Of a DNA stretch of 64,000 nt, positions 1-64,000 are shown piece by piece. The first letter of the stretch is position 1; every line of letters begins with the position of its first letter. The position numbers and the translations under genes are program-made. Under the pieces are notes generated by a model. That model was not told the DNA's origin. It worked only from the letters and a program-made list of their open reading frames with translations, and ran no database searches. Origin of the DNA: an uncultured delta proteobacterium (GTDB taxonomy: Bacteria; Desulfobacterota; Binatia; UBA9968). The DNA is taken from assembly GCA_963771465.1 (NCBI GenBank), contig CAVYTU010000019.1:128001-192000 (forward strand), written 5' to 3'.

Positions 1-65
1 CCGAATAAGATTCCCCAACTTTGAGACCTCCGTCTAGTTCGTGGCGCGCCTGGAAACCGCGACGA

Positions 66-1814
66 TTAGAAATTATCCGCCTGAAAAAGGATCTTGCCGC
101 CGACCATGGTGAGCAGCGGTTTAATTTTCCTGATCTCTCTTTCGGGAACGGTGAAGTAATCGTTGTTCAGAACCACGAGATCGGCATATTTGCCACGCTC
201 CAAGGAGCCCAAAACTTTCTCTCTCTCGACGTACTCTGCCGCCCAGACGGTGCCGGTTTTAAGAGCCAGCACGCGATCGACTCTTTCCTTGCCGGTGTAA
301 ACTTTGCCTTCGATTTCTCGATTCACCATCGTATCGAGATAGTGGAAAACAGTGCCGACCTTAAAAATTTCGCGGTCGTCGACCTCGAACACCGTTTTCA
401 CCCCGCCATCGATCAGGCTCTTCATAGGAGCTACCCAGGCGAGGTACTTTTCTCCATAATCGCGCAGTATTTCGGGTGAGTCCTCGACATACTTGGGCGC
501 GCAGCTCATGTAAATATTGAGCTGCTTGAGCTTTGGAATCTGATCGGGACGCGGATTTAAGGCGCAATGGTCGATGGAATGGCGCTTGGCGCGGATCTGC
601 TCATCAGTGAGTCCGGCTCGGGCGCTACCCTTTTCAATCGCCTCTAGCATGATATCGAGCGCCTTGTCCCCAGCCGTGTGCGTTCCGGCGATGCGCAGTC
701 CGGCGGCGACCGCGTTTTCAAGAAATTCGGGGAGCCCTTCGTTGAAGACCTCACGATCCTTAATCTCTTTGGGTGCGTCTGTTATGGTTGTCAGTAGACC
801 AGGATAGGATTGGTCCGTACCCCTCGTGCTCGCCCCTATAAACCAGACGTAATCGGTGCCGTATCCGCTTACGCCTTGCATTTCGGGAACCCCCTGGATG
901 GGCGTACCAAGGCTGGGCGTATAGGCAAACCTCAGTCCGATGTCGCCTCTTTTATCGAGGAGCTGGTATGCGGCCAATGCCTTCACGGATCGCATAGAAC
1001 TGGACCACGTGGTGATGCCGTAGCTCGCCCAGCGTAGATTTTCTTCCTTATATAATCCGGCCAGCTGATCTAAACTCTTGACCAAGAAGTCCGACCCAAT
1101 GATCCGGTTTAAAGTATTCGAGGAAAAGCCGTCTTCCCGCATCAGTCCCGGTTCCAAAGGGCCGGACCAAATGGTTTTAACAATCTCCATCGATTTGCTA
1201 TTCAGAATCGACGTGGTGCGCACCCGAAGGTATACGGGATTGTTGGGCGCGATCTGATCCAACTCGGTTCTATGGATGAGCCCCCTGCGTGAAGCTACGA
1301 TGCCGTTTAAAATCTTGCCGTCCTTGCCCACCGCCTCGTTGGGCAATTGCAGTGAAATCCATTCGCCGGGTTTCTTTTTCGCCACCTCCTGGCGCACCGC
1401 GTCGAGAGTTTTCTTTTTGACGCTGTCCCAGGTTTCTCCGGCTTGAGTGCGGATGCGCGTGCGCACCGCGGAACTCTCCTCGGCATCGAGCGCGTAGTCG
1501 AATAGATGCGAGTGGGTATCGATGATGCCCGGCACGACGGTGCGTCCTTTGAGGTCGACGATTTTCGTCGCGGGCCCTCTCAGTGCAAGCATTCGCTGGT
1601 TAGTACCGCCAGCCAAGACTTTCCCTTCGCGAATCGCCAACGCCTGGACAATAGTCCCAGGATTCGACGATGTTGTCTTATCGTCCATGGTCGCGATCTT
1701 GCCATTGTGCAAGATCATATCGGGATAGTTGACCAACTCCGGCGGCACAGTTTGGGCCCAAGAACGGCTTGCCAGAAAAGCGAGAAAGAGAACGAAAGAA
1801 GTAAATTTTTTCAT
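66..1814 (-). CDS. Secreted metal-dependent amidohydrolase (Amidohydro_3/YtcJ-like), copy AH1
   Basis: Signal peptide ending SWA|Q; ILHNGKI N-terminal beta motif; DLKGRTVVPGIIDTHSH (HxH); GTHTAGD; IDHC; C-terminal GSLERGKYADLVVL...TMVGGK; GGAG RBS upstream. Confidence 0.9.
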   Translation of the reverse strand: MKKFTSFVLFLAFLASRSWAQTVPPELVNYPDMILHNGKIATMDDKTTSSNPGTIVQALAIREGKVLAGGTNQRMLALRGPATKIVDLKGRTVVPGIIDTHSHLFDYALDAEESSAVRTRIRTQAGETWDSVKKKTLDAVRQEVAKKKPGEWISLQLPNEAVGKDGKILNGIVASRRGLIHRTELDQIAPNNPVYLRVRTTSILNSKSMEIVKTIWSGPLEPGLMREDGFSSNTLNRIIGSDFLVKSLDQLAGLYKEENLRWASYGITTWSSSMRSVKALAAYQLLDKRGDIGLRFAYTPSLGTPIQGVPEMQGVSGYGTDYVWFIGASTRGTDQSYPGLLTTITDAPKEIKDREVFNEGLPEFLENAVAAGLRIAGTHTAGDKALDIMLEAIEKGSARAGLTDEQIRAKRHSIDHCALNPRPDQIPKLKQLNIYMSCAPKYVEDSPEILRDYGEKYLAWVAPMKSLIDGGVKTVFEVDDREIFKVGTVFHYLDTMVNREIEGKVYTGKERVDRVLALKTGTVWAAEYVEREKVLGSLERGKYADLVVLNNDYFTVPEREIRKIKPLLTMVGGKILFQADNF

Positions 1815-1895
1815 AGCTCCTCCTTTTTATTGGACCATCACTCGGTCACCACTCTTTACTGCGTTCCGCCCTGGCTTTGCAATCGCACAAAAGGT

Positions 1896-2330
1896 CTATT
1901 TTTTGCCCTTCTCAACCGGATATTTTTTCTTCACCCACTCTTTAAAGGCATCGCCCATGATCGAGATATTGCGATAGTCATAGTCGTCGCGGAGGGACAG
2001 ATAGGCTTCTTGGATCAGCTCGCTCTGCGGGCAATCGCAGTAGAGAATCACCCGGCCCGCCTTGGGAACCTCGTTCATCCGTTTTTCCAGTTCCGCCATC
2101 GGCAGCGAGCGCGCGCCGGGGATGTGTGACTGCTGAAAATCTTTCGCGGGTCTGAGATCGACGAGAATCATCGCTTCACGCGCCGTGAGATAATACTTCA
2201 CCCGCTCCATCGGCACGACTGCGACCGGCTCCTCCGAGCCGTGGCCAGCGAGGGCGACACAGGACCAGAGTCCGATGAATGCCACCAAGCCAATAAGCAG
2301 CATTCGCGACATTCTGTGCATTTGCAGCAA
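1896..2330 (-). CDS. Secreted single-domain rhodanese-like protein Rh1 (YCDCP loop)
   Basis: Signal peptide ending ALA|GH; LVDLRPAKDF-HIPGARSLP; VILYCDC; GDAFKEW-KKYPVE. Confidence 0.88.
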   Translation of the reverse strand: MLQMHRMSRMLLIGLVAFIGLWSCVALAGHGSEEPVAVVPMERVKYYLTAREAMILVDLRPAKDFQQSHIPGARSLPMAELEKRMNEVPKAGRVILYCDCPQSELIQEAYLSLRDDYDYRNISIMGDAFKEWVKKKYPVEKGKK

Positions 2331-2401
2331 GAACCGTTTGGACGATTGAATTTCTTCAATGCATCGATCGGTTTGAACTAACTACACGGGTCATCGTTTC
2401 G

Positions 2402-4251
2402 CTATTCAATCACTCCCGGCGCTTCCTTGCCGCCGAAATCCGCCACCTGTAGACCGTGGGTTTTGCCTCTCAACGCCGAGTTCTCATTGACGATCTTGCC
2501 CGCCACCATAGTAAGAATCGGCGTCACCGTGCCGATCTCCTTCTCCGGCACCGTGAAATAATCGCGGTTGAGTACCAGCAGATCAGCCAACTTTCCCAAC
2601 TCCAGGGAGCCCAGAACTTTTTCTTTTAAAACATATTCCGACGCCCATACCGTGGCCATCTTTAACGCGGTCACTCGGTCGATCTTCTCTCGCCCTGCGT
2701 AAACTTTGCCATTGACGTCGCGAGTCACCAGGAGCTCGAGATAGTAGAACGGCCCCTTGGTCGGCGTGTAATGAATATCGGTTTCGAGAACCGTCTTCAC
2801 ACCGGCATCAATCAAGCTCTTCGCCGGCGCGACCCAGTTCAAATATTTTTCACCATAGTCACGCAGCACTTCCGGACTGGCGTTTTCGATATACTTGGGG
2901 CTGCAACTGACCATGATACCGAGCTGCTTCAAGCGCGGCATCTGCTCCGGCCGAGGGTTCATCGTGCAGTGATCGACCGTATGGCGCTGCGCTTGGATCT
3001 GCTGCGGCGACATGCCTGCCTTCTTGCTTCCCTCTTCGATGATGTCCATCACTTGATCGAGCGTGAAGTCGCCGGCGACATGGGTGTTGCTGAAGCGCGC
3101 CCCGCGAGCGACGATTTCCTCCAAGACCTTGCGCCGATAATCGCCGGCGTCGAGACGCGACATTTCGCGGGATTTGATTTCCGGCGGCGCGTCGGCAACC
3201 GATTTTAGCTGCGGGTACGGAGCCGTCGGCGCTCACCAGGCTGATGCCGTTGGGCCAAAGGAACTCCGATCCTTGTCCTTCCATCAGCTCCATGTAGCCG
3301 CGCACCATCGCCGGTCCCTGGGAAGTTCCGGTGATGAGACTGCCCAAACCGTAAGCGAAACGCACGGTCATCTCGCCCTTTTGATCGAGCAAGCGGTAAG
3401 CGCGGATGGTGTTCAACGCCGACGTCGAAGACGACCAAGTGGTAACGCCGTAGGCGGCCAATTCCTCTTGTTCTTTTTTGTAGAGGTCGGCCAAGACATT
3501 GAAGCTTGCCGTCGAGAATGATGTCGGTCTGCAGCGATCGCCGAATACTCGCGCTCCAGACGATGCCGTCTGCGCTGATCTCTTCATCCAGCGCACCGTA
3601 ATAATTTTTGAACGCTTCCAGCGCTCGGCTGTTAAACAAGCCGCGATTACCCGCTTGGATGAATATCGGATGATCGCGCGAGATTTTATCCAGCTCTTCT
3701 TTGGTGAACATCTTGAGATCGGTCATCGCCACTTTGATGTCCACTGGCTTATCGTCTTTAAACACACGGTTCGGCAACCGTACCCAGATCCACTGCCCGG
3801 GTTTAGCGCTTTGCGCCTCCTTTCCGGCGGTTTCCAAAGCGCCTTTCCTCAACTCCTCCCAGGTGCGACCTTTGACCGTGGGTTTGCGCAGTTCGGGCAC
3901 GCTCCTGCCCCAGTGATCCATGGTGTATTCCATCGCGTGGTAGTGCGTGTCGATGATTCCCGGCACGACGGTTCTGCCGCGTAAATCTATGACCTCAGTC
4001 TTGGGGCCTTTCAGCGCCAGAATCTTGCTATTCGGTCCCTGCGCCAGAATTTTTCCGTCCCTTAGCGCCAGCGCTTGGCTGATCGTGCCGGGACTCGCGG
4101 AGGTCGTTTTGTTATCCATGGCAACGACCTTGCCGTTGTGCAGAATCGTTTCCGGATAACGGATCAATTCCGCCGGTATCGTTTGCGCCCAAGCGAGGCG
4201 CAAAGGCAGCAGAGCAAAAACTAGCAACAGTAAAGAAAATCGCTTTGTCAT
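2402..4251 (-). CDS. Secreted Amidohydro_3/YtcJ-like amidohydrolase AH2, broken by two +1 frameshifts in this assembly
   Basis: Pieces 3205..4251 (signal peptide, DTHYH), 2859..3596 and 2402..3163 (NTHVAGD, VDHC, GSLELGKLAD). Removing one base near 3505 (ILDGK|FNVLADL) and one near 3219 (ADGS|YPQL) restores colinearity with AH1. Confidence 0.85.
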
Positions 4252-4281
4252 ATGAACCTCCCTTCTGGTTCACCTCACGAG

Positions 4282-4731
4282 TTATTTCTTCGCTCCCGTC
4301 TCAACCGGATACTTGCGTTTTAACCAGTCTTGATACGGATCTGCCAGCACGGCAGTGTTGCGATAACCGTAATCTTTGAGCACTTGATACGCTAGCTCGA
4401 TGATCTGATTCTGCGAACAATCGCAGTAAAGCACCACACGGCTTGACTGTGGGATCTCGCGGAAACGCTTCTCCAAGTCTTTCATCGGCAGCGAGCGCGC
4501 GCCGGGCAATCTGGATTTTTGGAACTCCATGGCCGGCCGCAAATCAATCAGCACCATCTTCTCTCTCGCGTCGAGAAAGCCCTTGACCTGCTCTGCGGTC
4601 ACCGTGACCACGTCGTCCTCAGTGCCATGGCCGGCCTGGATGATGCCTGGCCAAATTAGCAACAACGCCGTCACCGTTCCGACCAGCGGTCTTAAGTTTG
4701 CCACGGCGGAGTGAATCAACCGAGCGATCAT
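4282..4731 (-). CDS. Secreted rhodanese-like protein Rh2 (YCDCS loop)
   Basis: Signal peptide ending IQA|GH; LIDLRPAMEF-RLPGARSLP; VVLYCDC; clear paralog of Rh1. Confidence 0.88.
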   Translation of the reverse strand: MIARLIHSAVANLRPLVGTVTALLLIWPGIIQAGHGTEDDVVTVTAEQVKGFLDAREKMVLIDLRPAMEFQKSRLPGARSLPMKDLEKRFREIPQSSRVVLYCDCSQNQIIELAYQVLKDYGYRNTAVLADPYQDWLKRKYPVETGAKK

Positions 4732-4741
4732 CTAGCAGGCT

Positions 4742-6548
4742 TTATTTTGCGGCGCCGAATCTTAACCCGACGGCGCTCAATCCTTCGCTCTTGGCGAACT
4801 GTGGCGCCGTGTAGACCGGCTTGCCGGCTACCGCAGTCATCATAACGTTTATCTTTGACAACTCTTGATCAGGGGTACTGAGGTAGTCGCGGTCGATGAT
4901 GACAAAGTCCGCCCATTTGCCGGGCTCCAGCGAGCCAAGCTGATTGTCACGCAAGACATACTCCGCCGCCCAGCGCGTAAACATCTTGAGCGCAGTTGTC
5001 TTGTCCACCGCTTGTTTCGCACCCCAGACGCGCCCCTGGCTGTCCTGTCGCGTAACGGCGTACTTGATGTGCGCGAACGCGCCACCCTCTTTGTTGTGCA
5101 CTCTGCGGTCGTCCATTTCCATGACGACTTTGCCGCCGGCGCGCAGGATGGTTTGCACCGGTGCGTTAAGCTCGTGGGCATATTTCTCGCCGTAGTCGCG
5201 CGAGATGTCGGCGGCGTCTTCAATATAGCGCGGCGCGCAGCTCCAGATAATGTCGAGCTTCTTGCCGCGCTCGACCTGATCGGCGCGCGGGCTCATGCCG
5301 CAATGGTCGATGTTATGTTTGCGGGCGCGAATTTCGTCCGGTGTCAGCCCGGCCTCCGCGCTGGCTTTTTCAATCACATCGAGAAACCGATCCACCGCGC
5401 CGTCGCCGTAAACATGAGTGCCGGAAATTCTTTGGCCGGCTCCCACCGCCGCACGCATAATTTTATACTCCGCCTCGGCCTCGCATTTCTCCCGCGATTT
5501 GATCTCTTTCCTGGCATCGACTGTCGTGCATTGGCGCGGATAGCTACTGTCCAATGCGGAAAGCGAAACGCCGATGGCCCACAGAAAATCCGTGCCGTGG
5601 CCGGAAATATTACCGATACGCTTATAGAATTCCGCGGCGCCGGATGAGCCGGCCGCGCCCATGCGGTGCGAATACGCGAATCGGATCGGCAATTCGCCGC
5701 GATTGTCCAAGAGAACGAACGCGTTGAACACTTTCACGGTCGGCAAGGACGACGACCAAGTCGTCACGCCATGAGCACCCCACGCCTGCAATTCCTTTTT
5801 ATAAATCGCCGCCAACGTTTGGGGTCGCTTCACCAAGATCTCGCCGATCAGAGTGCGCATCGATCCAGAACCGATCGGTCCGCGCGGTTTCCCTTGGTTG
5901 TCGGTCTGGATCTCTTCGGGCAGCGCTCCGAAATATTCGCTGAACAGGTTGAAAATATGGCTGTTGGCGCGCCGGTCCGTGCCACGCAACTGAACAACGA
6001 TGGGATTGCTCGGCGCCAGCTCGTCCATCTCCTTGAGCATCATTTTATTGCCGAACTCCTCGGCCACGCTGCTCGGCAAGAGTTGCACATGGATCATCTT
6101 CCCGGCGCCGGCTTCGGCGATCTTCGCTTTTAGCTGCGCCACGGCGTCTGCCACCGATTTCACCTGCAGCGGAGTTTGCCGGTACTGTTTGAGTTCGGGC
6201 TCGAGAACTTCGAGATCATTAGCCCAATTGGCCGGCGCGTAGTCGAACAGATGGGAATGGGTATCGATGAAGCCGGGGACGATCGATTTTGCCTTTGAGA
6301 TCGAGCCGGATCGTCTTGGGACCGGCAAGGTTGATAATCTCAGCATTGCTTCCCACCGCCATCACTTTGCCGTCGCGCACGGCGAGCGCTTGGGCGATCG
6401 AGAAGCGCTCATCGACGGTAAGAACTTTTCCGTTGTGATAGACGGCATCGGCAAAGATCACCATACCCTTGCCGGTCTGTGCGGAGGCCTGGAAAGCAAG
6501 AAGCGAAACGAGAGAACACAAAAGCCAAGTGGAAATTTTTAAACTCAT
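4742..6548 (-). CDS. Secreted Amidohydro_3/YtcJ-like amidohydrolase AH3, one +1 frameshift in a homopolymer
   Basis: 6219..6548 (signal peptide, YHNGKVLT, LDLKGK) joins 4742..6346 (SIVPGFIDTHSH, GTHVYGD, IDHC, GSLEPGKWAD) if one T of the run at 6287-6290 is removed. Confidence 0.87.
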
Positions 6549-6728
6549 AAGTGCTCCTAACCGGCGGTTTAGTTATCTCAGATGATTCCTGCTGATACGA
6601 ATTCTTGTTAGTTGGGATCGTGTTAAGTGGTGAATGGCTACCTTGCTTAATCACCACCAAGGACACCAAGCGCACGAAGGCGTCAAAACTTTTCATCTTA
6701 AACTTTGTGTCCTTCGGGGTGCGAGGTC

Positions 6729-7160
6729 CTAGCGCATGCCGCTCGGCCGGCGCCCCGTTTCGACCGGAAACTTGCGCTTTTCCCAACCCTGAAACCCATC
6801 TAGCATGACCGCGATGTTTTTATACCGTTCGTCTTCGAATAGTTGAAAGACCGCGTCCGGGATATCGTTTGACGGCATCGCGGCATAAATCACGACCCGT
6901 CCCGATTTGGGAATCTCGCCGAGCCGTTTTTCTAATTCGGTCGCCGGGATCGAGCGCGATCCGGCGAGCCGCTTCTCTTGGAATTCTTGCGCCGGCCGCA
7001 AATCGATGAGTATAAATTTTTCGCCAGCGTCGAGCAAAAGTTTAAGCCGATCAGCCGCGATGGTCGTGACATCCCGGTTCTCATGCCCGGCATTGGCAAG
7101 CGCCGGGCAAAACGCAAGGAGCCAGAGCGTTAGGACAACAACTAGGTGCGCCGCCGTCAC
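6729..7160 (-). CDS. Secreted rhodanese-like protein Rh3 lacking the catalytic Cys (YAAMP loop)
   Basis: Signal peptide ending ANA|GH; LIDLRPAQEF-RLAGSRSIP; VVIYAAMP where paralogs have YCDC; LDGFQGW. Confidence 0.85.
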   Translation of the reverse strand: MTAAHLVVVLTLWLLAFCPALANAGHENRDVTTIAADRLKLLLDAGEKFILIDLRPAQEFQEKRLAGSRSIPATELEKRLGEIPKSGRVVIYAAMPSNDIPDAVFQLFEDERYKNIAVMLDGFQGWEKRKFPVETGRRPSGMR

Positions 7161-7240
7161 ACTTCGATTCTCTCTTTTTGCGGTCTATACGTTCTTTGCG
7201 GTTAAACTTCTTCCCTCTGAGGTGCGCGCAGTTCGCGTTC

Positions 7241-9067
7241 TTACTTCGCTCCCGTCCGTTGATAAACCACCTTGCCGCCGACGATCGTCAAATCGACGAG
7301 TAACTCGTCGATCTTATCGTCCGCCACCGCCATGTAGTCGCCGTTAAACACCACCATGTCGGCGTACTTGCCCTTCTCGAGGGAACCGAGCATTTTTTCA
7401 TCACCCATGAACTTCGCCGCATTATAGGTCGTCATCATCAAGGCTTGCTTGCGATCGATCGCTTGGTTTTTCCCCCACACGCGCCCTTCGCGCGCGCTGC
7501 GCGTGCTTTTATCCGTCCTTGTGACGAATCGTTCGATGCGCCACACCGGCGGCTCGTCCGGCTTGCCGCCTTCGAGGTGAACGTTCACGCCGGCACCGAG
7601 CAATTCCTTCACCGGCTGCATGCTGTGCATCTGTTCGCCGTATTGGGAGAAAACCATTTCTTCGCCGCGCACCACGCGCTGGCTGAATATCTCCGAGTTC
7701 AAACCGAAGGCTAATTTATCGCCCAATTGTTTGGCCAACGTGATCGACTTCTGATCCCAGATCAGGTTGTGGTCGAGCGCGTTGCGGCCGAGCATTTTAT
7801 GCACTTTGATTTCGGACTGCTTCTCGGCGTCGGCGAGACTTTCCAAAACGATCGTCGTCGCGCCGCTGCCCATGTTGTGATTGCCGCTGATATTCCAGCC
7901 GTGCTTGCGCAGCAATTGCAGCGTCGTCCATTCGGTGTCGCGCTTTTCCCCGAGGGTCAAATCGCCCCACTGCTTGCCAGTCCACTCGGGCCCAGTCCAT
8001 TTGTTACGTCCATAGAGTCCGCCTTTGACCTCGGCGTGCGCGTTGCGCTTGGCTTCGTTGGTGAGAATGCCGCCGTCGTCCGACGCGCCGTCCACCGGAC
8101 CGACCGCGGCGCCGACGATGCGAATCATATCGTCGCCAAGACTAAAGTTCACCAAGTTAGGCGTGCGCCGAAGTATCTGGTCGGCCATGGGATTTTGCCG
8201 CGCGAAATCTAGCGTCGGGCGAATGCGCATCTTGAGGCGATCTTGATGATGCATCTGGCTGACGATCGTGACCGTGTAACCGCTGGCGTGGCCGGTGATC
8301 GTGGTCACGCCGACTCTGAGAAATTGCTCGATGATCTCCGCCTGCTCTTTAAATATCTCTTCGGTCAACTCCGGCCAATCGCGCAGGTTCCAGCCGACAA
8401 AACCGAGCGCCTGGCTGAACATTTGCCCTGTGGGGTTACCACTCGAATCCTTGACGACCTGAAAGTGATCTTTGCGTAGCCCAGCGGCGAACGCCTTTTC
8501 CAGCATGAGCGTGTTGACGACGCCCTCCGAGCTGGATAGCGAAAGCATCAGCGGATTATCAGGCGCGAGCTTGTCCAAATCCTTGGCGGTCAATTTGGAA
8601 AGATCGCTGACAAACTCGTCCGCCATGCGTACGTAAACGTTGGAACCGGGTTTCGCTTGCGACACCAGCTTGCGCACCTGCTCGAGCATCTCGGGCACGT
8701 TCTTGCCGCGAACTTTTTTGCCGACCACGCCATTGACCATGGTGTCTTTATACAAGTCGCCGCCGGCAAAGGCGTTGTCGCCGTCACTATCGATGAATCC
8801 CGGCACCAAGCTTCTTCCCGCCAGATCGACACGGCGGGTCGCCGGGCCGGCCATTCGTTGAATCTCGGCGTTGGTGCCGACAGCGAGTATCTTGCCATCG
8901 CGCACCGCCACCGCTTGCGCGACGGTGAAATTTTTGTCGGCGGTGAGAACTTTGCCGTTGTAGAGAATCGAGTCGGCATAACGGATCAACTCCGGCGGCA
9001 GACTCTGCGCCGCGCCCTGGGTCACGCCAACCGCTAGCACGATCAATGCGTAAAGAATCGCTCGCAT
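7241..9067 (-). CDS. Secreted Amidohydro_3-like protein AH4 with degenerate metal site (DSDGD instead of DxHxH)
   Basis: GGAGG RBS before ATG 9067; signal peptide; ILYNGKVLT; DLAGRSLVPGFIDSDGD; GNHNMG; LDHN; GSLEKGKYADMVV...TIVGGK. Confidence 0.87.
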   Translation of the reverse strand: MRAILYALIVLAVGVTQGAAQSLPPELIRYADSILYNGKVLTADKNFTVAQAVAVRDGKILAVGTNAEIQRMAGPATRRVDLAGRSLVPGFIDSDGDNAFAGGDLYKDTMVNGVVGKKVRGKNVPEMLEQVRKLVSQAKPGSNVYVRMADEFVSDLSKLTAKDLDKLAPDNPLMLSLSSSEGVVNTLMLEKAFAAGLRKDHFQVVKDSSGNPTGQMFSQALGFVGWNLRDWPELTEEIFKEQAEIIEQFLRVGVTTITGHASGYTVTIVSQMHHQDRLKMRIRPTLDFARQNPMADQILRRTPNLVNFSLGDDMIRIVGAAVGPVDGASDDGGILTNEAKRNAHAEVKGGLYGRNKWTGPEWTGKQWGDLTLGEKRDTEWTTLQLLRKHGWNISGNHNMGSGATTIVLESLADAEKQSEIKVHKMLGRNALDHNLIWDQKSITLAKQLGDKLAFGLNSEIFSQRVVRGEEMVFSQYGEQMHSMQPVKELLGAGVNVHLEGGKPDEPPVWRIERFVTRTDKSTRSAREGRVWGKNQAIDRKQALMMTTYNAAKFMGDEKMLGSLEKGKYADMVVFNGDYMAVADDKIDELLVDLTIVGGKVVYQRTGAK

Positions 9068-9199
9068 GGCCAACCTCCTCTGCTAATTGACACTACGAAA
9101 GCGAATAACGGACGGCATGACGCGTGTCCCGCCCGGCGTCGAGTTAGAGATTTCTTACTTTGCGTTCTTTGCGGCTCATCCGCTCTTTTTCCCGGACTT

Positions 9200-9892
9200 T
9201 TACCCATCATTCGTCGCCTTTTCAATGACCTTGTCGTGGCGCTGAGCCCACTCCTCCTCATCGACACGCGTCAGCAACTGCTCGGTGGTTTGAATTAGGC
9301 TCTCCCGCTCCTCCAGACCTTTCAGGGCCTGAAAAACTGCTCGATTGAGCGAGGCGCGCACCGTCCCGCGCACGTCCCACGCGCTGTAACCGCGATAGCC
9401 CTCGCGCGTCGCCTTACCGAACAAAGTGAGCCCGCCCTTGACCGTCTCGAGCCCTTTGGCATTCTCGCCTACTCTGAGTTGGGCCAAGCCATAAACTAGC
9501 CAGGCGATCTCATCGTCTTTGTTCACTGCCAAAGCCCGCTGCGTGATCGAATAGGCGTCGGAGTAACGGCCCTTACGATAGTACGCCCTACCCAACAAAG
9601 TTAAGGTGTCCTTATAGGTCGGATCCGTTTGGACGACCGTCTGAAGATTACCGATCGCCTTGTCCAAGTCCCCGCTGCGCCCGCGGATAAGTTCGAGGTG
9701 TGCCTCGTTATACTTACCGCCAGTGCCAATAAACCAGTCCGGCCGGGAAACACATCCCGAGATGATGAGCAAACTCAAAAATTGAATTGTCATCAACCCG
9801 CAAATGCTCTTGTGGCGAACTACTTCGTCTCTGAATGCGGTAGGCAAATTATAAATTTTACTAATCCAGCTATGCACCAAATCCACCTCCAT
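9200..9892 (-). CDS. TPR-repeat lipoprotein (start may be ATG 9793)
   Basis: Lipobox-like LIISGC; TPR-like helices (LLGRAYYRKGRYSDA, AWLVYGLAQLRVG). Confidence 0.72.
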   Translation of the reverse strand: MEVDLVHSWISKIYNLPTAFRDEVVRHKSICGLMTIQFLSLLIISGCVSRPDWFIGTGGKYNEAHLELIRGRSGDLDKAIGNLQTVVQTDPTYKDTLTLLGRAYYRKGRYSDAYSITQRALAVNKDDEIAWLVYGLAQLRVGENAKGLETVKGGLTLFGKATREGYRGYSAWDVRGTVRASLNRAVFQALKGLEERESLIQTTEQLLTRVDEEEWAQRHDKVIEKATNDG

Positions 9893-10138
9893 ATTGAAAA
9901 CGTAGAAGTCTACAGCGACAACCTATAGTGCAACAAACGATATCCAAAGGCTCTGAGGCTGTCAAATATGTGCCAACGACCGATGCAGCTGTATTTCGAC
10001 AGACACTCCAAGTAAGAAACCCAAGCGCTCGGCGCGGAAATCTCGTAAGGGGGTGGCTTAGGTGTACCACAAAGAGGGAATTGTCTCCAAGTCCATTTTG
10101 CGATAACGTAATCACGATCTGTCGAAAGGAGAACGATT

Positions 10139-10813
10139 ATGAACGATCTAACTTTCATTGCTAAATTGGCCAAACCTAGACGAGGAGGTTTTTCACTCTT
10201 AATCTTGCCAATTGCCTTTTACCTTTCTGCGTGCGCCTCTTTTGACGCCGGCAGTAATCTCCAGCGCGGCCGCTACGCGCTCTTGCGCGGTGATTCGAAG
10301 CTCGCGCTGCAACACTTTCAGCGCACCTCGGAAATTGATCCGAACTACCACTACCGCATCGGTCCGATGAAAGAAGGAGTTTGGACCTACGTCGGCCGAG
10401 CACACTACTCCGGCGGGGATTATAAGGCGGCCCAAAAGGCCTTGGAGCTAGCTCGCACGCGCCATCCCGACGACTCATTTGCGCCGCTATATCTTGGCTT
10501 GACGCTATCGAGAGATGGCGATCGCCAGCGGGGTGCGAAAGAGATTCAACTAGGCCTCACCGGACTGAATGATTGGCTGGAATACATCGACCAATACACC
10601 AGCGACCGAGCCTACTGGGATCCCGGTGCGATCATCCGCAAGGGCATCCAGAAAGAAATCGCGAATATCAACGGCAGAGAGGTCAATTGGACCGAGCTGA
10701 TTGCCGGGGCCGAACGCGTCGGCATCGATCTAGAAACTGAGGCCGACGAAGCCCAGCGTGAAAGACGTCGCGAACAACGAGACTCTGCAAAGGGCGACGG
10801 CAAGGGTAATTAG
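10139..10813 (+). CDS. TPR-repeat lipoprotein, paralog of 9200..9892
   Basis: AAGGAG RBS; lipobox LSAC; YVGRAHYSGGDYKAA, APLYLGLTLSRDG. Confidence 0.78.
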   Translation: MNDLTFIAKLAKPRRGGFSLLILPIAFYLSACASFDAGSNLQRGRYALLRGDSKLALQHFQRTSEIDPNYHYRIGPMKEGVWTYVGRAHYSGGDYKAAQKALELARTRHPDDSFAPLYLGLTLSRDGDRQRGAKEIQLGLTGLNDWLEYIDQYTSDRAYWDPGAIIRKGIQKEIANINGREVNWTELIAGAERVGIDLETEADEAQRERRREQRDSAKGDGKGN

Positions 10814-10819
10814 ACAACA

Positions 10820-10855
10820 GACCATTCCCCCGCGGTGCACCGCGGGGGAATGGTC
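10820..10855. repeat. 36-bp perfect palindrome downstream of the TPR gene
   Basis: GACCATTCCCCCGCGGTGCACCGCGGGGGAATGGTC equals its own reverse complement. Confidence 0.85.
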
Positions 10856-11284
10856 ACCAACTTATCCTCACCTGCAAAGCTAGACGTTCCGAAGCAGCGA
10901 CAAGCTAGCCTCTCTGCCTTCAGTCGCTCCCGCGAAAACGGGAACCCAGGCTGCTTCCGACGACATAATTTCCAAACAGCTGCATTCGCAGCATCGCAGT
11001 TTGCAGCTTCGTGACAATCTGACATGGCGCGATTCGATTGATCCCGAAGCTATGTTCTCAGCCCCCGAATTTTTCACTCCAGGGAATTAGCCGTTCCGAC
11101 CCGGCCGGATTCCCGCTTTAAGCAAGGAATCAACTTAACGCAGCAATCTGCGCACAAAGAATCTGAGGAGAGAAAAGCTGCCGAGCGTTGGAGCAATCGG
11201 ATAACATCAACACGCGTGGCAAATTTGCTCTTTATCGGGGTAGGTTAAGATACTTCATCTCAAGATCGACTCGCTATCAAGCAC

Positions 11285-11319
11285 AAAAAAAAGGGGCGCG
11301 ACCTTTCGCGCCCCTTTTT
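11285..11319. terminator. Bidirectional-type intrinsic terminator after porin copy 1
   Basis: A-run, GGGGCGCGA-cctt-TCGCGCCCC, T-run, about 20 bp downstream of the stop on the minus strand. Confidence 0.8.
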
Positions 11320-11340
11320 GCTTTTTCAGCTCAGCCGATA

Positions 11341-12903
11341 TTACCAGCGGAACCGAAGACCCGTGTTGAGCGAATGCATGGAGCAAGATCGGCCGGCACC
11401 TTTGCCAGATGCCGCCTCTGCGTTGCTATCCTTACAACCGCTGCCTATTTGGGTTCTAAGAGGCGTATTGGACGAGGTCCAGTAGTGATGCCACATGCCA
11501 ACACCCAAGCTCGGTTGAATCCAATACCATAGTGCCGTTTCCCGGTTAAGGATGGTTTGGGAATGAAAAGACCCCGCACCCGGCGATGCATCGCAGCCGG
11601 CGCCGCAATTCATGTCCGCGCGCTCAAAACCAAAGGAGAGCATGACCGTGTTCGGCGTCGTTTGACTGCCGGTCAGGAAACCCTTAGGGCTCCATACCAT
11701 GAGCTGGTTGTCGATCGTCCAACCTTTGCCCGACATGCCTCTACCCAGTCCAGGATCCACGCTGTTATATCGGGTAAAAACATAGACCGCGCGGAACATG
11801 TACGGACCGACCGTCCACTTCAAACCAGGAATAAATACATGGCCCCATCCGGAACCAACGTTTTGAGAGCTACAAACGTCGTCGAGTTGGCAATTAGCAA
11901 CATTCTGCCCGAGAGCGGCGGGACGGAAATAATCAAACCGTCCACGTCTTTCCGCATTACGAACGCGAATTTCAACAGCGCTCGTATCATCAAGGGAATT
12001 CTCCGGTCGATCCAGTGAATGCCCCTGATAACCTACACCCATTTCCAACCCGGAGAGCCATTTGCTCTTGGTGTTGGCGAACGGTTTGCCACCGACATAC
12101 GCCATGATGCCTTTGCGGTCGTCGTTGATGAACTCCTGATGCGTTCCCTGGCGGCTGGTCACGTAGTTGAGGAATAGATCGTATTCACCCGTCCCGATAT
12201 CTACGCCCTCCCAGCCAATACCCATGCCTGCGTGCGATCCGTCGCCACCCCAGGCAAAGCCGTCAAGGATCACGCTATGCTCCATCTTGCCGTCGTTATC
12301 GGAGCTACGGCCAACGTGAGTCTTGCCGGCCCCTCGTCTGAGACCGATGGAGAAATACGGAAAATACGGATTCAACTGGTTGAAACCGACCATGAACTCA
12401 TTGTCACGGAATAAAGCCTCCCGCTCGGCCGTCTCGCCGTCGATTGAAGTCTCAAACTGGAAAAAACAATCCTGCCAACACATTGTCGTGTAGAGCCGGT
12501 TACGCCGAGGAAACAACTCGCCTTGTGTGGCACCCGAGCTGCGCTCTTGGCCGTCGTTAAAGTTCGGCTTGCCGCCAATAATATTGTAGTTGTAGATGTT
12601 GATCCGGTACGTCGTGTTGAACGACCAGCTCTTGTCCGCCGCCGCGATCGTCATGCCGCGTCCCGGTCGATACGAAAAGGTCGGCATCTCGGCCGCAGCC
12701 GCCGTCGCTTCCTTCTTCATCTCCAACTGCTGATATCTCAGCCGCTCGATCTGATCCTTCAGAGGCTCGATTTTTTGAACCTCCGACTCCAACGCTTTGA
12801 TCTGCTCCTCGATGTCGCTCTGTGCCTGTACCGGCCAGACCGCAGCGAGGCTAGCGACCAATCCGAAACTCATCGCTGTGAAAAACTTGCCCTGTTTTGC
12901 CAT
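11341..12903 (-). CDS. Outer-membrane porin-like beta-barrel protein (OprO/OprP-like architecture), copy 1
   Basis: GGAGG RBS before ATG 12903; signal peptide VQA|Q; N-terminal coiled coil (IEEQIKALESEVQKIEPLKDQIERL); amphipathic beta strands; C-terminal GLRFRW. Confidence 0.7.
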   Translation of the reverse strand: MAKQGKFFTAMSFGLVASLAAVWPVQAQSDIEEQIKALESEVQKIEPLKDQIERLRYQQLEMKKEATAAAAEMPTFSYRPGRGMTIAAADKSWSFNTTYRINIYNYNIIGGKPNFNDGQERSSGATQGELFPRRNRLYTTMCWQDCFFQFETSIDGETAEREALFRDNEFMVGFNQLNPYFPYFSIGLRRGAGKTHVGRSSDNDGKMEHSVILDGFAWGGDGSHAGMGIGWEGVDIGTGEYDLFLNYVTSRQGTHQEFINDDRKGIMAYVGGKPFANTKSKWLSGLEMGVGYQGHSLDRPENSLDDTSAVEIRVRNAERRGRFDYFRPAALGQNVANCQLDDVCSSQNVGSGWGHVFIPGLKWTVGPYMFRAVYVFTRYNSVDPGLGRGMSGKGWTIDNQLMVWSPKGFLTGSQTTPNTVMLSFGFERADMNCGAGCDASPGAGSFHSQTILNRETALWYWIQPSLGVGMWHHYWTSSNTPLRTQIGSGCKDSNAEAASGKGAGRSCSMHSLNTGLRFRW

Positions 12904-12965
12904 ACACACCTCCCTAAAATATTACGAACTTTCCAGCTCTTACTAAGTCTAATTCGATGTCGCGA

Positions 12966-13005
12966 TTTTTATGCTGATACGTGTTTTAAATCAATACGAC
13001 TTTAG
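12966..13005 (-). promoter_or_regulatory. Conserved upstream motif / sigma70-like promoter of porin copy 1
   Basis: Minus strand TTGATT-17 bp-TAAAAA; the same block recurs at 14913..14952 although its flanks have diverged. Confidence 0.5.
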
Positions 13006-13215
13006 CAGTCTTTTTTGCTCGCAACAGGCAGTTTTGCCGTAGACTTACTTCTTTAGTTTTACTTTTTGAGTTTGAAGCGTGGATTTGTGTCACCGGAAGG
13101 TAAGTAAGTTTGGAAATTAGACTGATAATGGTGAAACTAGGCAGCATTGTGGGAACTCTCGCTTCATCCGTTTAGCTCCGTGAGGGCATCATTGATCCGG
13201 AAATTGCCATACTAG

Positions 13216-13256
13216 GCACAAAAAAAGGGGCGCGAAAGGTCGCGCCCCTTTTGTGC
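13216..13256. terminator. Intrinsic terminator after porin copy 2
   Basis: GCAC + A-run, GGGGCGCGA-aagg-TCGCGCCCC, TTTTGTGC. Confidence 0.8.
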
Positions 13257-13275
13257 TTTTCCAGCTCAGCCGATA

Positions 13276-14838
13276 TTACCAGCGGAACCGAAGACCCGTG
13301 TTGAGCGAATGCATGGAGCAAGATCGGCCGGCACCTTTGCCAGATGCCGCCTCTGCGTTGCTATCCTTACAACCGCTGCCTATTTGGGTTCTAAGAGGCG
13401 TATTGGCCGAGGTCCAGTAGTGATGCCACATGCCAACACCCAAGCTCGGTTGAATCCAATACCACAGTGCCGTTTCCCGGTTAAGGATGGTTTGGGAATG
13501 AAAATTCCCCGCACCCGGCGATGCATCGCAGCCGGCGCCGCAATTCATGTCCGCGCGCTCAAAACCAAAGGAGAGCATGACCGTGTTCGGCGTCGTTTGA
13601 CTGCCGGTCAGGAAACCCTTAGGGCTCCATACCATGAGCTGGTTGTCGATCGTCCAACCTTTGCCCGACATGCCTCTACCCAGTCCAGGATCCACGCTGT
13701 TATATCGGGTAAAAACATAGACCGCGCGGAACATGTACGGACCAACCGTCCACTTCAAACCAGGAATAAATACATGGCCCCATCCGGAACCGACGTTTTG
13801 AGAGCTACAAACGTCGTCGAGTTGGCAATTAGCAACATTCTGCCCGAGAGCGGCGGGACGGAAATAATCAAACCGTCCACGTCTTTCCACATTACGAACG
13901 CGAATTTCAACAGCGCTCGTATCATCAAGGGAATTCTCCGGTCGATCCAGTGAATGCCCTTGATAACCAACACCCATTTCCAACCCGGAGAGCCATTTGC
14001 TCTTGGTGTTGGCGAACGGTCTGCCACCGACATACGCCATGATTCCTTTGCGGTCGTCGTTGATGAACTCCTGGTGCGTTCCCTGGCGGCTGGTCACGTA
14101 GTTGAGGAATAGATCGTATTCACCCGTCCCGATATCTACGCCCTCCCAGCCAATACCCATGCCTGCGTGCGATCCGTCGCCACCCCAGGCAAAGCCGTCA
14201 AGGATCACGCTATGCTCCATCTTGCCGTCGTTATCGGAGCTACGGCCAACGTGAGTCTTGCCGGCCCCTCGTCTGAGACCGATGGAGAAATACGGAAAAT
14301 ACGGATTCAACTGGTTGAAACCGACCATGAACTCATTGTCACGGAATAAAGCCTCCCGCTCGGCCGTCTCGCCGTCGATTGAAGTCTCAAACTGGAAAAA
14401 ACAATCCTGCCAACACATTGTCGTGTAGAGCCGGTTACGCCGAGGAAACAACTCGCCTTGTGTGGCACCCGAGCTGCGCTCTTGGCCGTCGTTAAAGTTC
14501 GGCTTGCCGCCAATAATATTGTAGTTGTAGATGTTGATCCGGTACGTCGTGTTGAACGACCAGCTCTTGTCCGCCGCCGCGATCGTCATGCCGCGTCCCG
14601 GTCGATACGAAAAGGTCGGCATCTCGGCCGCAGCCGCCGTCGCTTCCTTCTTCATCTCCAACTGCTGATATCTCAGCCGCTCGATCTGATCCTTCAGAGG
14701 CTCGATTTTTTGAACCTCCGACTCCAACGCTTTGATCTGCTCCTCGATGTCGCTCTGTGCCTGTACCGGCCAGACCGCAGCGAGGCTAGCGACCAATCCG
14801 AAACTCATCGCTGTGAAAAACTTGCCCTGTTTTGCCAT
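13276..14838 (-). CDS. Outer-membrane porin-like beta-barrel protein, copy 2 (4 aa differ from copy 1)
   Basis: Near-identical to 11341..12903 at an offset of 1935 bp. Confidence 0.7.
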   Translation of the reverse strand: MAKQGKFFTAMSFGLVASLAAVWPVQAQSDIEEQIKALESEVQKIEPLKDQIERLRYQQLEMKKEATAAAAEMPTFSYRPGRGMTIAAADKSWSFNTTYRINIYNYNIIGGKPNFNDGQERSSGATQGELFPRRNRLYTTMCWQDCFFQFETSIDGETAEREALFRDNEFMVGFNQLNPYFPYFSIGLRRGAGKTHVGRSSDNDGKMEHSVILDGFAWGGDGSHAGMGIGWEGVDIGTGEYDLFLNYVTSRQGTHQEFINDDRKGIMAYVGGRPFANTKSKWLSGLEMGVGYQGHSLDRPENSLDDTSAVEIRVRNVERRGRFDYFRPAALGQNVANCQLDDVCSSQNVGSGWGHVFIPGLKWTVGPYMFRAVYVFTRYNSVDPGLGRGMSGKGWTIDNQLMVWSPKGFLTGSQTTPNTVMLSFGFERADMNCGAGCDASPGAGNFHSQTILNRETALWYWIQPSLGVGMWHHYWTSANTPLRTQIGSGCKDSNAEAASGKGAGRSCSMHSLNTGLRFRW

Positions 14839-14912
14839 ACACACCCCCCTTTAAATTTTGTACTCGAACTAATATTACTTAGGTCTTATAAGAGCTAACT
14901 ACCAGATCTAGG

Positions 14913-14952
14913 TTTTTATGCTTATAGCGCGCGTAAATCAATACAACTTTAG
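14913..14952 (-). promoter_or_regulatory. Conserved upstream motif / sigma70-like promoter of porin copy 2
   Basis: Minus strand TTGATT-17 bp-TAAAAA, matching 12966..13005. Confidence 0.5.
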
Positions 14953-15172
14953 TCGTATTTATCAGTAAGTATTGCCTGGAACCCCGGAATAGTGGGAATA
15001 ATATTGAAATTTTATGGAACTTTAGGCTCTGAGACCAGTCGAACTATTGGGTTGACTCACCGACTAGAACAGCTGAAAACAAAATGAACCTTACGGGTTG
15101 GAACGTTTACGCAAGTGAACTAAACGACTTATAGTTTACGGACACCAAAATTATCGGCAACGATTTAGCCAG

Positions 15173-15385
15173 TTACTGCCAGGTTACCGGATCGGTAATC
15201 ACAATCTCTTCGGACGAAACCAGCGAGCGTGTGCCGTCGTCCCAGCAAACGTTGACTAACTGACCGCCTTCGCCTTCGAGCTCATAGACGATCGTCCCCT
15301 CGGTTGATTCGCCGATGGTGCCGTCGATATCGAGAATTTCCTGCGCCGCGCGACAACGCATTCCTTTCAAACTGACGTCTATCAT
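15173..15385 (-). CDS. Small acidic hypothetical protein (possible SH3-like beta fold)
   Basis: GGGAG RBS before ATG 15385; GTIVYE...LVNVCWDDG...LV pattern. Confidence 0.55.
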   Translation of the reverse strand: MIDVSLKGMRCRAAQEILDIDGTIGESTEGTIVYELEGEGGQLVNVCWDDGTRSLVSSEEIVITDPVTWQ

Positions 15386-15548
15386 TGGCCTGCTCCCGTC
15401 ACTGAAATCCGCTCTGTTTCGTCGTCGAAGATTGGCACTGTAATCATGATTGAAATGCCATTTCAACTGCGAAAATGTGAAATTCTAATCAAATGTAGAC
15501 GGCCAATAAAAATACCATCGTCGTGCAAAACCGCGTCTGCGAAAATAC

Positions 15549-16892
15549 TCAGTTCACGAGGATAATTTGCAGGTCCATGATGTTAGTGAGCGTGGGTCCG
15601 GTGATGAACAAATCGCCGGTCGCTTGGAGAAAGCGATAGGAATCGTTGCGCGCCAGAAACTTCTGCGCGTCGAGCCCTTTCAACTCGCCGCGCCGAATTG
15701 TTGTTGTGTCGACAATTCCTCCTGCGGCGTCCGTCGGCCCGTCCGTACCGTCCGTTCCAGCGCTGAGAATGACCACGTCTTTCAGCCGGCCCATCGCATC
15801 ATTCAGCGCGAGCGCGGCAGCCAGGGCAAACTCTTGATTGCGCCCGCCCACGCCATCACCACGAACAGTCACGGTCGTTTCGCCGCCGGAGAGCAAACAT
15901 GCCGGTCGCGGGATCGGTTCATTCTGTTGCAGAACACTTTTCACCAGCGCGACGTGGGACTGCGCGACCATGCGGCTCTCGCCTTCGATAGCGCTGGAAA
16001 CAATCTGCGCATGATATCCCAACGCTTCGGCCTTCTGTTTTGCCGCCGCCAACGCCCAACGATTGCTGCCAACGATAAGGTTTTGGACATTTTGAAAAAT
16101 CGGGTTGGATGGCTTGGGTGTTTCGGCAAACTCGCCGCGCGCGCCACCATCTAAGAAATTAAGCACTACCGGGGCTATCTTGTTGGTAAGTTCGTAACGC
16201 CGAATAATTTCGCGACAGTCCGTGAACGTCGTCGTATCGGCAACCGTCGGCCCCGAAGCGATCGCTTCGAGGACATCGTCGACGACGTCGGAAAGAATCA
16301 GTGCAATGATTCTGGACGGCTGGGCTAACGCGGCCAGTCGGCCGCCTTTTAGTTGTGAGAGATGCTTGCGCACGGCATTCACTTCGCCAATCCTCGCGCC
16401 GCACATGAGTAGGGATTGAGTCGTAGTTTGTTTGTCTGCCAACGTCAGCCCAGCAACCGGCATCGGCAAAAGCGCCGAGCCACCGCCGGAAACCACAAAC
16501 AGTATCAAATCGGCTACGCCGGTATTGGCCACGATCTCCATGATTCGCCGCGCGCCAGTAACTCCATTCTCGTCAGGAATCGGATGACCCGCTTCGATGA
16601 TCTGGATGGTTGTCAACGGCGTCCCATGACCATACTTGACGACCACGGCGCCGTCGGCGATGCGTGCGCCAAGAATTTCTTCAAGCGCCAAAGCCATCCG
16701 AGCTGCGGCTTTGCCGCAGCCGACGACGTAGACGTGGCGAATTTCCGCTAGGTCATACTCCGTTCCGCCAACCCGTAGCCAACTACCGTTCAGCGTCACA
16801 TGCCGTTTGACTGCTTCCAAGGGATCGGCAGATGCCAAGCCGGTGGCAAAAATTTGCCGGGCGTGATCGCGCAGCTGTATCAACGACGCCAT
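15549..16892 (-). CDS. Glycerate 2-kinase (class II, MOFRL/TtuD family)
   Basis: GCGKAA, EAGHPIPD, SGGGSAL, KGGRLA, SDVVDD, IASGPT, GGETTV, GGRNQE, GTDGTDGPTDAAGG, TGPTLTNIMD. Confidence 0.92.
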   Translation of the reverse strand: MASLIQLRDHARQIFATGLASADPLEAVKRHVTLNGSWLRVGGTEYDLAEIRHVYVVGCGKAAARMALALEEILGARIADGAVVVKYGHGTPLTTIQIIEAGHPIPDENGVTGARRIMEIVANTGVADLILFVVSGGGSALLPMPVAGLTLADKQTTTQSLLMCGARIGEVNAVRKHLSQLKGGRLAALAQPSRIIALILSDVVDDVLEAIASGPTVADTTTFTDCREIIRRYELTNKIAPVVLNFLDGGARGEFAETPKPSNPIFQNVQNLIVGSNRWALAAAKQKAEALGYHAQIVSSAIEGESRMVAQSHVALVKSVLQQNEPIPRPACLLSGGETTVTVRGDGVGGRNQEFALAAALALNDAMGRLKDVVILSAGTDGTDGPTDAAGGIVDTTTIRRGELKGLDAQKFLARNDSYRFLQATGDLFITGPTLTNIMDLQIILVN

Positions 16893-17015
16893 AGTCGGAA
16901 TTTAGCAAGCACCGACCGTGGAACACAATTGGCATGTCGTGCGTGACGACGCACGCAGCCGTACTAGCAGCGAGCGGATTTAACTAGAGGGAAACGATCT
17001 CGATTTGGGTAGAAG

Positions 17016-17387
17016 TCAGAAGAGACGAAAACCGCCGAAGCCGTACTCACCGATCCACTTGTTAGTCGTGGGGTCGTAGATATCGATGAGCATATTCTTC
17101 TCTGGATGTCCGGCAAGAAAACGTGAAAAGACCTCGATGAACTCTTCTTTGGCCTCAGCGTCAGCCTGCATGAACCCTTCACCGATGTAGAGACGATGGG
17201 GTCGTTTGCTGCTGTCGAGTCTAAGCCAAAAACGTGTCCCGCCTACTCCGGCCAAGTCGAGCCACTTGCGGTACTCCAGAACGCGCGCTTCGATCGCTTT
17301 GAAGTTGGGAACCTGCGCCGGGACGACGGTTGGGAAAAAAAATGCGGATGCCAAGAAAAGAATTTTCACTTTTCCTAGCATCCGCAT
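17016..17387 (-). CDS. Hypothetical secreted protein
   Basis: Signal-peptide-like N-terminus; coherent ORF just downstream of the OmpA gene. Confidence 0.65.
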   Translation of the reverse strand: MRMLGKVKILFLASAFFFPTVVPAQVPNFKAIEARVLEYRKWLDLAGVGGTRFWLRLDSSKRPHRLYIGEGFMQADAEAKEEFIEVFSRFLAGHPEKNMLIDIYDPTTNKWIGEYGFGGFRLF

Positions 17388-17411
17388 GTTGACAGCCCTC
17401 GTCAGCCTAAA

Positions 17412-18128
17412 TTAGTTGACTTTGATCTCGACGCGGCGGTTTTTGGAGCGGCCTTCAGCGGTTTTATTATCCGCGATCGGCTTGCTCTCGCCAAAACCCT
17501 GTCCAGAGACGCGTCCGCCATCCACACCCTTCTTCACGACGTAATCTTTCACCGAAGCTGTGCGCCGTTCCGACAGAGCCTGGTTGTACGCATCTGAACC
17601 GACGCTGTCGGTATGGCCGGCCAAGCTCGCCTTTTTGTCTTTATTCTCGTTCATGAAAGCGACCAGCCGATCCAAGATCGCGCCCGCTTCCGACTTGATG
17701 TTACTCTTGTCGAAATCAAAGAGCACGTCATCCAGAATAATCGTCCGCTCAACCACTGGCGCGGGCTTGGGTGCCGGCGGCGGCGGTGGTGGTGGTGCCG
17801 GCTTTGGCGCAGGCGGTGGAGGCGGCGGAGGTGGTGGCGGAGGTGGTGGTGGCGGTGGCGGCGGCGCTGGCTTTGGATCTTCAGTCAATAAGTAAGCCAA
17901 ACCACCGCAGACCAATGCGCCGGTAACCGCGCCAATCGCAGCTCCTAAAGCCTCGTTACGATGTTTGCCGTTGACACCTTGGTGCGCGACAGCTGCGCCG
18001 CCCGCGCCGCCCATGACACCGCAAACGCTAGCGCCCACAAGCGCAGCCTGGTTCCTGGTTAACCCAGTACAACCCGCCATGAAAAAACCTAGCGCCGTCA
18101 GCGCCAGATATTTGTTGTTTTTAGTCAT
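17412..18128 (-). CDS. OmpA-family peptidoglycan-binding lipoprotein with glycine zipper and polyproline linker
   Basis: GGGGAGG RBS before ATG 18128; lipobox MAGC; GAxxG zipper; 18-Pro run; VLFDFDKS, GHTDSVGS-YNQALSERR, GESKPIA-N-GRSKNRRVE. Confidence 0.92.
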   Translation of the reverse strand: MTKNNKYLALTALGFFMAGCTGLTRNQAALVGASVCGVMGGAGGAAVAHQGVNGKHRNEALGAAIGAVTGALVCGGLAYLLTEDPKPAPPPPPPPPPPPPPPPPPPAPKPAPPPPPPPAPKPAPVVERTIILDDVLFDFDKSNIKSEAGAILDRLVAFMNENKDKKASLAGHTDSVGSDAYNQALSERRTASVKDYVVKKGVDGGRVSGQGFGESKPIADNKTAEGRSKNRRVEIKVN

Positions 18129-18679
18129 TTTTGCCTCCCCAAAATTTGATGCGAAAATTTTGGCCAAATTAGTACAACGTTCCGGGTATGTCAAGTAATA
18201 TTTTCGCGTTGTAGTAGCAAAGTGAGTATGACAGGGGCCAACAACAAGCGGAAAGGCTTCCTCGATGGACCTATTTCCAATCAATCAACCCTGCACCATG
18301 AACTGCCACCCTGACATTTTTTCGTTGCTATTAACCTGACATATTGACGTTGCCACGACAGTAATATTTTCGCGTATTTAAATCAGTATATCATCCGATC
18401 GGTCACTATTGCCTCCCAATTTCAACCATTTATCGTGCCGCTGGTTCGTCTTTTAGGTTTGCGGCCATGTTTGATTTACCAATGATATGAGAAAGGGTCG
18501 CTCGGGCGTTTAGCTGTTTTTCTTCGGGCCCGTTGCCGCTACCATGCCGTTTTATCGCGGAGGTCCAGCGACAGATGGAAAAGAAAATTATCAGCTGCTT
18601 GAGGCGAGATCGAATTTTCGCTTAAAATAGTTCGGGCGCAAGGAATCGCCACGCCATTTGTAGTTTATTAGATGAAGGC

Positions 18680-19966
18680 TCACCTGCTGTAACAGCTTTT
18701 CACGGCCATTTCCTGGCCGGAGCTGACTGATTGGAATTTTGTCCAGAAAGCGTCGTCGACTTTTTTCCACGTCGCACTCTGGCGCACGCCGCGATAGCGC
18801 GCCACCCCGCCAGGTCCGGCGTTGTAGGCTGAATAGGTTGACCGCGCCAAGTGGCCGCCGGGTTGTTTATCTTCTTTTTTGGGAATCACGTAGCGAGTCA
18901 AATAGTAATGCAAGATTTCCGCGCCGGCGTTGCCGTTGTAACTGATATCGCCGTTTAGTCCTTTAACATCGTAGAGGTTGCGCCAGGTGATGCGGTTAAC
19001 CTGCATCAAGCCGACGTCGCCCGTACTCGATGCCAACGGCGTCAGCTTCGCGCCTTTTTTTATGAATTGGCGCCAGCAGCTTTCTTGCCAGCCCGTGGCG
19101 AAAACGATTTGCCGATAGAGCCGCTGATGATTCGGCGCCAACGCCGATTTGGCAAATACTTTGTCCGCCGTCTCCGTCAGTAACTGGCGTACCTCGACCA
19201 GATAATCTTGAATCTCCTGCTGCTCCGGCACCCATTGATTCAAGCGGTCGAAGTCGACCGCCGCCGCATGGGCCACCCGCGCATCTAGCAATCTCAACGC
19301 AGCCGAGGCTTTCTCGCGCAATTGCTGCAACCTCCCCTGCTCCAATTGCGGCGACGGACGAGCCGATGGCAGCGCGCTGGTGAAACCGAGAAAACTTCTA
19401 AGCGCGGCGTCGATGTCGAGCGAATAGGCTAACGGATCGCTGTTGCTCGTGTCGAGAAACTTTGCCGCGCCGCGCAAGGCGTCGGGGGTGATGCGGAACA
19501 AACCGAATTGAGCGCCGACGCCAGCCAAGGACTTAATCCCATCCATGGCGCTGATGAAGCTGGTGAACTGGGCCGCGCTCGCCGGCGAGAGAGTCGACAG
19601 CGACCGTTTCAACACCGGCGCTAAACGGTCCCAACTCGTTAAAAACAAACTGGGCACCGGGTCGGGCGCGCCGCTGGCGACCGTTTGAGTCAGTTGATAG
19701 CGGGCATCGAGAAAAACTTCGCCCACTTGATCGCGCTGCGCCGGGCGCAACTCCTGCCCCAATCGTTTGACCGCAAACGTCAAAAACGAATCCCACTGTT
19801 GCCAATCCGCGCGCGCGCCTGTCGGCAACGCTAACGCAGCGATTTGCACTTCGCGGGTTGGCGTCCTTTCCGCGGCCCAAGCTGCGCTTACGAGCGCCGC
19901 CACAACCGGGACTAGCCACAAGCCAAGCTTCAACAGACGTATCATGGTCATCTTACTTGGGGACAT
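18680..19966 (-). CDS. Secreted protein with C-terminal lytic transglycosylase (SLT)-like domain (start may be 19951)
   Basis: Signal peptide; WQES, GLMQVN and AYNAG SLT motifs. Confidence 0.75.
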   Translation of the reverse strand: MSPSKMTMIRLLKLGLWLVPVVAALVSAAWAAERTPTREVQIAALALPTGARADWQQWDSFLTFAVKRLGQELRPAQRDQVGEVFLDARYQLTQTVASGAPDPVPSLFLTSWDRLAPVLKRSLSTLSPASAAQFTSFISAMDGIKSLAGVGAQFGLFRITPDALRGAAKFLDTSNSDPLAYSLDIDAALRSFLGFTSALPSARPSPQLEQGRLQQLREKASAALRLLDARVAHAAAVDFDRLNQWVPEQQEIQDYLVEVRQLLTETADKVFAKSALAPNHQRLYRQIVFATGWQESCWRQFIKKGAKLTPLASSTGDVGLMQVNRITWRNLYDVKGLNGDISYNGNAGAEILHYYLTRYVIPKKEDKQPGGHLARSTYSAYNAGPGGVARYRGVRQSATWKKVDDAFWTKFQSVSSGQEMAVKSCYSR

Positions 19967-20000
19967 TTACAATGAGCCGTCGCGACAAAACACCTCAATA

Positions 20001-20438
20001 CTATTTCAAGTCCGACGTGCAGTGTCCGCACTTGGTCGCCTTGATCGGGATCATCGCCAGGCAGTGCGGGCACTCTTTCGTCGGCGCCGCGGCTGGAGCA
20101 ACCGGTGGAGCCTGCATTCGATTGATCTGTTTGACCAGCATGAAAATCGCGAAAGCGACGATCACGAAATTGATGATATGGTTAAAAAACATGCCGTAGT
20201 TCAGCGTCGCCGCCCCGGCCGCCTTGGCCGCAGCCACACTGGGAAAGTCTTTTCCGGATAGATTGAGAAACAAGTTGGAAAAATCGACCTTGCCCAGCGC
20301 CAACCCGATCGGCGGCATGAGCACGTCCTCGACAAATGATGTAACGATCTTGCCGAACGCGGCGCCGATCACCACGGCCACTGCCAAATCGACGACGTTT
20401 CCCCGGGCAATAAATTCTTTGAATTCTTTTAACATCAT
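20001..20438 (-). CDS. mscL: Large-conductance mechanosensitive channel with C-terminal zinc-ribbon-like motif
   Basis: [31 protein letters not shown]; NYGMF...INF; C-terminal CPHC...CGHC. Confidence 0.95.
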
Positions 20439-20626
20439 CCCTCCTGATTGATTTAGAAACAGTAATGGCAAACAGCGAGCAGATTCACCCACGCCGGCAA
20501 TACGCCGCTTATACGTCAGTCAAAAATGCGAAGTCAATCAAACGATTTTATTGCACGCGCAAGCTCGGGCAAGATAATGCTGAGACGGAGTTGCCGTGAG
20601 ATTCGTCAACCTGTATCGTTTTTCTC

Positions 20627-23530
20627 ATGGCCGTTTCGGCGCGCACCGGTCGGAGAATCTTGCTTCTTGTGCTCGCATTCTTAGGCCTCCTCATTGTCAC
20701 CCTGTTGAGTGTTGTTCGCTCCAATGTATTTAGGGATTGGCTCCAAGCGGAAATTTCCGCGCGCAGCGGTTACACCGTTCGTGCCGGCGCGCTGAGCTAC
20801 CGTCTGCCTTTCGGCATCGTCGCGGCCGCCGTGCAACTTTCCAAAGCACCGCAGTTTGAGCTAACCACCGAGCGTCTAAGCGTGAGCTTCAATCCATTCG
20901 ATTTAGGGTCCAGCACGCTCGGTCGCTTGGAGTTTGAAAAGCCTGAGCTGCAACTCGACATCGATGAGATGATGAAGGCACCGCGCAGCCATCCGGCGCA
21001 AATCGGCTTGCGCCATCTAAATATCCGGGATGGCACGATCGTGGTGCGCAAAGGCCGCAAGACTCTATTCCAGTTGCCGAACATCACCTTGAGCGCAGAG
21101 AACCTAAACCTGGGAGGGCAATCGGGAGTAAATCTGCGCGCCGATGTGCCGCAATTCCATGGCGAAGCAGAGCTAGCGATCAAAGGCCAACTACGCGATC
21201 TAGATTCTCAACTGATCGTCCGGCCGAAACAGTCAAAAGGAATTTTTAGCCGGCGCACGACGGAGCGAGCGGAATTGTTAAATCTACGGCTCAAGCTGCG
21301 CGCGCCGGCGGAACAGCCGGCCGAGGCGATGATTGAGAGCAAGTTCGACAATCTCGCCGTCGGCGCCTACAAACTCACAGGTACACTCAACACGCAGGTC
21401 GCTATCGATGCCAATGTTACCGAGGCAAGCATTTCGGGCGCAACGACCATCGCCGATTTTCCCCATAGCGTGAGCCCCGTGGCGCTTCAGCTTGCCAAGG
21501 GAAATGCCAGCGCGAAGTTTACCGCCAATTATTCAATCGCGAATAAGACGCTGAGAGTCAAAGAATTCTCCCTCCACTCTCATCTCGGCAAAGGCAGCGG
21601 GGCCGGGGAAATCACGTTTACCCCGCCAACACCAAGCGTTAATGCCAAGATCACACTGCGCGAGCTACCGGTGGAAGCTCTCAAGTCGCACTTGCCCGCG
21701 CCCATGCATCATTGGAACTACCAAGGCCACGGGCAACTCGAGTTGGACCTGCAAGGCGCGTGGAATGCGCTGGTGACCAAGGGAACAATCCAGAGCGACA
21801 AGTTACAGATGCGCGGCGACGATGTTGTCATCGCCAGCGCGACTGTTGCGGCGCCATTTGAATGGACCAACCCGACGCTTCGTTTCAAGGAAACAAAAAT
21901 ACGCGCTGAGAAATTAACCTACACGCCCAAAGACCGTTGGCAGGCCGCGGCGGAGAAGTTGCAAATCGATGCAACGTTCGACTACCAAGCGAAACAACCC
22001 TTGATAAAGCTCAATGGTCGCGTCGAAACCACCGGCGCGAAGTTCAACTCCCCGGATAGCACGAAAATTGGCGAGAATTTAAATTTGCGCGGCCCGCTTC
22101 AACTCATGGTCGACTCGGAAAAACAGATAACCACCGTTAGCGGCAAAATCAGCGCCGACAACGGCGAGATATTGTGGGGAAAGTTTTTCGGCGATGTAAA
22201 ACTTCAGAAGCCGGTCGTCGATCTTGAGGTTGACTATGTTCGCAACCGAGACCGGCTCGACTGCCGGCGCTGTAGTGTGAACTTCGCGGCCATTGGCACC
22301 GTCGACGCTAACGGCGCCATCGAACGCTTGATGGAAAACCCGGAGTTCCGCTTGCGAGCGCAGAGCGCGAGTTTTTCGCCGAACGGATTTTTCGAGTTTT
22401 TTCTGCGCGAAACCTTCAAACGCCAATATCCCGTGCTCGACCGGCTGAACCTGGCAGGCCAGATGGCCTTCCAGCTCGAACTCCAAGGCAGCCTTGACAC
22501 ACTCAACGCCGAAGGCGAGCTGTCTCTCAAAGGCGCCGAGCTAACCGCGAAATCCAATGACTGGCGGATCGGACCTTTCGCCCTCGAGCTGCCGTTTCAG
22601 GTAAATTTAGCTCAAGCGAAAGCGAAGTCGTCGGGCAATCCGCGCATCGGAACGCTCACCATCGAACGGGCGCGCTTCGCCAAGCAAACCATCCCAAGGG
22701 TCAGCACGTCCTTGTCTCTCGCGAACAACAGCCTGCGCCTGCATCAGCCCATTCGTATGGCCGTCTTTGGCGGCACGGTGGAGATCGGCAATCTTTTCTG
22801 GCCAGACATCATAAATGATCCGAGGAAAGTCTCCTTTTCAGCCGAAACCAAGCAGCTGCAGCTGCAAGAGTTAACTGAAGCGATAGATTGGCCGCGTTTC
22901 AGCGGCACGATGACGGGTTCGATTCCTGAAGTGCAGTCAATCGGCACAACGCTACGCACCGGCGGCGAGATTCAAGCCGAAGTATTCGGCGGTCGCGTGC
23001 GCATGGGCAGATTGGAAATTGAAAATCCCTTTTCAGCGCTGGCGTCGATCAAGCTCGATGCCAAGCTTGACAATATACAGCTGGAACAGCTCTCGAAGAC
23101 GTTTGCCTTCGGCCGCATCTCAGGCATTCTGGAAGGGACGATTGACGAACTCGTCTTGACCGATGGTCAACCGGCCGAACTGCGCGCCGATCTGCATTCG
23201 GTCGACCGCGGCGGCGAGCAGCGGATTAGCGTCGAGGCACTCAATAAGATTACCGTGCTAAGCTCCGGCCAAGAGGCTGGCGCGCTTTATGGCGGCCTGG
23301 CGAGTTTTTTCGACAGCTTTCGCTACAGTAAGCTCGGCTTCAAAGCGACGTTGAAAAACGACCGGCTCACCTTGCGCGGCGTCGAAAGCCAGGGTGATAA
23401 AGAAATGCTCGTAGTCGGCAGCCTGTTGCCGCCGACGGTTAATATCGTGAGCCACACGCAAAATATCGCCTTTTCTGAACTTTTGCGGCGGCTGGAGCGT
23501 ATCAAATCCGACAAACCAAACGTCAAATAG
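20627..23530 (+). CDS. AsmA-like/YdbH-like intermembrane bridge protein
   Basis: N-terminal TM anchor; long beta-rich repeats; C-terminal FGGRV, FGRISG, QRISVEAL, FRYSKLG; followed by a YdbL-like gene. Confidence 0.72.
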   Translation: MAVSARTGRRILLLVLAFLGLLIVTLLSVVRSNVFRDWLQAEISARSGYTVRAGALSYRLPFGIVAAAVQLSKAPQFELTTERLSVSFNPFDLGSSTLGRLEFEKPELQLDIDEMMKAPRSHPAQIGLRHLNIRDGTIVVRKGRKTLFQLPNITLSAENLNLGGQSGVNLRADVPQFHGEAELAIKGQLRDLDSQLIVRPKQSKGIFSRRTTERAELLNLRLKLRAPAEQPAEAMIESKFDNLAVGAYKLTGTLNTQVAIDANVTEASISGATTIADFPHSVSPVALQLAKGNASAKFTANYSIANKTLRVKEFSLHSHLGKGSGAGEITFTPPTPSVNAKITLRELPVEALKSHLPAPMHHWNYQGHGQLELDLQGAWNALVTKGTIQSDKLQMRGDDVVIASATVAAPFEWTNPTLRFKETKIRAEKLTYTPKDRWQAAAEKLQIDATFDYQAKQPLIKLNGRVETTGAKFNSPDSTKIGENLNLRGPLQLMVDSEKQITTVSGKISADNGEILWGKFFGDVKLQKPVVDLEVDYVRNRDRLDCRRCSVNFAAIGTVDANGAIERLMENPEFRLRAQSASFSPNGFFEFFLRETFKRQYPVLDRLNLAGQMAFQLELQGSLDTLNAEGELSLKGAELTAKSNDWRIGPFALELPFQVNLAQAKAKSSGNPRIGTLTIERARFAKQTIPRVSTSLSLANNSLRLHQPIRMAVFGGTVEIGNLFWPDIINDPRKVSFSAETKQLQLQELTEAIDWPRFSGTMTGSIPEVQSIGTTLRTGGEIQAEVFGGRVRMGRLEIENPFSALASIKLDAKLDNIQLEQLSKTFAFGRISGILEGTIDELVLTDGQPAELRADLHSVDRGGEQRISVEALNKITVLSSGQEAGALYGGLASFFDSFRYSKLGFKATLKNDRLTLRGVESQGDKEMLVVGSLLPPTVNIVSHTQNIAFSELLRRLERIKSDKPNVK

Positions 23531-24124
23531 ATGGGAGAAACTATGCTAAATCGAATGTTAATAATGGCCGCGTTCCTGATCAGCGCTTGCGTGACGGTGA
23601 ACATTTACTTTCCGGCCGCCGCCGTCGAGCGCGCCGCGGAACAAATCGTTAAGGAAACTTGGGGCGACGTCGCCGGACCGGCAAAAATGCCCGCGCCGCA
23701 GAGTTTCAACTTGTTTTCGCCGTTGCGTTTAGCAGCGATGACGCTAGTCAGTGAAGCCCAGGCCCAGGAAGCCGACATCAATGTGTCCAATCCGGGTATC
23801 CGCGCGTTGAAAGATTCGATCAAAGCGCGAAGCGCGGCCATCATGCCGTTTATGGATCGTGGTAACATTGGCATCGCTCAGGACGGCCTGCTTGCCATCC
23901 GCAGCACCGAAGGGCTCAATCTCAAAGAGCGCGCCGAAACCCAGCAACTCGTCGACGCCGAAAACCGCGACCGGGAAAATCTCTACGCCGAGATCGCCAA
24001 AGCCAACGGCTTCCAGAAAGAAAGCATCGCCAAGATCAAGACCATTTTCGCCAAAAGCTGGCTCGATCAAGCGCGCCCAGGCTGGTGGATACAGGACGGT
24101 CCGGGAAATTGGAAGAAAAAATAG
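23531..24124 (+). CDS. YdbL/DUF1318-family lipoprotein (start may be 23543)
   Basis: Lipobox ISAC-VTVNIYFP; GNIG...DGLL; LVDAENRDR-LYAEIA; A-PGWWIQ-GNW. Confidence 0.8.
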   Translation: MGETMLNRMLIMAAFLISACVTVNIYFPAAAVERAAEQIVKETWGDVAGPAKMPAPQSFNLFSPLRLAAMTLVSEAQAQEADINVSNPGIRALKDSIKARSAAIMPFMDRGNIGIAQDGLLAIRSTEGLNLKERAETQQLVDAENRDRENLYAEIAKANGFQKESIAKIKTIFAKSWLDQARPGWWIQDGPGNWKKK

Positions 24125-24155
24125 CCTCGTGCCAACTCAAAGGAGAGACGCAGTC

Positions 24156-24680
24156 ATGAGACGCATATTTGTGATACCGTTGCGAATATTTTTTTTCATC
24201 GTTGCGCTGGGTCTACTAAACGTTTGGTCCTATGCTCAAACTACGAAAGGAGCGTATACAACCACGGCCGACGTGCCGCTGCGCAGCGGGCCGGGGAACT
24301 TCCACGAAGTCGTCACGACGCTACCGAAGGGCATCAATATCAACGTCGTCGGCAAAGAAGGTTTCTGGCTGAAGATCGAATCCAAACACGGCGACAAGCC
24401 GGGCTACATCGACGAACAGTTCGCTAAACCGTTAACGACGGAACCGGCCGCGCAAACCAGTGCGAGCACCAATCCAATCGCCGGCCCGTACCGCACGCTG
24501 AAGGAACTCGACCTACACGAAGGGCCGGGAACAAAATACCCGACCGTCGCGAGAGTCCCAGCCGACGTCAAGGTCAACGTCTTGCGCGCCGAAGGCGACT
24601 GGCTGAGAGTCGAATCGAAACAAGGCGGCAAACCGGGCTACGTCGACAAACGCGACGTCGAGCGCTGGCGCGATCGTTAA
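24156..24680 (+). CDS. Secreted protein with two bacterial SH3 (SH3b) domains
   Basis: GGAG RBS; signal peptide; two repeats LRSGPG...WLKI...GYID and LHEGPG...WLRV...GYVD. Confidence 0.8.
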   Translation: MRRIFVIPLRIFFFIVALGLLNVWSYAQTTKGAYTTTADVPLRSGPGNFHEVVTTLPKGININVVGKEGFWLKIESKHGDKPGYIDEQFAKPLTTEPAAQTSASTNPIAGPYRTLKELDLHEGPGTKYPTVARVPADVKVNVLRAEGDWLRVESKQGGKPGYVDKRDVERWRDR

Positions 24681-24791
24681 TGAAATAGACCAAAGGACTT
24701 TTCACCGCGAAGGAGCGGAACTCGTCGAGATTGGTTTTATACTCTTCCTCCTCGTCGTTCGACAAACCGCCGCATACTCGCAGCCAACTCG

Positions 24792-25604
24792 TTACCCTTT
24801 GCCCAACTCCTGTGAGCGTTTGGTCGCGCTAACCACCGCTTCCATCACGGTGCCGTGAAAACCTTTTTGCTCCATGGCGTAGAGGCCGGCGATGGTCGTA
24901 CCTCCGGGTGAAGTGACTTCGTCCTTCAACTCGCCTAAATGCTTGTTTGCTTCCAACGCCATTTTCGCGGCGCCGTAGACGGTTTGCACGGCGAGCTTGA
25001 GCGCGACGTCGCGCGCGAGGCCGACCTGCACGCCGCCGTCGGCGAGCGCTTCCATGAATAGATATACATAAGCCGGCCCGCTGCCGCTGAGGCCGGTGAC
25101 CGCGTCCAAATATTTTTCTTCCACCGCCATACCGACGCCGAAGCTGTTGAGAATCGCGCCGACCTTCTCCAAGTCGGCAGCGGTCGCATGGGCGCCGCCA
25201 GCGTAGCCCGCCGCGCCGGCGCCGACGACGCAAGCAATGTTGGGCATCACCCGGACGACGCGCGCTCCTTGGGCCAAACCAGCCTCGATGCGCGCCAATG
25301 GCACGCCGGCGGCGACTGACACCAACAATTTTTTCGCGCCGAGCTTTTTGGCGATCTCGCGGGCTACCGAGTCGACGATCTGCGGTTTGACGGCGAGAAT
25401 GACAATGTCGGCGAAGTCACAGAGTGTAGCGTTGTCTGCGCTGACTTTGATGCCTAGTTCATCGCCCGCCGCCTGACGCAGCGCTTCGCTGACATCGCTA
25501 GCCATTACGTTCTCTTTCGCGGTAAGCCCCGCGCCGATAACGCCGCGCGCGATCGCTGAACCGATTTTTCCCGCACCGATCACACCGATTTTTTCCGTCA
25601 ACAC
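24792..25604 (-). CDS. proC: Pyrroline-5-carboxylate reductase
   Basis: IGAGKIG, LAVKPQ, SVAAGV, RVMPN, TGLSGSGPAY, VTSPGGTTIAG; AGGAGG RBS before GTG 25604. Confidence 0.96.
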   Translation of the reverse strand: MLTEKIGVIGAGKIGSAIARGVIGAGLTAKENVMASDVSEALRQAAGDELGIKVSADNATLCDFADIVILAVKPQIVDSVAREIAKKLGAKKLLVSVAAGVPLARIEAGLAQGARVVRVMPNIACVVGAGAAGYAGGAHATAADLEKVGAILNSFGVGMAVEEKYLDAVTGLSGSGPAYVYLFMEALADGGVQVGLARDVALKLAVQTVYGAAKMALEANKHLGELKDEVTSPGGTTIAGLYAMEQKGFHGTVMEAVVSATKRSQELGKG

Positions 25605-25812
25605 TGGAAACCTCCTGGGTGGCACATCGAATAGACGCCAGCATAAATGCTAGCAGCAAGAACTTCAAAGGCCGAAAAAATGAAAAGGCCCGCGGCAGTT
25701 AGCCGAAGGCCTTCAATTCAAAACGCAGCTCAGACAGTGCCAAGGGGCGAGCGTGGAGCAGTCACCCAATTCCTGACTGCCGACTTCTGACTCCTGTCTT
25801 CCGAATTCTCTT

Positions 25813-28800
25813 CTAATACCGTTTGCCCAGATCCTGCAGCGCTTTCAACGCTTCGGCGTCATCGGCAGTGAGCGAAAGAATTTCGCGATACTTTTGTTCA
25901 GCTTGGTTGATCTTCCCCAACTGGGCATAGGATTGACCTAGCGCAAAGCGCAAATCGGTGCGGCGCCGCCGCATGCGCAATGCCTGCTCATAAGCCTCAG
26001 CGGCTTTCTCCCACATCGCAAGCTTGTAGTAGACCGCGCCCATTTCTGAATAGAAAGTTGCCGAGTCCTCGCCCTTGGCACGCGTCTTTTCCAATAACAC
26101 GCGCGCTTCCTGCAGCAGTTTCTTGCTCTGGGCTTCGTCCTTCAAACGCTGAGCACTCGCTAGGTTCCACCTTCCCCAGGCGAGCAGAACGGCCGGATGT
26201 TCCGGGTGGAGATCGCGCGCCTGCACGAACCATTTCTCCGCTTCCGGAAGATCGCCGGAATGAAGCGCGATATTTCCCAAGCCCAGATAAGGTAAAACCT
26301 CTTTGCTGCCCATTTTGATTATTTTCCCGTACACTTCCTTGGCATCGGGCAAATAAAATTCGTCGCTCATCGCCAGAACGTCAGGAATGTATTCTGCGCC
26401 CTGCTCCAGGGCTGCAAACGCTTCCTTGGCGCCCTCGGCGCTTTTGTCCTGCTCCAAAAGAATTTTCATCTTGAGCAGGTGAAATCTCGGGTTCTTGGGT
26501 TCGAGGCGAATTGCCTCCTCTAATTCATTCAACGCCCGGCCGCGTGAAACGCTCGCCGAGTAGGATTGTGCCATGTAAAAATGGTGCATGGCTTGCGGCA
26601 CCGGCAGCGCTGACGTTTTTAACCACGGCGGGCTGTCGACCAGAAATGGCGTCATGATCTTACGGTTGAGTTCGGTGGTGGAGCGGCGCAAACTCTTCGG
26701 CGCGGAGAATTCCAACTGTGCGCCGTCGTCGGTATTGATCGACGCGCCTTTGGAAAACGCCAGAAAACCTTCTCGATTCATCCGGTAAAAACCCTGCACC
26801 GCGTAGACATCGGAAAGGCCGAGATAATCGAGATCCGATTGCAGCATTTTGTTGTTGTCATAAATCGCTTTGACCGCCGGATAATTGAACTTCTGTTCCG
26901 TCTTGCTGCCGATGAGAAGGAAGTCGCTTTCTTTCATGCTCCACAGTGAAACGTAGGGGAACGCCTCGGCGAAGGTCCGAAACACCATGCGGAAGTCGTC
27001 CGGCGACATCGAATAATTGTGAAACCACTGGGCGAAAATGCCGTCGTTTTTGATCTTCGATTTGACGACGGAATAAAATTCGCGCGTGTAAAGGTTGGCG
27101 ATGCCGGCGATCCACGGGTTGGACGGCTCGGCGGTAATGACATCGTAGAATTTCGGCGTGGCGAGAATATAATTTTTGCCGTCGGTGGGAATCACCCGCA
27201 CCCGCGGGTCTTCGAGGACGCTCGAATGGCGCGAATGACGCGCATTGCGCGATAACCGGTCGATGGCGCCGCGGTAGTTAAGATCCTCGGAGCGCTTCAT
27301 CAGCTCGGTGCGCGCTTCAGGTTCCATCACACCTTTGTAATAGAGCCGCTCTTCTTTCGCGTTATACCAAATCCGGCTCTTGGAATCGTCGGCGGGGAAT
27401 GTCACGCCGTCGGGAAACTTATCGATCTTGACCGAGGCGCGGTCAAAAAACTTACTCGCTTCAATCATGGCCGGTTCGATTTCGATGACTTCGATGTCCT
27501 TGAGCGACTTAAAAGTTGCCAACGCCTTGGCCGACATGCCGCTGCCGAGACCGATGGTCAGCGCGGTTTCGGCTTTCGGGTTAAGCATCATGGCGATGTA
27601 GCTGGTCATTAACTGGCTCAGCGCGTCGCCATAGGAGCCGTCGATTTTGCCGTTGGAGCGAAAATACAGGTAATCGCTGCCGGTGATCCGATGAACGCTC
27701 ACCGTAGTGGTCAAACCTTCGCGGTAAAACAGTACGTCGTCGCGCTTCATCTCTTCCCGCCGCAAGCTGTCGGTCGGCAGCGACTCGTAACGGTCGGCAT
27801 ACACCGTTACGCCGCTGGTGAGGATGCTCGGATCCCAGCGGCGAATCTTGAACGGCACGATCGCCGCCAGCACCAACACGGCGACACCGAGAGTATAACG
27901 CGGCAACGGCGCGAGCTTGTGATCGCAAATCAACAGCCAAGCGCCGATCAAAAGATTCATCACCACGGCGAAAATGATCGTGTTCTGCACCCCGAGGTTG
28001 GGGATCAAAATAAATCCGCCGGCAAACGCGCCGAGTACGGCGCCGACGGTATTGGCCGCATAGGAACTGCCGACGCCGCTACCGACGCGGTACAAGCTTT
28101 GGGTGAACAAACGCGCGACCAGAGGAAACGTCATGCCCAAGAGAATCGTTGGCACGAACATCACCAGCGCCGACAGAAATATTTGCAGATAGAGAAACAC
28201 GGTAAAGGTGTCGCCGAAGCCGTGCAGCAACCGGACGAAGATCAATGGCAGTTTTTCAAAAAGCGGAATCGTCGCCAACGCTGATAAGCCGACCCAGAGC
28301 TCGATCAAACCGAAGGTGCTCAAACGCGCCTCCCGGCCGCCCAACACCCGTGCGTAGAAAAACCCGCCGAGCGCTAGGCCGATCAAGAAAGTTACTAACA
28401 TCGTCGAGAAAGAATAAATCGAGCTGCCAATGACCAGGGTCAAGGCGCGTGTCCAAGCGTTCTCATAAACCAAGGAGGCGAAGCCGGAGAGCGCGAACGA
28501 TGTTAAAACCACCCAGGCAAGCGCACGGTTCGATGACGACGAGCCGTTCTCGGTTGCCGGCGCATCGCTCACCGTCTCCGCCGTTTCCTGCTCGGCGGGC
28601 AATGGCATTTTGTCGCGCAGCCTGTCGACGATGAGAATCACCGCGGCGATCACCAGGTTGACACTAGCGGCAACGAACACCGTCGCGCGCATGCCGAGAG
28701 TCGGGATCAGTACAAAACCGCCCGCGGCGCAGCCGATCACCGCGCCGAGCGTGTTGGTGGCGTAGAGATCGCCAACCCGACGGCCGAACTGCGCATAACT

Positions 28801-29259
28801 CTTGACGAAGAACCGGCTCAGCACCGGCAACGTCGCGCCCATCAGCAAGGTTGGAAAAACCAACAAAACAAAGGACAGAAAAAACAGCACGAGATTAAAT
28901 ATAAATGGATACGATTGGTTGAGGCCGAAGATCGGGCCGTAAAGTTTTTGCGCGCCGGCGAACAGCCACGGCACGAGAAATCCGTAAACACCGACACCGG
29001 CTTCGAGAATACCGTAGAGAACAAAATCATTTTTGCCGCGGTCGGCGATCTTGCCGAACCAATAGCTGCCGATCGCTAGTCCCGCCATGAACGCCGACAA
29101 CACCGTCGCGATCGCGTACGTCGTGTTGCCGAAAATCTGCGTCAGCATACGCGTCCACACCACTTGATAAATCAAACCCGCGGCGCCGGAAAAGAAAAAA
29201 CAGAACAGTCCGACGATGAGAAGCCAGTCTTGTTTGGAACGCGGCACACCATCCGTCAT
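25813..29259 (-). CDS. Fused membrane domain / spermidine-synthase-like SAM-binding domain / TPR protein
   Basis: Two membrane repeats (SGAAGLIYQVVW, SGFASLVYENAW; LYATNTLG, YAANTVG); IGLGSG, EIEP, DG-NY, DVITAEPSNPWIAG; C-terminal TPRs. Confidence 0.88.
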   Translation of the reverse strand: MTDGVPRSKQDWLLIVGLFCFFFSGAAGLIYQVVWTRMLTQIFGNTTYAIATVLSAFMAGLAIGSYWFGKIADRGKNDFVLYGILEAGVGVYGFLVPWLFAGAQKLYGPIFGLNQSYPFIFNLVLFFLSFVLLVFPTLLMGATLPVLSRFFVKSYAQFGRRVGDLYATNTLGAVIGCAAGGFVLIPTLGMRATVFVAASVNLVIAAVILIVDRLRDKMPLPAEQETAETVSDAPATENGSSSSNRALAWVVLTSFALSGFASLVYENAWTRALTLVIGSSIYSFSTMLVTFLIGLALGGFFYARVLGGREARLSTFGLIELWVGLSALATIPLFEKLPLIFVRLLHGFGDTFTVFLYLQIFLSALVMFVPTILLGMTFPLVARLFTQSLYRVGSGVGSSYAANTVGAVLGAFAGGFILIPNLGVQNTIIFAVVMNLLIGAWLLICDHKLAPLPRYTLGVAVLVLAAIVPFKIRRWDPSILTSGVTVYADRYESLPTDSLRREEMKRDDVLFYREGLTTTVSVHRITGSDYLYFRSNGKIDGSYGDALSQLMTSYIAMMLNPKAETALTIGLGSGMSAKALATFKSLKDIEVIEIEPAMIEASKFFDRASVKIDKFPDGVTFPADDSKSRIWYNAKEERLYYKGVMEPEARTELMKRSEDLNYRGAIDRLSRNARHSRHSSVLEDPRVRVIPTDGKNYILATPKFYDVITAEPSNPWIAGIANLYTREFYSVVKSKIKNDGIFAQWFHNYSMSPDDFRMVFRTFAEAFPYVSLWSMKESDFLLIGSKTEQKFNYPAVKAIYDNNKMLQSDLDYLGLSDVYAVQGFYRMNREGFLAFSKGASINTDDGAQLEFSAPKSLRRSTTELNRKIMTPFLVDSPPWLKTSALPVPQAMHHFYMAQSYSASVSRGRALNELEEAIRLEPKNPRFHLLKMKILLEQDKSAEGAKEAFAALEQGAEYIPDVLAMSDEFYLPDAKEVYGKIIKMGSKEVLPYLGLGNIALHSGDLPEAEKWFVQARDLHPEHPAVLLAWGRWNLASAQRLKDEAQSKKLLQEARVLLEKTRAKGEDSATFYSEMGAVYYKLAMWEKAAEAYEQALRMRRRRTDLRFALGQSYAQLGKINQAEQKYREILSLTADDAEALKALQDLGKRY

Positions 29260-29613
29260 AGAGTATCTCCTGCAAACATCCGCAAAGAATTCAAAGATTG
29301 ATAGCAAGCCGTGGGTTAACTGTAAAGGGTAACGCGCGCCAACAAATGCTTCGCGCAGCGTCGTTGCGATGCGGGACAATCATTCCGCGCACGAGTGAAA
29401 ACGATGCGCGCCGGCCACCGCGTTCGTTGACTTCAAGAAAAAATTCATATAGGCATTAGGACCGTCCAAACTTCTAGAATCTGAAATTCATCCCCGTATT
29501 ATTACTCGGGTTTGGTCTCAAATGTTCGTGGTTGGTTTCAAATGCAGGACCTATTTTTTACGCTGACGTAGATATCGCGGCCAGAATAAACATAAACGAT
29601 TCGGAGGAAAGCA

Positions 29614-31185
29614 ATGGCAAACGCAAAACGAGACGGGGCATCGCCGGAAGAAGCCAGAGATCTACGGAGTGCCATCGAATGGATGAAAAAAGAAGGGGAT
29701 ATCATCGTCACCGATAAAGAGGTCGACCCCAACCTGGAACTCACCGGCATTCAAAAAAAACTCGACGGTGGCTGCCCAATCCTTTTTAATAACGTCAAAG
29801 GCAAACCGCAGCATCGCTGCGTCACTAATTTGTTCGGTGATATGAACGTCATCAACAAAATGTTCGGCTGGAAAGACCACGCCGACCGGACCCGAAAATT
29901 GGCCTACGCCATCACTCATCCGATCGCGCCGATCGTCGTCGAGCAAAAAGATGCGCCGGTGCAAGAAGAAGTTTATGAGAAACCGGCGGAAGCAAACGAC
30001 TACGTCGTGCCGATCCGTCATACCGACATCGAACCCGAATTGACCGTCGGTTCCGGCAATCGATTGATTGCCGGCGAGTATTTTGAAGGCGGCACCGACC
30101 TCGGTTATAACCGTATGAACTTTCGCTGGGGTAACGTCGGAACTTTTCAAATTTCCCCCGGCTCGCACATGTGGCAGGTCGTCAGCAAGTATTACAAAGA
30201 CAACAAAGTGGTGCCGATCACGATGAACTTCGGCTTGCCGGTGGCCGGTTCGCTGCTCGCGGGCGCGGGTTTCGATTACGTGATCCTGCCGCAAGGCTGT
30301 GACGAAGTCGGCATCGCCGGCGCCGTGCAAGGCGCGCCCATGCGTTTGGTCAAAGCGCGCACGGTGGACGCCTACGCGTTGGCGGACGCGGAAGTGATTC
30401 TCGAAGGCTACGTCAACCCGCGCGACCGCCGCTTTGAAACCGCCGAGTCGGAGAAAGCCGGCATCCAAGGCCGTTTCCATTTCCATCCGGAATGGGCCGG
30501 CTACATGGGCAAAGCTTACAAAGCACCGACCTTTCACGTCACCGCCGTCACCACGCGCAAACGCGAAGGCAAACCGATTATTTTCCCGCTCGGCGTACAC
30601 ACTCTTGACGATCACAACATCGACACCACCGTGCGTGAGGCGGCGATGTTCGAGCTCTGTGAAAGAATGCAGCCAGGCATCATCATGGACGTGAACATTC
30701 CCTATTGCATGACCGACTGGGGCGGCGCGATCATTCAAGTGAAAAAACGCAACCGCATTGAAGAAGGCTGGCAGCGCAATTTCATGGCGGCGATCCTCGC
30801 CACCTCGCAGGGTTCCCGTCTCGTCGTCGCGGTGAGCGAAGATAGCGATCCCTATGACATGGATGATATCATGTGGAACTTGACCACTCGGGTCAATCCC
30901 AAAACCGACATCATCAATCCGCTTCCCGGCGGTCGCGGCCAGACCTTCATGCCCGCCGAGCGTATGACCGCCGGCGAAAAAGAATGGACGGCATCGAATA
31001 CCAGTTTCGAAGGCGGTATGGGCATCGATGCCACCGTGCCGTTCGGTTACGAGAGCGATTTCATGCGGCCGGTTTATCCCGTCGACAGAGTCGATCTTAA
31101 AAATTGGTTTAGTGACAAAGACATTCAAAACGCCAAGAGCCGCATGCAAGGCTGGGTGCATTCCTTGGCGCGCACAGGCAGATAA
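29614..31185 (+). CDS. UbiD-family prFMN-dependent (de)carboxylase, possibly of the phthaloyl-CoA decarboxylase-like clade
   Basis: DLRSAIEW, EVDPNLE, ILFNNVKG, LGYNR, AEVILEG, PEWAGYMG, DMDDIMWNLTTR, MGIDAT. Confidence 0.85.
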   Translation: MANAKRDGASPEEARDLRSAIEWMKKEGDIIVTDKEVDPNLELTGIQKKLDGGCPILFNNVKGKPQHRCVTNLFGDMNVINKMFGWKDHADRTRKLAYAITHPIAPIVVEQKDAPVQEEVYEKPAEANDYVVPIRHTDIEPELTVGSGNRLIAGEYFEGGTDLGYNRMNFRWGNVGTFQISPGSHMWQVVSKYYKDNKVVPITMNFGLPVAGSLLAGAGFDYVILPQGCDEVGIAGAVQGAPMRLVKARTVDAYALADAEVILEGYVNPRDRRFETAESEKAGIQGRFHFHPEWAGYMGKAYKAPTFHVTAVTTRKREGKPIIFPLGVHTLDDHNIDTTVREAAMFELCERMQPGIIMDVNIPYCMTDWGGAIIQVKKRNRIEEGWQRNFMAAILATSQGSRLVVAVSEDSDPYDMDDIMWNLTTRVNPKTDIINPLPGGRGQTFMPAERMTAGEKEWTASNTSFEGGMGIDATVPFGYESDFMRPVYPVDRVDLKNWFSDKDIQNAKSRMQGWVHSLARTGR

Positions 31186-31207
31186 TCTCCTAGATGGTTA
31201 CAACCGC

Positions 31208-31242
31208 AAAAAAAGGCAGGGACCCAATCCCTGCCTTTTTTT
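31208..31242 (+). terminator. Intrinsic terminator
   Basis: A7-GGCAGGGA-cccaa-TCCCTGCC-T7. Confidence 0.88.
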
Positions 31243-31469
31243 GTCGAGCGCGGGGGAGAAATGTTTCCGGTGAGAAAGTTTCTCAAAACCAAACATTTCC
31301 TTTGATTTCAGCGACTCAGGAACGCAGAGAAGTTTTTCGATCCGCGTTAGGAATTTTTTCTGAAAATCGCGTTGACTTAGCGAACCCTATTTGATACCTA
31401 ACCAACAACCTCGGCGGCTTCAAATCGCCAACGCAGTCTTCTTCAGTCAAAATCACCCGGGAATAAAGC

Positions 31470-32153
31470 ATGGAGAAACGCCATAAAAACCCCCTCGCTC
31501 GTACTTTAAGTTGCGGCAAAATCACCCTCGTCGTTGCATTGTTTGTTCCCGCGTTACTGGCATTCAAAAATCTGACAAAAAATAACAAAGTCGTCAGAAC
31601 AACGGAAATCTTAAAAATTGTCCACATCACGGAAAAACCCAGACCGAGAGAACTAGTCAAAATTTATTCCATCGTCAAATCACACCGCCCCGACATCACT
31701 GAATCCGAAGCGTGGCGAGTTTCTGAAGTGATCTTGGAAGAAAGCCTAAAGCGCGACATCGATCCGATACTCGTGCTGGCGGTGATCGAGGTAGAGAGCC
31801 GGTTTCAGTACACGGCGGTTTCGCCAATGGGTGCCCGCGGTATTATGCAGATCATGCCGGACACCGGTAAATTCCTGACTGAAACGCGCGGCCACGAAAT
31901 CGGCCTGCGCCCGGCGTCGTTTCGCCCGGAATCACTGGATGATCCGCTGTTAAGTATTCGCTTGGGAGTTTTCTATTTGCACGATCTCAAGAAGCAATTT
32001 CAGAATCTAAACCACGCCTTGATCGCTTATAACGCCGGGCCCGCGGAGATTCACAATCGCATCGAAAATAATTTGGAATTGTCCGACGAATTCGCCACCG
32101 TCGTCCTTGATGCGTACCAACGTTACCAGAAAGCTCGACAGCCAACCTTTTAA
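31470..32153 (+). CDS. Lytic transglycosylase (SLT domain)
   Basis: LAVIEVES-F-AVS-GARGIMQIMP; ALIAYNAG; N-terminal anchor. Confidence 0.9.
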   Translation: MEKRHKNPLARTLSCGKITLVVALFVPALLAFKNLTKNNKVVRTTEILKIVHITEKPRPRELVKIYSIVKSHRPDITESEAWRVSEVILEESLKRDIDPILVLAVIEVESRFQYTAVSPMGARGIMQIMPDTGKFLTETRGHEIGLRPASFRPESLDDPLLSIRLGVFYLHDLKKQFQNLNHALIAYNAGPAEIHNRIENNLELSDEFATVVLDAYQRYQKARQPTF

Positions 32154-32347
32154 TCCGTTTGCCACTTTTTAATTCGAGTGCCACGCACCGCCGGAAAGTC
32201 GTCATTGCCGGTTGCGCAAACTATCAAGCCGTCACACCGGGCTGATCCTAGATCGCGATAAAACTCGCGCCTTGGCGCGCCCTCCAAGCAATAGCATTGC
32301 GCCCTAATTTTGTGTTAAATCAAACGCCAAGCGCTCGGTAAAGATAT

Positions 32348-32821
32348 ATGACTACGCCCAACGAAGTTCTCCTCACAGCCGCAACTTGGGACGAGATTTC
32401 CCGCCATTCACAGGACGAATTTCCCGAAGAATGTTGCGGCGTTGTTTTGACCGACGGAATCACCGATCGTGCCCAACGCCTGAGGAATATCCAGAACGAA
32501 CTCCACGCTAAAGATCCCAAGACCCATCCGCGCACGGCGGCCATCGCTTACAACATGGACGTTAGAGTTTTAGATTCGCTTTTGCTTGAAGCGGGAAAAC
32601 TTGGCTACACGCTCAAGGCATTTTATCATTCTCACCCAAATCACGATGCCTACTTTTCGCAGGAGGACCGCGACGCGGCTACTCCGTTTGGCGAACCAAC
32701 CTATCCTGAGGCGATTCAAATTGTCGTCTCGGTTTATGAGAGTGTAATAAAAAAAATTCTGGCTTTCGCTTGGTCCGACGAACAACGAGATTTCGTCGAA
32801 GTGCTCATTAAAAGAGTTTGA
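32348..32821 (+). CDS. JAMM/MPN+ (M67, Mec-like) metallopeptidase
   Basis: PEECCG and YHSHP-x4-YFS-ED JAMM motif. Confidence 0.88.
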   Translation: MTTPNEVLLTAATWDEISRHSQDEFPEECCGVVLTDGITDRAQRLRNIQNELHAKDPKTHPRTAAIAYNMDVRVLDSLLLEAGKLGYTLKAFYHSHPNHDAYFSQEDRDAATPFGEPTYPEAIQIVVSVYESVIKKILAFAWSDEQRDFVEVLIKRV

Positions 32822-32825
32822 CCGG

Positions 32826-33701
32826 ATGGCGGCGCCGCGCGACCACAACGTCGATGTTCAGGGCCTCTCGATCCATTATCTCGAATGGGGCGACCCCAAC
32901 GGCGAGCCGCTCGTGCTCGTCCATGGTTTTCTCGATCTCGCTTATAGCTGGCAGCCGTTTGTTGATGAACTGTTGGCAAAAACGAAATCTCCACTGCGCA
33001 TCATCGCGCCGGATTGCCGCGGTCACGGCGACAGCGGCTGGATTGGCGCCGGCGGGTACTATCATTTCCCCGATTACATTCTCGATCTCGACTGCGTTTT
33101 GCGCGGCGCGGCAATCGGTCAGTTCAAATTGATCGGCCATTCCATGGGCGGGACAATCTCGTTCCAATACGCCGGCACGTTTCCCGATCGGGTAAAAAAA
33201 CTCGTGCTGATCGAAGGCGTTGGCCCCGTCGGCATGAGTTTCTCCGATGCGCCGCTCAGAATGAAAACGTGGATCGATGAGGTGCACGAACGCGGCCGCC
33301 GTCATTTTCGCGAATACTCCAGCGTCGAAGCCGGCGCTAGCCAATTGCGGCAGAGCAATCCGCGCGTCAACGCGCCGTTCGCGCTGGCGCTGGCGCGCGC
33401 CGGGATGAAACAGAACGAGCGCGGCAAATGGCTGTGGAAATTTGATCCGCTGCATCGCACCGCCGCGCCGCAACCCTTCTATATCGCACAAGCGCGGGAG
33501 TTCTTTCAACGCATTGAATGCCCCGTTTTGATCGTCGACGGCAAGGAGAGCCGGCAAACGCGGCGCACCGACAAGCAAGAACGCTACGATGCGCTGCGCC
33601 AGCACAGCTGCGTGGTCATCGATCATGCTGGCCATATGGTGCATCAGGACAATCCCGGCCGGTTGGCGGAAGTTGTCGCGCCATTTTTCGGGTTATTGTA
33701 A
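32826..33701 (+). CDS. Alpha/beta-fold hydrolase
   Basis: LVHGFLD, PDCRGHGDS, GHSMGG, AGHMVH. Confidence 0.92.
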   Translation: MAAPRDHNVDVQGLSIHYLEWGDPNGEPLVLVHGFLDLAYSWQPFVDELLAKTKSPLRIIAPDCRGHGDSGWIGAGGYYHFPDYILDLDCVLRGAAIGQFKLIGHSMGGTISFQYAGTFPDRVKKLVLIEGVGPVGMSFSDAPLRMKTWIDEVHERGRRHFREYSSVEAGASQLRQSNPRVNAPFALALARAGMKQNERGKWLWKFDPLHRTAAPQPFYIAQAREFFQRIECPVLIVDGKESRQTRRTDKQERYDALRQHSCVVIDHAGHMVHQDNPGRLAEVVAPFFGLL

Positions 33702-33874
33702 AACGGTAATGACAACGCAATAAGCTGACACACGGTAATCGTAAATTAACACCATCGTGATCGGCTGGAGGCTTGACTATTGAACTCGATTTCTGTGATT
33801 ATGACATCGACGTTGGCGTCAATGGGGATCCGGAAAAACGATTGACGAAGGAAGCGTGATCAAAAGGACCGTTT

Positions 33875-34327
33875 GTGCGCAAAGGCAAATCACCACAAAA
33901 GCGCAGCGGCGCGCCGCAAGGACGGCCTCGTCGCCGAGAAGAGCCGAGCCATACCGCAGACCCAGGTAGCCCAGCTACAGCCGTCGCGACAACGGCCAAC
34001 ATCAGCTTAACTCTCAAACATTTTCAGCGGCGGCGGGAAAACTCGCTCGCTAGCGGTGAAGACAAACGTCTCTATTTGCGCGTTGGTGACGAGGTCAATC
34101 ACATACGCCATCAAGACTGGGGCATCGGCGTGGTCATGGAAGTGATGACGTCATCGATCCCCGGCGGCACCTGTCTGGTCCGCGTGCGCTTTCACGACGG
34201 CCAACTACGCTGTTTCAACAACGATCTCGATAACGAAGCCTGTTGCTACTATTTTGGTGTGCGCCGCTATTGGAATCCTACCCATGGCGTCGACGCGATC
34301 CGGGCGAAACTCTTCGGCAGAGGATAA
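33875..34327 (+). CDS. Hypothetical protein with DUF3553/tudor-like C-terminal domain (start uncertain)
   Basis: VGDEVNH...WGIGVV...VRVRF-DG pattern. Confidence 0.55.
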   Translation: MRKGKSPQKRSGAPQGRPRRREEPSHTADPGSPATAVATTANISLTLKHFQRRRENSLASGEDKRLYLRVGDEVNHIRHQDWGIGVVMEVMTSSIPGGTCLVRVRFHDGQLRCFNNDLDNEACCYYFGVRRYWNPTHGVDAIRAKLFGRG

Positions 34328-34329
34328 AC

Positions 34330-34656
34330 ATGATCACACGAAAGCAAGTTATCGTAGCTGTAATGGCATTGTACTTTAGCGGCGTCTCGCCGGCTTTGCT
34401 CCGTGCTGAAGACGTAATCGAAAAAGCCGGCATCGCTACCGGCGTGAGCGCTGGCAATATCCTCTTTTTGCCGATCAAGGCGATATCCGTTTCAATGGGG
34501 GCGATCAGCGGCGCTCTTTCTTTTATTGTTACCGGAGGCAATGCCGATCTCACTCAGCAAATTTGGCGTGACACCCAGCAAGGCCCCTACATCATCACTC
34601 CCGAAGTCGCCCGCATGTCCGTCGGTCAGCGTCCGGAAATTGCCGACAAAAAGTAA
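34330..34656 (+). CDS. Small hypothetical secreted/membrane protein
   Basis: GAGGA RBS before ATG 34330; signal peptide and a hydrophobic segment. Confidence 0.6.
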   Translation: MITRKQVIVAVMALYFSGVSPALLRAEDVIEKAGIATGVSAGNILFLPIKAISVSMGAISGALSFIVTGGNADLTQQIWRDTQQGPYIITPEVARMSVGQRPEIADKK

Positions 34657-34730
34657 ACGCGGCATATAACCTCTCCCACTTGGGCGAGATCACATGCCGC
34701 GTTCCTGCGAATAATTCCAGACTTCTTGGC

Positions 34731-35453
34731 TTAGGCTAAGTTCGCCTTAAAGAAACTCGAAGTTCTCGCCCAGGCGTCCTTCGCCGCTTCGGGATTATAA
34801 CGGTCGGCGTTGGTATTGTTATTGAACGCATGCTTGGCGCCGTCAAAGACTTTGCAGTCGAAGCTCTTGCCCGCTTTGGCTAGCGCCGCTTTGAGCGGCT
34901 CGACACCAGGCATAATGTTGGCATCGTCCGCCGCATAGTTGCCCATCACTTTGCAGGGAATATTAGCGACGGAATCGAGTGGATCGGGGTTGCGACCGTA
35001 GTAAACCACCGCGGCGTTCAAGTCTTTGCACTTGGTCGCGAAGTTGAGCGACTGCCCACCGCCCCAGCAGTAGCCGACGACGCCGACTTTGCCGTTGACG
35101 TAGTTTTGCTTTTTCATGTAAGCGACGGCGGCAGTAAGATCTTCGACGGCCATCGTGCCATTTATTTTCTGAATTTCCTTGGTGGCCTCGTCACTGCCAT
35201 TCCACTTATCACTGCCCCCGATCCGGCTCATCAGATCGACACCGATGGCGGCAAAACCATCCTTGGCGAAGCGGCGGGTAACGTCTTTAATGTGCCCCAC
35301 CAAACCGCGATTTTCGTGAATTACGACGACTGTGCCCAAATTCTTACCGTCCTTGGGCCGCGAGACATACGCGTTCAACTCGCCGATCTTCACCATTTCC
35401 GACGTCAAGCCGGGATCGTTGGGATCAACAATATTTTCTATCGTCTGTGCCAT
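34731..35453 (-). CDS. Dienelactone hydrolase family protein
   Basis: IHENRGL, GYCWGG, VYYG, GAKHAFNN, AWART. Confidence 0.92.
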   Translation of the reverse strand: MAQTIENIVDPNDPGLTSEMVKIGELNAYVSRPKDGKNLGTVVVIHENRGLVGHIKDVTRRFAKDGFAAIGVDLMSRIGGSDKWNGSDEATKEIQKINGTMAVEDLTAAVAYMKKQNYVNGKVGVVGYCWGGGQSLNFATKCKDLNAAVVYYGRNPDPLDSVANIPCKVMGNYAADDANIMPGVEPLKAALAKAGKSFDCKVFDGAKHAFNNNTNADRYNPEAAKDAWARTSSFFKANLA

Positions 35454-35614
35454 TGAGCAAACCCTCCTTCAAATAATTTTGCTATTTCACCTATAGCGAA
35501 AATCTAATTTCTCGTCCAGAGCAATTAACAGTAATAAGACCGGGGTTGGCTCGAACCGAAAACAACAACGGCGCCCGGAGGCGCCGCGGTTTTTGCTGCA
35601 AGGACTAGTGTCGG

Positions 35615-35989
35615 TCAGGCCGAAGTTGAACTCGATGTCGACGACGATTTGTCGCTGCTAGTACTGGAACTTTCGCTCTTCTTGGACTCGGTCTTTTTCG
35701 GCTCGCTCTTGGATTCCGATGAAGGAGAAGTCTTCGAACTACTGTCGCTCTTAGATTCCGACGAAGAAGACTTCGAACCGTTGTCGCTCTTCGACTCGCC
35801 GTTCGTTTGCCCCTTGCGGGCGTAATCGGTGATATACCAGCCGGTGCCTTTGAGCTGAAACGAAGTATTCGAGATTAATTTTTTGATTTTGCTCTTGCAG
35901 GTAGGGCATTTGGTCAACGCTTTTTGAGTGATCCGCTGGGTCACCTCGATGATGCCACACTTGCGGCATTGATATTCGTAAATCGGCAT
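35615..35989 (-). CDS. FmdB-family zinc-ribbon protein with Ser/Lys-rich tail
   Basis: [12 protein letters not shown]...CPTC...[13 protein letters not shown]. Confidence 0.92.
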
Positions 35990-36069
35990 TGAATTCCCTC
36001 AACTCAACTGGGCTGCCGGGTAAATTAACCACTCCCCCTGACGTTGTCAATTCACCCGGCGGCCAACGC

Positions 36070-36435
36070 TTAAGCGCGTTGCCGATCCCTGGGCCGATCG
36101 GTACCGTCGGGCAGAATATGCTGCCCGCCAAACGCTTCGGAGCGGTTACCGAACAACACCAGTGGTTCCGTGCCGGTATTGACGATCTGGTAATAGTCCT
36201 TGGCCGCCAGGCAAAGTACGTCGTCTTTCTTGATCGGCCGCTCTTCGCCTTTCAGACCTTTCACGACTCCGTCGCCGGAAAATACCAGAAAGGTTTCCGG
36301 GTTGGCGTGATAGTGCATATCAGTGCCGTCGCCAGGAACGAAATAGAGCAACCAGGAACGGAAGTTATCCGTGCCAAATAGATGGAGGTTGCGCTTCGCC
36401 TTGCCCATTTCGTCCTTTAAGTTGATGCATTCCAT
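36070..36435 (-). CDS. Cupin-domain protein
   Basis: PGDG-MHYH-ETF-V-SG; YQIVNTG-EPL; AGGAGG RBS. Confidence 0.8.
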   Translation of the reverse strand: MECINLKDEMGKAKRNLHLFGTDNFRSWLLYFVPGDGTDMHYHANPETFLVFSGDGVVKGLKGEERPIKKDDVLCLAAKDYYQIVNTGTEPLVLFGNRSEAFGGQHILPDGTDRPRDRQRA

Positions 36436-36577
36436 AGGGTTTCCTCCTGTGATTTAGTGTTACTCTATCTAGTCGTTGTGGCTTCGGCAAGCGCTCGACC
36501 GATCTGCCTTGACAGGTCGGTGGCCGTGCCATATTCAGGTGGAGCATAATTGCCCAAGAGATTCTGGAGAAATCCCA

Positions 36578-37321
36578 ATGTTGAAGATGCACGAAAGCCA
36601 AGCCACGGAATTCATCGCCGAGCTGGCAGCCAAATGCGCCAAGCGCTGGAAAGCGACCGTGGATAAAACCAAATTCATGGATGAACTCAAAGAAGGCAAG
36701 CTTAAGAAAGAAACCGTCCAATTATTCTATAAGAATTGGGGCTCCTTCGTGCCCGTGATCAACTCGGTTTACACCTCCGCCTTTTACAAACACCTGTGGT
36801 TTTTCGTCAAGAACGTCGATCTGATGGAAGTGTACACGCAAAAAGTCCTGGACGAGTTTGGTCATCCCTCGCCGCCAGGTCACATTCAAATCTTAATGAG
36901 CACCGGTGCCGCGCTCGGACTCACGAAAGAAGAAGTCCTGCTCTCACCTATGCTGCCGGAGTGTCGAGCCCTGCCGGATTTTCACCGAACGTTACTCAAC
37001 GACGGCCAGATTCAGGAATATTGGTTTTCGGTTTTATGGGAGCATCCGTTCGGCGAGTCGTGCTTGGATTTTTTCAATGCGCTGACCCAATACTACGGCC
37101 TCACCACGGCGCAGGCGAGTTATTTTTCCAAACATCATGAAGCCGACACCATGGATCATCTCGACCGCAAATCCCACGGCGCCGTGACTCAAACTGTTTT
37201 AGTTCGATTGCTCCAAGAAGGTATCAATGAACGGCCTGGCTATTCAGCCGAATACTGCGCCGTCATACCGGCGGATTTGAATAAGATGTTCATGGACGGC
37301 TGCTACGCGGCAACGCACTAG
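36578..37321 (+). CDS. Heme-oxygenase-like diiron enzyme (PqqC/CADD/TenA fold), subfamily A
   Basis: All-helical; DEFGHPSPPGH, WE and YFSKHHEADTMDH match the E..H / E / H-x3-D..H ligand pattern; GGAG RBS. Confidence 0.72.
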   Translation: MLKMHESQATEFIAELAAKCAKRWKATVDKTKFMDELKEGKLKKETVQLFYKNWGSFVPVINSVYTSAFYKHLWFFVKNVDLMEVYTQKVLDEFGHPSPPGHIQILMSTGAALGLTKEEVLLSPMLPECRALPDFHRTLLNDGQIQEYWFSVLWEHPFGESCLDFFNALTQYYGLTTAQASYFSKHHEADTMDHLDRKSHGAVTQTVLVRLLQEGINERPGYSAEYCAVIPADLNKMFMDGCYAATH

Positions 37322-37433
37322 CCGCAAGCGCGACGCGCTTTCGGCATGCTAAATTTCCAATTACAAATTTCAAATCGAACTCCCACATCTGGAATATGGA
37401 ATTTGGAATCTGTAATTCCGAGCGAAGCGAGGA

Positions 37434-38876
37434 TTGATGGCGTTCTCCGACTTAAGGTCTTTCATCGACGGCGCGGAGCGCATTGGTGAGCTCAAACAAA
37501 TTGACGGCGCCGATTGGAATCTCGAGATCGGCTGCTTGACCGAGCTCATGGCCGAGCAAGATGGCCCGCTGCTGCTCTTCGACAACATCACGGGGTATCC
37601 CAAAGGCTTTCGCATCGCTGCCAACGTGCTCGCCAGCGCACGCCGCTTCGCTCTCGCGCTGGGCTTACCCACTGATGCCCCGAAGCTGGAAATTCTTCGC
37701 GCCTGGCGCAATAAGACTCGCGATCTCAAGCCCTTCGCGCCGGAGGAAGTTTCCGCGGGACCGATCCTGGAAAACATTCTCGCAGACGAGAAAGTCGATC
37801 TAGGAATTTTTCCCACACCCAAGTGGCACGAGCATGATGGCGGCCGCTACATCGGCACCGGCGACATGGTTGTCATCAAAGACCCCGACAGCGGCTGGGT
37901 CAACGTCGGCACTTACCGCTCGTGTGTCGTCGGCAAAGACCGGGTCACACTTTGGATCATCGAGCAAAAACACGGCAAACAAATCGCCCGCAAATATTGG
38001 CAATCAGGCAAAGCGTGCCCGGTCGCCATCGTGCTTGGCTGCGAGCCGGCCACCTGGATGGCGGCGCCGTCAGCGGCCAAAGCCGGAGTGAGCGAATATG
38101 AATACGCCGGCGCGCTGCGCGGCGCGCCGCTGCAAGTGATCCGCGCGCCCTACACCGGCTTGCCCGTGCCGGCGACTTCAGAAATCGTTATCGAAGGCGA
38201 CATGCCGCCACCCGAACAAGAATCTCACGCCGAAGGCCCGTTCGGTGAATGGCCGGGCTACTACACGCACAGCGGCGAAGAATGCGTCGTGCGGGTGAAA
38301 AGAATCCTCCATCGCCACGAGCCGATCCTGCTCGGCAACCCGCCGCTCTTGCCGATCACCGAGCGCTACGGCATACCGCTCTACGCCGCGCGCATCTGGG
38401 ATCACCTGGAGCAGTCCGGCGTTTCCGACGTGCAGGGGGTGTGGTGCCATTGTCACACGCTGATGGTCGTGGTGTCGCTCAAGCAACGCTTCGCCGGGCA
38501 AGCGCTTCAAGCGCTTACCGCCGTCGCCGGCATGATGACCGGCGCGAGCATGTACCGCTACTATATCGCCGTCGACGACGACATCGATCCGGTGGATTTG
38601 AAACAAGTGATCTGGGCCATGTGCACCCGCGTCGACCCGGCCGAGTCGGTGCAGATTTTGAAATCCTGGACTTCCGACCTCGACCCGCGCCTGCCGCCGG
38701 AAAAACGCGAGCGCGGCGATTTCACCATGGGGCGCATGCTGGTCGACGCCTACAAACCGTTTCATTGGCGCGACAAGTTCGCCCTCGCCAACAAGTTCAG
38801 CGCCGACGAAGCGCGAAGAGATCTGGGAGAAGTGGGCGCCGAAGCTTGGGACTCAAGTGAAGGATCATGCAATTGA
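37434..38876 (+). CDS. UbiD-family decarboxylase (C-terminal tail possibly frameshifted)
   Basis: DLRSFI, LLFDNI-GY, DGGRYIGT, NVGTYR, EIVIEG, EGPFGEWPGYY, VDDDID, WAMCTR. Confidence 0.92.
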   Translation: MMAFSDLRSFIDGAERIGELKQIDGADWNLEIGCLTELMAEQDGPLLLFDNITGYPKGFRIAANVLASARRFALALGLPTDAPKLEILRAWRNKTRDLKPFAPEEVSAGPILENILADEKVDLGIFPTPKWHEHDGGRYIGTGDMVVIKDPDSGWVNVGTYRSCVVGKDRVTLWIIEQKHGKQIARKYWQSGKACPVAIVLGCEPATWMAAPSAAKAGVSEYEYAGALRGAPLQVIRAPYTGLPVPATSEIVIEGDMPPPEQESHAEGPFGEWPGYYTHSGEECVVRVKRILHRHEPILLGNPPLLPITERYGIPLYAARIWDHLEQSGVSDVQGVWCHCHTLMVVVSLKQRFAGQALQALTAVAGMMTGASMYRYYIAVDDDIDPVDLKQVIWAMCTRVDPAESVQILKSWTSDLDPRLPPEKRERGDFTMGRMLVDAYKPFHWRDKFALANKFSADEARRDLGEVGAEAWDSSEGSCN

Positions 38877-39493
38877 AGCCGCTCAATACAACTGAAGTCC
38901 ATAGCTCATCTCACGCCGCCCCGTCCTTCTCTTTTTTGCCCGTTATTTTTTCTAATACCATTCAACGCTGAGAGTCCCAATTGCGTCGATCTTCGCCTGG
39001 AGAGCGCTCCGCCTGATCGGCTAACCACCGCCCTGTTCGTCCATACGACCTCTTTCGATTTCGCGCGTCTTCAGCATAAGTGGCCGTTCTGGCATTAAGG
39101 TTGCTTAGTTTTGTAAGGCCCATTTGGAGAACGAGATCAAAATGAAAATTTAGTTGCGCGATACCGCCGGTTAAAGCGTTCGGCACGGCGAAGCGTTGGC
39201 GTAACAGAGCTCGGGAATTGTTCGAGGCCGAAAATTCCTGGGGTTTAGAAAGCCTGAGGCAAGGGTGACGTTAAAAGAGGCAATCGCTGACGCTAAAGGA
39301 GGCAGTTGAACGATGAGAGGAAGATCGCTCCTCTTGTGAGAACCTCGAAATCTTAGGTGGTGACAATGCGATCGTTGGCGTTATATATCGGATGGGTGTT
39401 CAGAGGCCTAATGCTGGCCATGTCGCGCCGCATGGTGACCGGATCGATTCAGTTGGGATAAGAGGTGCGGAGTAGAGACGCCGTGAGCTATCG

Positions 39494-41756
39494 ATGTTGT
39501 CTCGGATTTTAAAGCCGTTACTGCTTGGTCTACTGGTCGGAGCCACCGGGCTTATTCTGAGTTTTTTTCAATTTACTCACGAGCTCGAGGAAGACACGGG
39601 GCTGGGATTGCTGTTCAAGCTTCGCGGCCCTAGGCAAGCACCGGCCGAGGCCGTTGTCGTCAGTATCGACAAAGACTCCGCCGACCAGCTCAAGATACCC
39701 GAGAACCCCGACAAATGGCCCCGTTCGCTGCACGCCCGCCTCGTCGAAGTTTTGTCGAAAGCAGGCGCATCGGTAGTTACCTTCGACGTCCATTTTATGG
39801 AAGCCCGTTCTGAGAAGGACGACAAGTTATTCGCCAACGCATTGAGCCGGGTAGGCAACGTTGTGCTGAGCGATCCCATGACAGCAAGAGAGATCGCGGT
39901 TTCCCCGATTTCCGGGTCTTACGGCGCGGAGCACGGTATCGTCAGAATCGTAAAGCCGTTGCCATTCTTGCCGAGTCGGCCGTCGCCACGGCTCCTTTCG
40001 TTCTACCGAGACTTCCCTTCAAGGTGAACCAGTATTGGACCTTCCAATCTGAGGCGGCGTTATCGCCTCCCCCACTATTCCCGTGGTCGCATATCAACTT
40101 TTCGCCGTGCCCATCTATGATGATTTTATCCAGCTCCTAATAAAGTTACGTCCTCATGTCCGGGAAATTGCCCACAAGCCTCGATACGACGTGCAAGACC
40201 AAGAGCGTGGGGAAACTCATGCGCGACATCAAGGATATTTTTGAAAGTGACCCGGCGCTTGCCGGTCAAATGATCGACGAGTTGGAACGCTCAGATGTCC
40301 CACCGGTCGATCGCAAAGAGAGATTGATGCTCAACGACCTTGGTTAAATTGTACGGCGGTTCCAACCGCCGCTACGTGAACTATTACGGTCCGCCGCAAC
40401 CGTGACCACCATTCCCTATTATCAGCGCGTTGCAAATTGGCGAACCGACACAACCGATCAAGGCCGATCGATCTTAAGGGCAGAGCCGTCTTCGTCGGAC
40501 TCTCGGAAAGAATATTTGCCGAGCGGAAAGACAGCTTTTATACCGTATTCTCACAAGCCAACGGTGTATTTATCGGCGGCGTCGAAATCGCCGCCACCGC
40601 ATTTCTCAACATGCTCGAAGATAAACCCATTAAACCGATCGGCACGCTTGCTTATCTCTTCTTGATTCTACTCTGGGGCCTGCTTGTCGGCGTGATTTGT
40701 CGTGTCTCCTCGATTATCGTCGGGGCGGTGACTGTTGTCGGCTTGAGCGCGCTTTACCTACTTGGCGCGAGTATCGTTTCGCGGCGGATGGCGCCTGGTA
40801 TCCGATCGTCATCCCATTCTTCGCGCAAAGTCCATTAGCCTTTGCCGGTGCGGTTTTGTGGAACTACGTCGAGACCAACAAAGAGCGCCAGCAGATCAGA
40901 AAAGCGCTTGCCTACTATGTGCCCGACGAAGTCGTCGATCAGCTCGCAAAGAACATGGTCGATATCAAGAACAGCGGCCAGATGGTTTACGGCGCATGTT
41001 TATTCGCGGATGTGGCGGGCTACACCACATTGTCGGAAAAGTTGACCCCACAACAGTTGAGCGACCTGATGCACAAGTACTTCGAAGCCACTTTTGAGCC
41101 CGTCAAAAAACATGGCGGCATGGTCGTAAACTTAAAAGGCGATTCCTTCTTGGCGATCTGGAAGGCGGCGCGGGCGGACGATGGCCTGAGGCGGCAAGCC
41201 TGCCTCGCCGCACTCGACGTGGCCAAAGCAGTTCACCGCTTCAACGGCACCGTGGATAACCTGGATTTGCCCACCCGTGTCGGCGTGCATTCAGGGCAAA
41301 TTTTTATGGGCAATATTGGCGCCGGCGATCACTATGAATACGGCCCCACGGGCGACACCGTCAACACGGCATCGCGGATGGACGGATTGAATAAGTATCT
41401 GGGGACCGAGGTTCTGGCGTCTGAAGAGATCGTTGATCAAGTCGACGGCCTACTGACGCGCGAAGTCGGTAAATTCTATGCTAAAAGGGAAAGCCCAGCC
41501 CATCGTGGTCCATGAACTGTTGGCCGGCCTTGAAGAGGCTGACGGAAAACAAAAACAATCCCGCGAGATATTTGCCGACGCGCTCGGCGCATTCAGACGG
41601 CAAGCATGGGATGAAGCGAAAGAGAGATTTGATCGCGCCGTCGAAATCCGGGAGGCCGATGGACCGGCTCATTTTTATTTAAAGCTTTGTGATGAGTATA
41701 AATCGAATCCGCCCGGGGAATCCTGGGATGGCGTGATTACTCTCGACGAGAAGTAA
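39494..41756 (+). pseudogene. CHASE2-domain class III adenylate/guanylate cyclase, multiply frameshifted as assembled
   Basis: Fragments: VVVSID, WPRSLHA, FDVHF (CHASE2); GVEIAAT; TM helices; LFADVAGYT, KGDSFLA, RVGVHSG, GDTVNTASR (cyclase); DGPAHFY...WDGV tail. Confidence 0.8.
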
Positions 41757-42109
41757 ACTAGAGTGACCGTTTGTTATACACGATGTATCCAAAAGTTTAC
41801 GGTCAATTTTCATCTCACGGAGATTTAACCGAGTTAACCGAGCCACTTCCTGCAAACAGAGGAAGTTAGCTTTCTCGATTGGGATTCGCCGCGTTGGCAC
41901 GATATATGCCCACATTGTCGTCGTAAAATGACTCGGGCCGTTCCGGCGACAAACCGACTCAATGGAATCTTGCTGACCCGGCGTCGATCGGTCGCACCAG
42001 ATATGCCGCCGTACGGCGGCAAAAAAGCGGCCTTGACAAGAGTTTTGAAAAATATCATAGGAAAGTCGCACAGTTTATTTTCTTCGACGTGAAATAAGGC
42101 AGGTGAGTC

Positions 42110-45100
42110 ATGAATAAGTTGAGATCATTCTTACTCATCGTCGCGTGGTCCGCTGGCGCGACCATGTCGCCATCACCCTTATCCTTCGCCGCGACCGTCT
42201 GCGACCCAGGGGTCGCCAAGATGGTCTCCGTACAAGGCAACGTCGAGGTTCGCCGTGCTGGCCAAACTCAGTCTCAGCCGGCCCGCTTAAATGAAACCTA
42301 TTGCCCCGGGGATCGCATCCAGGTTGGCGACAAAAGCCGAGCGGATATCGCCTTGGTCAACCAGCCGGTCCTTCGGCTCGATCAGAATACGATCATTACC
42401 CTGGCAGGGTTGAAAGATGAGCGCGCGTCGATAATCGATTTGGCGCGCGGCGCCTTACACTTCTTCAGCCGCTTGCCGCGGAATTTGGAAGTGAACACAG
42501 CGTTCGTAAACGCAGGCGTCGAAGGAACCGAGGGTTTAGTCCAAGTCGAAGCTGACAGGACGCTGATCACCATCTTTGATGGCAAGGTGCTCGCGGCCAA
42601 CGCGGCGGGAAGCCTCGCGCTCGCCGCCGGCCAGTCGGCGGTCGCCGTCCAAGGGCAAGCGCCGGTATTGCGCACCGTCGTGCGACCGCGCGATGCCGTC
42701 CAATGGGCGCTTTACTATCCACCCGTGACCTATTTCCGGCCGGAAGATTTCAGGGCACACAGCCCTGGCAAGGCATGGCGCGAAACTCTATTGAAGCCTC
42801 CATGAAAGGCGATTACCAACGGCGCCTTTGACGCCCTTAAGGGCGCGCCCCCGTGACATTACAGAGCCGCGCTTCTTTGCCTACCGCGCTGCATTACTGC
42901 TGGGCGTGGGCCGCGTCGATGAGGCCGGACCGGATCTTGAACAGGCGCTAAAACTCAGCCCAAATTACAGCGATGCCTTGGCGCTGCAATCGATCATTGC
43001 TGTGGTGCAAAACGATAAAGAGAGAGCGCTCAACGTCGCCCAGAAAGCCGTCACGGCCGATCCCAAAATCAGCCGCGCACTCATAGCTCTTTCCTACGCA
43101 CAGCAGGCGAACTTCGATCTCGAAGGCGCACGTAATAGCTTGCAGCAAGCCGTGCAAGCCAATCCGAACAACGCGCTTGCCTGGGCCAGGCTGGCTGAGA
43201 CTTCACATGTCGTTCGCGGAACTCGATGACGCCCTGGAAGCGGCGCAGAAAGCGGTAGCGCTAAATCCCAACCTGTCCCGGACTCAGATGGTGCTTGGCT
43301 TCGCCTATCTAACCCGAGTCAAAACCGTCGAAGCGAAAAAAGCCTTTGAAAAAGCCATCGAGCTCGATCAAGCCGATGCGCTGTCGCGACTGGGTCTGGG
43401 ATCTCGGGAAGATCCGCGATGGCGATCTGGATGAAGGAAGAAGAGAGATCGAGGTCGCCGCTAGTCTCGACCCAAACAACTCCATTGTCCGCAGCTATCT
43501 CGGCAAAGCCTACTACGAGGAGAAACGCTCGGATCTAGCCGAGCGCGACTATGCCACTGCCAAGGAACTCGACCCCAAGGACCCGACACCTTATTTCTAC
43601 GACGCGATCCAGAAGCAGACCACGAACCGGCCAGTTGAAGCGTTGCAGGACATGCAGAAGGCCATCGAGATGAACGACAACCGCGCGATCTATCGGTCGC
43701 GTCTGCAGCTCGATTCGGATCTTGCCGCACGCAGCGCCAGCTCAGGCCCGCATCTACAGCGATTTAGGATTCCAGCAGCTCGCTTGGTGGAAGGGTGGAA
43801 ATCGGTCAACACCGATCCAACCAATTTTTCCGCTCATAGATTTCTTGGCGGATTCTTATTCTGTTTTGCCGCGCCACGAAATCGCCAGGGTTAGCGAATT
43901 GCTGCAGTCGCAACTGCTGCAGCCACTCAACATGACACCGATTCAGCCGCGACTTGCCGAAAGCAACCTGTTCCTCATCAGCGCCGGAGGTCCGGCAGCG
44001 CTCTCATTCAACGAGTTCAATCCTATTTTCAACCGGAACGGGATTACGTTTCAGAACAACGGCCTTGCCGGTGAAAATGCCACGTACGCTGGAGAAGGGG
44101 TGCTCTCCGGGATTACAAGAAGTCAGCGTTCAGCGTCGGCGGCTTTCATTTTCAAACGGACGGCTGGCGAAAAAACGCTGATCAGAGACGACAATATCGG
44201 CAATGCTTTTCTACAACTGGAACTCTCTCCTGAGACGAGCATTCAAGCTGAATACCGATATAGAGACCGGACGCGCGGTGACCTGCAACAAAGATTTTTT
44301 TCGGAAGATTTTTTTCCCGGCCTGACCGACGAAGAAGAGAGACACACCTATCGGCTCGGTGGACGGCACTCGTTTTCACCGAACTCAATTCTCCTGGCGT
44401 CATTAATGTATTCCAAGTCAGAGCCACACCAGAGAGACAACGCGCCCCCGTCGCCTATCCCGGGTCTTACCTTCGTCGACTTTTCGAATCCACCCATCGA
44501 CGCTTTCAGCGGGGAAATCCAGCAACTTTTCCGTTCTCCCTACTTCAACATCACGAGTGGCTTAGGATACTTCAAAGTTAACGGCGCCGTTACCACAACC
44601 CTCGGGATTGATTTTCCTCCTGTCGTAGCGATACCGGTTGCGAAAACAGACATCGGTTTGCATCACGTAAACGGCTACGCCTATGGGCAATTGAACATCA
44701 TAAAAAATCTGACACTTACTGCAGGCTTCAGTTTTGATTCCTTGGGCGGTGACTCTGGGTTTATCCCGGGGGGAAATAAAAATCAGTACAACCCGAAATT
44801 CGGAGCTGTATGGAATCCTTTTCCGGACACTACCATTCGTGCCGCGGCTTTCAGAGCCTTGAAGAGGACGCTCATCACTGACCAAACTCTTGAGCCGACC
44901 CAGGTAGCCGGGTTCAACCAGTTTTTCGATGATCCTAATATAACCGACGCTTGGCGCTACGGCAGCGCTATAGATCAGAAAATTACCAAAAACCTGTTTG
45001 CGGGGGTGGAAGTCTCCAAGCGGGACCTGACCATCCCGCAGATCGTTGTGGGTGAAAGCACTATCGAATTGGACGGTGAGGAGTCGCAGCTCGTACGTAT

Positions 45101-45520
45101 CTCTTCTGGACTCCTCATCCATGGCTGGCTTTGAGAGCGCAATACGTTTTCGAGCGCTTTAAAAATGACGCCGTGATCAATCAACCCTTCAAGCTACACA
45201 CGCATCGCGTTCCGCTCGGTGTCAATTTTTTTCACCCCTCCGGAGTAGGTGCCTCCGTGACCGCAACGTACTGGAATCAAGACGGAAAATTTCAAAGGGT
45301 CGCGCCGGAAGTTTTTGGCCTCGTCCAATCCGGTCGCGATGACTTTTGGACGGTCGATGCGGCAATCAATTACCGGCTGCCGAAGCGGTTCGGTTTCATC
45401 ACGGTTGGCGCGACCAATCTTTTGGATAAGAAGTTCAAGTTCTTTAACACAGATATCAAAAACCCGTTTATACAACCGGACAGGATGGTTTTTGGGCGGA
45501 TCACACTGGCACTTCCATAA
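42110..45520 (+). pseudogene. FecR-like N-terminal domain + TPR repeats + TonB-dependent-receptor-like beta-barrel, multiply frameshifted as assembled
   Basis: Signal peptide; VQGNVEV, GDRIQVG, LRLDQNT, AGVEGTE (FecR-like); DAVQWALYYP; TPRs; YLGKAYYEEKR; barrel strands NPKFGAVW, VDAAINYRLP, GATNLLD. Confidence 0.78.
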
Positions 45521-45664
45521 GATTCAGCCAAACCATGCCACTGAGATGGAGGTGAAAATATAGCATTCGGAACTACTAATGACAGCGGGGAAGCCCATCG
45601 GTTTGGGGCGATGGAATGGACGGCAAAAGGCGATAATCCTTTTGCAAACAAAAAGGGGAAGGTC

Positions 45665-46371
45665 ATGTCAAAAAAATTTGCAACAATAGTGTTGGTTGGC
45701 CTATTGGCTATGAGCACGGTCGCCGTATTTAGCACTGACGCCAGTGCGCAGTACAGCTATTTAGGGTCAGGGTGGAAGATCAATACCTATGAGCATTCTA
45801 TGTCGTTTAAGGTTCCGGGGAGTGTCGTCAACAATGGCTCACTCTTTTTCTTCAGCGATGCCGTTTGGTATGACAATCAAGTCGTATGTAAAAACAAAGG
45901 TGGCAACATCAGTTTTTCCCCAGGCATTGGTTTGATCTCAACGGAGGGGATTGCCAATCTCGGTCTGCAAAACGGTTGTGTGAATAGGGAATCAGGAGGG
46001 GAATGTACTGCAACCGTTTTATACCCGAATAGTGTCGCCGAGCTTGAGAGCGATGCGACTCTTCTCGCAGCATGCAATGCAGCCGTCGGAGAAACCGATC
46101 TGACGCACAGCAATGTTTCCTCAGATTCTTTGGGTTGGAGAATTATCATTGCCGGAATAAAAACGACACGCCGATTCAGATCCAAACCAAGGGAGTATGC
46201 ACGACAGCGACAGCCTCGACCTGCGAAGGGTCCGATTGCACCGATCAGCTCACTCAGGGCGTCCGCTTCACATTTCCCAGTTTCCAGCAGAATCCTTTGG
46301 ATTTGTTCGCTGTTCAGCTGGATAACAGCTGTGTCGCATGTGTAAATGGCACCGGGCCGTGTACGCCTTGA
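45665..46371 (+). CDS. Cys-rich secreted hypothetical protein (probable frameshift near 46110)
   Basis: Signal peptide MSKKFATIV...ASA|Q; joining 45611..46345 with 46072..46371 gives a Cys-rich protein ending just before a terminator-like hairpin. Confidence 0.55.
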
Positions 46372-46412
46372 AGGTCGATTCTCAGCCAAGCGTGTGGGCG
46401 GGGTCTTTTTTT

Positions 46413-46448
46413 AGGGGAGCGAGGTTTTAGGAACCTCCTCCCCTTTTT
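46413..46448 (+). terminator. Possible intrinsic terminator
   Basis: AGGGGAG-c-GAGGTT...AACCTC-CTCCCCT followed by a T-run. Confidence 0.5.
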
Positions 46449-47505
46449 GCTCAAAAATAGGCTGTTCAGTTTGACAGTATTTCGTATGATGCCTTTTTGG
46501 ATTTTATTTTTCGCGCTGGGAATTGGCATTTCGTCTGCTGCCCGGGCAGCAGACGAAATAGTCGCCGAGGTGGACGGCGTTGCTATCACACGGGAGGAAC
46601 TCGAGAAGCCACTTGCCTCTCAGCTCAGCAAGCTGGAGGAACAGATCTACAACCTCAAGCTCAACGGTTGAAACGTTGGTCAACGAGAAACTTCTCGCAA
46701 AGAAGCCGCGAAACGAAGACGTTTCACGGCGCCGGCACTATTAGATATCGAGGTCACCTCAAAGGTCGCTCTGATTACAGAGCAGGAGATAGAAAAGTTC
46801 TACCAGGACAATAAAGCGCAAATCAAAGGCGAACAAGCACAGGTCCGGGAGCAGATCAGAGCTTACCTACAAAACCAAAGGCTGGCGGCCAAGCGCGACG
46901 AGTTTCTTAGTTCGCTGCGCGCGCAGGCCAAGGTGGTGGTCCATCTCAAGGCGCCAGCCATCCAGCGTAGCGAAGTGTCCGTCCAAGGGGCGCCGTTCAA
47001 GGGAGCCGAGAAGGCGGCGGTGACCATCGTGGAGTTTTCCGACTTTCACTGTCCATTTTGCCGGCAGGTTATTCCTACGCTGGCACAACTCGAGCTACAG
47101 TACGGCGAAAAAATAAAGCTGGTTTTCCGCGATTTCCCAATCGAGAGTCTGCACCCGGGAGCGACCAAAGCCCACGAGGCGGCGCGCTGCGCCAACGAAC
47201 AAGGAAAATTCTGGCCGTATCATGACAAGCTCTTTGCCAGTCCGCCTAGTTCCACTCCAGAGGTCTTTAAGGCGTTGGCCAAGGAAGTGGGTCTGGACGC
47301 GGTTGCCTTTGAATCCTGCCTGAGCAGCGGAAAGTTTCTGGCCGCGATCAAAGTAGATATGGAGGAAGGAAACCGCGTCGGAGTAAGCGGTACGCCGGCT
47401 TTTTTCATCAATGGCCGGCAGATTTCCGGCGCCCAGCCGCTTGAAGCTTTCACGCGGGTCATCGACGACGAATTGGCGCGCATTGTCCACTTAGGTCAAA
47501 AATAA
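46447..47505 (+). pseudogene. DsbA-family thiol-disulfide oxidoreductase with SurA-like N-terminal domain, frameshifted near 46660-46730 as assembled
   Basis: VAEVDGVAITREEL; VTIVEFSDFHCPFC; RDFP; AARCA-EQGKFW; GVSGTPAFFING. Confidence 0.82.
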
Positions 47506-47663
47506 TCATCAGGAAAATATTCCCGCCAGTTTTACGCTTGCCCGCAACGAGAAACTCGCTTCAGGCTTTGGTAATTTAATATTTGGCTTTTCTGCCGTTT
47601 CTCAAAATCCCAGCCAGTTGCGACACTTCCTTTCTTACGGTGGGTTTTCTCTTGCTACAGTAG

Positions 47664-47692
47664 TTGACGCCGGCACGGACAAGAAATAAGGT
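47664..47692 (+). promoter_or_regulatory. Sigma70-like promoter candidate
   Basis: TTGACG-17 bp-TAAGGT just upstream of the AAGGAGG RBS of the 47716 gene. Confidence 0.4.
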
Positions 47693-47715
47693 CAGCCGAA
47701 AAGGAGGATCCCGTT

Positions 47716-48624
47716 ATGGACAAAGTAAATTTTCCCTATCGCTCGGACAGCCACTTGCCGTTCTTACATGTCGTGCATGAATCGGGATCGTGGGCCAAAC
47801 ATGGCTTGGAAGTGAACTACGATTACGAGATTACCTCGGAAGACTCACACAAGAACGTCGCCAACGGCACGGTGGAGTTCGTCGGCGGCAATCACCTATC
47901 GCCCTACATTCAGCGCCCGGCCGGGGATAAGTGGGTTTACCTCGGCCAGACCGTTAGCTTACTGAATCACCGCTTGGTCGTGCGCGCCGACTCGGGCATC
48001 AACAAAGTCTCCGATCTCAAGGGCAAGAAGGTCGCCACCAAAGGCAAACATCCGGGATTGAATACATGGCTCTTCATCAAACAGGCCGGCTTGCTCGGTG
48101 ACTGTCGTGTCGAGAACGCCAAAGGCAAGTTTCACTGGGAAGCGGTGCGCGACGGCGAAGCCGATGCGGCCTTCGTCACGCCGCCGGCGGATATTCTTGC
48201 CAAACGCGCAGGTCTGAAAGTGATCGAGGTGCCGTTTTTACCGATGGTCTGGTTCACCACGGTTTCCAGCGGTGCGGGCTTCGTCGAAAAGCATCCCGAC
48301 ATCGTCGACAAGATGCTGCGCGGTCTCTGCGAAGGCATCGCCTACTTCAAAACCCATCGGGCCGAGTGCATCAAGATCATCAAAGATAAGTACAAAGCCG
48401 AAGGCGAGCTCGACGACGAGACGGCAACACACCTCTATGAAGATCTGAAGCTGATCCTGCAAGCCAAACCCTACGCGACCATCCCGGCGATTTCGAATGT
48501 CTATGAAATCGCCATCGAGCAGGACAAAGCCGCCGAGAAATGCGAGCCGATGGCGCTTTGGGATTTTCACTTCTTAAGACGCATCGACGACAGCGGTTTC
48601 ATCGATAATCTTTACCGAACGTAA
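47716..48624 (+). CDS. NMT1/SsuA/THI5-like solute-binding-fold protein without a signal peptide
   Basis: KHGLEV, INKVSDLKGKKVA, GEADAAFV, FVEKHPDIV, IDDSGFIDNLY; strong RBS followed directly by MDKVNFPY, with no hydrophobic h-region. Confidence 0.8.
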   Translation: MDKVNFPYRSDSHLPFLHVVHESGSWAKHGLEVNYDYEITSEDSHKNVANGTVEFVGGNHLSPYIQRPAGDKWVYLGQTVSLLNHRLVVRADSGINKVSDLKGKKVATKGKHPGLNTWLFIKQAGLLGDCRVENAKGKFHWEAVRDGEADAAFVTPPADILAKRAGLKVIEVPFLPMVWFTTVSSGAGFVEKHPDIVDKMLRGLCEGIAYFKTHRAECIKIIKDKYKAEGELDDETATHLYEDLKLILQAKPYATIPAISNVYEIAIEQDKAAEKCEPMALWDFHFLRRIDDSGFIDNLYRT

Positions 48625-48715
48625 AAACTGTTTCGAGTTTCGGTTTCGGGGTTTGAGCTCTTTTCTCCAACTCGAACCAGTTGCGTCTCGCTGATAAATC
48701 GATCGGAGTCGTATT

Positions 48716-49489
48716 ATGAGTCAGTTACTGCCGCAGCTTGGCGTCAAGATGAGCTCTGAGGACGCCAAAGACTATATCAACTCGGTTAACCAGAAAGTCA
48801 TCCAGCGTTGGAAAGAACGAGTCACCAACGGACCGTTCATGAGTCAGTTTCTCGAAGGGAAGCTGCCCATGTCGGCGATCAAGTTGTTTTTCAAGAACTG
48901 GGGCAACTTCACCGTCGAGATCAACACCCTGGCGTCGGTCTCCTATCACAAACATATCGGCTTTTTTAAACGCCATCCTGATCTGATGGGACCGCTCGGC
49001 GTCAAGATCGCCGACGAATTCATTCATCCGCAGCCGCCGGGTCACGTGTTGGTCATGCTTCAGACGGCGGAAGCGTTGGGATTGACGAAAGAGCAAATTT
49101 TGCGTGAGCCGATGTTGCCGGAGTGCCGCGCGATTCTCGATTTCAAGCGGCAACTCATGTGGGAAGGCACCGTCGCCGAGTGGTGGTTCTCGATGTTAAC
49201 GGAAGAACCCATCGGTCACTGGGCGGCGCTGTGGTTCAAAACTCTGACGCGCGAATACGGCTTTTCCAAACAGCAGGCGATCTACTTTTCCACCCACGAA
49301 GAAGCCGATCTGAAAGAACATGACGACGGCGTCATGGGTCACGGCAGTTTCAACAAACTAGTCATGCAGCGCATCTTGGAAGACGGCTACGCCGACTGCC
49401 GCGAAGGGTACAATTTGGAATACTGCGCCATCGCCGCCGTCGATCTCTATGGCGTCATGCACCGAGCCGCGGCGGAACTGGTAGCCTAA
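48716..49489 (+). CDS. Heme-oxygenase-like diiron enzyme, subfamily A (paralog of 36578..37321)
   Basis: FFKNWGNF, DEFIHPQPPGH, PMLPECRA, WWFS-LTEE, YFSTHEEADLKEH. Confidence 0.72.
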   Translation: MSQLLPQLGVKMSSEDAKDYINSVNQKVIQRWKERVTNGPFMSQFLEGKLPMSAIKLFFKNWGNFTVEINTLASVSYHKHIGFFKRHPDLMGPLGVKIADEFIHPQPPGHVLVMLQTAEALGLTKEQILREPMLPECRAILDFKRQLMWEGTVAEWWFSMLTEEPIGHWAALWFKTLTREYGFSKQQAIYFSTHEEADLKEHDDGVMGHGSFNKLVMQRILEDGYADCREGYNLEYCAIAAVDLYGVMHRAAAELVA

Positions 49490-49534
49490 ATGGCTCAGCG
49501 GGATTTGAACAATCGTGCAGCCTACATCTGTATG

Positions 49535-50554
49535 TCAGTGCGACTTGAAACCCGCCACAGTTGCGCGCCAACCTGTTTCATTCTCGCCTGGAACAATTGG
49601 GAAGTAGTAACTCACACGATCGAGTAAACCATCATATTTCTCCAAGACCTTCGCGGGCAAATCCGCCCAGGTTTCCCGTAGAGCAAATCGATCGAGAATT
49701 TCATCCGTAATCAGGGCCGGCATCTCGTTCCAGCGGCCGCGCGCCGCCAGCGCCTTCAATTCGTCGGCAACTCCGCCCCATCCCTCAAGCTCGAACACCG
49801 GCCGGTATGGCGGCGTGCTGGCGTAAAAAGAAATCTGCTGGCGTACTTCGGCCGTGAATTTCGCGGCCTGCGCTGAATCGTCGGCAGGAATCACGAAGAT
49901 ACTGCTCGATAATTCGATACCGCTCCGTTTTCTCTGGCTCCTCGCCAAACCTATTTCGATGTTGGGCAGAATCTTTTCTTTGAGATAGCGCGTCGTGTGC
50001 AACGGATGGACGTGAAAGCCTTCGCACAACTCGCCGGCGAGTTCGCACATGCGCCGGTTCACGCCGGCGACGAAGATAGGTATGCGATGATACTCATGCG
50101 GCGCCGGACTGAAAAACGGCGTCATCAAGGTCAGTTTGTAAAACTCGCCCTGGAAATTGAGCCGGCTTTGATTCTGCCAACAGTCCCAGATCGCGCGCAG
50201 CGCGAGAATCACCTCGCGCATCTTGTCCACCGGCCGCTCCCACTTCACGCCGAAGCGCCGCTCGTTGTGCCCTTTGACCTGCGTACCGAGACCGAGAATA
50301 AAGCGTCCCTTGGAAAAACGCGCCAGGTCCCAGGCGAGCTGCGCCAGAATCGTCGGGCTGCGCGGAAACGCCACGGCGATGCTCGTGCCGACGCTCAAGC
50401 GTTGACTATGTTCGGCGGCCAAGACCAGCGGCAGAAACGGCTCATGCGACGTCTCAAACGTCCAGATGCCATCGAAGCCGGTCTCATCGGCAAAGCGCGC
50501 CAACGCAGCCATTTGGCTTAAGTCGTGAACCAATAAGCTCGCATCAAATTTCAT
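49535..50554 (-). CDS. LLM-class probable F420-dependent oxidoreductase (TIGR03617-like)
   Basis: ETSHEPFLPL, IAVAFPRSP, GRFILGLGTQVKGHNERRFG, TLMTPFFSP, AGELCEGFHVHP, FYASTP. Confidence 0.85.
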   Translation of the reverse strand: MKFDASLLVHDLSQMAALARFADETGFDGIWTFETSHEPFLPLVLAAEHSQRLSVGTSIAVAFPRSPTILAQLAWDLARFSKGRFILGLGTQVKGHNERRFGVKWERPVDKMREVILALRAIWDCWQNQSRLNFQGEFYKLTLMTPFFSPAPHEYHRIPIFVAGVNRRMCELAGELCEGFHVHPLHTTRYLKEKILPNIEIGLARSQRKRSGIELSSSIFVIPADDSAQAAKFTAEVRQQISFYASTPPYRPVFELEGWGGVADELKALAARGRWNEMPALITDEILDRFALRETWADLPAKVLEKYDGLLDRVSYYFPIVPGENETGWRATVAGFKSH

Positions 50555-50698
50555 CAGGTCATCCTGGGTGGAACTGTCATCACGTGCGCGGGTTCAGTTG
50601 CTTTCAACCGTCATTCATGGTTTTTCCATTCTAGACAATTTGCGGCGCTTTTTCGGGTTCAGCACCCATCGCCACGAAACGACAGGAGATATCCACGG

Positions 50699-51673
50699 AT
50701 GATTCGCGTCAGAGTGATCGCAACTTGCTTGCTCAGTCTACTCTTATTGCCGAGCTTCACGCCCGCCCAGGACAAAGCCGCGCCGGAGAAAGTTCGCATC
50801 GCCATCGCCACCAGCTCGATGGCGTTTCTCGTGCCGTTCGTCGCCAAAGACCGCGGCTTCTATTTGAAACACGGCAGTGAAGTGGAGCTGATCGTCATGC
50901 GCCCGAACATCGCCATGGCGGCATTGCTCGGCGGCGATATCGACTACGCCGAGCTCATCGGCTCGATCATCCGCTCCGCGGCACGCAACTTGCCCGTGCG
51001 GGCGATTTCGACCAGCATCAAAGCGCCATTCTTCAGCATCGTTGGGCAAAACAAATTCAAAACCGTCAAAGACCTCAAAGGCATGGTGATCGGCCTCACC
51101 TCCATAGGCGGAACGAATCACGTCAGCACGCGCATGACGCTGCGCCAGTTCGGACTCGACATCGACAAAGACGTGAAGATCCTCGCCATCGGCGAAGAAA
51201 AGCTCATGGTTGATACTTTCAAAATGGGCCGCGTCGACGCCATCGTCGTCGCACCGCCGTTTTCCGTGCAGCTCAAGCGCGAAGGCTTCCCGATTTTGGC
51301 GCAAACTGCGGATCATGTGGTTATCCCTTTTTCTGGGCTCGGCACGACTCTCGACAGGATTAAAAATAATCGCGCGCAAATCAAAAGGGTGCTAAGAGCC
51401 GAAATCGAAGCGCTGCGCTTCATTCAGAACAACGCCGCCGGTACAACCGAGGTCATCCGCAAGCGTTTTAACATGGACGAAAAACTCGCCCGCGAATCCT
51501 ATGACGCCGTCGTCAACTCCTTCAGCCGTGACGGCCGCGTTCCCTTGGACGGCGTCGATATTCTGCTGCAAATCGAAAAAGATGCCAAAGTGATTCCGGC
51601 CACCGTCACGTCACAAATGATCGTCGAGCCGTCGCTGGCGGAAGAAGCGCTGAAAGAACTGGGCGGGAAGTAG
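50699..51673 (+). CDS. ABC-type NitT/TauT-family substrate-binding protein
   Basis: Signal peptide; VAKDRGFY, AALLGGDIDY, KTVKDLKG, GRVDAIV. Confidence 0.88.
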   Translation: MIRVRVIATCLLSLLLLPSFTPAQDKAAPEKVRIAIATSSMAFLVPFVAKDRGFYLKHGSEVELIVMRPNIAMAALLGGDIDYAELIGSIIRSAARNLPVRAISTSIKAPFFSIVGQNKFKTVKDLKGMVIGLTSIGGTNHVSTRMTLRQFGLDIDKDVKILAIGEEKLMVDTFKMGRVDAIVVAPPFSVQLKREGFPILAQTADHVVIPFSGLGTTLDRIKNNRAQIKRVLRAEIEALRFIQNNAAGTTEVIRKRFNMDEKLARESYDAVVNSFSRDGRVPLDGVDILLQIEKDAKVIPATVTSQMIVEPSLAEEALKELGGK

Positions 51674-51747
51674 CGCGTCCCCGAAACAAAGTTTATGAGC
51701 ACTACCACCCGACATTTTTTGCGCTCTTCGCCTTCTTTGCGGCAAAC

Positions 51748-53343
51748 TTAGAGCTTTCCCACCTTCACCCGCTGCTGCGCGCGCTTCTCGCCGGTTATAT
51801 AGTGGTCGCCGCGCAGCGCCGCTTGGGCGTCTTCTTCGTCATCGTCCGACCACAAGCCGAGATTGTAACCATGCCATGGCTCCTGCGGCTTGAGCTTGGG
51901 CAATTCTAATCGCTCCCACAACTGCTTGGCGCGCTCCATGTATTCTTTTTTTGGCAGCGACACCGGCGGGTAGTCCCACTTGCGCGTGGCGTCCATTAGC
52001 ATCGCCGACGCGCCGGCAATTTCATCGAGAGAGTGGCCGGCTTCCTTTCCCGGCGGAAACACCGACGGGTCCATTTGCGGTGTGCGGTTTCGGATAATCA
52101 AAACGTCGCGATGGGGCTGCATGCGAAACGCCATTGCCCAGAAAAGCGAATCCAGATTGCGCGGGTCGATATCTTCATCGACGGCGATGACCATCTTGCC
52201 GGTGGCGGGATTGTAGCCGACCATGCTGTGCAGCGCCTGCCAGACATGAGCTTGATTGATTTTCTTCATCTTGATGACGCAAATCTGGCGCACCGCGATG
52301 CTATGAAACGCCACCTCGATGATGCCGGGAATATTGCACTGATCGCGCAGGAAGCGCAGATAGTTTCCTTCGGCGGAAACCTGGCGCATCACGCTCGACT
52401 CGCTCGGCGGCATCTGGCTGATGATCGTGGCGAGAATCGGATTCTTGCGATGAGTTATGCACGTCACTTCGAAATAGGGATTGAGCAACTTCTCCGCGAT
52501 ATAACCGGTCGATTCGCCGAAAGGCGCTTCCGGTTCTAAAAACTCAGTGGAAATTTCGCCCTCGATGACAATTTCGGCGTGAGCCGGCACGAGCACGTCG
52601 TTGGTCTTGCATTTCACCACTTCGATCGGCGCGCCGGCGAGTCCACCGGCAACATCCAGTTCACTCACGCTGAAGGGTATTCGCGACGGCGCGGTGTAGG
52701 CCACACAAGGCGGCGCGCCGATAACCAATGCTGCATGGAGCGGCAAGCCGCGCTCTTTACATTTGCGCCAGTGATAGCCGCCGTGATTGCTCGAGCTTAA
52801 AAACACGCCGGTGCGCGTCGGGCTTTTGATATGGCCGCGGTAGTTGCCGACGTTGATGATGCCGGTTTCGGGATCTCTGGTGAACCAGTGCGACGCGGTG
52901 GTAAACGGCCCGCAGTCGTAGCCCGGCGTTGAAATAGGGATCGGAAATTCGCCCAGTCCGCCTTTTTCCAGCAGCGTCGCGCCCGTGTAAACGACTTCAT
53001 GCACCGGCGCATGCTCGACGATCTTTGGCGCAATCGGATTCGACTGCGCTTGGTTCCAGCGATCGACGATCTCCTCGGGTTTGCATTGCAGGCCAAAGCC
53101 ATAAATCTGCCGCGACGCCGCCAAAGTGCCGACGACCACCGGAATATCGTACTTGCGTCCCTTCACATCGATGACGTTGGTAAACATAAACGCGCGCCGC
53201 TCTTCTTCCGACAAACCGCGAAACTGCCAACGCACGAGCGGCATCAGCTCGGTGTCTTTGTTGATCTGCTCGTCGATCTTGACCAGCAACCCCGCCTGAT
53301 CCAGCGCAGCAATGTGTTCTCGCAAATCTTTGAAATAGCCCAT
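51748..53343 (-). CDS. UbiD-family decarboxylase
   Basis: DLREHI, NVGNYR, AEIVIEG, EAPFGESTGY, QMPPSESS, VDEDIDP, MDATRK. Confidence 0.92.
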   Translation of the reverse strand: MGYFKDLREHIAALDQAGLLVKIDEQINKDTELMPLVRWQFRGLSEEERRAFMFTNVIDVKGRKYDIPVVVGTLAASRQIYGFGLQCKPEEIVDRWNQAQSNPIAPKIVEHAPVHEVVYTGATLLEKGGLGEFPIPISTPGYDCGPFTTASHWFTRDPETGIINVGNYRGHIKSPTRTGVFLSSSNHGGYHWRKCKERGLPLHAALVIGAPPCVAYTAPSRIPFSVSELDVAGGLAGAPIEVVKCKTNDVLVPAHAEIVIEGEISTEFLEPEAPFGESTGYIAEKLLNPYFEVTCITHRKNPILATIISQMPPSESSVMRQVSAEGNYLRFLRDQCNIPGIIEVAFHSIAVRQICVIKMKKINQAHVWQALHSMVGYNPATGKMVIAVDEDIDPRNLDSLFWAMAFRMQPHRDVLIIRNRTPQMDPSVFPPGKEAGHSLDEIAGASAMLMDATRKWDYPPVSLPKKEYMERAKQLWERLELPKLKPQEPWHGYNLGLWSDDDEEDAQAALRGDHYITGEKRAQQRVKVGKL

Positions 53344-53483
53344 GATGAAATCTCCTTACACGAATTCCTGTCAGCGGTGATATGTGATTTCAGGCGGGAA
53401 TGCCAGTGGAGCCGAGGACGTGAAGACTGCCGAGCAAGCGATCAGAAATTCGGCACACTTGGAACGGCTGTAACGCTATTATT

Positions 53484-55061
53484 TCAGAATCCCAACGCGC
53501 AGCCGCCTTTGCGCGGGTCGGAGCCGCCGACGAAGGCGCCGGATTCGGGATGAATCATGATCATGTGCGCGCCGCCGAAGCTTTCCGGGTTGCCGCCGAC
53601 AACTTGATGGCCGCGACGCGCCAACTCCTCTTTGACCGCGTGTGGAATATCCGCTTCGAGGCCAACTTTTGTCGCTTCGATATGATTGAAGCGCGGCGCG
53701 GCGATCGCCTGCTGCGGCGTCATGCCGAAATCGATCAAATTCGTAATCATCTGCACCTGCACTTGCGGCTGCACATGGCCGCCTTTTAAACCGAGGGCCG
53801 CGTAAGGCTTGCCGTCTTTGAAAATCATTCCGGGCATCAGCGTGTGCGCGCAGCGTTTATGCGGCCCGATACAGTTGGGATGATGTTCGTCGAGCGAAAA
53901 CAGATGGCCGCGGTTCTGCAAGATGATGCCGGTTTCCGGCTCGACGACGCCCGAGCCAAAACCCATAAAGTTGCTCTGAATAAAAGAAACCAGATTGCCT
54001 TCACGATCCGCCGCGGCAACATATTCAGTGTCAGTTCCAGCCGGGAACGTTCGGCATACTCGCCGGCGGCTTCGTTCATACGAATCTGTCCACGCAACTG
54101 CTCGGACCGCTTGTCCGCGAACAGTTCTCGCACATCGACTTGCATGAAGTCCCGGTCGGCAAGGTGCGCGGTCGCGATCGCCGAATGCCAGCTTCTTTGC
54201 CTCGATCATGGCGTGGAGCGCGTCGGCGCTTTGCGCTCCCATCGCTTTGAGATCGAAGCCTTCGAGTATCTTCAGCATCTCCAGGGCGACAAAGCCTTGC
54301 GAAGTCGGTGGCATCTCAAAGATATCGTAGCCACGATAGTTGGCCGTGATCGGCTCGACCCAATCGGAGCGATGATCAGCGAAATCTTTGAGCGTGAACA
54401 ATCCGCCTAATCGTTCCGAGCAGCGTACCAGCTTCTCGGCGACATCGCCTTTGTAATAATAATCCGCGCCTTCCGCGGCGATCCGTTTCAGCGTCGCTGC
54501 CATGCGCGGGTTGCGGAAAATCTCGCCGGCTTTCGGCGCGCGCCCGCTGATTAAATAATTAATCGCTCCGCCTTCGTCGGATTTTAGCCTCGCTGCAGAT
54601 TCTTTCCACTGCTCAGCCGTCAATTCGGCAACGGGAAACCCTTCATCCGCATGGCGAATCGCCGCTTGCAGAACTTCCGAGAGCTGCTTCGTGCCGTGAG
54701 AATTGAGCAGCGTCGCCCAACCATGCACCGCGCCGGGAACGGTAACGGAATGAATGCCGCGCTGCGGCATTTCTTTGAAGCCGTTCTTGCGGCAGAAATC
54801 CAAACTCGCCGCGTACGGCGAACGCCCGCTGGCGTCCAACGCTTTGATCGCTTTGTCTTTGGCGGAATAGAAAAGACAAAAGGCGTCGCTGCCGATGCCG
54901 ATCGACGACGGCTCGACGACCCCCAACACCGCCGCCGTCGCGACCGCCGCGTCGATGGCATTGCCGCCGTTCATGAGAATCTCAACACCGGCCAGAGTCG
55001 CCAGCGGCTGACTCGAAGCGACCATGCCGTTTTTGGCTAGGACGCTGAATTTTTCTGCCAT
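53484..55061 (-). CDS. ggt: Gamma-glutamyltransferase family protein (compensating frameshifts at about 54165 and 54045)
   Basis: GMVASSQPLA, GGNAIDAAVA, VTVPGAV, PPTSQG, catalytic DT, SNFMGFGSG, LQNRG, HTLMPG, GGSDPRK; the correct central frame appears in ORF 53837..54145. Confidence 0.9.
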   Translation of the reverse strand: MAEKFSVLAKNGMVASSQPLATLAGVEILMNGGNAIDAAVATAAVLGVVEPSSIGIGSDAFCLFYSAKDKAIKALDASGRSPYAASLDFCRKNGFKEMPQRGIHSVTVPGAVHGWATLLNSHGTKQLSEVLQAAIRHADEGFPVAELTAEQWKESAARLKSDEGGAINYLISGRAPKAGEIFRNPRMAATLKRIAAEGADYYYKGDVAEKLVRCSERLGGLFTLKDFADHRSDWVEPITANYRGYDIFEMPPTSQGFVALEMLKILEGFDLKAMGAQSADALHAMIEAKKLAFGDRDRAPCRPGLHASRCARTVRGQAVRAVAWTDSYERSRRRVCRTFPAGTDTEYVAAADREGNLVSFIQSNFMGFGSGVVEPETGIILQNRGHLFSLDEHHPNCIGPHKRCAHTLMPGMIFKDGKPYAALGLKGGHVQPQVQVQMITNLIDFGMTPQQAIAAPRFNHIEATKVGLEADIPHAVKEELARRGHQVVGGNPESFGGAHMIMIHPESGAFVGGSDPRKGGCALGF

Positions 55062-55077
55062 CGTTCCTCAAAATAAC

Positions 55078-55115
55078 GATGGGTTACACCGCTCGCCGCA
55101 GTTAACCCACCCTAC
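55078..55115 (-). repeat. GTAG-type REP-like palindrome
   Basis: Minus strand GTAG-GGTGGGTTA-N16-TAACCCATC in an intergenic space. Confidence 0.6.
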
Positions 55116-55167
55116 CAACCAGAACTTGAAATTCGAAACTCTAGAGTTGAAACCGCGTCCGCGCGCG

Positions 55168-55866
55168 CTACGCTGCCGCCGACTCCTCGATCCGTGCCAT
55201 GCCGGTCGCAAGCGCGCTCCGATAGGCGCGATCGATGGCGAGACTGTCCAACGCGGCGCGGATTACCGCCTGCGCCGTTCGCTCGTCGGCAATATGACGG
55301 TCGTAGATCGGCTCGAACATGTCGGAGTGATCTTCATCGGCGACCATGTGAACTTTGGTGTTAATGTCGAGTCCTTCGATGGTGCCGCCTTGATCGGCGA
55401 CGCGCTTGTGCGCGAAGCGCGCGGTGAAGCCGCCGCCTTTGACGATCGCCGGATTGTTCTTCCGCTCGGTAATGTGATTGACGGTCAACGCTTCGATCCA
55501 CGGCCGGGTGGTCGACAGATACATCCACGCCATGAGCGCCGCGCGCACGCCGGGAAGTAGATTCGCCTCGGCAGTCGCGTCGGCCATTTGCTCGTCGGTC
55601 AAGTGCGCCGAGCCCATGCGCTTGTCGAAGATCAACTCGTCTTTTTCATGCTCCCAGATCGCCCGCTTGACGTCGAGCGGCGCCTTCACCGCCGCCGCGC
55701 CCCAGCAGTCGCGCCGGCTTTTAATGTAATGCGGATAGTGAATGTCCCAAATTTTTTGCCGCTCCGGCGTCAGCTTCACCGAGAACAATTGATGATATTC
55801 CGGTGTCTCAAAATGTTTGTTGACGATGACATTCAACTCTTCACGCACCTTCGGCCACAGGCTCAT
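55168..55866 (-). CDS. Heme-oxygenase-like diiron enzyme, subfamily B (divergent copy)
   Basis: AGGAGG RBS; RRDCW, WEHEKDE...AH, ITER, HMVADEDH. Confidence 0.72.
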   Translation of the reverse strand: MSLWPKVREELNVIVNKHFETPEYHQLFSVKLTPERQKIWDIHYPHYIKSRRDCWGAAAVKAPLDVKRAIWEHEKDELIFDKRMGSAHLTDEQMADATAEANLLPGVRAALMAWMYLSTTRPWIEALTVNHITERKNNPAIVKGGGFTARFAHKRVADQGGTIEGLDINTKVHMVADEDHSDMFEPIYDRHIADERTAQAVIRAALDSLAIDRAYRSALATGMARIEESAAA

Positions 55867-55928
55867 AAACACCTCCTGACTTGCACTCTCTTCAATTTCG
55901 TTATTCAGGTTTCAAACGCAACTAAGAA

Positions 55929-55994
55929 AGATCTCTCCCTACGTTCGCGATGACAAGAATCCTGAGTTGTCATTCCGAGCGGAGCGAGGAATCT
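55929..55994. repeat. Inverted doublet of TGTCAT-type REP-like elements
   Basis: TGTCATTCCGAGCGGAGCGAGGAATCT (55968-55994) and an inverted copy TGTCATCGCGAACGTAGGGAGAGATCT (55929-55955); related copy at 37411-37435. Confidence 0.65.
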
Positions 55995-56029
55995 TCTTCC
56001 CAATAACCAACACTTCATCATTCCATTCT

Positions 56030-56740
56030 CTACAACGGAATCTTTTCCTGCGCCAGCGCGATCCCTTTGCGATACATGGCGTTGAACGCCAGCGAATCCT
56101 TCGCGGTTTGGATCGCCGGCGCTTCCTTGTCGCCGGTGGCATGTTCAGCGAGAAACGGCAGAAACATATCGCTATGTTTCTCGTCGGCTTGGCTGTGCGC
56201 TTGCATGTTGGGAATCTGTTTCCAGGTAAATCCCATATCCTCCATCCATTTTTTCGCCATGCGCGTCGACTGGCCGCCGCCGAGATCGCCGAGCAAGCGG
56301 TCGTCGTTGCACCACTCGGTGATGGTCATGCCGGTGAGCGATTCGGTCCAGGTCATCTCGCTGGTCATCCACGACCAGGCATAGAGCGCCGCGCGGGTTT
56401 GCGGCGTCGGCTCGGCATTGAGAATCTCTTCCGGCTCAAGACCCACCGATTGACCCTGGCGAATAATCAGGTGCAGGTGGCCATATTCGGAAAAGTCATC
56501 GCGAATGATCTCTTCGTACTCATGCTCCAAGATGCGCTGTTTGACGCCCATCACCGGGCAGTTGGCCGAAACATGGGACCAACACTCGCGGCGGTGGCGC
56601 ACGAACAAACTCTGCTGCTTTACCATGACCGCTGCCCTGGGCTTATTCATCTTGATGGAAAAGTAAAAATCCATCTCCGGTGAGCGCATATAATCGCGCA
56701 CCAGCTCGCCCAAACATTCGCGCCACTGTTTTTCGGTCAC
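56030..56740 (-). CDS. Heme-oxygenase-like diiron enzyme, subfamily B
   Basis: RRECW, LEHEYEE...GH, TEWCNDDRL, HSQADEKH. Confidence 0.75.
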   Translation of the reverse strand: MTEKQWRECLGELVRDYMRSPEMDFYFSIKMNKPRAAVMVKQQSLFVRHRRECWSHVSANCPVMGVKQRILEHEYEEIIRDDFSEYGHLHLIIRQGQSVGLEPEEILNAEPTPQTRAALYAWSWMTSEMTWTESLTGMTITEWCNDDRLLGDLGGGQSTRMAKKWMEDMGFTWKQIPNMQAHSQADEKHSDMFLPFLAEHATGDKEAPAIQTAKDSLAFNAMYRKGIALAQEKIPL

Positions 56741-57705
56741 GGCTTCGCTCCTTTGTAAAGTTTGTCGATAAACCCTTCCTGGACCAGCCGGTCGACCATC
56801 GAGTTGTCGAAAAGCTTAGCTTTTGCCGCGCCTTTGGCGCCGACCATATCCAGCACCGTGTCCACCGCCGCCGGATCGACGCGCGGAATAGAATCCAAAT
56901 ATCTGCCGACGAACTCGTAGTGCGCTTCCGAGCTGCCGCCGCGCGCTCCCATATATTTTTCCAACAGCTTGAGCGCCTGCGCCTTTCTGGTTTTCAACGC
57001 GGCGATGCCTTCGATGTAGGCGTGGACGATAGCGTCCACCGACTTCGGCGACTTGAGCAAATAGTCGTTGCTCACGGCCAAAAGATTCATCGAGAATGGA
57101 ATGCCGAGTTCGGCGGCGTCAACCAACATCTTCGCCTGGGGCCCCGGCGCTTGTGATGACACCCGCCCTTCTGCCTGGCGCGCGCGAAAACCGAGATCGG
57201 CTTCCACCACGCCGCCAAATTGGCGCAGCTCGGTTTTGCCTTCGAGATTGAGCTTGCGCAAAATCAGCCGCGTGACGAAGTCGCTGGTCGAACCGAACCG
57301 GGTGATCGCAAGTGTCTTTCCTTGCAACTGTTCGGCGCGCTGAATCTCCGGCTGCACCCAAAGCTGCATGCCGGGCCGGCTAGTGTTACTGCCGACGGCG
57401 ACCATCGGCGCGCCCTTCAGCGTCGCCGCCACCACCGCGTTGCTCGCGCCCAACGCCGCCTGCACGCTGCCGCCGACAAGAGCTTGAATTGCCGTCGCCC
57501 CCGAGCTGATATAAACCAGCTCGGCATTCAAGCCATATTTTTCGAACGCGCCGATCTCTTTCGCCATCCACACGCCCGCCATGCTCGGACTGATCGCCGC
57601 GTAAGCGAAGGCAATTTTTTCGCGCGGCAATTCGGCGGCTAGACTGAGCTGAGCTAGAATGAAAAAGCTCGTGATCGTTATCGTGAGAAATCGAAGTTCG
57701 CGCAT
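56737..57705 (-). CDS. NitT/TauT-family substrate-binding protein
   Basis: Signal peptide; WMAKEIGAFEKYGL, LQGKTLAITRFGS, EGFIDKLY. Confidence 0.88.
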   Translation of the reverse strand: MRELRFLTITITSFFILAQLSLAAELPREKIAFAYAAISPSMAGVWMAKEIGAFEKYGLNAELVYISSGATAIQALVGGSVQAALGASNAVVAATLKGAPMVAVGSNTSRPGMQLWVQPEIQRAEQLQGKTLAITRFGSTSDFVTRLILRKLNLEGKTELRQFGGVVEADLGFRARQAEGRVSSQAPGPQAKMLVDAAELGIPFSMNLLAVSNDYLLKSPKSVDAIVHAYIEGIAALKTRKAQALKLLEKYMGARGGSSEAHYEFVGRYLDSIPRVDPAAVDTVLDMVGAKGAAKAKLFDNSMVDRLVQEGFIDKLYKGAKP

Positions 57706-57733
57706 CGCCGCCACCTCGGCAGTCGCTGGAAAT

Positions 57734-58441
57734 TTAGACAAGCCGTGCCATCGCGTCGGCGAGCCCCGCTTGATAAACCCGGTAAAGCTCTTCCGACTCC
57801 TGCGCCGCTTGTAAAATCATTTTTTCATTTTCACCTTTGCCGTACTCCTCCCAGACCGGCAGGAACATATCGACATGACCCTTGTCTGCTTCGCGGTGCG
57901 CGCGCCAATTCGGCAGATCGTCCCAGGTGATACCCAACTGCTCGACCCAGCGCTGGCCCATGCGATATGAATGGCCGCCACCCAAATCGCCGAGCAGCCG
58001 ATCGTCCTGATTCCATTCCGTCATCGACATCGCTGCCAACCCTTCGAGCCAATGTTTTTTCTTGCACATCCAACCCCAGGCATAAAGCGTCGCCGAGGTG
58101 GTCGCGATCGGTTTGGCGTTCAGAATATCATCGGCACTGAGCCCGATGCATTGCCCCTGGCGAATGATCAGATCGAGATGGCCATGATCGGAATGTTGAT
58201 CGCGAATCATCTCTTCGTACTCGTGGCCGAGAATTTTTTGTTTGACCGCGAGCACCGGTGAATTCCCCGAAACATACGCCCAACAGTCGCGCCGGTGGCG
58301 CACGTAAAGCGATAGCTGTTGCAGAATAAGCTGCGCGCGCGCCTTTGTGATCGGAATGGAAAAATAACGCTCCAGCTCAGGCGACGACATCGTCTGCCGC
58401 GCCAGCGCGCCGAAAGCGGCGGACCAACCGTTAATATCCAT
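57734..58441 (-). CDS. Heme-oxygenase-like diiron enzyme, subfamily B
   Basis: RRDCW, LGHEYEE...GH, TEWNQDDRL, HREADKGH. Confidence 0.75.
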   Translation of the reverse strand: MDINGWSAAFGALARQTMSSPELERYFSIPITKARAQLILQQLSLYVRHRRDCWAYVSGNSPVLAVKQKILGHEYEEMIRDQHSDHGHLDLIIRQGQCIGLSADDILNAKPIATTSATLYAWGWMCKKKHWLEGLAAMSMTEWNQDDRLLGDLGGGHSYRMGQRWVEQLGITWDDLPNWRAHREADKGHVDMFLPVWEEYGKGENEKMILQAAQESEELYRVYQAGLADAMARLV

Positions 58442-58478
58442 CCTTCGATCTCCTCATTAAACTTTCCAATATCAAAAA

Positions 58479-58567
58479 AAATCCCCCTCAATCCCCCTTT
58501 TTCAAAGGGGGAAGAGACGGCTCGAACTCATACCCCCTCTTTAAAAAAGAGGGGTCGGGGAAGATTT
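58479..58567. repeat. Inverted doublet of GC-clamped palindromic (REP-like) elements
   Basis: TCCCCCTTT-ttc-AAAGGGGGA and CCCCTCTTT-aaa-AAAGAGGGG, bounded by AAATC...GATTT. Confidence 0.65.
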
Positions 58568-58586
58568 CATTCATAAGCGCTGTCCG

Positions 58587-59303
58587 CTAACACAATCTTT
58601 CCATCTCCTTGGCGATCCCGTAGCGGAAAATTTTTAGCAGCTCCATGGACTCCTTCGCGGCTTGAATGACCAACGCCTCTTTTTCGCCAATGGCGAACTT
58701 TTCAAGATCATCCAGAAACATGTCGCTGTGTTCCTCATCCGCTTGGGCGTGCACTTTGAAATTCGGCATCTGCTCCCAGCCAAAACCAAGATCGTCCATC
58801 CAGCGCTTTGCCATCCGGCTCGACAATCCGCCGCCGATATCGCCCAGTAACCGGTCATCGTTCGCCCACTCGGTCACGGACAACGACACCAAACCTTCCA
58901 GCCAACTTTTCTCCCGCGTCATCCAAGCCCAAGCGTAGAGCGTCGCCATCGTCGAAGCCAACGGCGCGACGTTCAGCACTTGCTCCGGCGTCAATCCAAG
59001 AGCTTTGCCTTGCCGGACGATCAATTCCATGTGTCCGTGTTCGGTATAGTTGTCTTTAATCACTTCGCCATACTCATGCTGCAAGATTTTCTGCTTCACC
59101 GACATATGCGGACAATTGCCCGACACATGAGACCAGCAATCGCGCCGGTGGTGAATGAACAAGCCCAACTGCGTGATCAACACTTGCGCGCCCGGCTTGG
59201 TGATTTTGACTTTGAAGTAATGGTCAATCTCCGGCGAGCGCATCGCATCGCGCACCACCGCGCCGAGCTCTCGCCGCCACTCGTTACGATTCATCTGCGC
59301 CAT
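58587..59303 (-). CDS. Heme-oxygenase-like diiron enzyme, subfamily B
   Basis: RRDCW, LQHEYGE...GH, TEWANDDRL, HAQADEEH; likely start ATG 59303 or 59294. Confidence 0.75.
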   Translation of the reverse strand: MAQMNRNEWRRELGAVVRDAMRSPEIDHYFKVKITKPGAQVLITQLGLFIHHRRDCWSHVSGNCPHMSVKQKILQHEYGEVIKDNYTEHGHMELIVRQGKALGLTPEQVLNVAPLASTMATLYAWAWMTREKSWLEGLVSLSVTEWANDDRLLGDIGGGLSSRMAKRWMDDLGFGWEQMPNFKVHAQADEEHSDMFLDDLEKFAIGEKEALVIQAAKESMELLKIFRYGIAKEMERLC

Positions 59304-59378
59304 CCTCAAAATATTTGCTCTGGCGTAGACCGCGCCAGTGCAACAACTCGAAACCCGAGACACGAAACCCGAAACGCT

Positions 59379-59724
59379 TCAGACCGGCCAGCCATGCTCG
59401 GAGACATCGACACGGTTGCCTTCGACGTCTTTGATCCAGCTCTCCGCCACTGCGCCGAAAGTATTTTCTTCGGCTTTGGTATTGGCGATCTTTTCGATCT
59501 CGCCGACGTTGTCGACTTTGAAACCGAAGTGATGAATGCCCCAGGGATACTTGTCCGTGCTGATTAACGCCACGTCCATGTGGCCGTCGGAAAGATAAAT
59601 CGTTCCGCTCGGCCCGCGGTATTTTTCTTCCATCTGAAAAATTTGCTTGTAGTACTCCGCGCATTTCTCGCGGTCCGCAACGTTGATCGCGATATGTCTG
59701 AATTCTCGGTTTTTCCATATGCAT
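59379..59724 (-). CDS. VOC/glyoxalase-family protein, +1 frameshift near 59700
   Basis: Removing one base joins MEKPRI to RHIAINVADREKCAEYY...YLSDG...GIHHFGFKV...KDVEGNRVDVS. Confidence 0.82.
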
Positions 59725-59808
59725 CCTCCCTTTAATTCAAAAATTCCACCTGAGTGCCAAGCCGACTAGTGTCCATGAAAGTTCGCCCCACCCTTCATCC
59801 TTGACGCA

Positions 59809-60801
59809 TCACCGAATGATCTTGGTTGCCCGTGCTAAAAGATCGGGGGGAATCGTCAGGCCGATTTTCTTAGCCGTTTGGAGATTGATGACGAAATCAA
59901 ACTTCATTGGCTGCTCCACGGGAAGATCCGCGGGACTGGCTCCCTTGAGGATCCTGTCCACGAAATATGCGACGCGCCGGTAGCTCTCCGTATGATCAGC
60001 GCTGTAGGACATGAGACCGCCGACTTCAACATGTTCTTTGTTGACGTACACCGAAGGCAATCGGTTCTTTGTCGCAAACCCGACAATCCGTTTTTGATTG
60101 GCGGCGAATAGAGCGCCCCCAAGCAAATAGAGTCCACCTGGGCGCTGTTTGCTCAGTGCAGCGAATATTCTATCGAAATCGTCTGCGCCTCGTGCCTCCC
60201 AAGGCTGAAGCGTCAACCGCAGCGCACGCGCCGCCTCTGGGAGAACTTCTTCTAGCTCGAGTTCATAGTTCGGATTTCCCGATTCGTAGAGCAATGCGAC
60301 GCGGGAAAGTTTGGGAACCGCTTCTTTGAGCAGCTCCAGCCGCTTACCACCTAATTCTCTGCCAAGGTTGGTAACGCCGGTGACGTTACCACCGGGACGG
60401 GCAAGGCTTTCAACTAGTCCCGCCATCACTGGATCGGCCCCAATGCCCATCATAACGATGGGAATCGTCTTGGTCGCATTCTTGGTTGCCTGGATCGCCC
60501 GCTCCCCTCCCGCTACGAGGATGATATCAACTTTGAGGGTCACCAGCTCGGCCGCGAGATCAGGTAGCCGAGAGCGATTCCCCTCAGCGTATCGGTACTC
60601 GACGACGATGTTCTGTCCTTCGATGTAGCCGCGCTCGCGCAGAGCGAGCCGAATTGCCTCGGCACGGGCGGACTCGGTAGCTGGGTCTGTAATGGCCAGA
60701 TACCCTAGCCGCGGGACCTTCTTCGGTTGCTGCGCGTGGGCGAGAGAGGCAGTAGTCAAAAGTATAGTTGCAAGTTCCCGGATAGCGGTTCTTCTGTCCA
60801 T
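59809..60801 (-). CDS. ABC_sub_bind (putative Trp/Tyr-type) substrate-binding protein
   Basis: QQPKKVPRLG, GYIEGQNI, LAAELV, TKTIPIVM, SLARPGGNVTG, KRLELLKE, GGLMSY, DLPVEQP-KF-INL-TAK. Confidence 0.92.
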   Translation of the reverse strand: MDRRTAIRELATILLTTASLAHAQQPKKVPRLGYLAITDPATESARAEAIRLALRERGYIEGQNIVVEYRYAEGNRSRLPDLAAELVTLKVDIILVAGGERAIQATKNATKTIPIVMMGIGADPVMAGLVESLARPGGNVTGVTNLGRELGGKRLELLKEAVPKLSRVALLYESGNPNYELELEEVLPEAARALRLTLQPWEARGADDFDRIFAALSKQRPGGLYLLGGALFAANQKRIVGFATKNRLPSVYVNKEHVEVGGLMSYSADHTESYRRVAYFVDRILKGASPADLPVEQPMKFDFVINLQTAKKIGLTIPPDLLARATKIIR

Positions 60802-60953
60802 TATCTCTTACCGTTACGCGTTTGCTTCATTGCGCATGACAATTCGAGTCTGACTGGTATACAAAACACACTCTACTAAAACTTCAGGTCCTTCGCGTCT
60901 TCGTCGTGAATACTCCCCCACGGGAAGCAAAGGAGCCGTGTTTCGCACCGATG

Positions 60954-61703
60954 CTACTTCCCATGTGAAAACGCCGGAGCGGTCAGCTCGCGTCTCATAA
61001 ACTCTGTCACCAATGGCCAGGTGAGATCGGCGAGATAGGGCTGGTAGCCGTCCGACTCGGTGGATGCGAAGCCGTGATTGCCGAAGTGAAAATAGTGCCA
61101 CTCCAGCGGCTGACCGTTGGCGTGGAAACTTTCCATCACCTTCATCTGGATCGGAAACGTACTGGTGCGATCGTTGCCGCCGTAGAGCACCATCGACGGG
61201 CATTTGATTTCTCGCGCTGCTTCGTTGGGATGACGCGGCCGGATACGGCTCGCCGGTTCGTCGGCGACCGAAGGATAGTAAGCGACGAACGCCCGCGCCG
61301 CCGGCGTCGCAGCGACGAAATGAATGCCGATACGCCCGCCCATGCAGTAACCGATGACGCCGACGCGCGCGCCGTCGACGTCGTTGCGCGACAGACAATA
61401 GCGCCAGCCGCGGTCGATGACGCGCACGAAGTCCGGATCCGGCGTCTTGTTCTGAATCTCCGTGCCCTTGTCGATATGCTGTTCCGCCGGATAACCGAGC
61501 ATGTGATAAAGATTGGGAATCACCGTCGTGTAGCCAAGCTGCGCGAACCTATACGCCGCGGTTTTCAAATAACCGGTGAGGCCGGAATGCTGATGAATGA
61601 GCAAGAGACCCGGCCCTTTCTCATCGCGCTCGGGATGAGCGATGTAACCTTCGATGCCGTCCTTCTCCTCTTTCAAGCCGCGTGTCACGATTGCCGCCAT
61701 CAT
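60954..61703 (-). CDS. Dienelactone hydrolase family protein
   Basis: GLLLIHQHSGL, GYCMGG, YYP, GGND, GNHGF. Confidence 0.88.
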   Translation of the reverse strand: MMAAIVTRGLKEEKDGIEGYIAHPERDEKGPGLLLIHQHSGLTGYLKTAAYRFAQLGYTTVIPNLYHMLGYPAEQHIDKGTEIQNKTPDPDFVRVIDRGWRYCLSRNDVDGARVGVIGYCMGGRIGIHFVAATPAARAFVAYYPSVADEPASRIRPRHPNEAAREIKCPSMVLYGGNDRTSTFPIQMKVMESFHANGQPLEWHYFHFGNHGFASTESDGYQPYLADLTWPLVTEFMRRELTAPAFSHGK

Positions 61704-61758
61704 TCGCTCCTCCCGCCAGGGACTCAATTGGTTCTATCGGCCGGTCTCCGCAACCGCG

Positions 61759-62739
61759 CTAGGATTTCTTGTAAAGTTTGTCGAAAAAGCCCTCACGGCT
61801 GAGCTTCTCGACGATTGAATTGTCCTGAAAAGTTTCCACCGCAACGCCCTTTTTGCCGATGAATTCCAGAATCGTCTGCACCGCCTCGGGCTCCGCTCGA
61901 GGGATGCGATCCAAATAGGTTACCGAATCGCGATAGTGGTCTTCGACCTGCTTGGGGTCTCCGAGATGAGCGTATTTGGCGATTATCTTAAGCGCGCGTT
62001 CCTTGTTTTGATTCATGAACGCGACCCCCTCGGCGTAGGCACGCACGACGCCTTCAACGGTCTCCGGATTGCGCTTTAATAAATCGCGCGAGACCGCGAT
62101 CATGTTCATCGAATAGGGAATTCCCATGTCGATGAGGTTTACCAGGATCTTTGGCACGGTCTGTCTGGGCCCGCGCAGGTCTCCCGTCACGGCGCCGGCG
62201 ATCTGGCGATTTTGAAATGCCGCGGCCACTTCGAGCGTGCCACCCATCTGGCGCACGTTGACCGCGCCTTCGAGGCCATATTTTCGCAGCAGGATACGCG
62301 TCAAGTTATCCGTGATCGAGCCAAAGCGAGTGACGCCGAGAGTTTTTCCCTTGAGATCTTCGATGCGGTTTATGTCCGGCTGAACGAAGAGCCGGTGATA
62401 GGGCCGGTTCGCGGTGCCGCCGACGGCGACGATCGGCGCGCCGTTCAACACCGCATTGATCACCGCGTTGCTCGCCGCGCTTCCGCCTAGAAGATCGCCG
62501 CCGATCAGAGCCTGAACCACCACCGGACCGGAGGAGATGAAGATAATCTCGGCCTGAATACCGTTCTTTTCAAAGGCGCCGCTTTCCTTGGCCATCCACA
62601 CACCGGTCGCCATCGAACCGATCGACGAGTAGGCAAAACTGATCTTCTTGGATTCCGCCGCGCCAGCAGGGGACAGGGAAAGAAGAATAAACAGCGAAAC
62701 GAACTGGACTCTTCGCAAGTGTTCGAGCATCAGTGTCAT
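61759..62739 (-). CDS. NitT/TauT-family substrate-binding protein (paralog of 56737..57705)
   Basis: Signal peptide; WMAKESGAFEKNG, LKGKTLGVTRFGS, GIPYSMN, EGFFDKLY. Confidence 0.88.
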   Translation of the reverse strand: MTLMLEHLRRVQFVSLFILLSLSPAGAAESKKISFAYSSIGSMATGVWMAKESGAFEKNGIQAEIIFISSGPVVVQALIGGDLLGGSAASNAVINAVLNGAPIVAVGGTANRPYHRLFVQPDINRIEDLKGKTLGVTRFGSITDNLTRILLRKYGLEGAVNVRQMGGTLEVAAAFQNRQIAGAVTGDLRGPRQTVPKILVNLIDMGIPYSMNMIAVSRDLLKRNPETVEGVVRAYAEGVAFMNQNKERALKIIAKYAHLGDPKQVEDHYRDSVTYLDRIPRAEPEAVQTILEFIGKKGVAVETFQDNSIVEKLSREGFFDKLYKKS

Positions 62740-62740
62740 C

Positions 62741-63367
62741 TCATCCTCCGCCGAGACCGCTGCCGAGTATTTCCACTCCCTCGGTTTTCTGAATGTAGCC
62801 GGCAAATTGATACTTGTTCTCCCGCGGGTCGGGCACCCGTTTGGATTTCTTCGGCCCGTCGGTATCGAGCGGCTCGACGCGGGCGCGGATAAAATGCGGG
62901 CCGTCGCTCGACAGCGCTGCCTGAATCTGTGTGCGAAACGCCGCGGCGTCCTCTATGGTGCAGGCGCTCTCGATGCCGCATCCTTTGGCCACCGACTCTA
63001 GATTCATTTTGCCGGCCGTCGCCGTCGGCATGCCCGGCGCATGCTTGTTGCTGCCGAGATAATTCTGGTTGTCTATCAATACAATAGTCAAATTTTTCGG
63101 CGCTTCGTTGGCGATGGTGCCGAGCACGCCGAGATTCAAAGTGAGATTGCCGTCGGAATCGAGCGCGACGATTTTGCGATTAGGCAACGCCAACGCGAGA
63201 CCCAGCGCAGTGGAGGAACACATGCCCATGGTTAGATGAAACAGGTTTGCTTCCCGGTCTTTCAGCTGGCCCCAAAAGCCGCTGTTATTGCCGATGCTGC
63301 TAAGCACGAGCACATCGTCAGGGACGATCGCCGATAATTCTTTTAGCAAAGTAAAGCGCGTTACCAT
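62741..63367 (-). CDS. ThDP-dependent decarboxylase beta subunit (sulfopyruvate/phosphonopyruvate decarboxylase-like)
   Basis: TMGMCSSTALGLALA, DSDGNLTLNLG...IDN ThDP motif; overlaps the alpha gene. Confidence 0.82.
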   Translation of the reverse strand: MVTRFTLLKELSAIVPDDVLVLSSIGNNSGFWGQLKDREANLFHLTMGMCSSTALGLALALPNRKIVALDSDGNLTLNLGVLGTIANEAPKNLTIVLIDNQNYLGSNKHAPGMPTATAGKMNLESVAKGCGIESACTIEDAAAFRTQIQAALSSDGPHFIRARVEPLDTDGPKKSKRVPDPRENKYQFAGYIQKTEGVEILGSGLGGG

Positions 63368-63858
63368 AAAGCCTCCTCGTTCAGCAGCACGGCGACAGGC
63401 TTCAACCAAGCGCGCGCGGATTCATTGCAATCCTTGATGGTGCGGACAATGTCCTCGGGCCGGCTGACGATGCGATAGGGAATATCCATCGCGTTAAGAC
63501 CCGGCTCGGTGGTCTTTTTGTAAAGTCCCATCCAGCGCGGGTCGCCGATATCGCCGCGGTATGGGATGACGACCAAAACCGGCACTTCGTGCAGTAAATT
63601 AATCCGCGCTAAGTGATAAGTCGCCACTAACAAACCCGAGGTGGCGAGAATCAACGCCGGCTTCTTGCCGCCGAACCAAGCACCGAAGCCGATGCCGGTC
63701 GCCTCCGCCTCGTTGGCCGCGCCGACGTAGCGGATGTCACGGTCTTCAGCAAGCATTTTGTAAACTTCGATGAACTGGGCGTCGGGCACGCCGGTGGCGA
63801 AATCGACACCGGCTTCCTTGAGCCCTTGTATCACCAGTTGAGCTTTCGCTGGTTTCAT
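63361..63858 (-). CDS. ThDP-dependent decarboxylase alpha subunit (ComD-like)
   Basis: GVDFATGVPD, ANEAEATGI-GAW-GGKKP, ATSGL, YRGDIGD, TEP-L. Confidence 0.85.
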   Translation of the reverse strand: MKPAKAQLVIQGLKEAGVDFATGVPDAQFIEVYKMLAEDRDIRYVGAANEAEATGIGFGAWFGGKKPALILATSGLLVATYHLARINLLHEVPVLVVIPYRGDIGDPRWMGLYKKTTEPGLNAMDIPYRIVSRPEDIVRTIKDCNESARAWLKPVAVLLNEEALW

Positions 63859-63871
63859 ACCTTCGCCTCTC

Positions 63872-64000
63872 TCAGCGCGGCGGAAGCGGTTGGTTGCCGC
63901 CGAGCAATTTGTAAAATTCAATCACTTCCGGATCGCGCGGCAGATCTTTGATCGCCTTGTCGTTGGCGACTGGCAAAAGCGGCGACGCCTCTTCGCCGGT
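63872..64000 (-). CDS. 3' end of a gene running off the window (possibly a TctC/Bug-like solute-binding protein)
   Basis: Open frame TGEEASPLL...DLPRDPEVIEFYKLLGGNQPLPPR-stop; family guess from recall only. Confidence 0.45.
   Translation of the reverse strand, partial: TGEEASPLLPVANDKAIKDLPRDPEVIEFYKLLGGNQPLPPR

Follow-up and report, generated by a model that had tools for sequence, protein, structure and literature searches.

The window, a stretch of 64,000 nucleotides from an uncultured soil bacterium, begins with an array of alternating amidohydrolase (AH) and rhodanese (Rh) genes. Open reading frame calls place seven co-oriented genes on the minus strand in the order AH4-Rh3-AH3-Rh2-AH2-Rh1-AH1, separated in that order by 80, 180, 10, 30, 71 and 81 nt. 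The alternating array that an earlier note had described is therefore present, with gaps of 10-180 nt.

AH4 (7241-9073) encodes an intact secreted YtcJ-like amidohydrolase paralogue of 610 aa (Pfam Amidohydro_3, 116 bits), and its cognate Rh3 (6729-7160) a secreted single-domain rhodanese-fold protein of 143 aa with the loop IYAAMPS (Pfam Rhodanese, 38 bits). The secreted paralogue AH3 (4742-6548) is split in the assembly into two frames (6219-6548 and 4742-6346). Its partner Rh2 (4282-4731; secreted, 149 aa, loop LYCDCSQ, 51 bits) starts 10 nt past the AH3 stop. AH2 (2402-4251), also a secreted paralogue, lies in three frames (3205-4251, 2859-3596 and 2402-3163) and is followed by its partner Rh1 (1896-2330; secreted, 144 aa, loop LYCDCPQ, 46.5 bits). 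The last gene, AH1 (66-1814), encodes an intact secreted amidohydrolase of 582 aa (140 bits). AH1 has no rhodanese downstream; the next gene, off the window, is a broken CopC.

Apart from two fragments, the middle one of AH2 and the short N-terminal one of AH3, the AH pieces all match Pfam Amidohydro_3, at 42-140 bits (cut-off 29.7). All three rhodaneses match Pfam Rhodanese at 38-51 bits (cut-off 22.2). The claim of four YtcJ-like amidohydrolases thus holds for family and gene order, but AH2 and AH3 are frameshifted in the assembly and AH4 lacks the HxH motif; likewise the three single-domain rhodaneses are confirmed as family members, but Rh3 has no cysteine at all. Read by eye, each of the seven N-termini shows the charged start, hydrophobic run and AxA-like site expected of a Sec-type signal peptide (for example SWA|QT in AH1 and ANA|GH in Rh3), as the note had proposed. 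The paralogues are well diverged, as was also claimed: the AH proteins are 28-43% identical to AH1 and the Rh proteins show 39-50% identity.

The array continues off the window to C19:118188. The earlier note had expected an operon extending beyond this edge, and it does, but the GGAGG/TTG at 31-16 is not the start of the next gene: it opens only a short frame, closed by a stop about 34 codons on, and the next real gene is the broken CopC beyond. The off-window part also contains two further AH-Rh pairs, a CopD fusion and two SBP-like genes, which brings the whole island to 6 AH, 5 Rh, CopC, a CopD::cytochrome c::Trx-like fusion and 2 SBP_bac_6 genes. The Trx-like domain of the fusion lacks CxxC. 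Two genomes of other genera (G073 and G075) have syntenic islands that share the pair types, the CopD fusion and the SBP genes. The order of an AH1-type gene followed by CopC recurs in G073; in G075 the island has no CopC. The island described here contains neither sulfur-oxidation nor thiosulfate genes.

Frameshifts and selection

AH3 is broken by an extra base at 6287 (L093 16487), and its frame change falls at an A4 run (about 6287-6290). AH2 is broken by two, at 3502 (L093 13702) and 3218 (L093 13418). The comparison used short-read contigs (runs X1 and X3) of soil strains that are about 99% identical. Because these contigs lack exactly those three bases, both genes appear to be intact in the population. 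AH2 read without base 3502, and likewise without base 3218, agrees with its orthologues, among which P0117, P0119 and P0120 are intact at 610-615 aa. Over the whole island, four of the six AH genes carry five frameshifts between them and CopC is broken as well, all within 19.6 kb; the other 55 kb of the window has just one clear split gene. In the window, three of the four AH genes, whole or broken, show breaks or lost motifs. Every computable orthologue pair has a dN/dS of 0.05-0.23, including those of Rh3, AH4 (0.06-0.08) and the frameshifted genes (0.05-0.10).

Conservation of the pair

In this genome Rh follows AH in five of six cases. Across 11 related genomes Rh stands directly after AH in 18 of 24 testable AH genes; the pair-bearing genomes come nearly all from one bacterial family and are not independent. 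On the Rh side, 73 soil-metagenome loci with 51 Rh of at least 150 bits were surveyed, and 32 were testable (at least 400 nt of upstream sequence). AH lies directly upstream in 22 of these 32, and 7 of the 10 without it have a loop of a distinct type, C[DE]CKPYD. Among testable array-type Rh in the metagenomes the figure is 22 of 24. Lone AH-Rh pairs were found in four genomes (G024, G009, G092 and G065), the order is altered in G075, and the shortest AH-Rh gaps are 3-10 nt.

In the trees, each of the AH orthologue groups AH-1, AH0, AH2, AH3 and AH4 has its counterpart in a group of downstream Rh; for example, the Rh1 orthologue sits behind the AH2 orthologue in G073. The congruence of AH and Rh trees that the note had proposed as a check is seen at this level. 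Deep branching is not clearly congruent: AH2 groups with AH0 and AH1, but its partner Rh1 groups with Rh2 (84/87 support). The recurring adjacency and the five matched groups support AH followed by Rh as an old two-gene unit, duplicated long ago and retained as a pair, as had been suggested.

The wider AH family usually does without Rh, which escaped the earlier note, as did the frameshifts and the copper genes within the array. Genes of this family occur in tandem, up to 7 in a row, and Rh was present in 1 of 79 genome_contigs loci. The worry, raised in the note itself, that homologous amidohydrolases mostly lack the rhodanese therefore applies to the family at large (78 of 79 loci) but not to the related genomes. 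The Rh-free tandem arrays of other Acidobacteriota (L015-L033, from Terriglobia/Acidobacteria MAGs) belong to the same family (300-460 bits to the profile) and are likewise multiplied, with up to 7 AH genes in L015. These arrays differ in having no rhodanese in any locus and in mostly lacking both conserved AH cysteines. A sample of 400 other genomes from across Acidobacteriota contained no array-type Rh. Together with the Rh-free arrays there, this points to a lineage-specific module of two proteins.

Catalytic motifs and the modelled complex

AH1-AH3 keep the HxH, His, His and Asp positions of YtcJ-like hydrolases (PF07969, COG1574), with HYH as the variant in AH2, and their likeness to that family extends to a full-length Pfam match. 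The array proteins differ from it in their export, their tandem multiplication and their rhodanese partners, and in carrying a conserved cysteine pair beside the beta6 histidine. The nearest structures to the AH1 fold are PDB 3igh and 3icj (Foldseek E 6.6e-23, TM 0.59/0.69). Both are uncharacterised, so no substrate can be transferred from them. In AH4 the sequence FIDSDGD (SDGD) replaces HxH, and both conserved AH cysteines are absent. This variant is conserved in G073, G024 and G009, with a divergent form in G075.

The AH cysteine pair belongs to the motifs DHC and SC, where beta6 and beta7 end, and adjoins a metal-binding histidine. In the wider clade the two cysteines co-occur: both are present in 9 of 41 proteins, the first only in 1 and neither in 31. 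The AH of L026, L022 and L031 have both cysteines, yet their loci lack Rh. The canonical rhodanese cysteine is present in Rh1, Rh2, Rh0 and Rh-1. Orthologues with a YAAT/YAAM loop stand behind AH4-type genes in G073, G024 and G009, and the partner of the AH4-type gene lacks cysteine in four of five genomes. The exceptions are G075, where a CDC Rh stands behind the AH4-like gene, and L014, where a cysteine-less Rh is not behind an AH4-type gene. In evolutionary terms this correlation counts as one or two events. A histidine two residues past the predicted cleavage site is invariant in all 39 Rh, including the cysteine-less ones.

Thiosulfate sulfurtransferases have a basic six-residue active-site loop. 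The array Rh resemble two of them, E. coli PspE and GlpE, in being small single rhodanese domains (PspE is exported too), and both give weak NCBIfam and PDB matches. The array Rh differ in their loop, CDCPQ or CxCPPGG instead of the basic one, in lacking a phage-shock or glp context and in their predicted hydrolase binding through a surface off the loop. Other rhodaneses of the same genome carry selenocysteine in the loop (ALYUAC, LYCSU), and TGA-containing copies are found order-wide. The CxC of the array Rh is the cysteine form of these UxC/CxU seleno-rhodaneses and not a thiosulfate-sulfurtransferase loop. The closest named relatives are NF041203 and the CxU form (COG0607 form 2) of PMC9312934, which likewise have one rhodanese domain and, two positions from its canonical cysteine, a second redox residue. 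NF041203 is the best NCBIfam match of all three window Rh, but membership was rejected, as the scores of 45-57 bits (Rh2, 57) lie below the cut-off of 115. The window Rh also have Cys in place of Sec and adjoin an amidohydrolase, and Rh3 has no cysteine. PMC9312934 lists the CxU form as a predicted selenoprotein of unknown function.

The binding prediction comes from one ESMFold2 model of one pair, AH4 (residues 24-610) with Rh3 (25-143), built in three runs from alignments made for this analysis and compared with 3 controls. The median ipSAE was 0.63 (runs 0.28, 0.63 and 0.71), against 0.00 for the best of the three controls. In the calibration of the tool, 116 of the 157 solved complexes reach this mark, as do 2 of the 215 mismatched pairs. 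Contacts agree between runs to at least 52%, and partner pLDDT is at least 78. The interface was placed by mapping the listed residues onto alignments and secondary structure, not from coordinates. On AH4 it includes 103 (just past the HxH-equivalent loop), 466 (five past the SC equivalent) and 504/506 (the beta8 Asp equivalent), and Rh3 residues 30-36 are predicted to contact 506. Rh3 loop 93-99 lies outside the modelled AH4 interface, and residues 25-29 are not among the confident contacts. Complex modelling, which the note had proposed, thus favours the pair over its controls, for the single pair modelled. Together with the recurrence of pairs and the matched orthologue groups, it agrees with the suggestion that each hydrolase has a dedicated rhodanese. 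AH and Rh probably work as bound pairs in an undescribed periplasmic system.

Accessory-subunit reading and its alternatives

The best explanation, a tentative one as a whole, is that the window covers the upstream part of a periplasmic gene island particular to its lineage. The host is a soil bacterium, probably an Acidobacteriota of the order Acidiferrales to judge by a genome of the same family. In this island an AH-Rh module would have been multiplied, with Rh as an accessory subunit of its own AH, CxC as a redox-active site and the paralogues as a source of substrate breadth. One alternative is that the island is becoming pseudogenic in this strain, its frameshifts being real and AH4 and Rh3 having lost their catalytic residues. 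The crowding of breaks into 19.6 kb would fit, as would the fact that at least one extra base (3218) is outside any homopolymer. Decay is nevertheless very improbable: the extra base is absent at all four covered sites in the contigs of the nearly identical strains, the broken genes are under purifying selection, the variants of AH4 and Rh3 form orthologue groups conserved in at least four genomes, and the few-contig genomes G073 and G072 are broken at other places, as assembly indels would predict. Alternatively, Rh could be a conserved operon neighbour in one family, without functional coupling, and the complex model a false pass. Synteny among close kin could carry the pairs by itself, the AH family at large does without Rh, a similar Rh type occurs alone elsewhere, and the tool passes some mismatched pairs as well as 7 of 44 blind neighbour pairs in its own test. 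However, the pair outlives rearrangement, array-type metagenome Rh nearly always have AH upstream, the gaps shrink to a few nucleotides and the complex clearly outscores its controls, which makes this reading unlikely.

Sulfur relay has a small but appreciable chance. The AH cysteine pair would make or need sulfane sulfur, which Rh removes or delivers as persulfide, for instance in the cleavage of a thio-amide, a thiocarbamate or another compound of the C-S or C=S kind. It draws on the retained canonical Rh cysteine, on the two AH cysteines beside the metal-binding histidine, which most Rh-free relatives lack, and on one of the distant fold matches, the amidohydrolase molinate hydrolase, which cleaves a thiocarbamate (rank 4-5, TM about 0.4). 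Against it, the CxC loop is acidic or neutral and not basic, the AH4-Rh3 pair is conserved under purifying selection despite having no cysteine, the modelled interface omits the rhodanese loop and the island has no sulfur-oxidation or thiosulfate genes. Sulfur transfer between the two proteins, as the note had put it, is not supported as stated. A link to copper is more doubtful still. Here Rh would be a periplasmic metal-handling partner which, with CopC and CopD::cytochrome c, loads or gates an unusual metal/thiol site in AH. CopC and the fusion lie within the island both here and in G073 (the fusion also in G075), and the mature Rh would begin with X-His, a Cu(II) site motif as in the peptide GHK; the invariance of this histidine and the predicted contact of Rh 30-36 with the beta8 Asp equivalent fit as well. 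Amidohydrolases are not known to be copper enzymes, though, and the cleavage site was read by eye only. Rh3 25-29 are absent from the confident contacts, stand-alone Rh types with no adjoining AH keep the same histidine and the G075 island lacks CopC. Known CopC/CopD copper-uptake pairs (PF04234, PF05425) share a CopC with a predicted N-terminal His after cleavage and a membrane protein CopD, but the CopD of the island is part of a fusion with a monohaem cytochrome c and a Trx-like domain, and both genes lie among hydrolase-rhodanese pairs. Any connection of these genes with AH is our inference.

Under the accessory-subunit reading, each module sets a YtcJ-like (Amidohydro_3) metallohydrolase before a small rhodanese-fold protein, both of them Sec-exported; ancient multiplication has given at least five kinds of paralogous pair, and each kind is inherited as a pair. 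Rh would be a tightly bound subunit of its own AH and not a free thiosulfate sulfurtransferase. The model suggests that it sits on the catalytic face of the AH barrel, against the loops past beta1, beta7 and beta8, and that its docking surface leaves out the active-site loop of Rh. Where the pair has cysteines, the Rh CxC dithiol may serve as a redox or thiol-exchange centre for the AH cysteine pair, and CopC, the CopD::cytochrome c fusion and the SBP-like genes may supply metal or electrons. Several paralogous pairs would give breadth of substrates in the periplasmic hydrolysis of amide-type compounds. The library searched contained no described pathway with an amidohydrolase-rhodanese pairing, in agreement with the earlier note. 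The array probably represents an undescribed system in which amidohydrolase-rhodanese pairs act as a periplasmic two-protein module.

Composition and extent of the array

The array alternates YtcJ-like amidohydrolases (AH) with rhodanese-fold proteins (Rh), both putatively secreted. All the genes are on the minus strand and so are read towards lower coordinates. AH4 (7241-9073, 610 aa, intact) comes first, followed by Rh3 (6729-7160, 143 aa), AH3 (4742-6548, split over two frames in the assembly), Rh2 (4282-4731, 149 aa), AH2 (2402-4251, split over three frames), Rh1 (1896-2330, 144 aa) and AH1 (66-1814, 582 aa, intact). The intergenic gaps are as the earlier note gave them (80, 180, 10, 30, 71 and 81 nt). 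Amidohydro_3 (PF07969, curated cut-off 29.7 bits) was detected in AH1 (140 bits), the long piece of AH3 (125), AH4 (116) and both pieces of AH2 (42 and 101), and Rhodanese (PF00581, cut-off 22.2 bits) in Rh1 (46.5), Rh2 (51.1) and Rh3 (38.1). An NCBIfam search with the AH proteins returned no equivalog. The best NCBIfam match of Rh1, Rh2 and Rh3 was NF041203, rhodanese-related (seleno)protein (50.6, 57.0 and 44.9 bits); because these scores are below the curated 115 bits, the three proteins are relatives of this family and not members. An ESM Atlas look-up with Rh2 found generic rhodanese clusters only. Judged by eye from sequences and alignments, the array proteins look Sec-exported: each of the seven N-termini begins with positive charge, followed by a hydrophobic run and then an AxA-like site.

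The earlier note suggested that the array runs off the window, and same-strand array genes were indeed found past window position 1. The GGAGG/TTG at 31-16, taken in the note for a start, leads into no more than a short frame. A search of the 590 nt between AH1 and the next gene with the Rh profile, all filters off, found no rhodanese remnant; this stretch contains a broken CopC. The CopC gene lies on contig C19 of the genome carrying the window (G000) at ~127500-127900 (-), between AH1 and an SBP-like gene, and adjoins window position 1 on the left. CopC is recognisable here only across two frames, and near-identical contigs show five indels here. The predicted mature N-terminus is HAYLVKS, and the intact orthologue in the related genome G073 scores 80 bits (PF04234).

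Beyond CopC, on the same strand, come a SBP_bac_6-like gene (381 aa), the frameshifted AH0 with Rh0, a fusion of CopD, a monohaem cytochrome c and a thioredoxin-like domain, a second SBP_bac_6-like gene (358 aa) and the frameshifted AH-1 with Rh-1. A MoxR/BatA-type operon follows next after Rh-1. The fusion (C19:121729-123945, minus strand; 13729-15945 of locus L013) combines CopD, a cytochrome c with one CxxCH and an AhpC/TSA-like domain, and the G073 and G075 islands have kept it. The fused domain was considered as a TlpA-like thiol reductase, and this was rejected, as it has no CxxC. Scanning the island for promoters and terminators is uninformative on transcription units, since sites were fewer or no more numerous than in shuffles.

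Just upstream of the array, past two TPR genes, is a pair of paralogous ORFs of 522 aa each, neither of which matches Pfam (11341-12909 and 13276-14844, both minus strand). Further into the window, an ORF of 1188 aa (25813-29379, minus strand) joins an MFS transporter to a spermidine-synthase-like domain and TPR repeats. Three UbiD-family decarboxylase genes with NMT1/THI5-like binding proteins and several TenA/haem-oxygenase-like genes nearby were also seen (29614-31185 (+), 37434-38876 (+) and 51748-53343 (-), with 56030-58441 (-) and 61759-62805 (-)).

The broken reading frames were examined by comparing Logan contigs from four soil runs with a 19.6-kb locus spanning the island. Contigs from two soil metagenome runs of the same study, X1 and X3, are ~99% identical to the window (for example 1865 nt with 13 mismatches and 2 gaps). 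They are short of exactly one base at window positions 3218, 3502 and 6287 and at C19:125816, where AH2 (twice), AH3 and the off-window AH0 are broken. Without the extra bases the reading frames agree with intact orthologues, and dN/dS of these three genes against orthologues is 0.05-0.10, an approximate value given dS of at least 0.8. AH2, AH3 and AH0 are therefore intact in the population. We lean fairly clearly towards assembly error over very recent strain mutations as the source of the extra bases: few-contig genomes of the same family are broken at other places, but breaks crowd together in the island compared with elsewhere in the window, where there is one clear split gene. That gene is a TPP enzyme (62741-63921, minus strand) whose N and C domains fall in separate, overlapping ORFs, and it is probably another assembly frameshift.

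Distribution and conservation of the pairing

Within G000 an Rh gene directly follows five of the six AH genes; after AH1 there is CopC instead. The neighbourhood survey called for in the earlier note found the same arrangement in relatives: in 11 genomes, Rh comes next within ~350 nt after 18 of the 24 AH genes that could be tested. The loci came from 12 published relatives, leaving out a G081 gene at a contig end and the unpublished G093. Syntenic islands that share these pair types, the CopD fusion and the SBP genes are present in two genomes of other genera, G073 and G075. Starting from Rh, a metagenome scan recovered 51 Rh scoring 150 bits or more in 73 loci. Of these Rh, 32 have at least 400 nt upstream, and AH is directly upstream in 22 of the 32. 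Among the ten Rh without an upstream AH, seven have a different loop, C[DE]CKPYD; this stand-alone type is also present in G000 at C15:768767-769130.

Order-wide tallies, which take in the unpublished genomes G005, G076, G079 and G093, found AH at E<=1e-35 in 17 of 123 genomes and Rh at E<=1e-15 in 84 of 123, the latter mostly of a separate TGA-containing type. In the window's own family, a minority of the genomes have array-type Rh together with close AH. A sample of 400 other genomes from across the phylum yielded no array-type Rh (E<=1e-35). The wider AH family is common: of 7999 candidates scored in a protein search, 409 reached E<=1e-10, several sharing one contig. Among 79 genome_contigs loci only one, L014, has Rh. 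L014 is labelled a Binatia MAG but is not treated as a separate phylum here, its AH and Rh lying at branch lengths of 0.05-0.1 from the window's family. One locus of a Terriglobia MAG (L015, contig CBDCTS010000004.1) has seven tandem co-oriented AH-family genes and no rhodanese; their metal-motif variants are THEHP and THDHP and they are without the cysteine pair that most island AH keep. What the earlier note named as grounds against the module, homologous amidohydrolases usually occurring without the rhodanese, is seen in the wider AH family, with Rh-free tandem arrays in other Acidobacteriota MAGs. In the related genomes Rh comes after 18 of the 24 AH genes.

The phylogenies bear out only in part the claim that the two-gene unit was duplicated and kept as a pair. 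Each of five AH orthologue groups has a counterpart group among the downstream Rh, but the two trees do not clearly agree in their deep branches, and joint duplication of the pairs every time can therefore not be claimed.

Motifs of the two partners and a model of their complex

The HxH motif at the end of beta1 is kept in AH1 (DTHSH), AH2 (DTHYH) and AH3 (DTHSH), while AH4 has DSDGD in its place. H379, H416 and D479 (numbered as in AH1) do not vary across alignment A1, AH4 included, and from the AH1 model and the known fold of the family we take them to be the beta5 His, beta6 His and beta8 Asp. The AH1 model (mean pLDDT 68.9) has a barrel fold like that of solved members, with best Foldseek matches to 3igh (E 6.6e-23) and 3icj (E 6.0e-22). 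These nearest structures are themselves uncharacterised and offer no substrate for AH. In the model, with our strand assignment, two cysteines (DHC and SC motifs) lie at neighbouring strand ends, directly after a metal-binding histidine. All island AH other than AH4 keep both. The two cysteines come as a pair: among 41 AH of the wider clade nine have both, one has one and 31 have none. The AH4 variant is a conserved orthologue group in G000, G073, G024 and G009, and G075 has a divergent form of it; its dN/dS is 0.06-0.08, so it does not represent decay. Seleno-amidohydrolases were considered for AH copies flagged '1 TGA', among them a distant paralogue on C14, and this was rejected, since TGA is a stop codon in the own-genome copy.

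Thiosulfate sulfurtransferases have a basic six-residue active-site loop. The Rh loops read CDCPQ or CDCSQ in Rh0-Rh2 and CxCPPGG in Rh-1, and CDCPQSE and CDCSQNQ contain no Arg or Lys. The active-site cysteine at the loop start is present in Rh1 and Rh2 (LYC) and absent in Rh3 (IYA); Rh after AH4-type genes is Cys-less in four of five genomes. A histidine two residues past the cleavage site, as predicted by eye, is invariant in 39 of 39 Rh. Elsewhere in G000, outside the window, are a secreted rhodanese with an in-frame TGA in the loop (ALYUACPHH; C15 ~1030760-1031200, plus strand) and a membrane-protein rhodanese fusion with the same feature (LYCSUPNE; C19:34201-34587, minus strand). A copy of the ALYUAC kind is found about once per genome across the order. 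As these same-genome relatives have selenocysteine in the loop, and a review (PMC9312934) lists the CxU rhodanese form as a predicted selenoprotein whose function is not known, the loop sequences point to dithiol or selenosulfide redox chemistry over classical persulfide carriage.

A complex was modelled with ESMFold2 for one pair, the intact AH4 (24-610) and Rh3 (25-143), using our alignments A3 and A4. Median ipSAE was 0.63 (runs 0.28, 0.63 and 0.71) and the best of three controls gave 0.00; contact agreement was at least 52% and partner pLDDT at least 78. In calibration 116 of 157 solved complexes scored this high, as did 2 of 215 mismatched pairs, which is only a rough guide with our own alignments. 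To our knowledge there is no solved amidohydrolase-rhodanese complex, and the score is thus unlikely to reflect a structure memorised by the model. Among the confident contacts on AH4, mapped by alignment, are 103 (past the loop equivalent to HxH), 466 (past the SC equivalent) and 504/506 (the beta8 Asp equivalent), and on this basis the model puts Rh3 on the catalytic face of AH4. On the Rh3 side the contacts are 30, 32-36, 41-48, 85-87 and 106-121, and the loop (93-99) is not among them. The model supports Rh3 as a predicted bound accessory subunit of AH4, for this one pair.

Possible role of the pairs

Our tentative preference, held at a little under an even chance, is for a lineage-specific periplasmic system of paralogous heterodimers, each of a hydrolase and a rhodanese-fold protein. 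Rh would be an accessory or gating subunit of AH, and in the Cys-bearing pairs its CxC centre would act on the AH cysteine pair. A true sulfur relay between the two is unlikely; the cysteine-bearing loops of most island Rh speak for it, and the missing basic sulfurtransferase loop against. That AH and Rh merely lie side by side with no functional coupling is rather improbable. Rhodanese-free AH arrays and stand-alone Rh speak for it, and the conserved adjacency and modelled complex against.

A copper-linked role of the system is quite doubtful; it would draw on CopC and the CopD fusion. A decaying array, suggested by the broken frames, is very unlikely, with the near-identical soil contigs and low dN/dS on the other side. 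A more specific form of the heterodimer reading, and a long shot, is an obligate two-subunit periplasmic enzyme of a new kind. Here Rh would cap the catalytic face of the barrel and give its invariant N-terminal His and/or CxC dithiol to build or gate a metal-thiol centre, possibly copper-dependent and served by CopC and the CopD-cytochrome c fusion. If true, the chemistry of the family would differ from plain amide hydrolysis.

The AH-Rh pairing is a new arrangement of known families, both of which are very common and mostly generically annotated. The literature searched has no description of it, nor of CopC and CopD with an amidohydrolase. A conserved and probably physical pairing would place the rhodanese fold, CxC, CxU and UxC rhodaneses included, in a new role as accessory subunit. 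AH4-Rh3, which lacks both the cysteines and HxH, is a natural experiment separating binding from catalysis. The pairing would also open a way into the large YtcJ-like expansions of secreted proteins in soil Acidobacteria, and would point to a periplasmic activity that abundant soil bacteria have multiplied and kept under strong selection.
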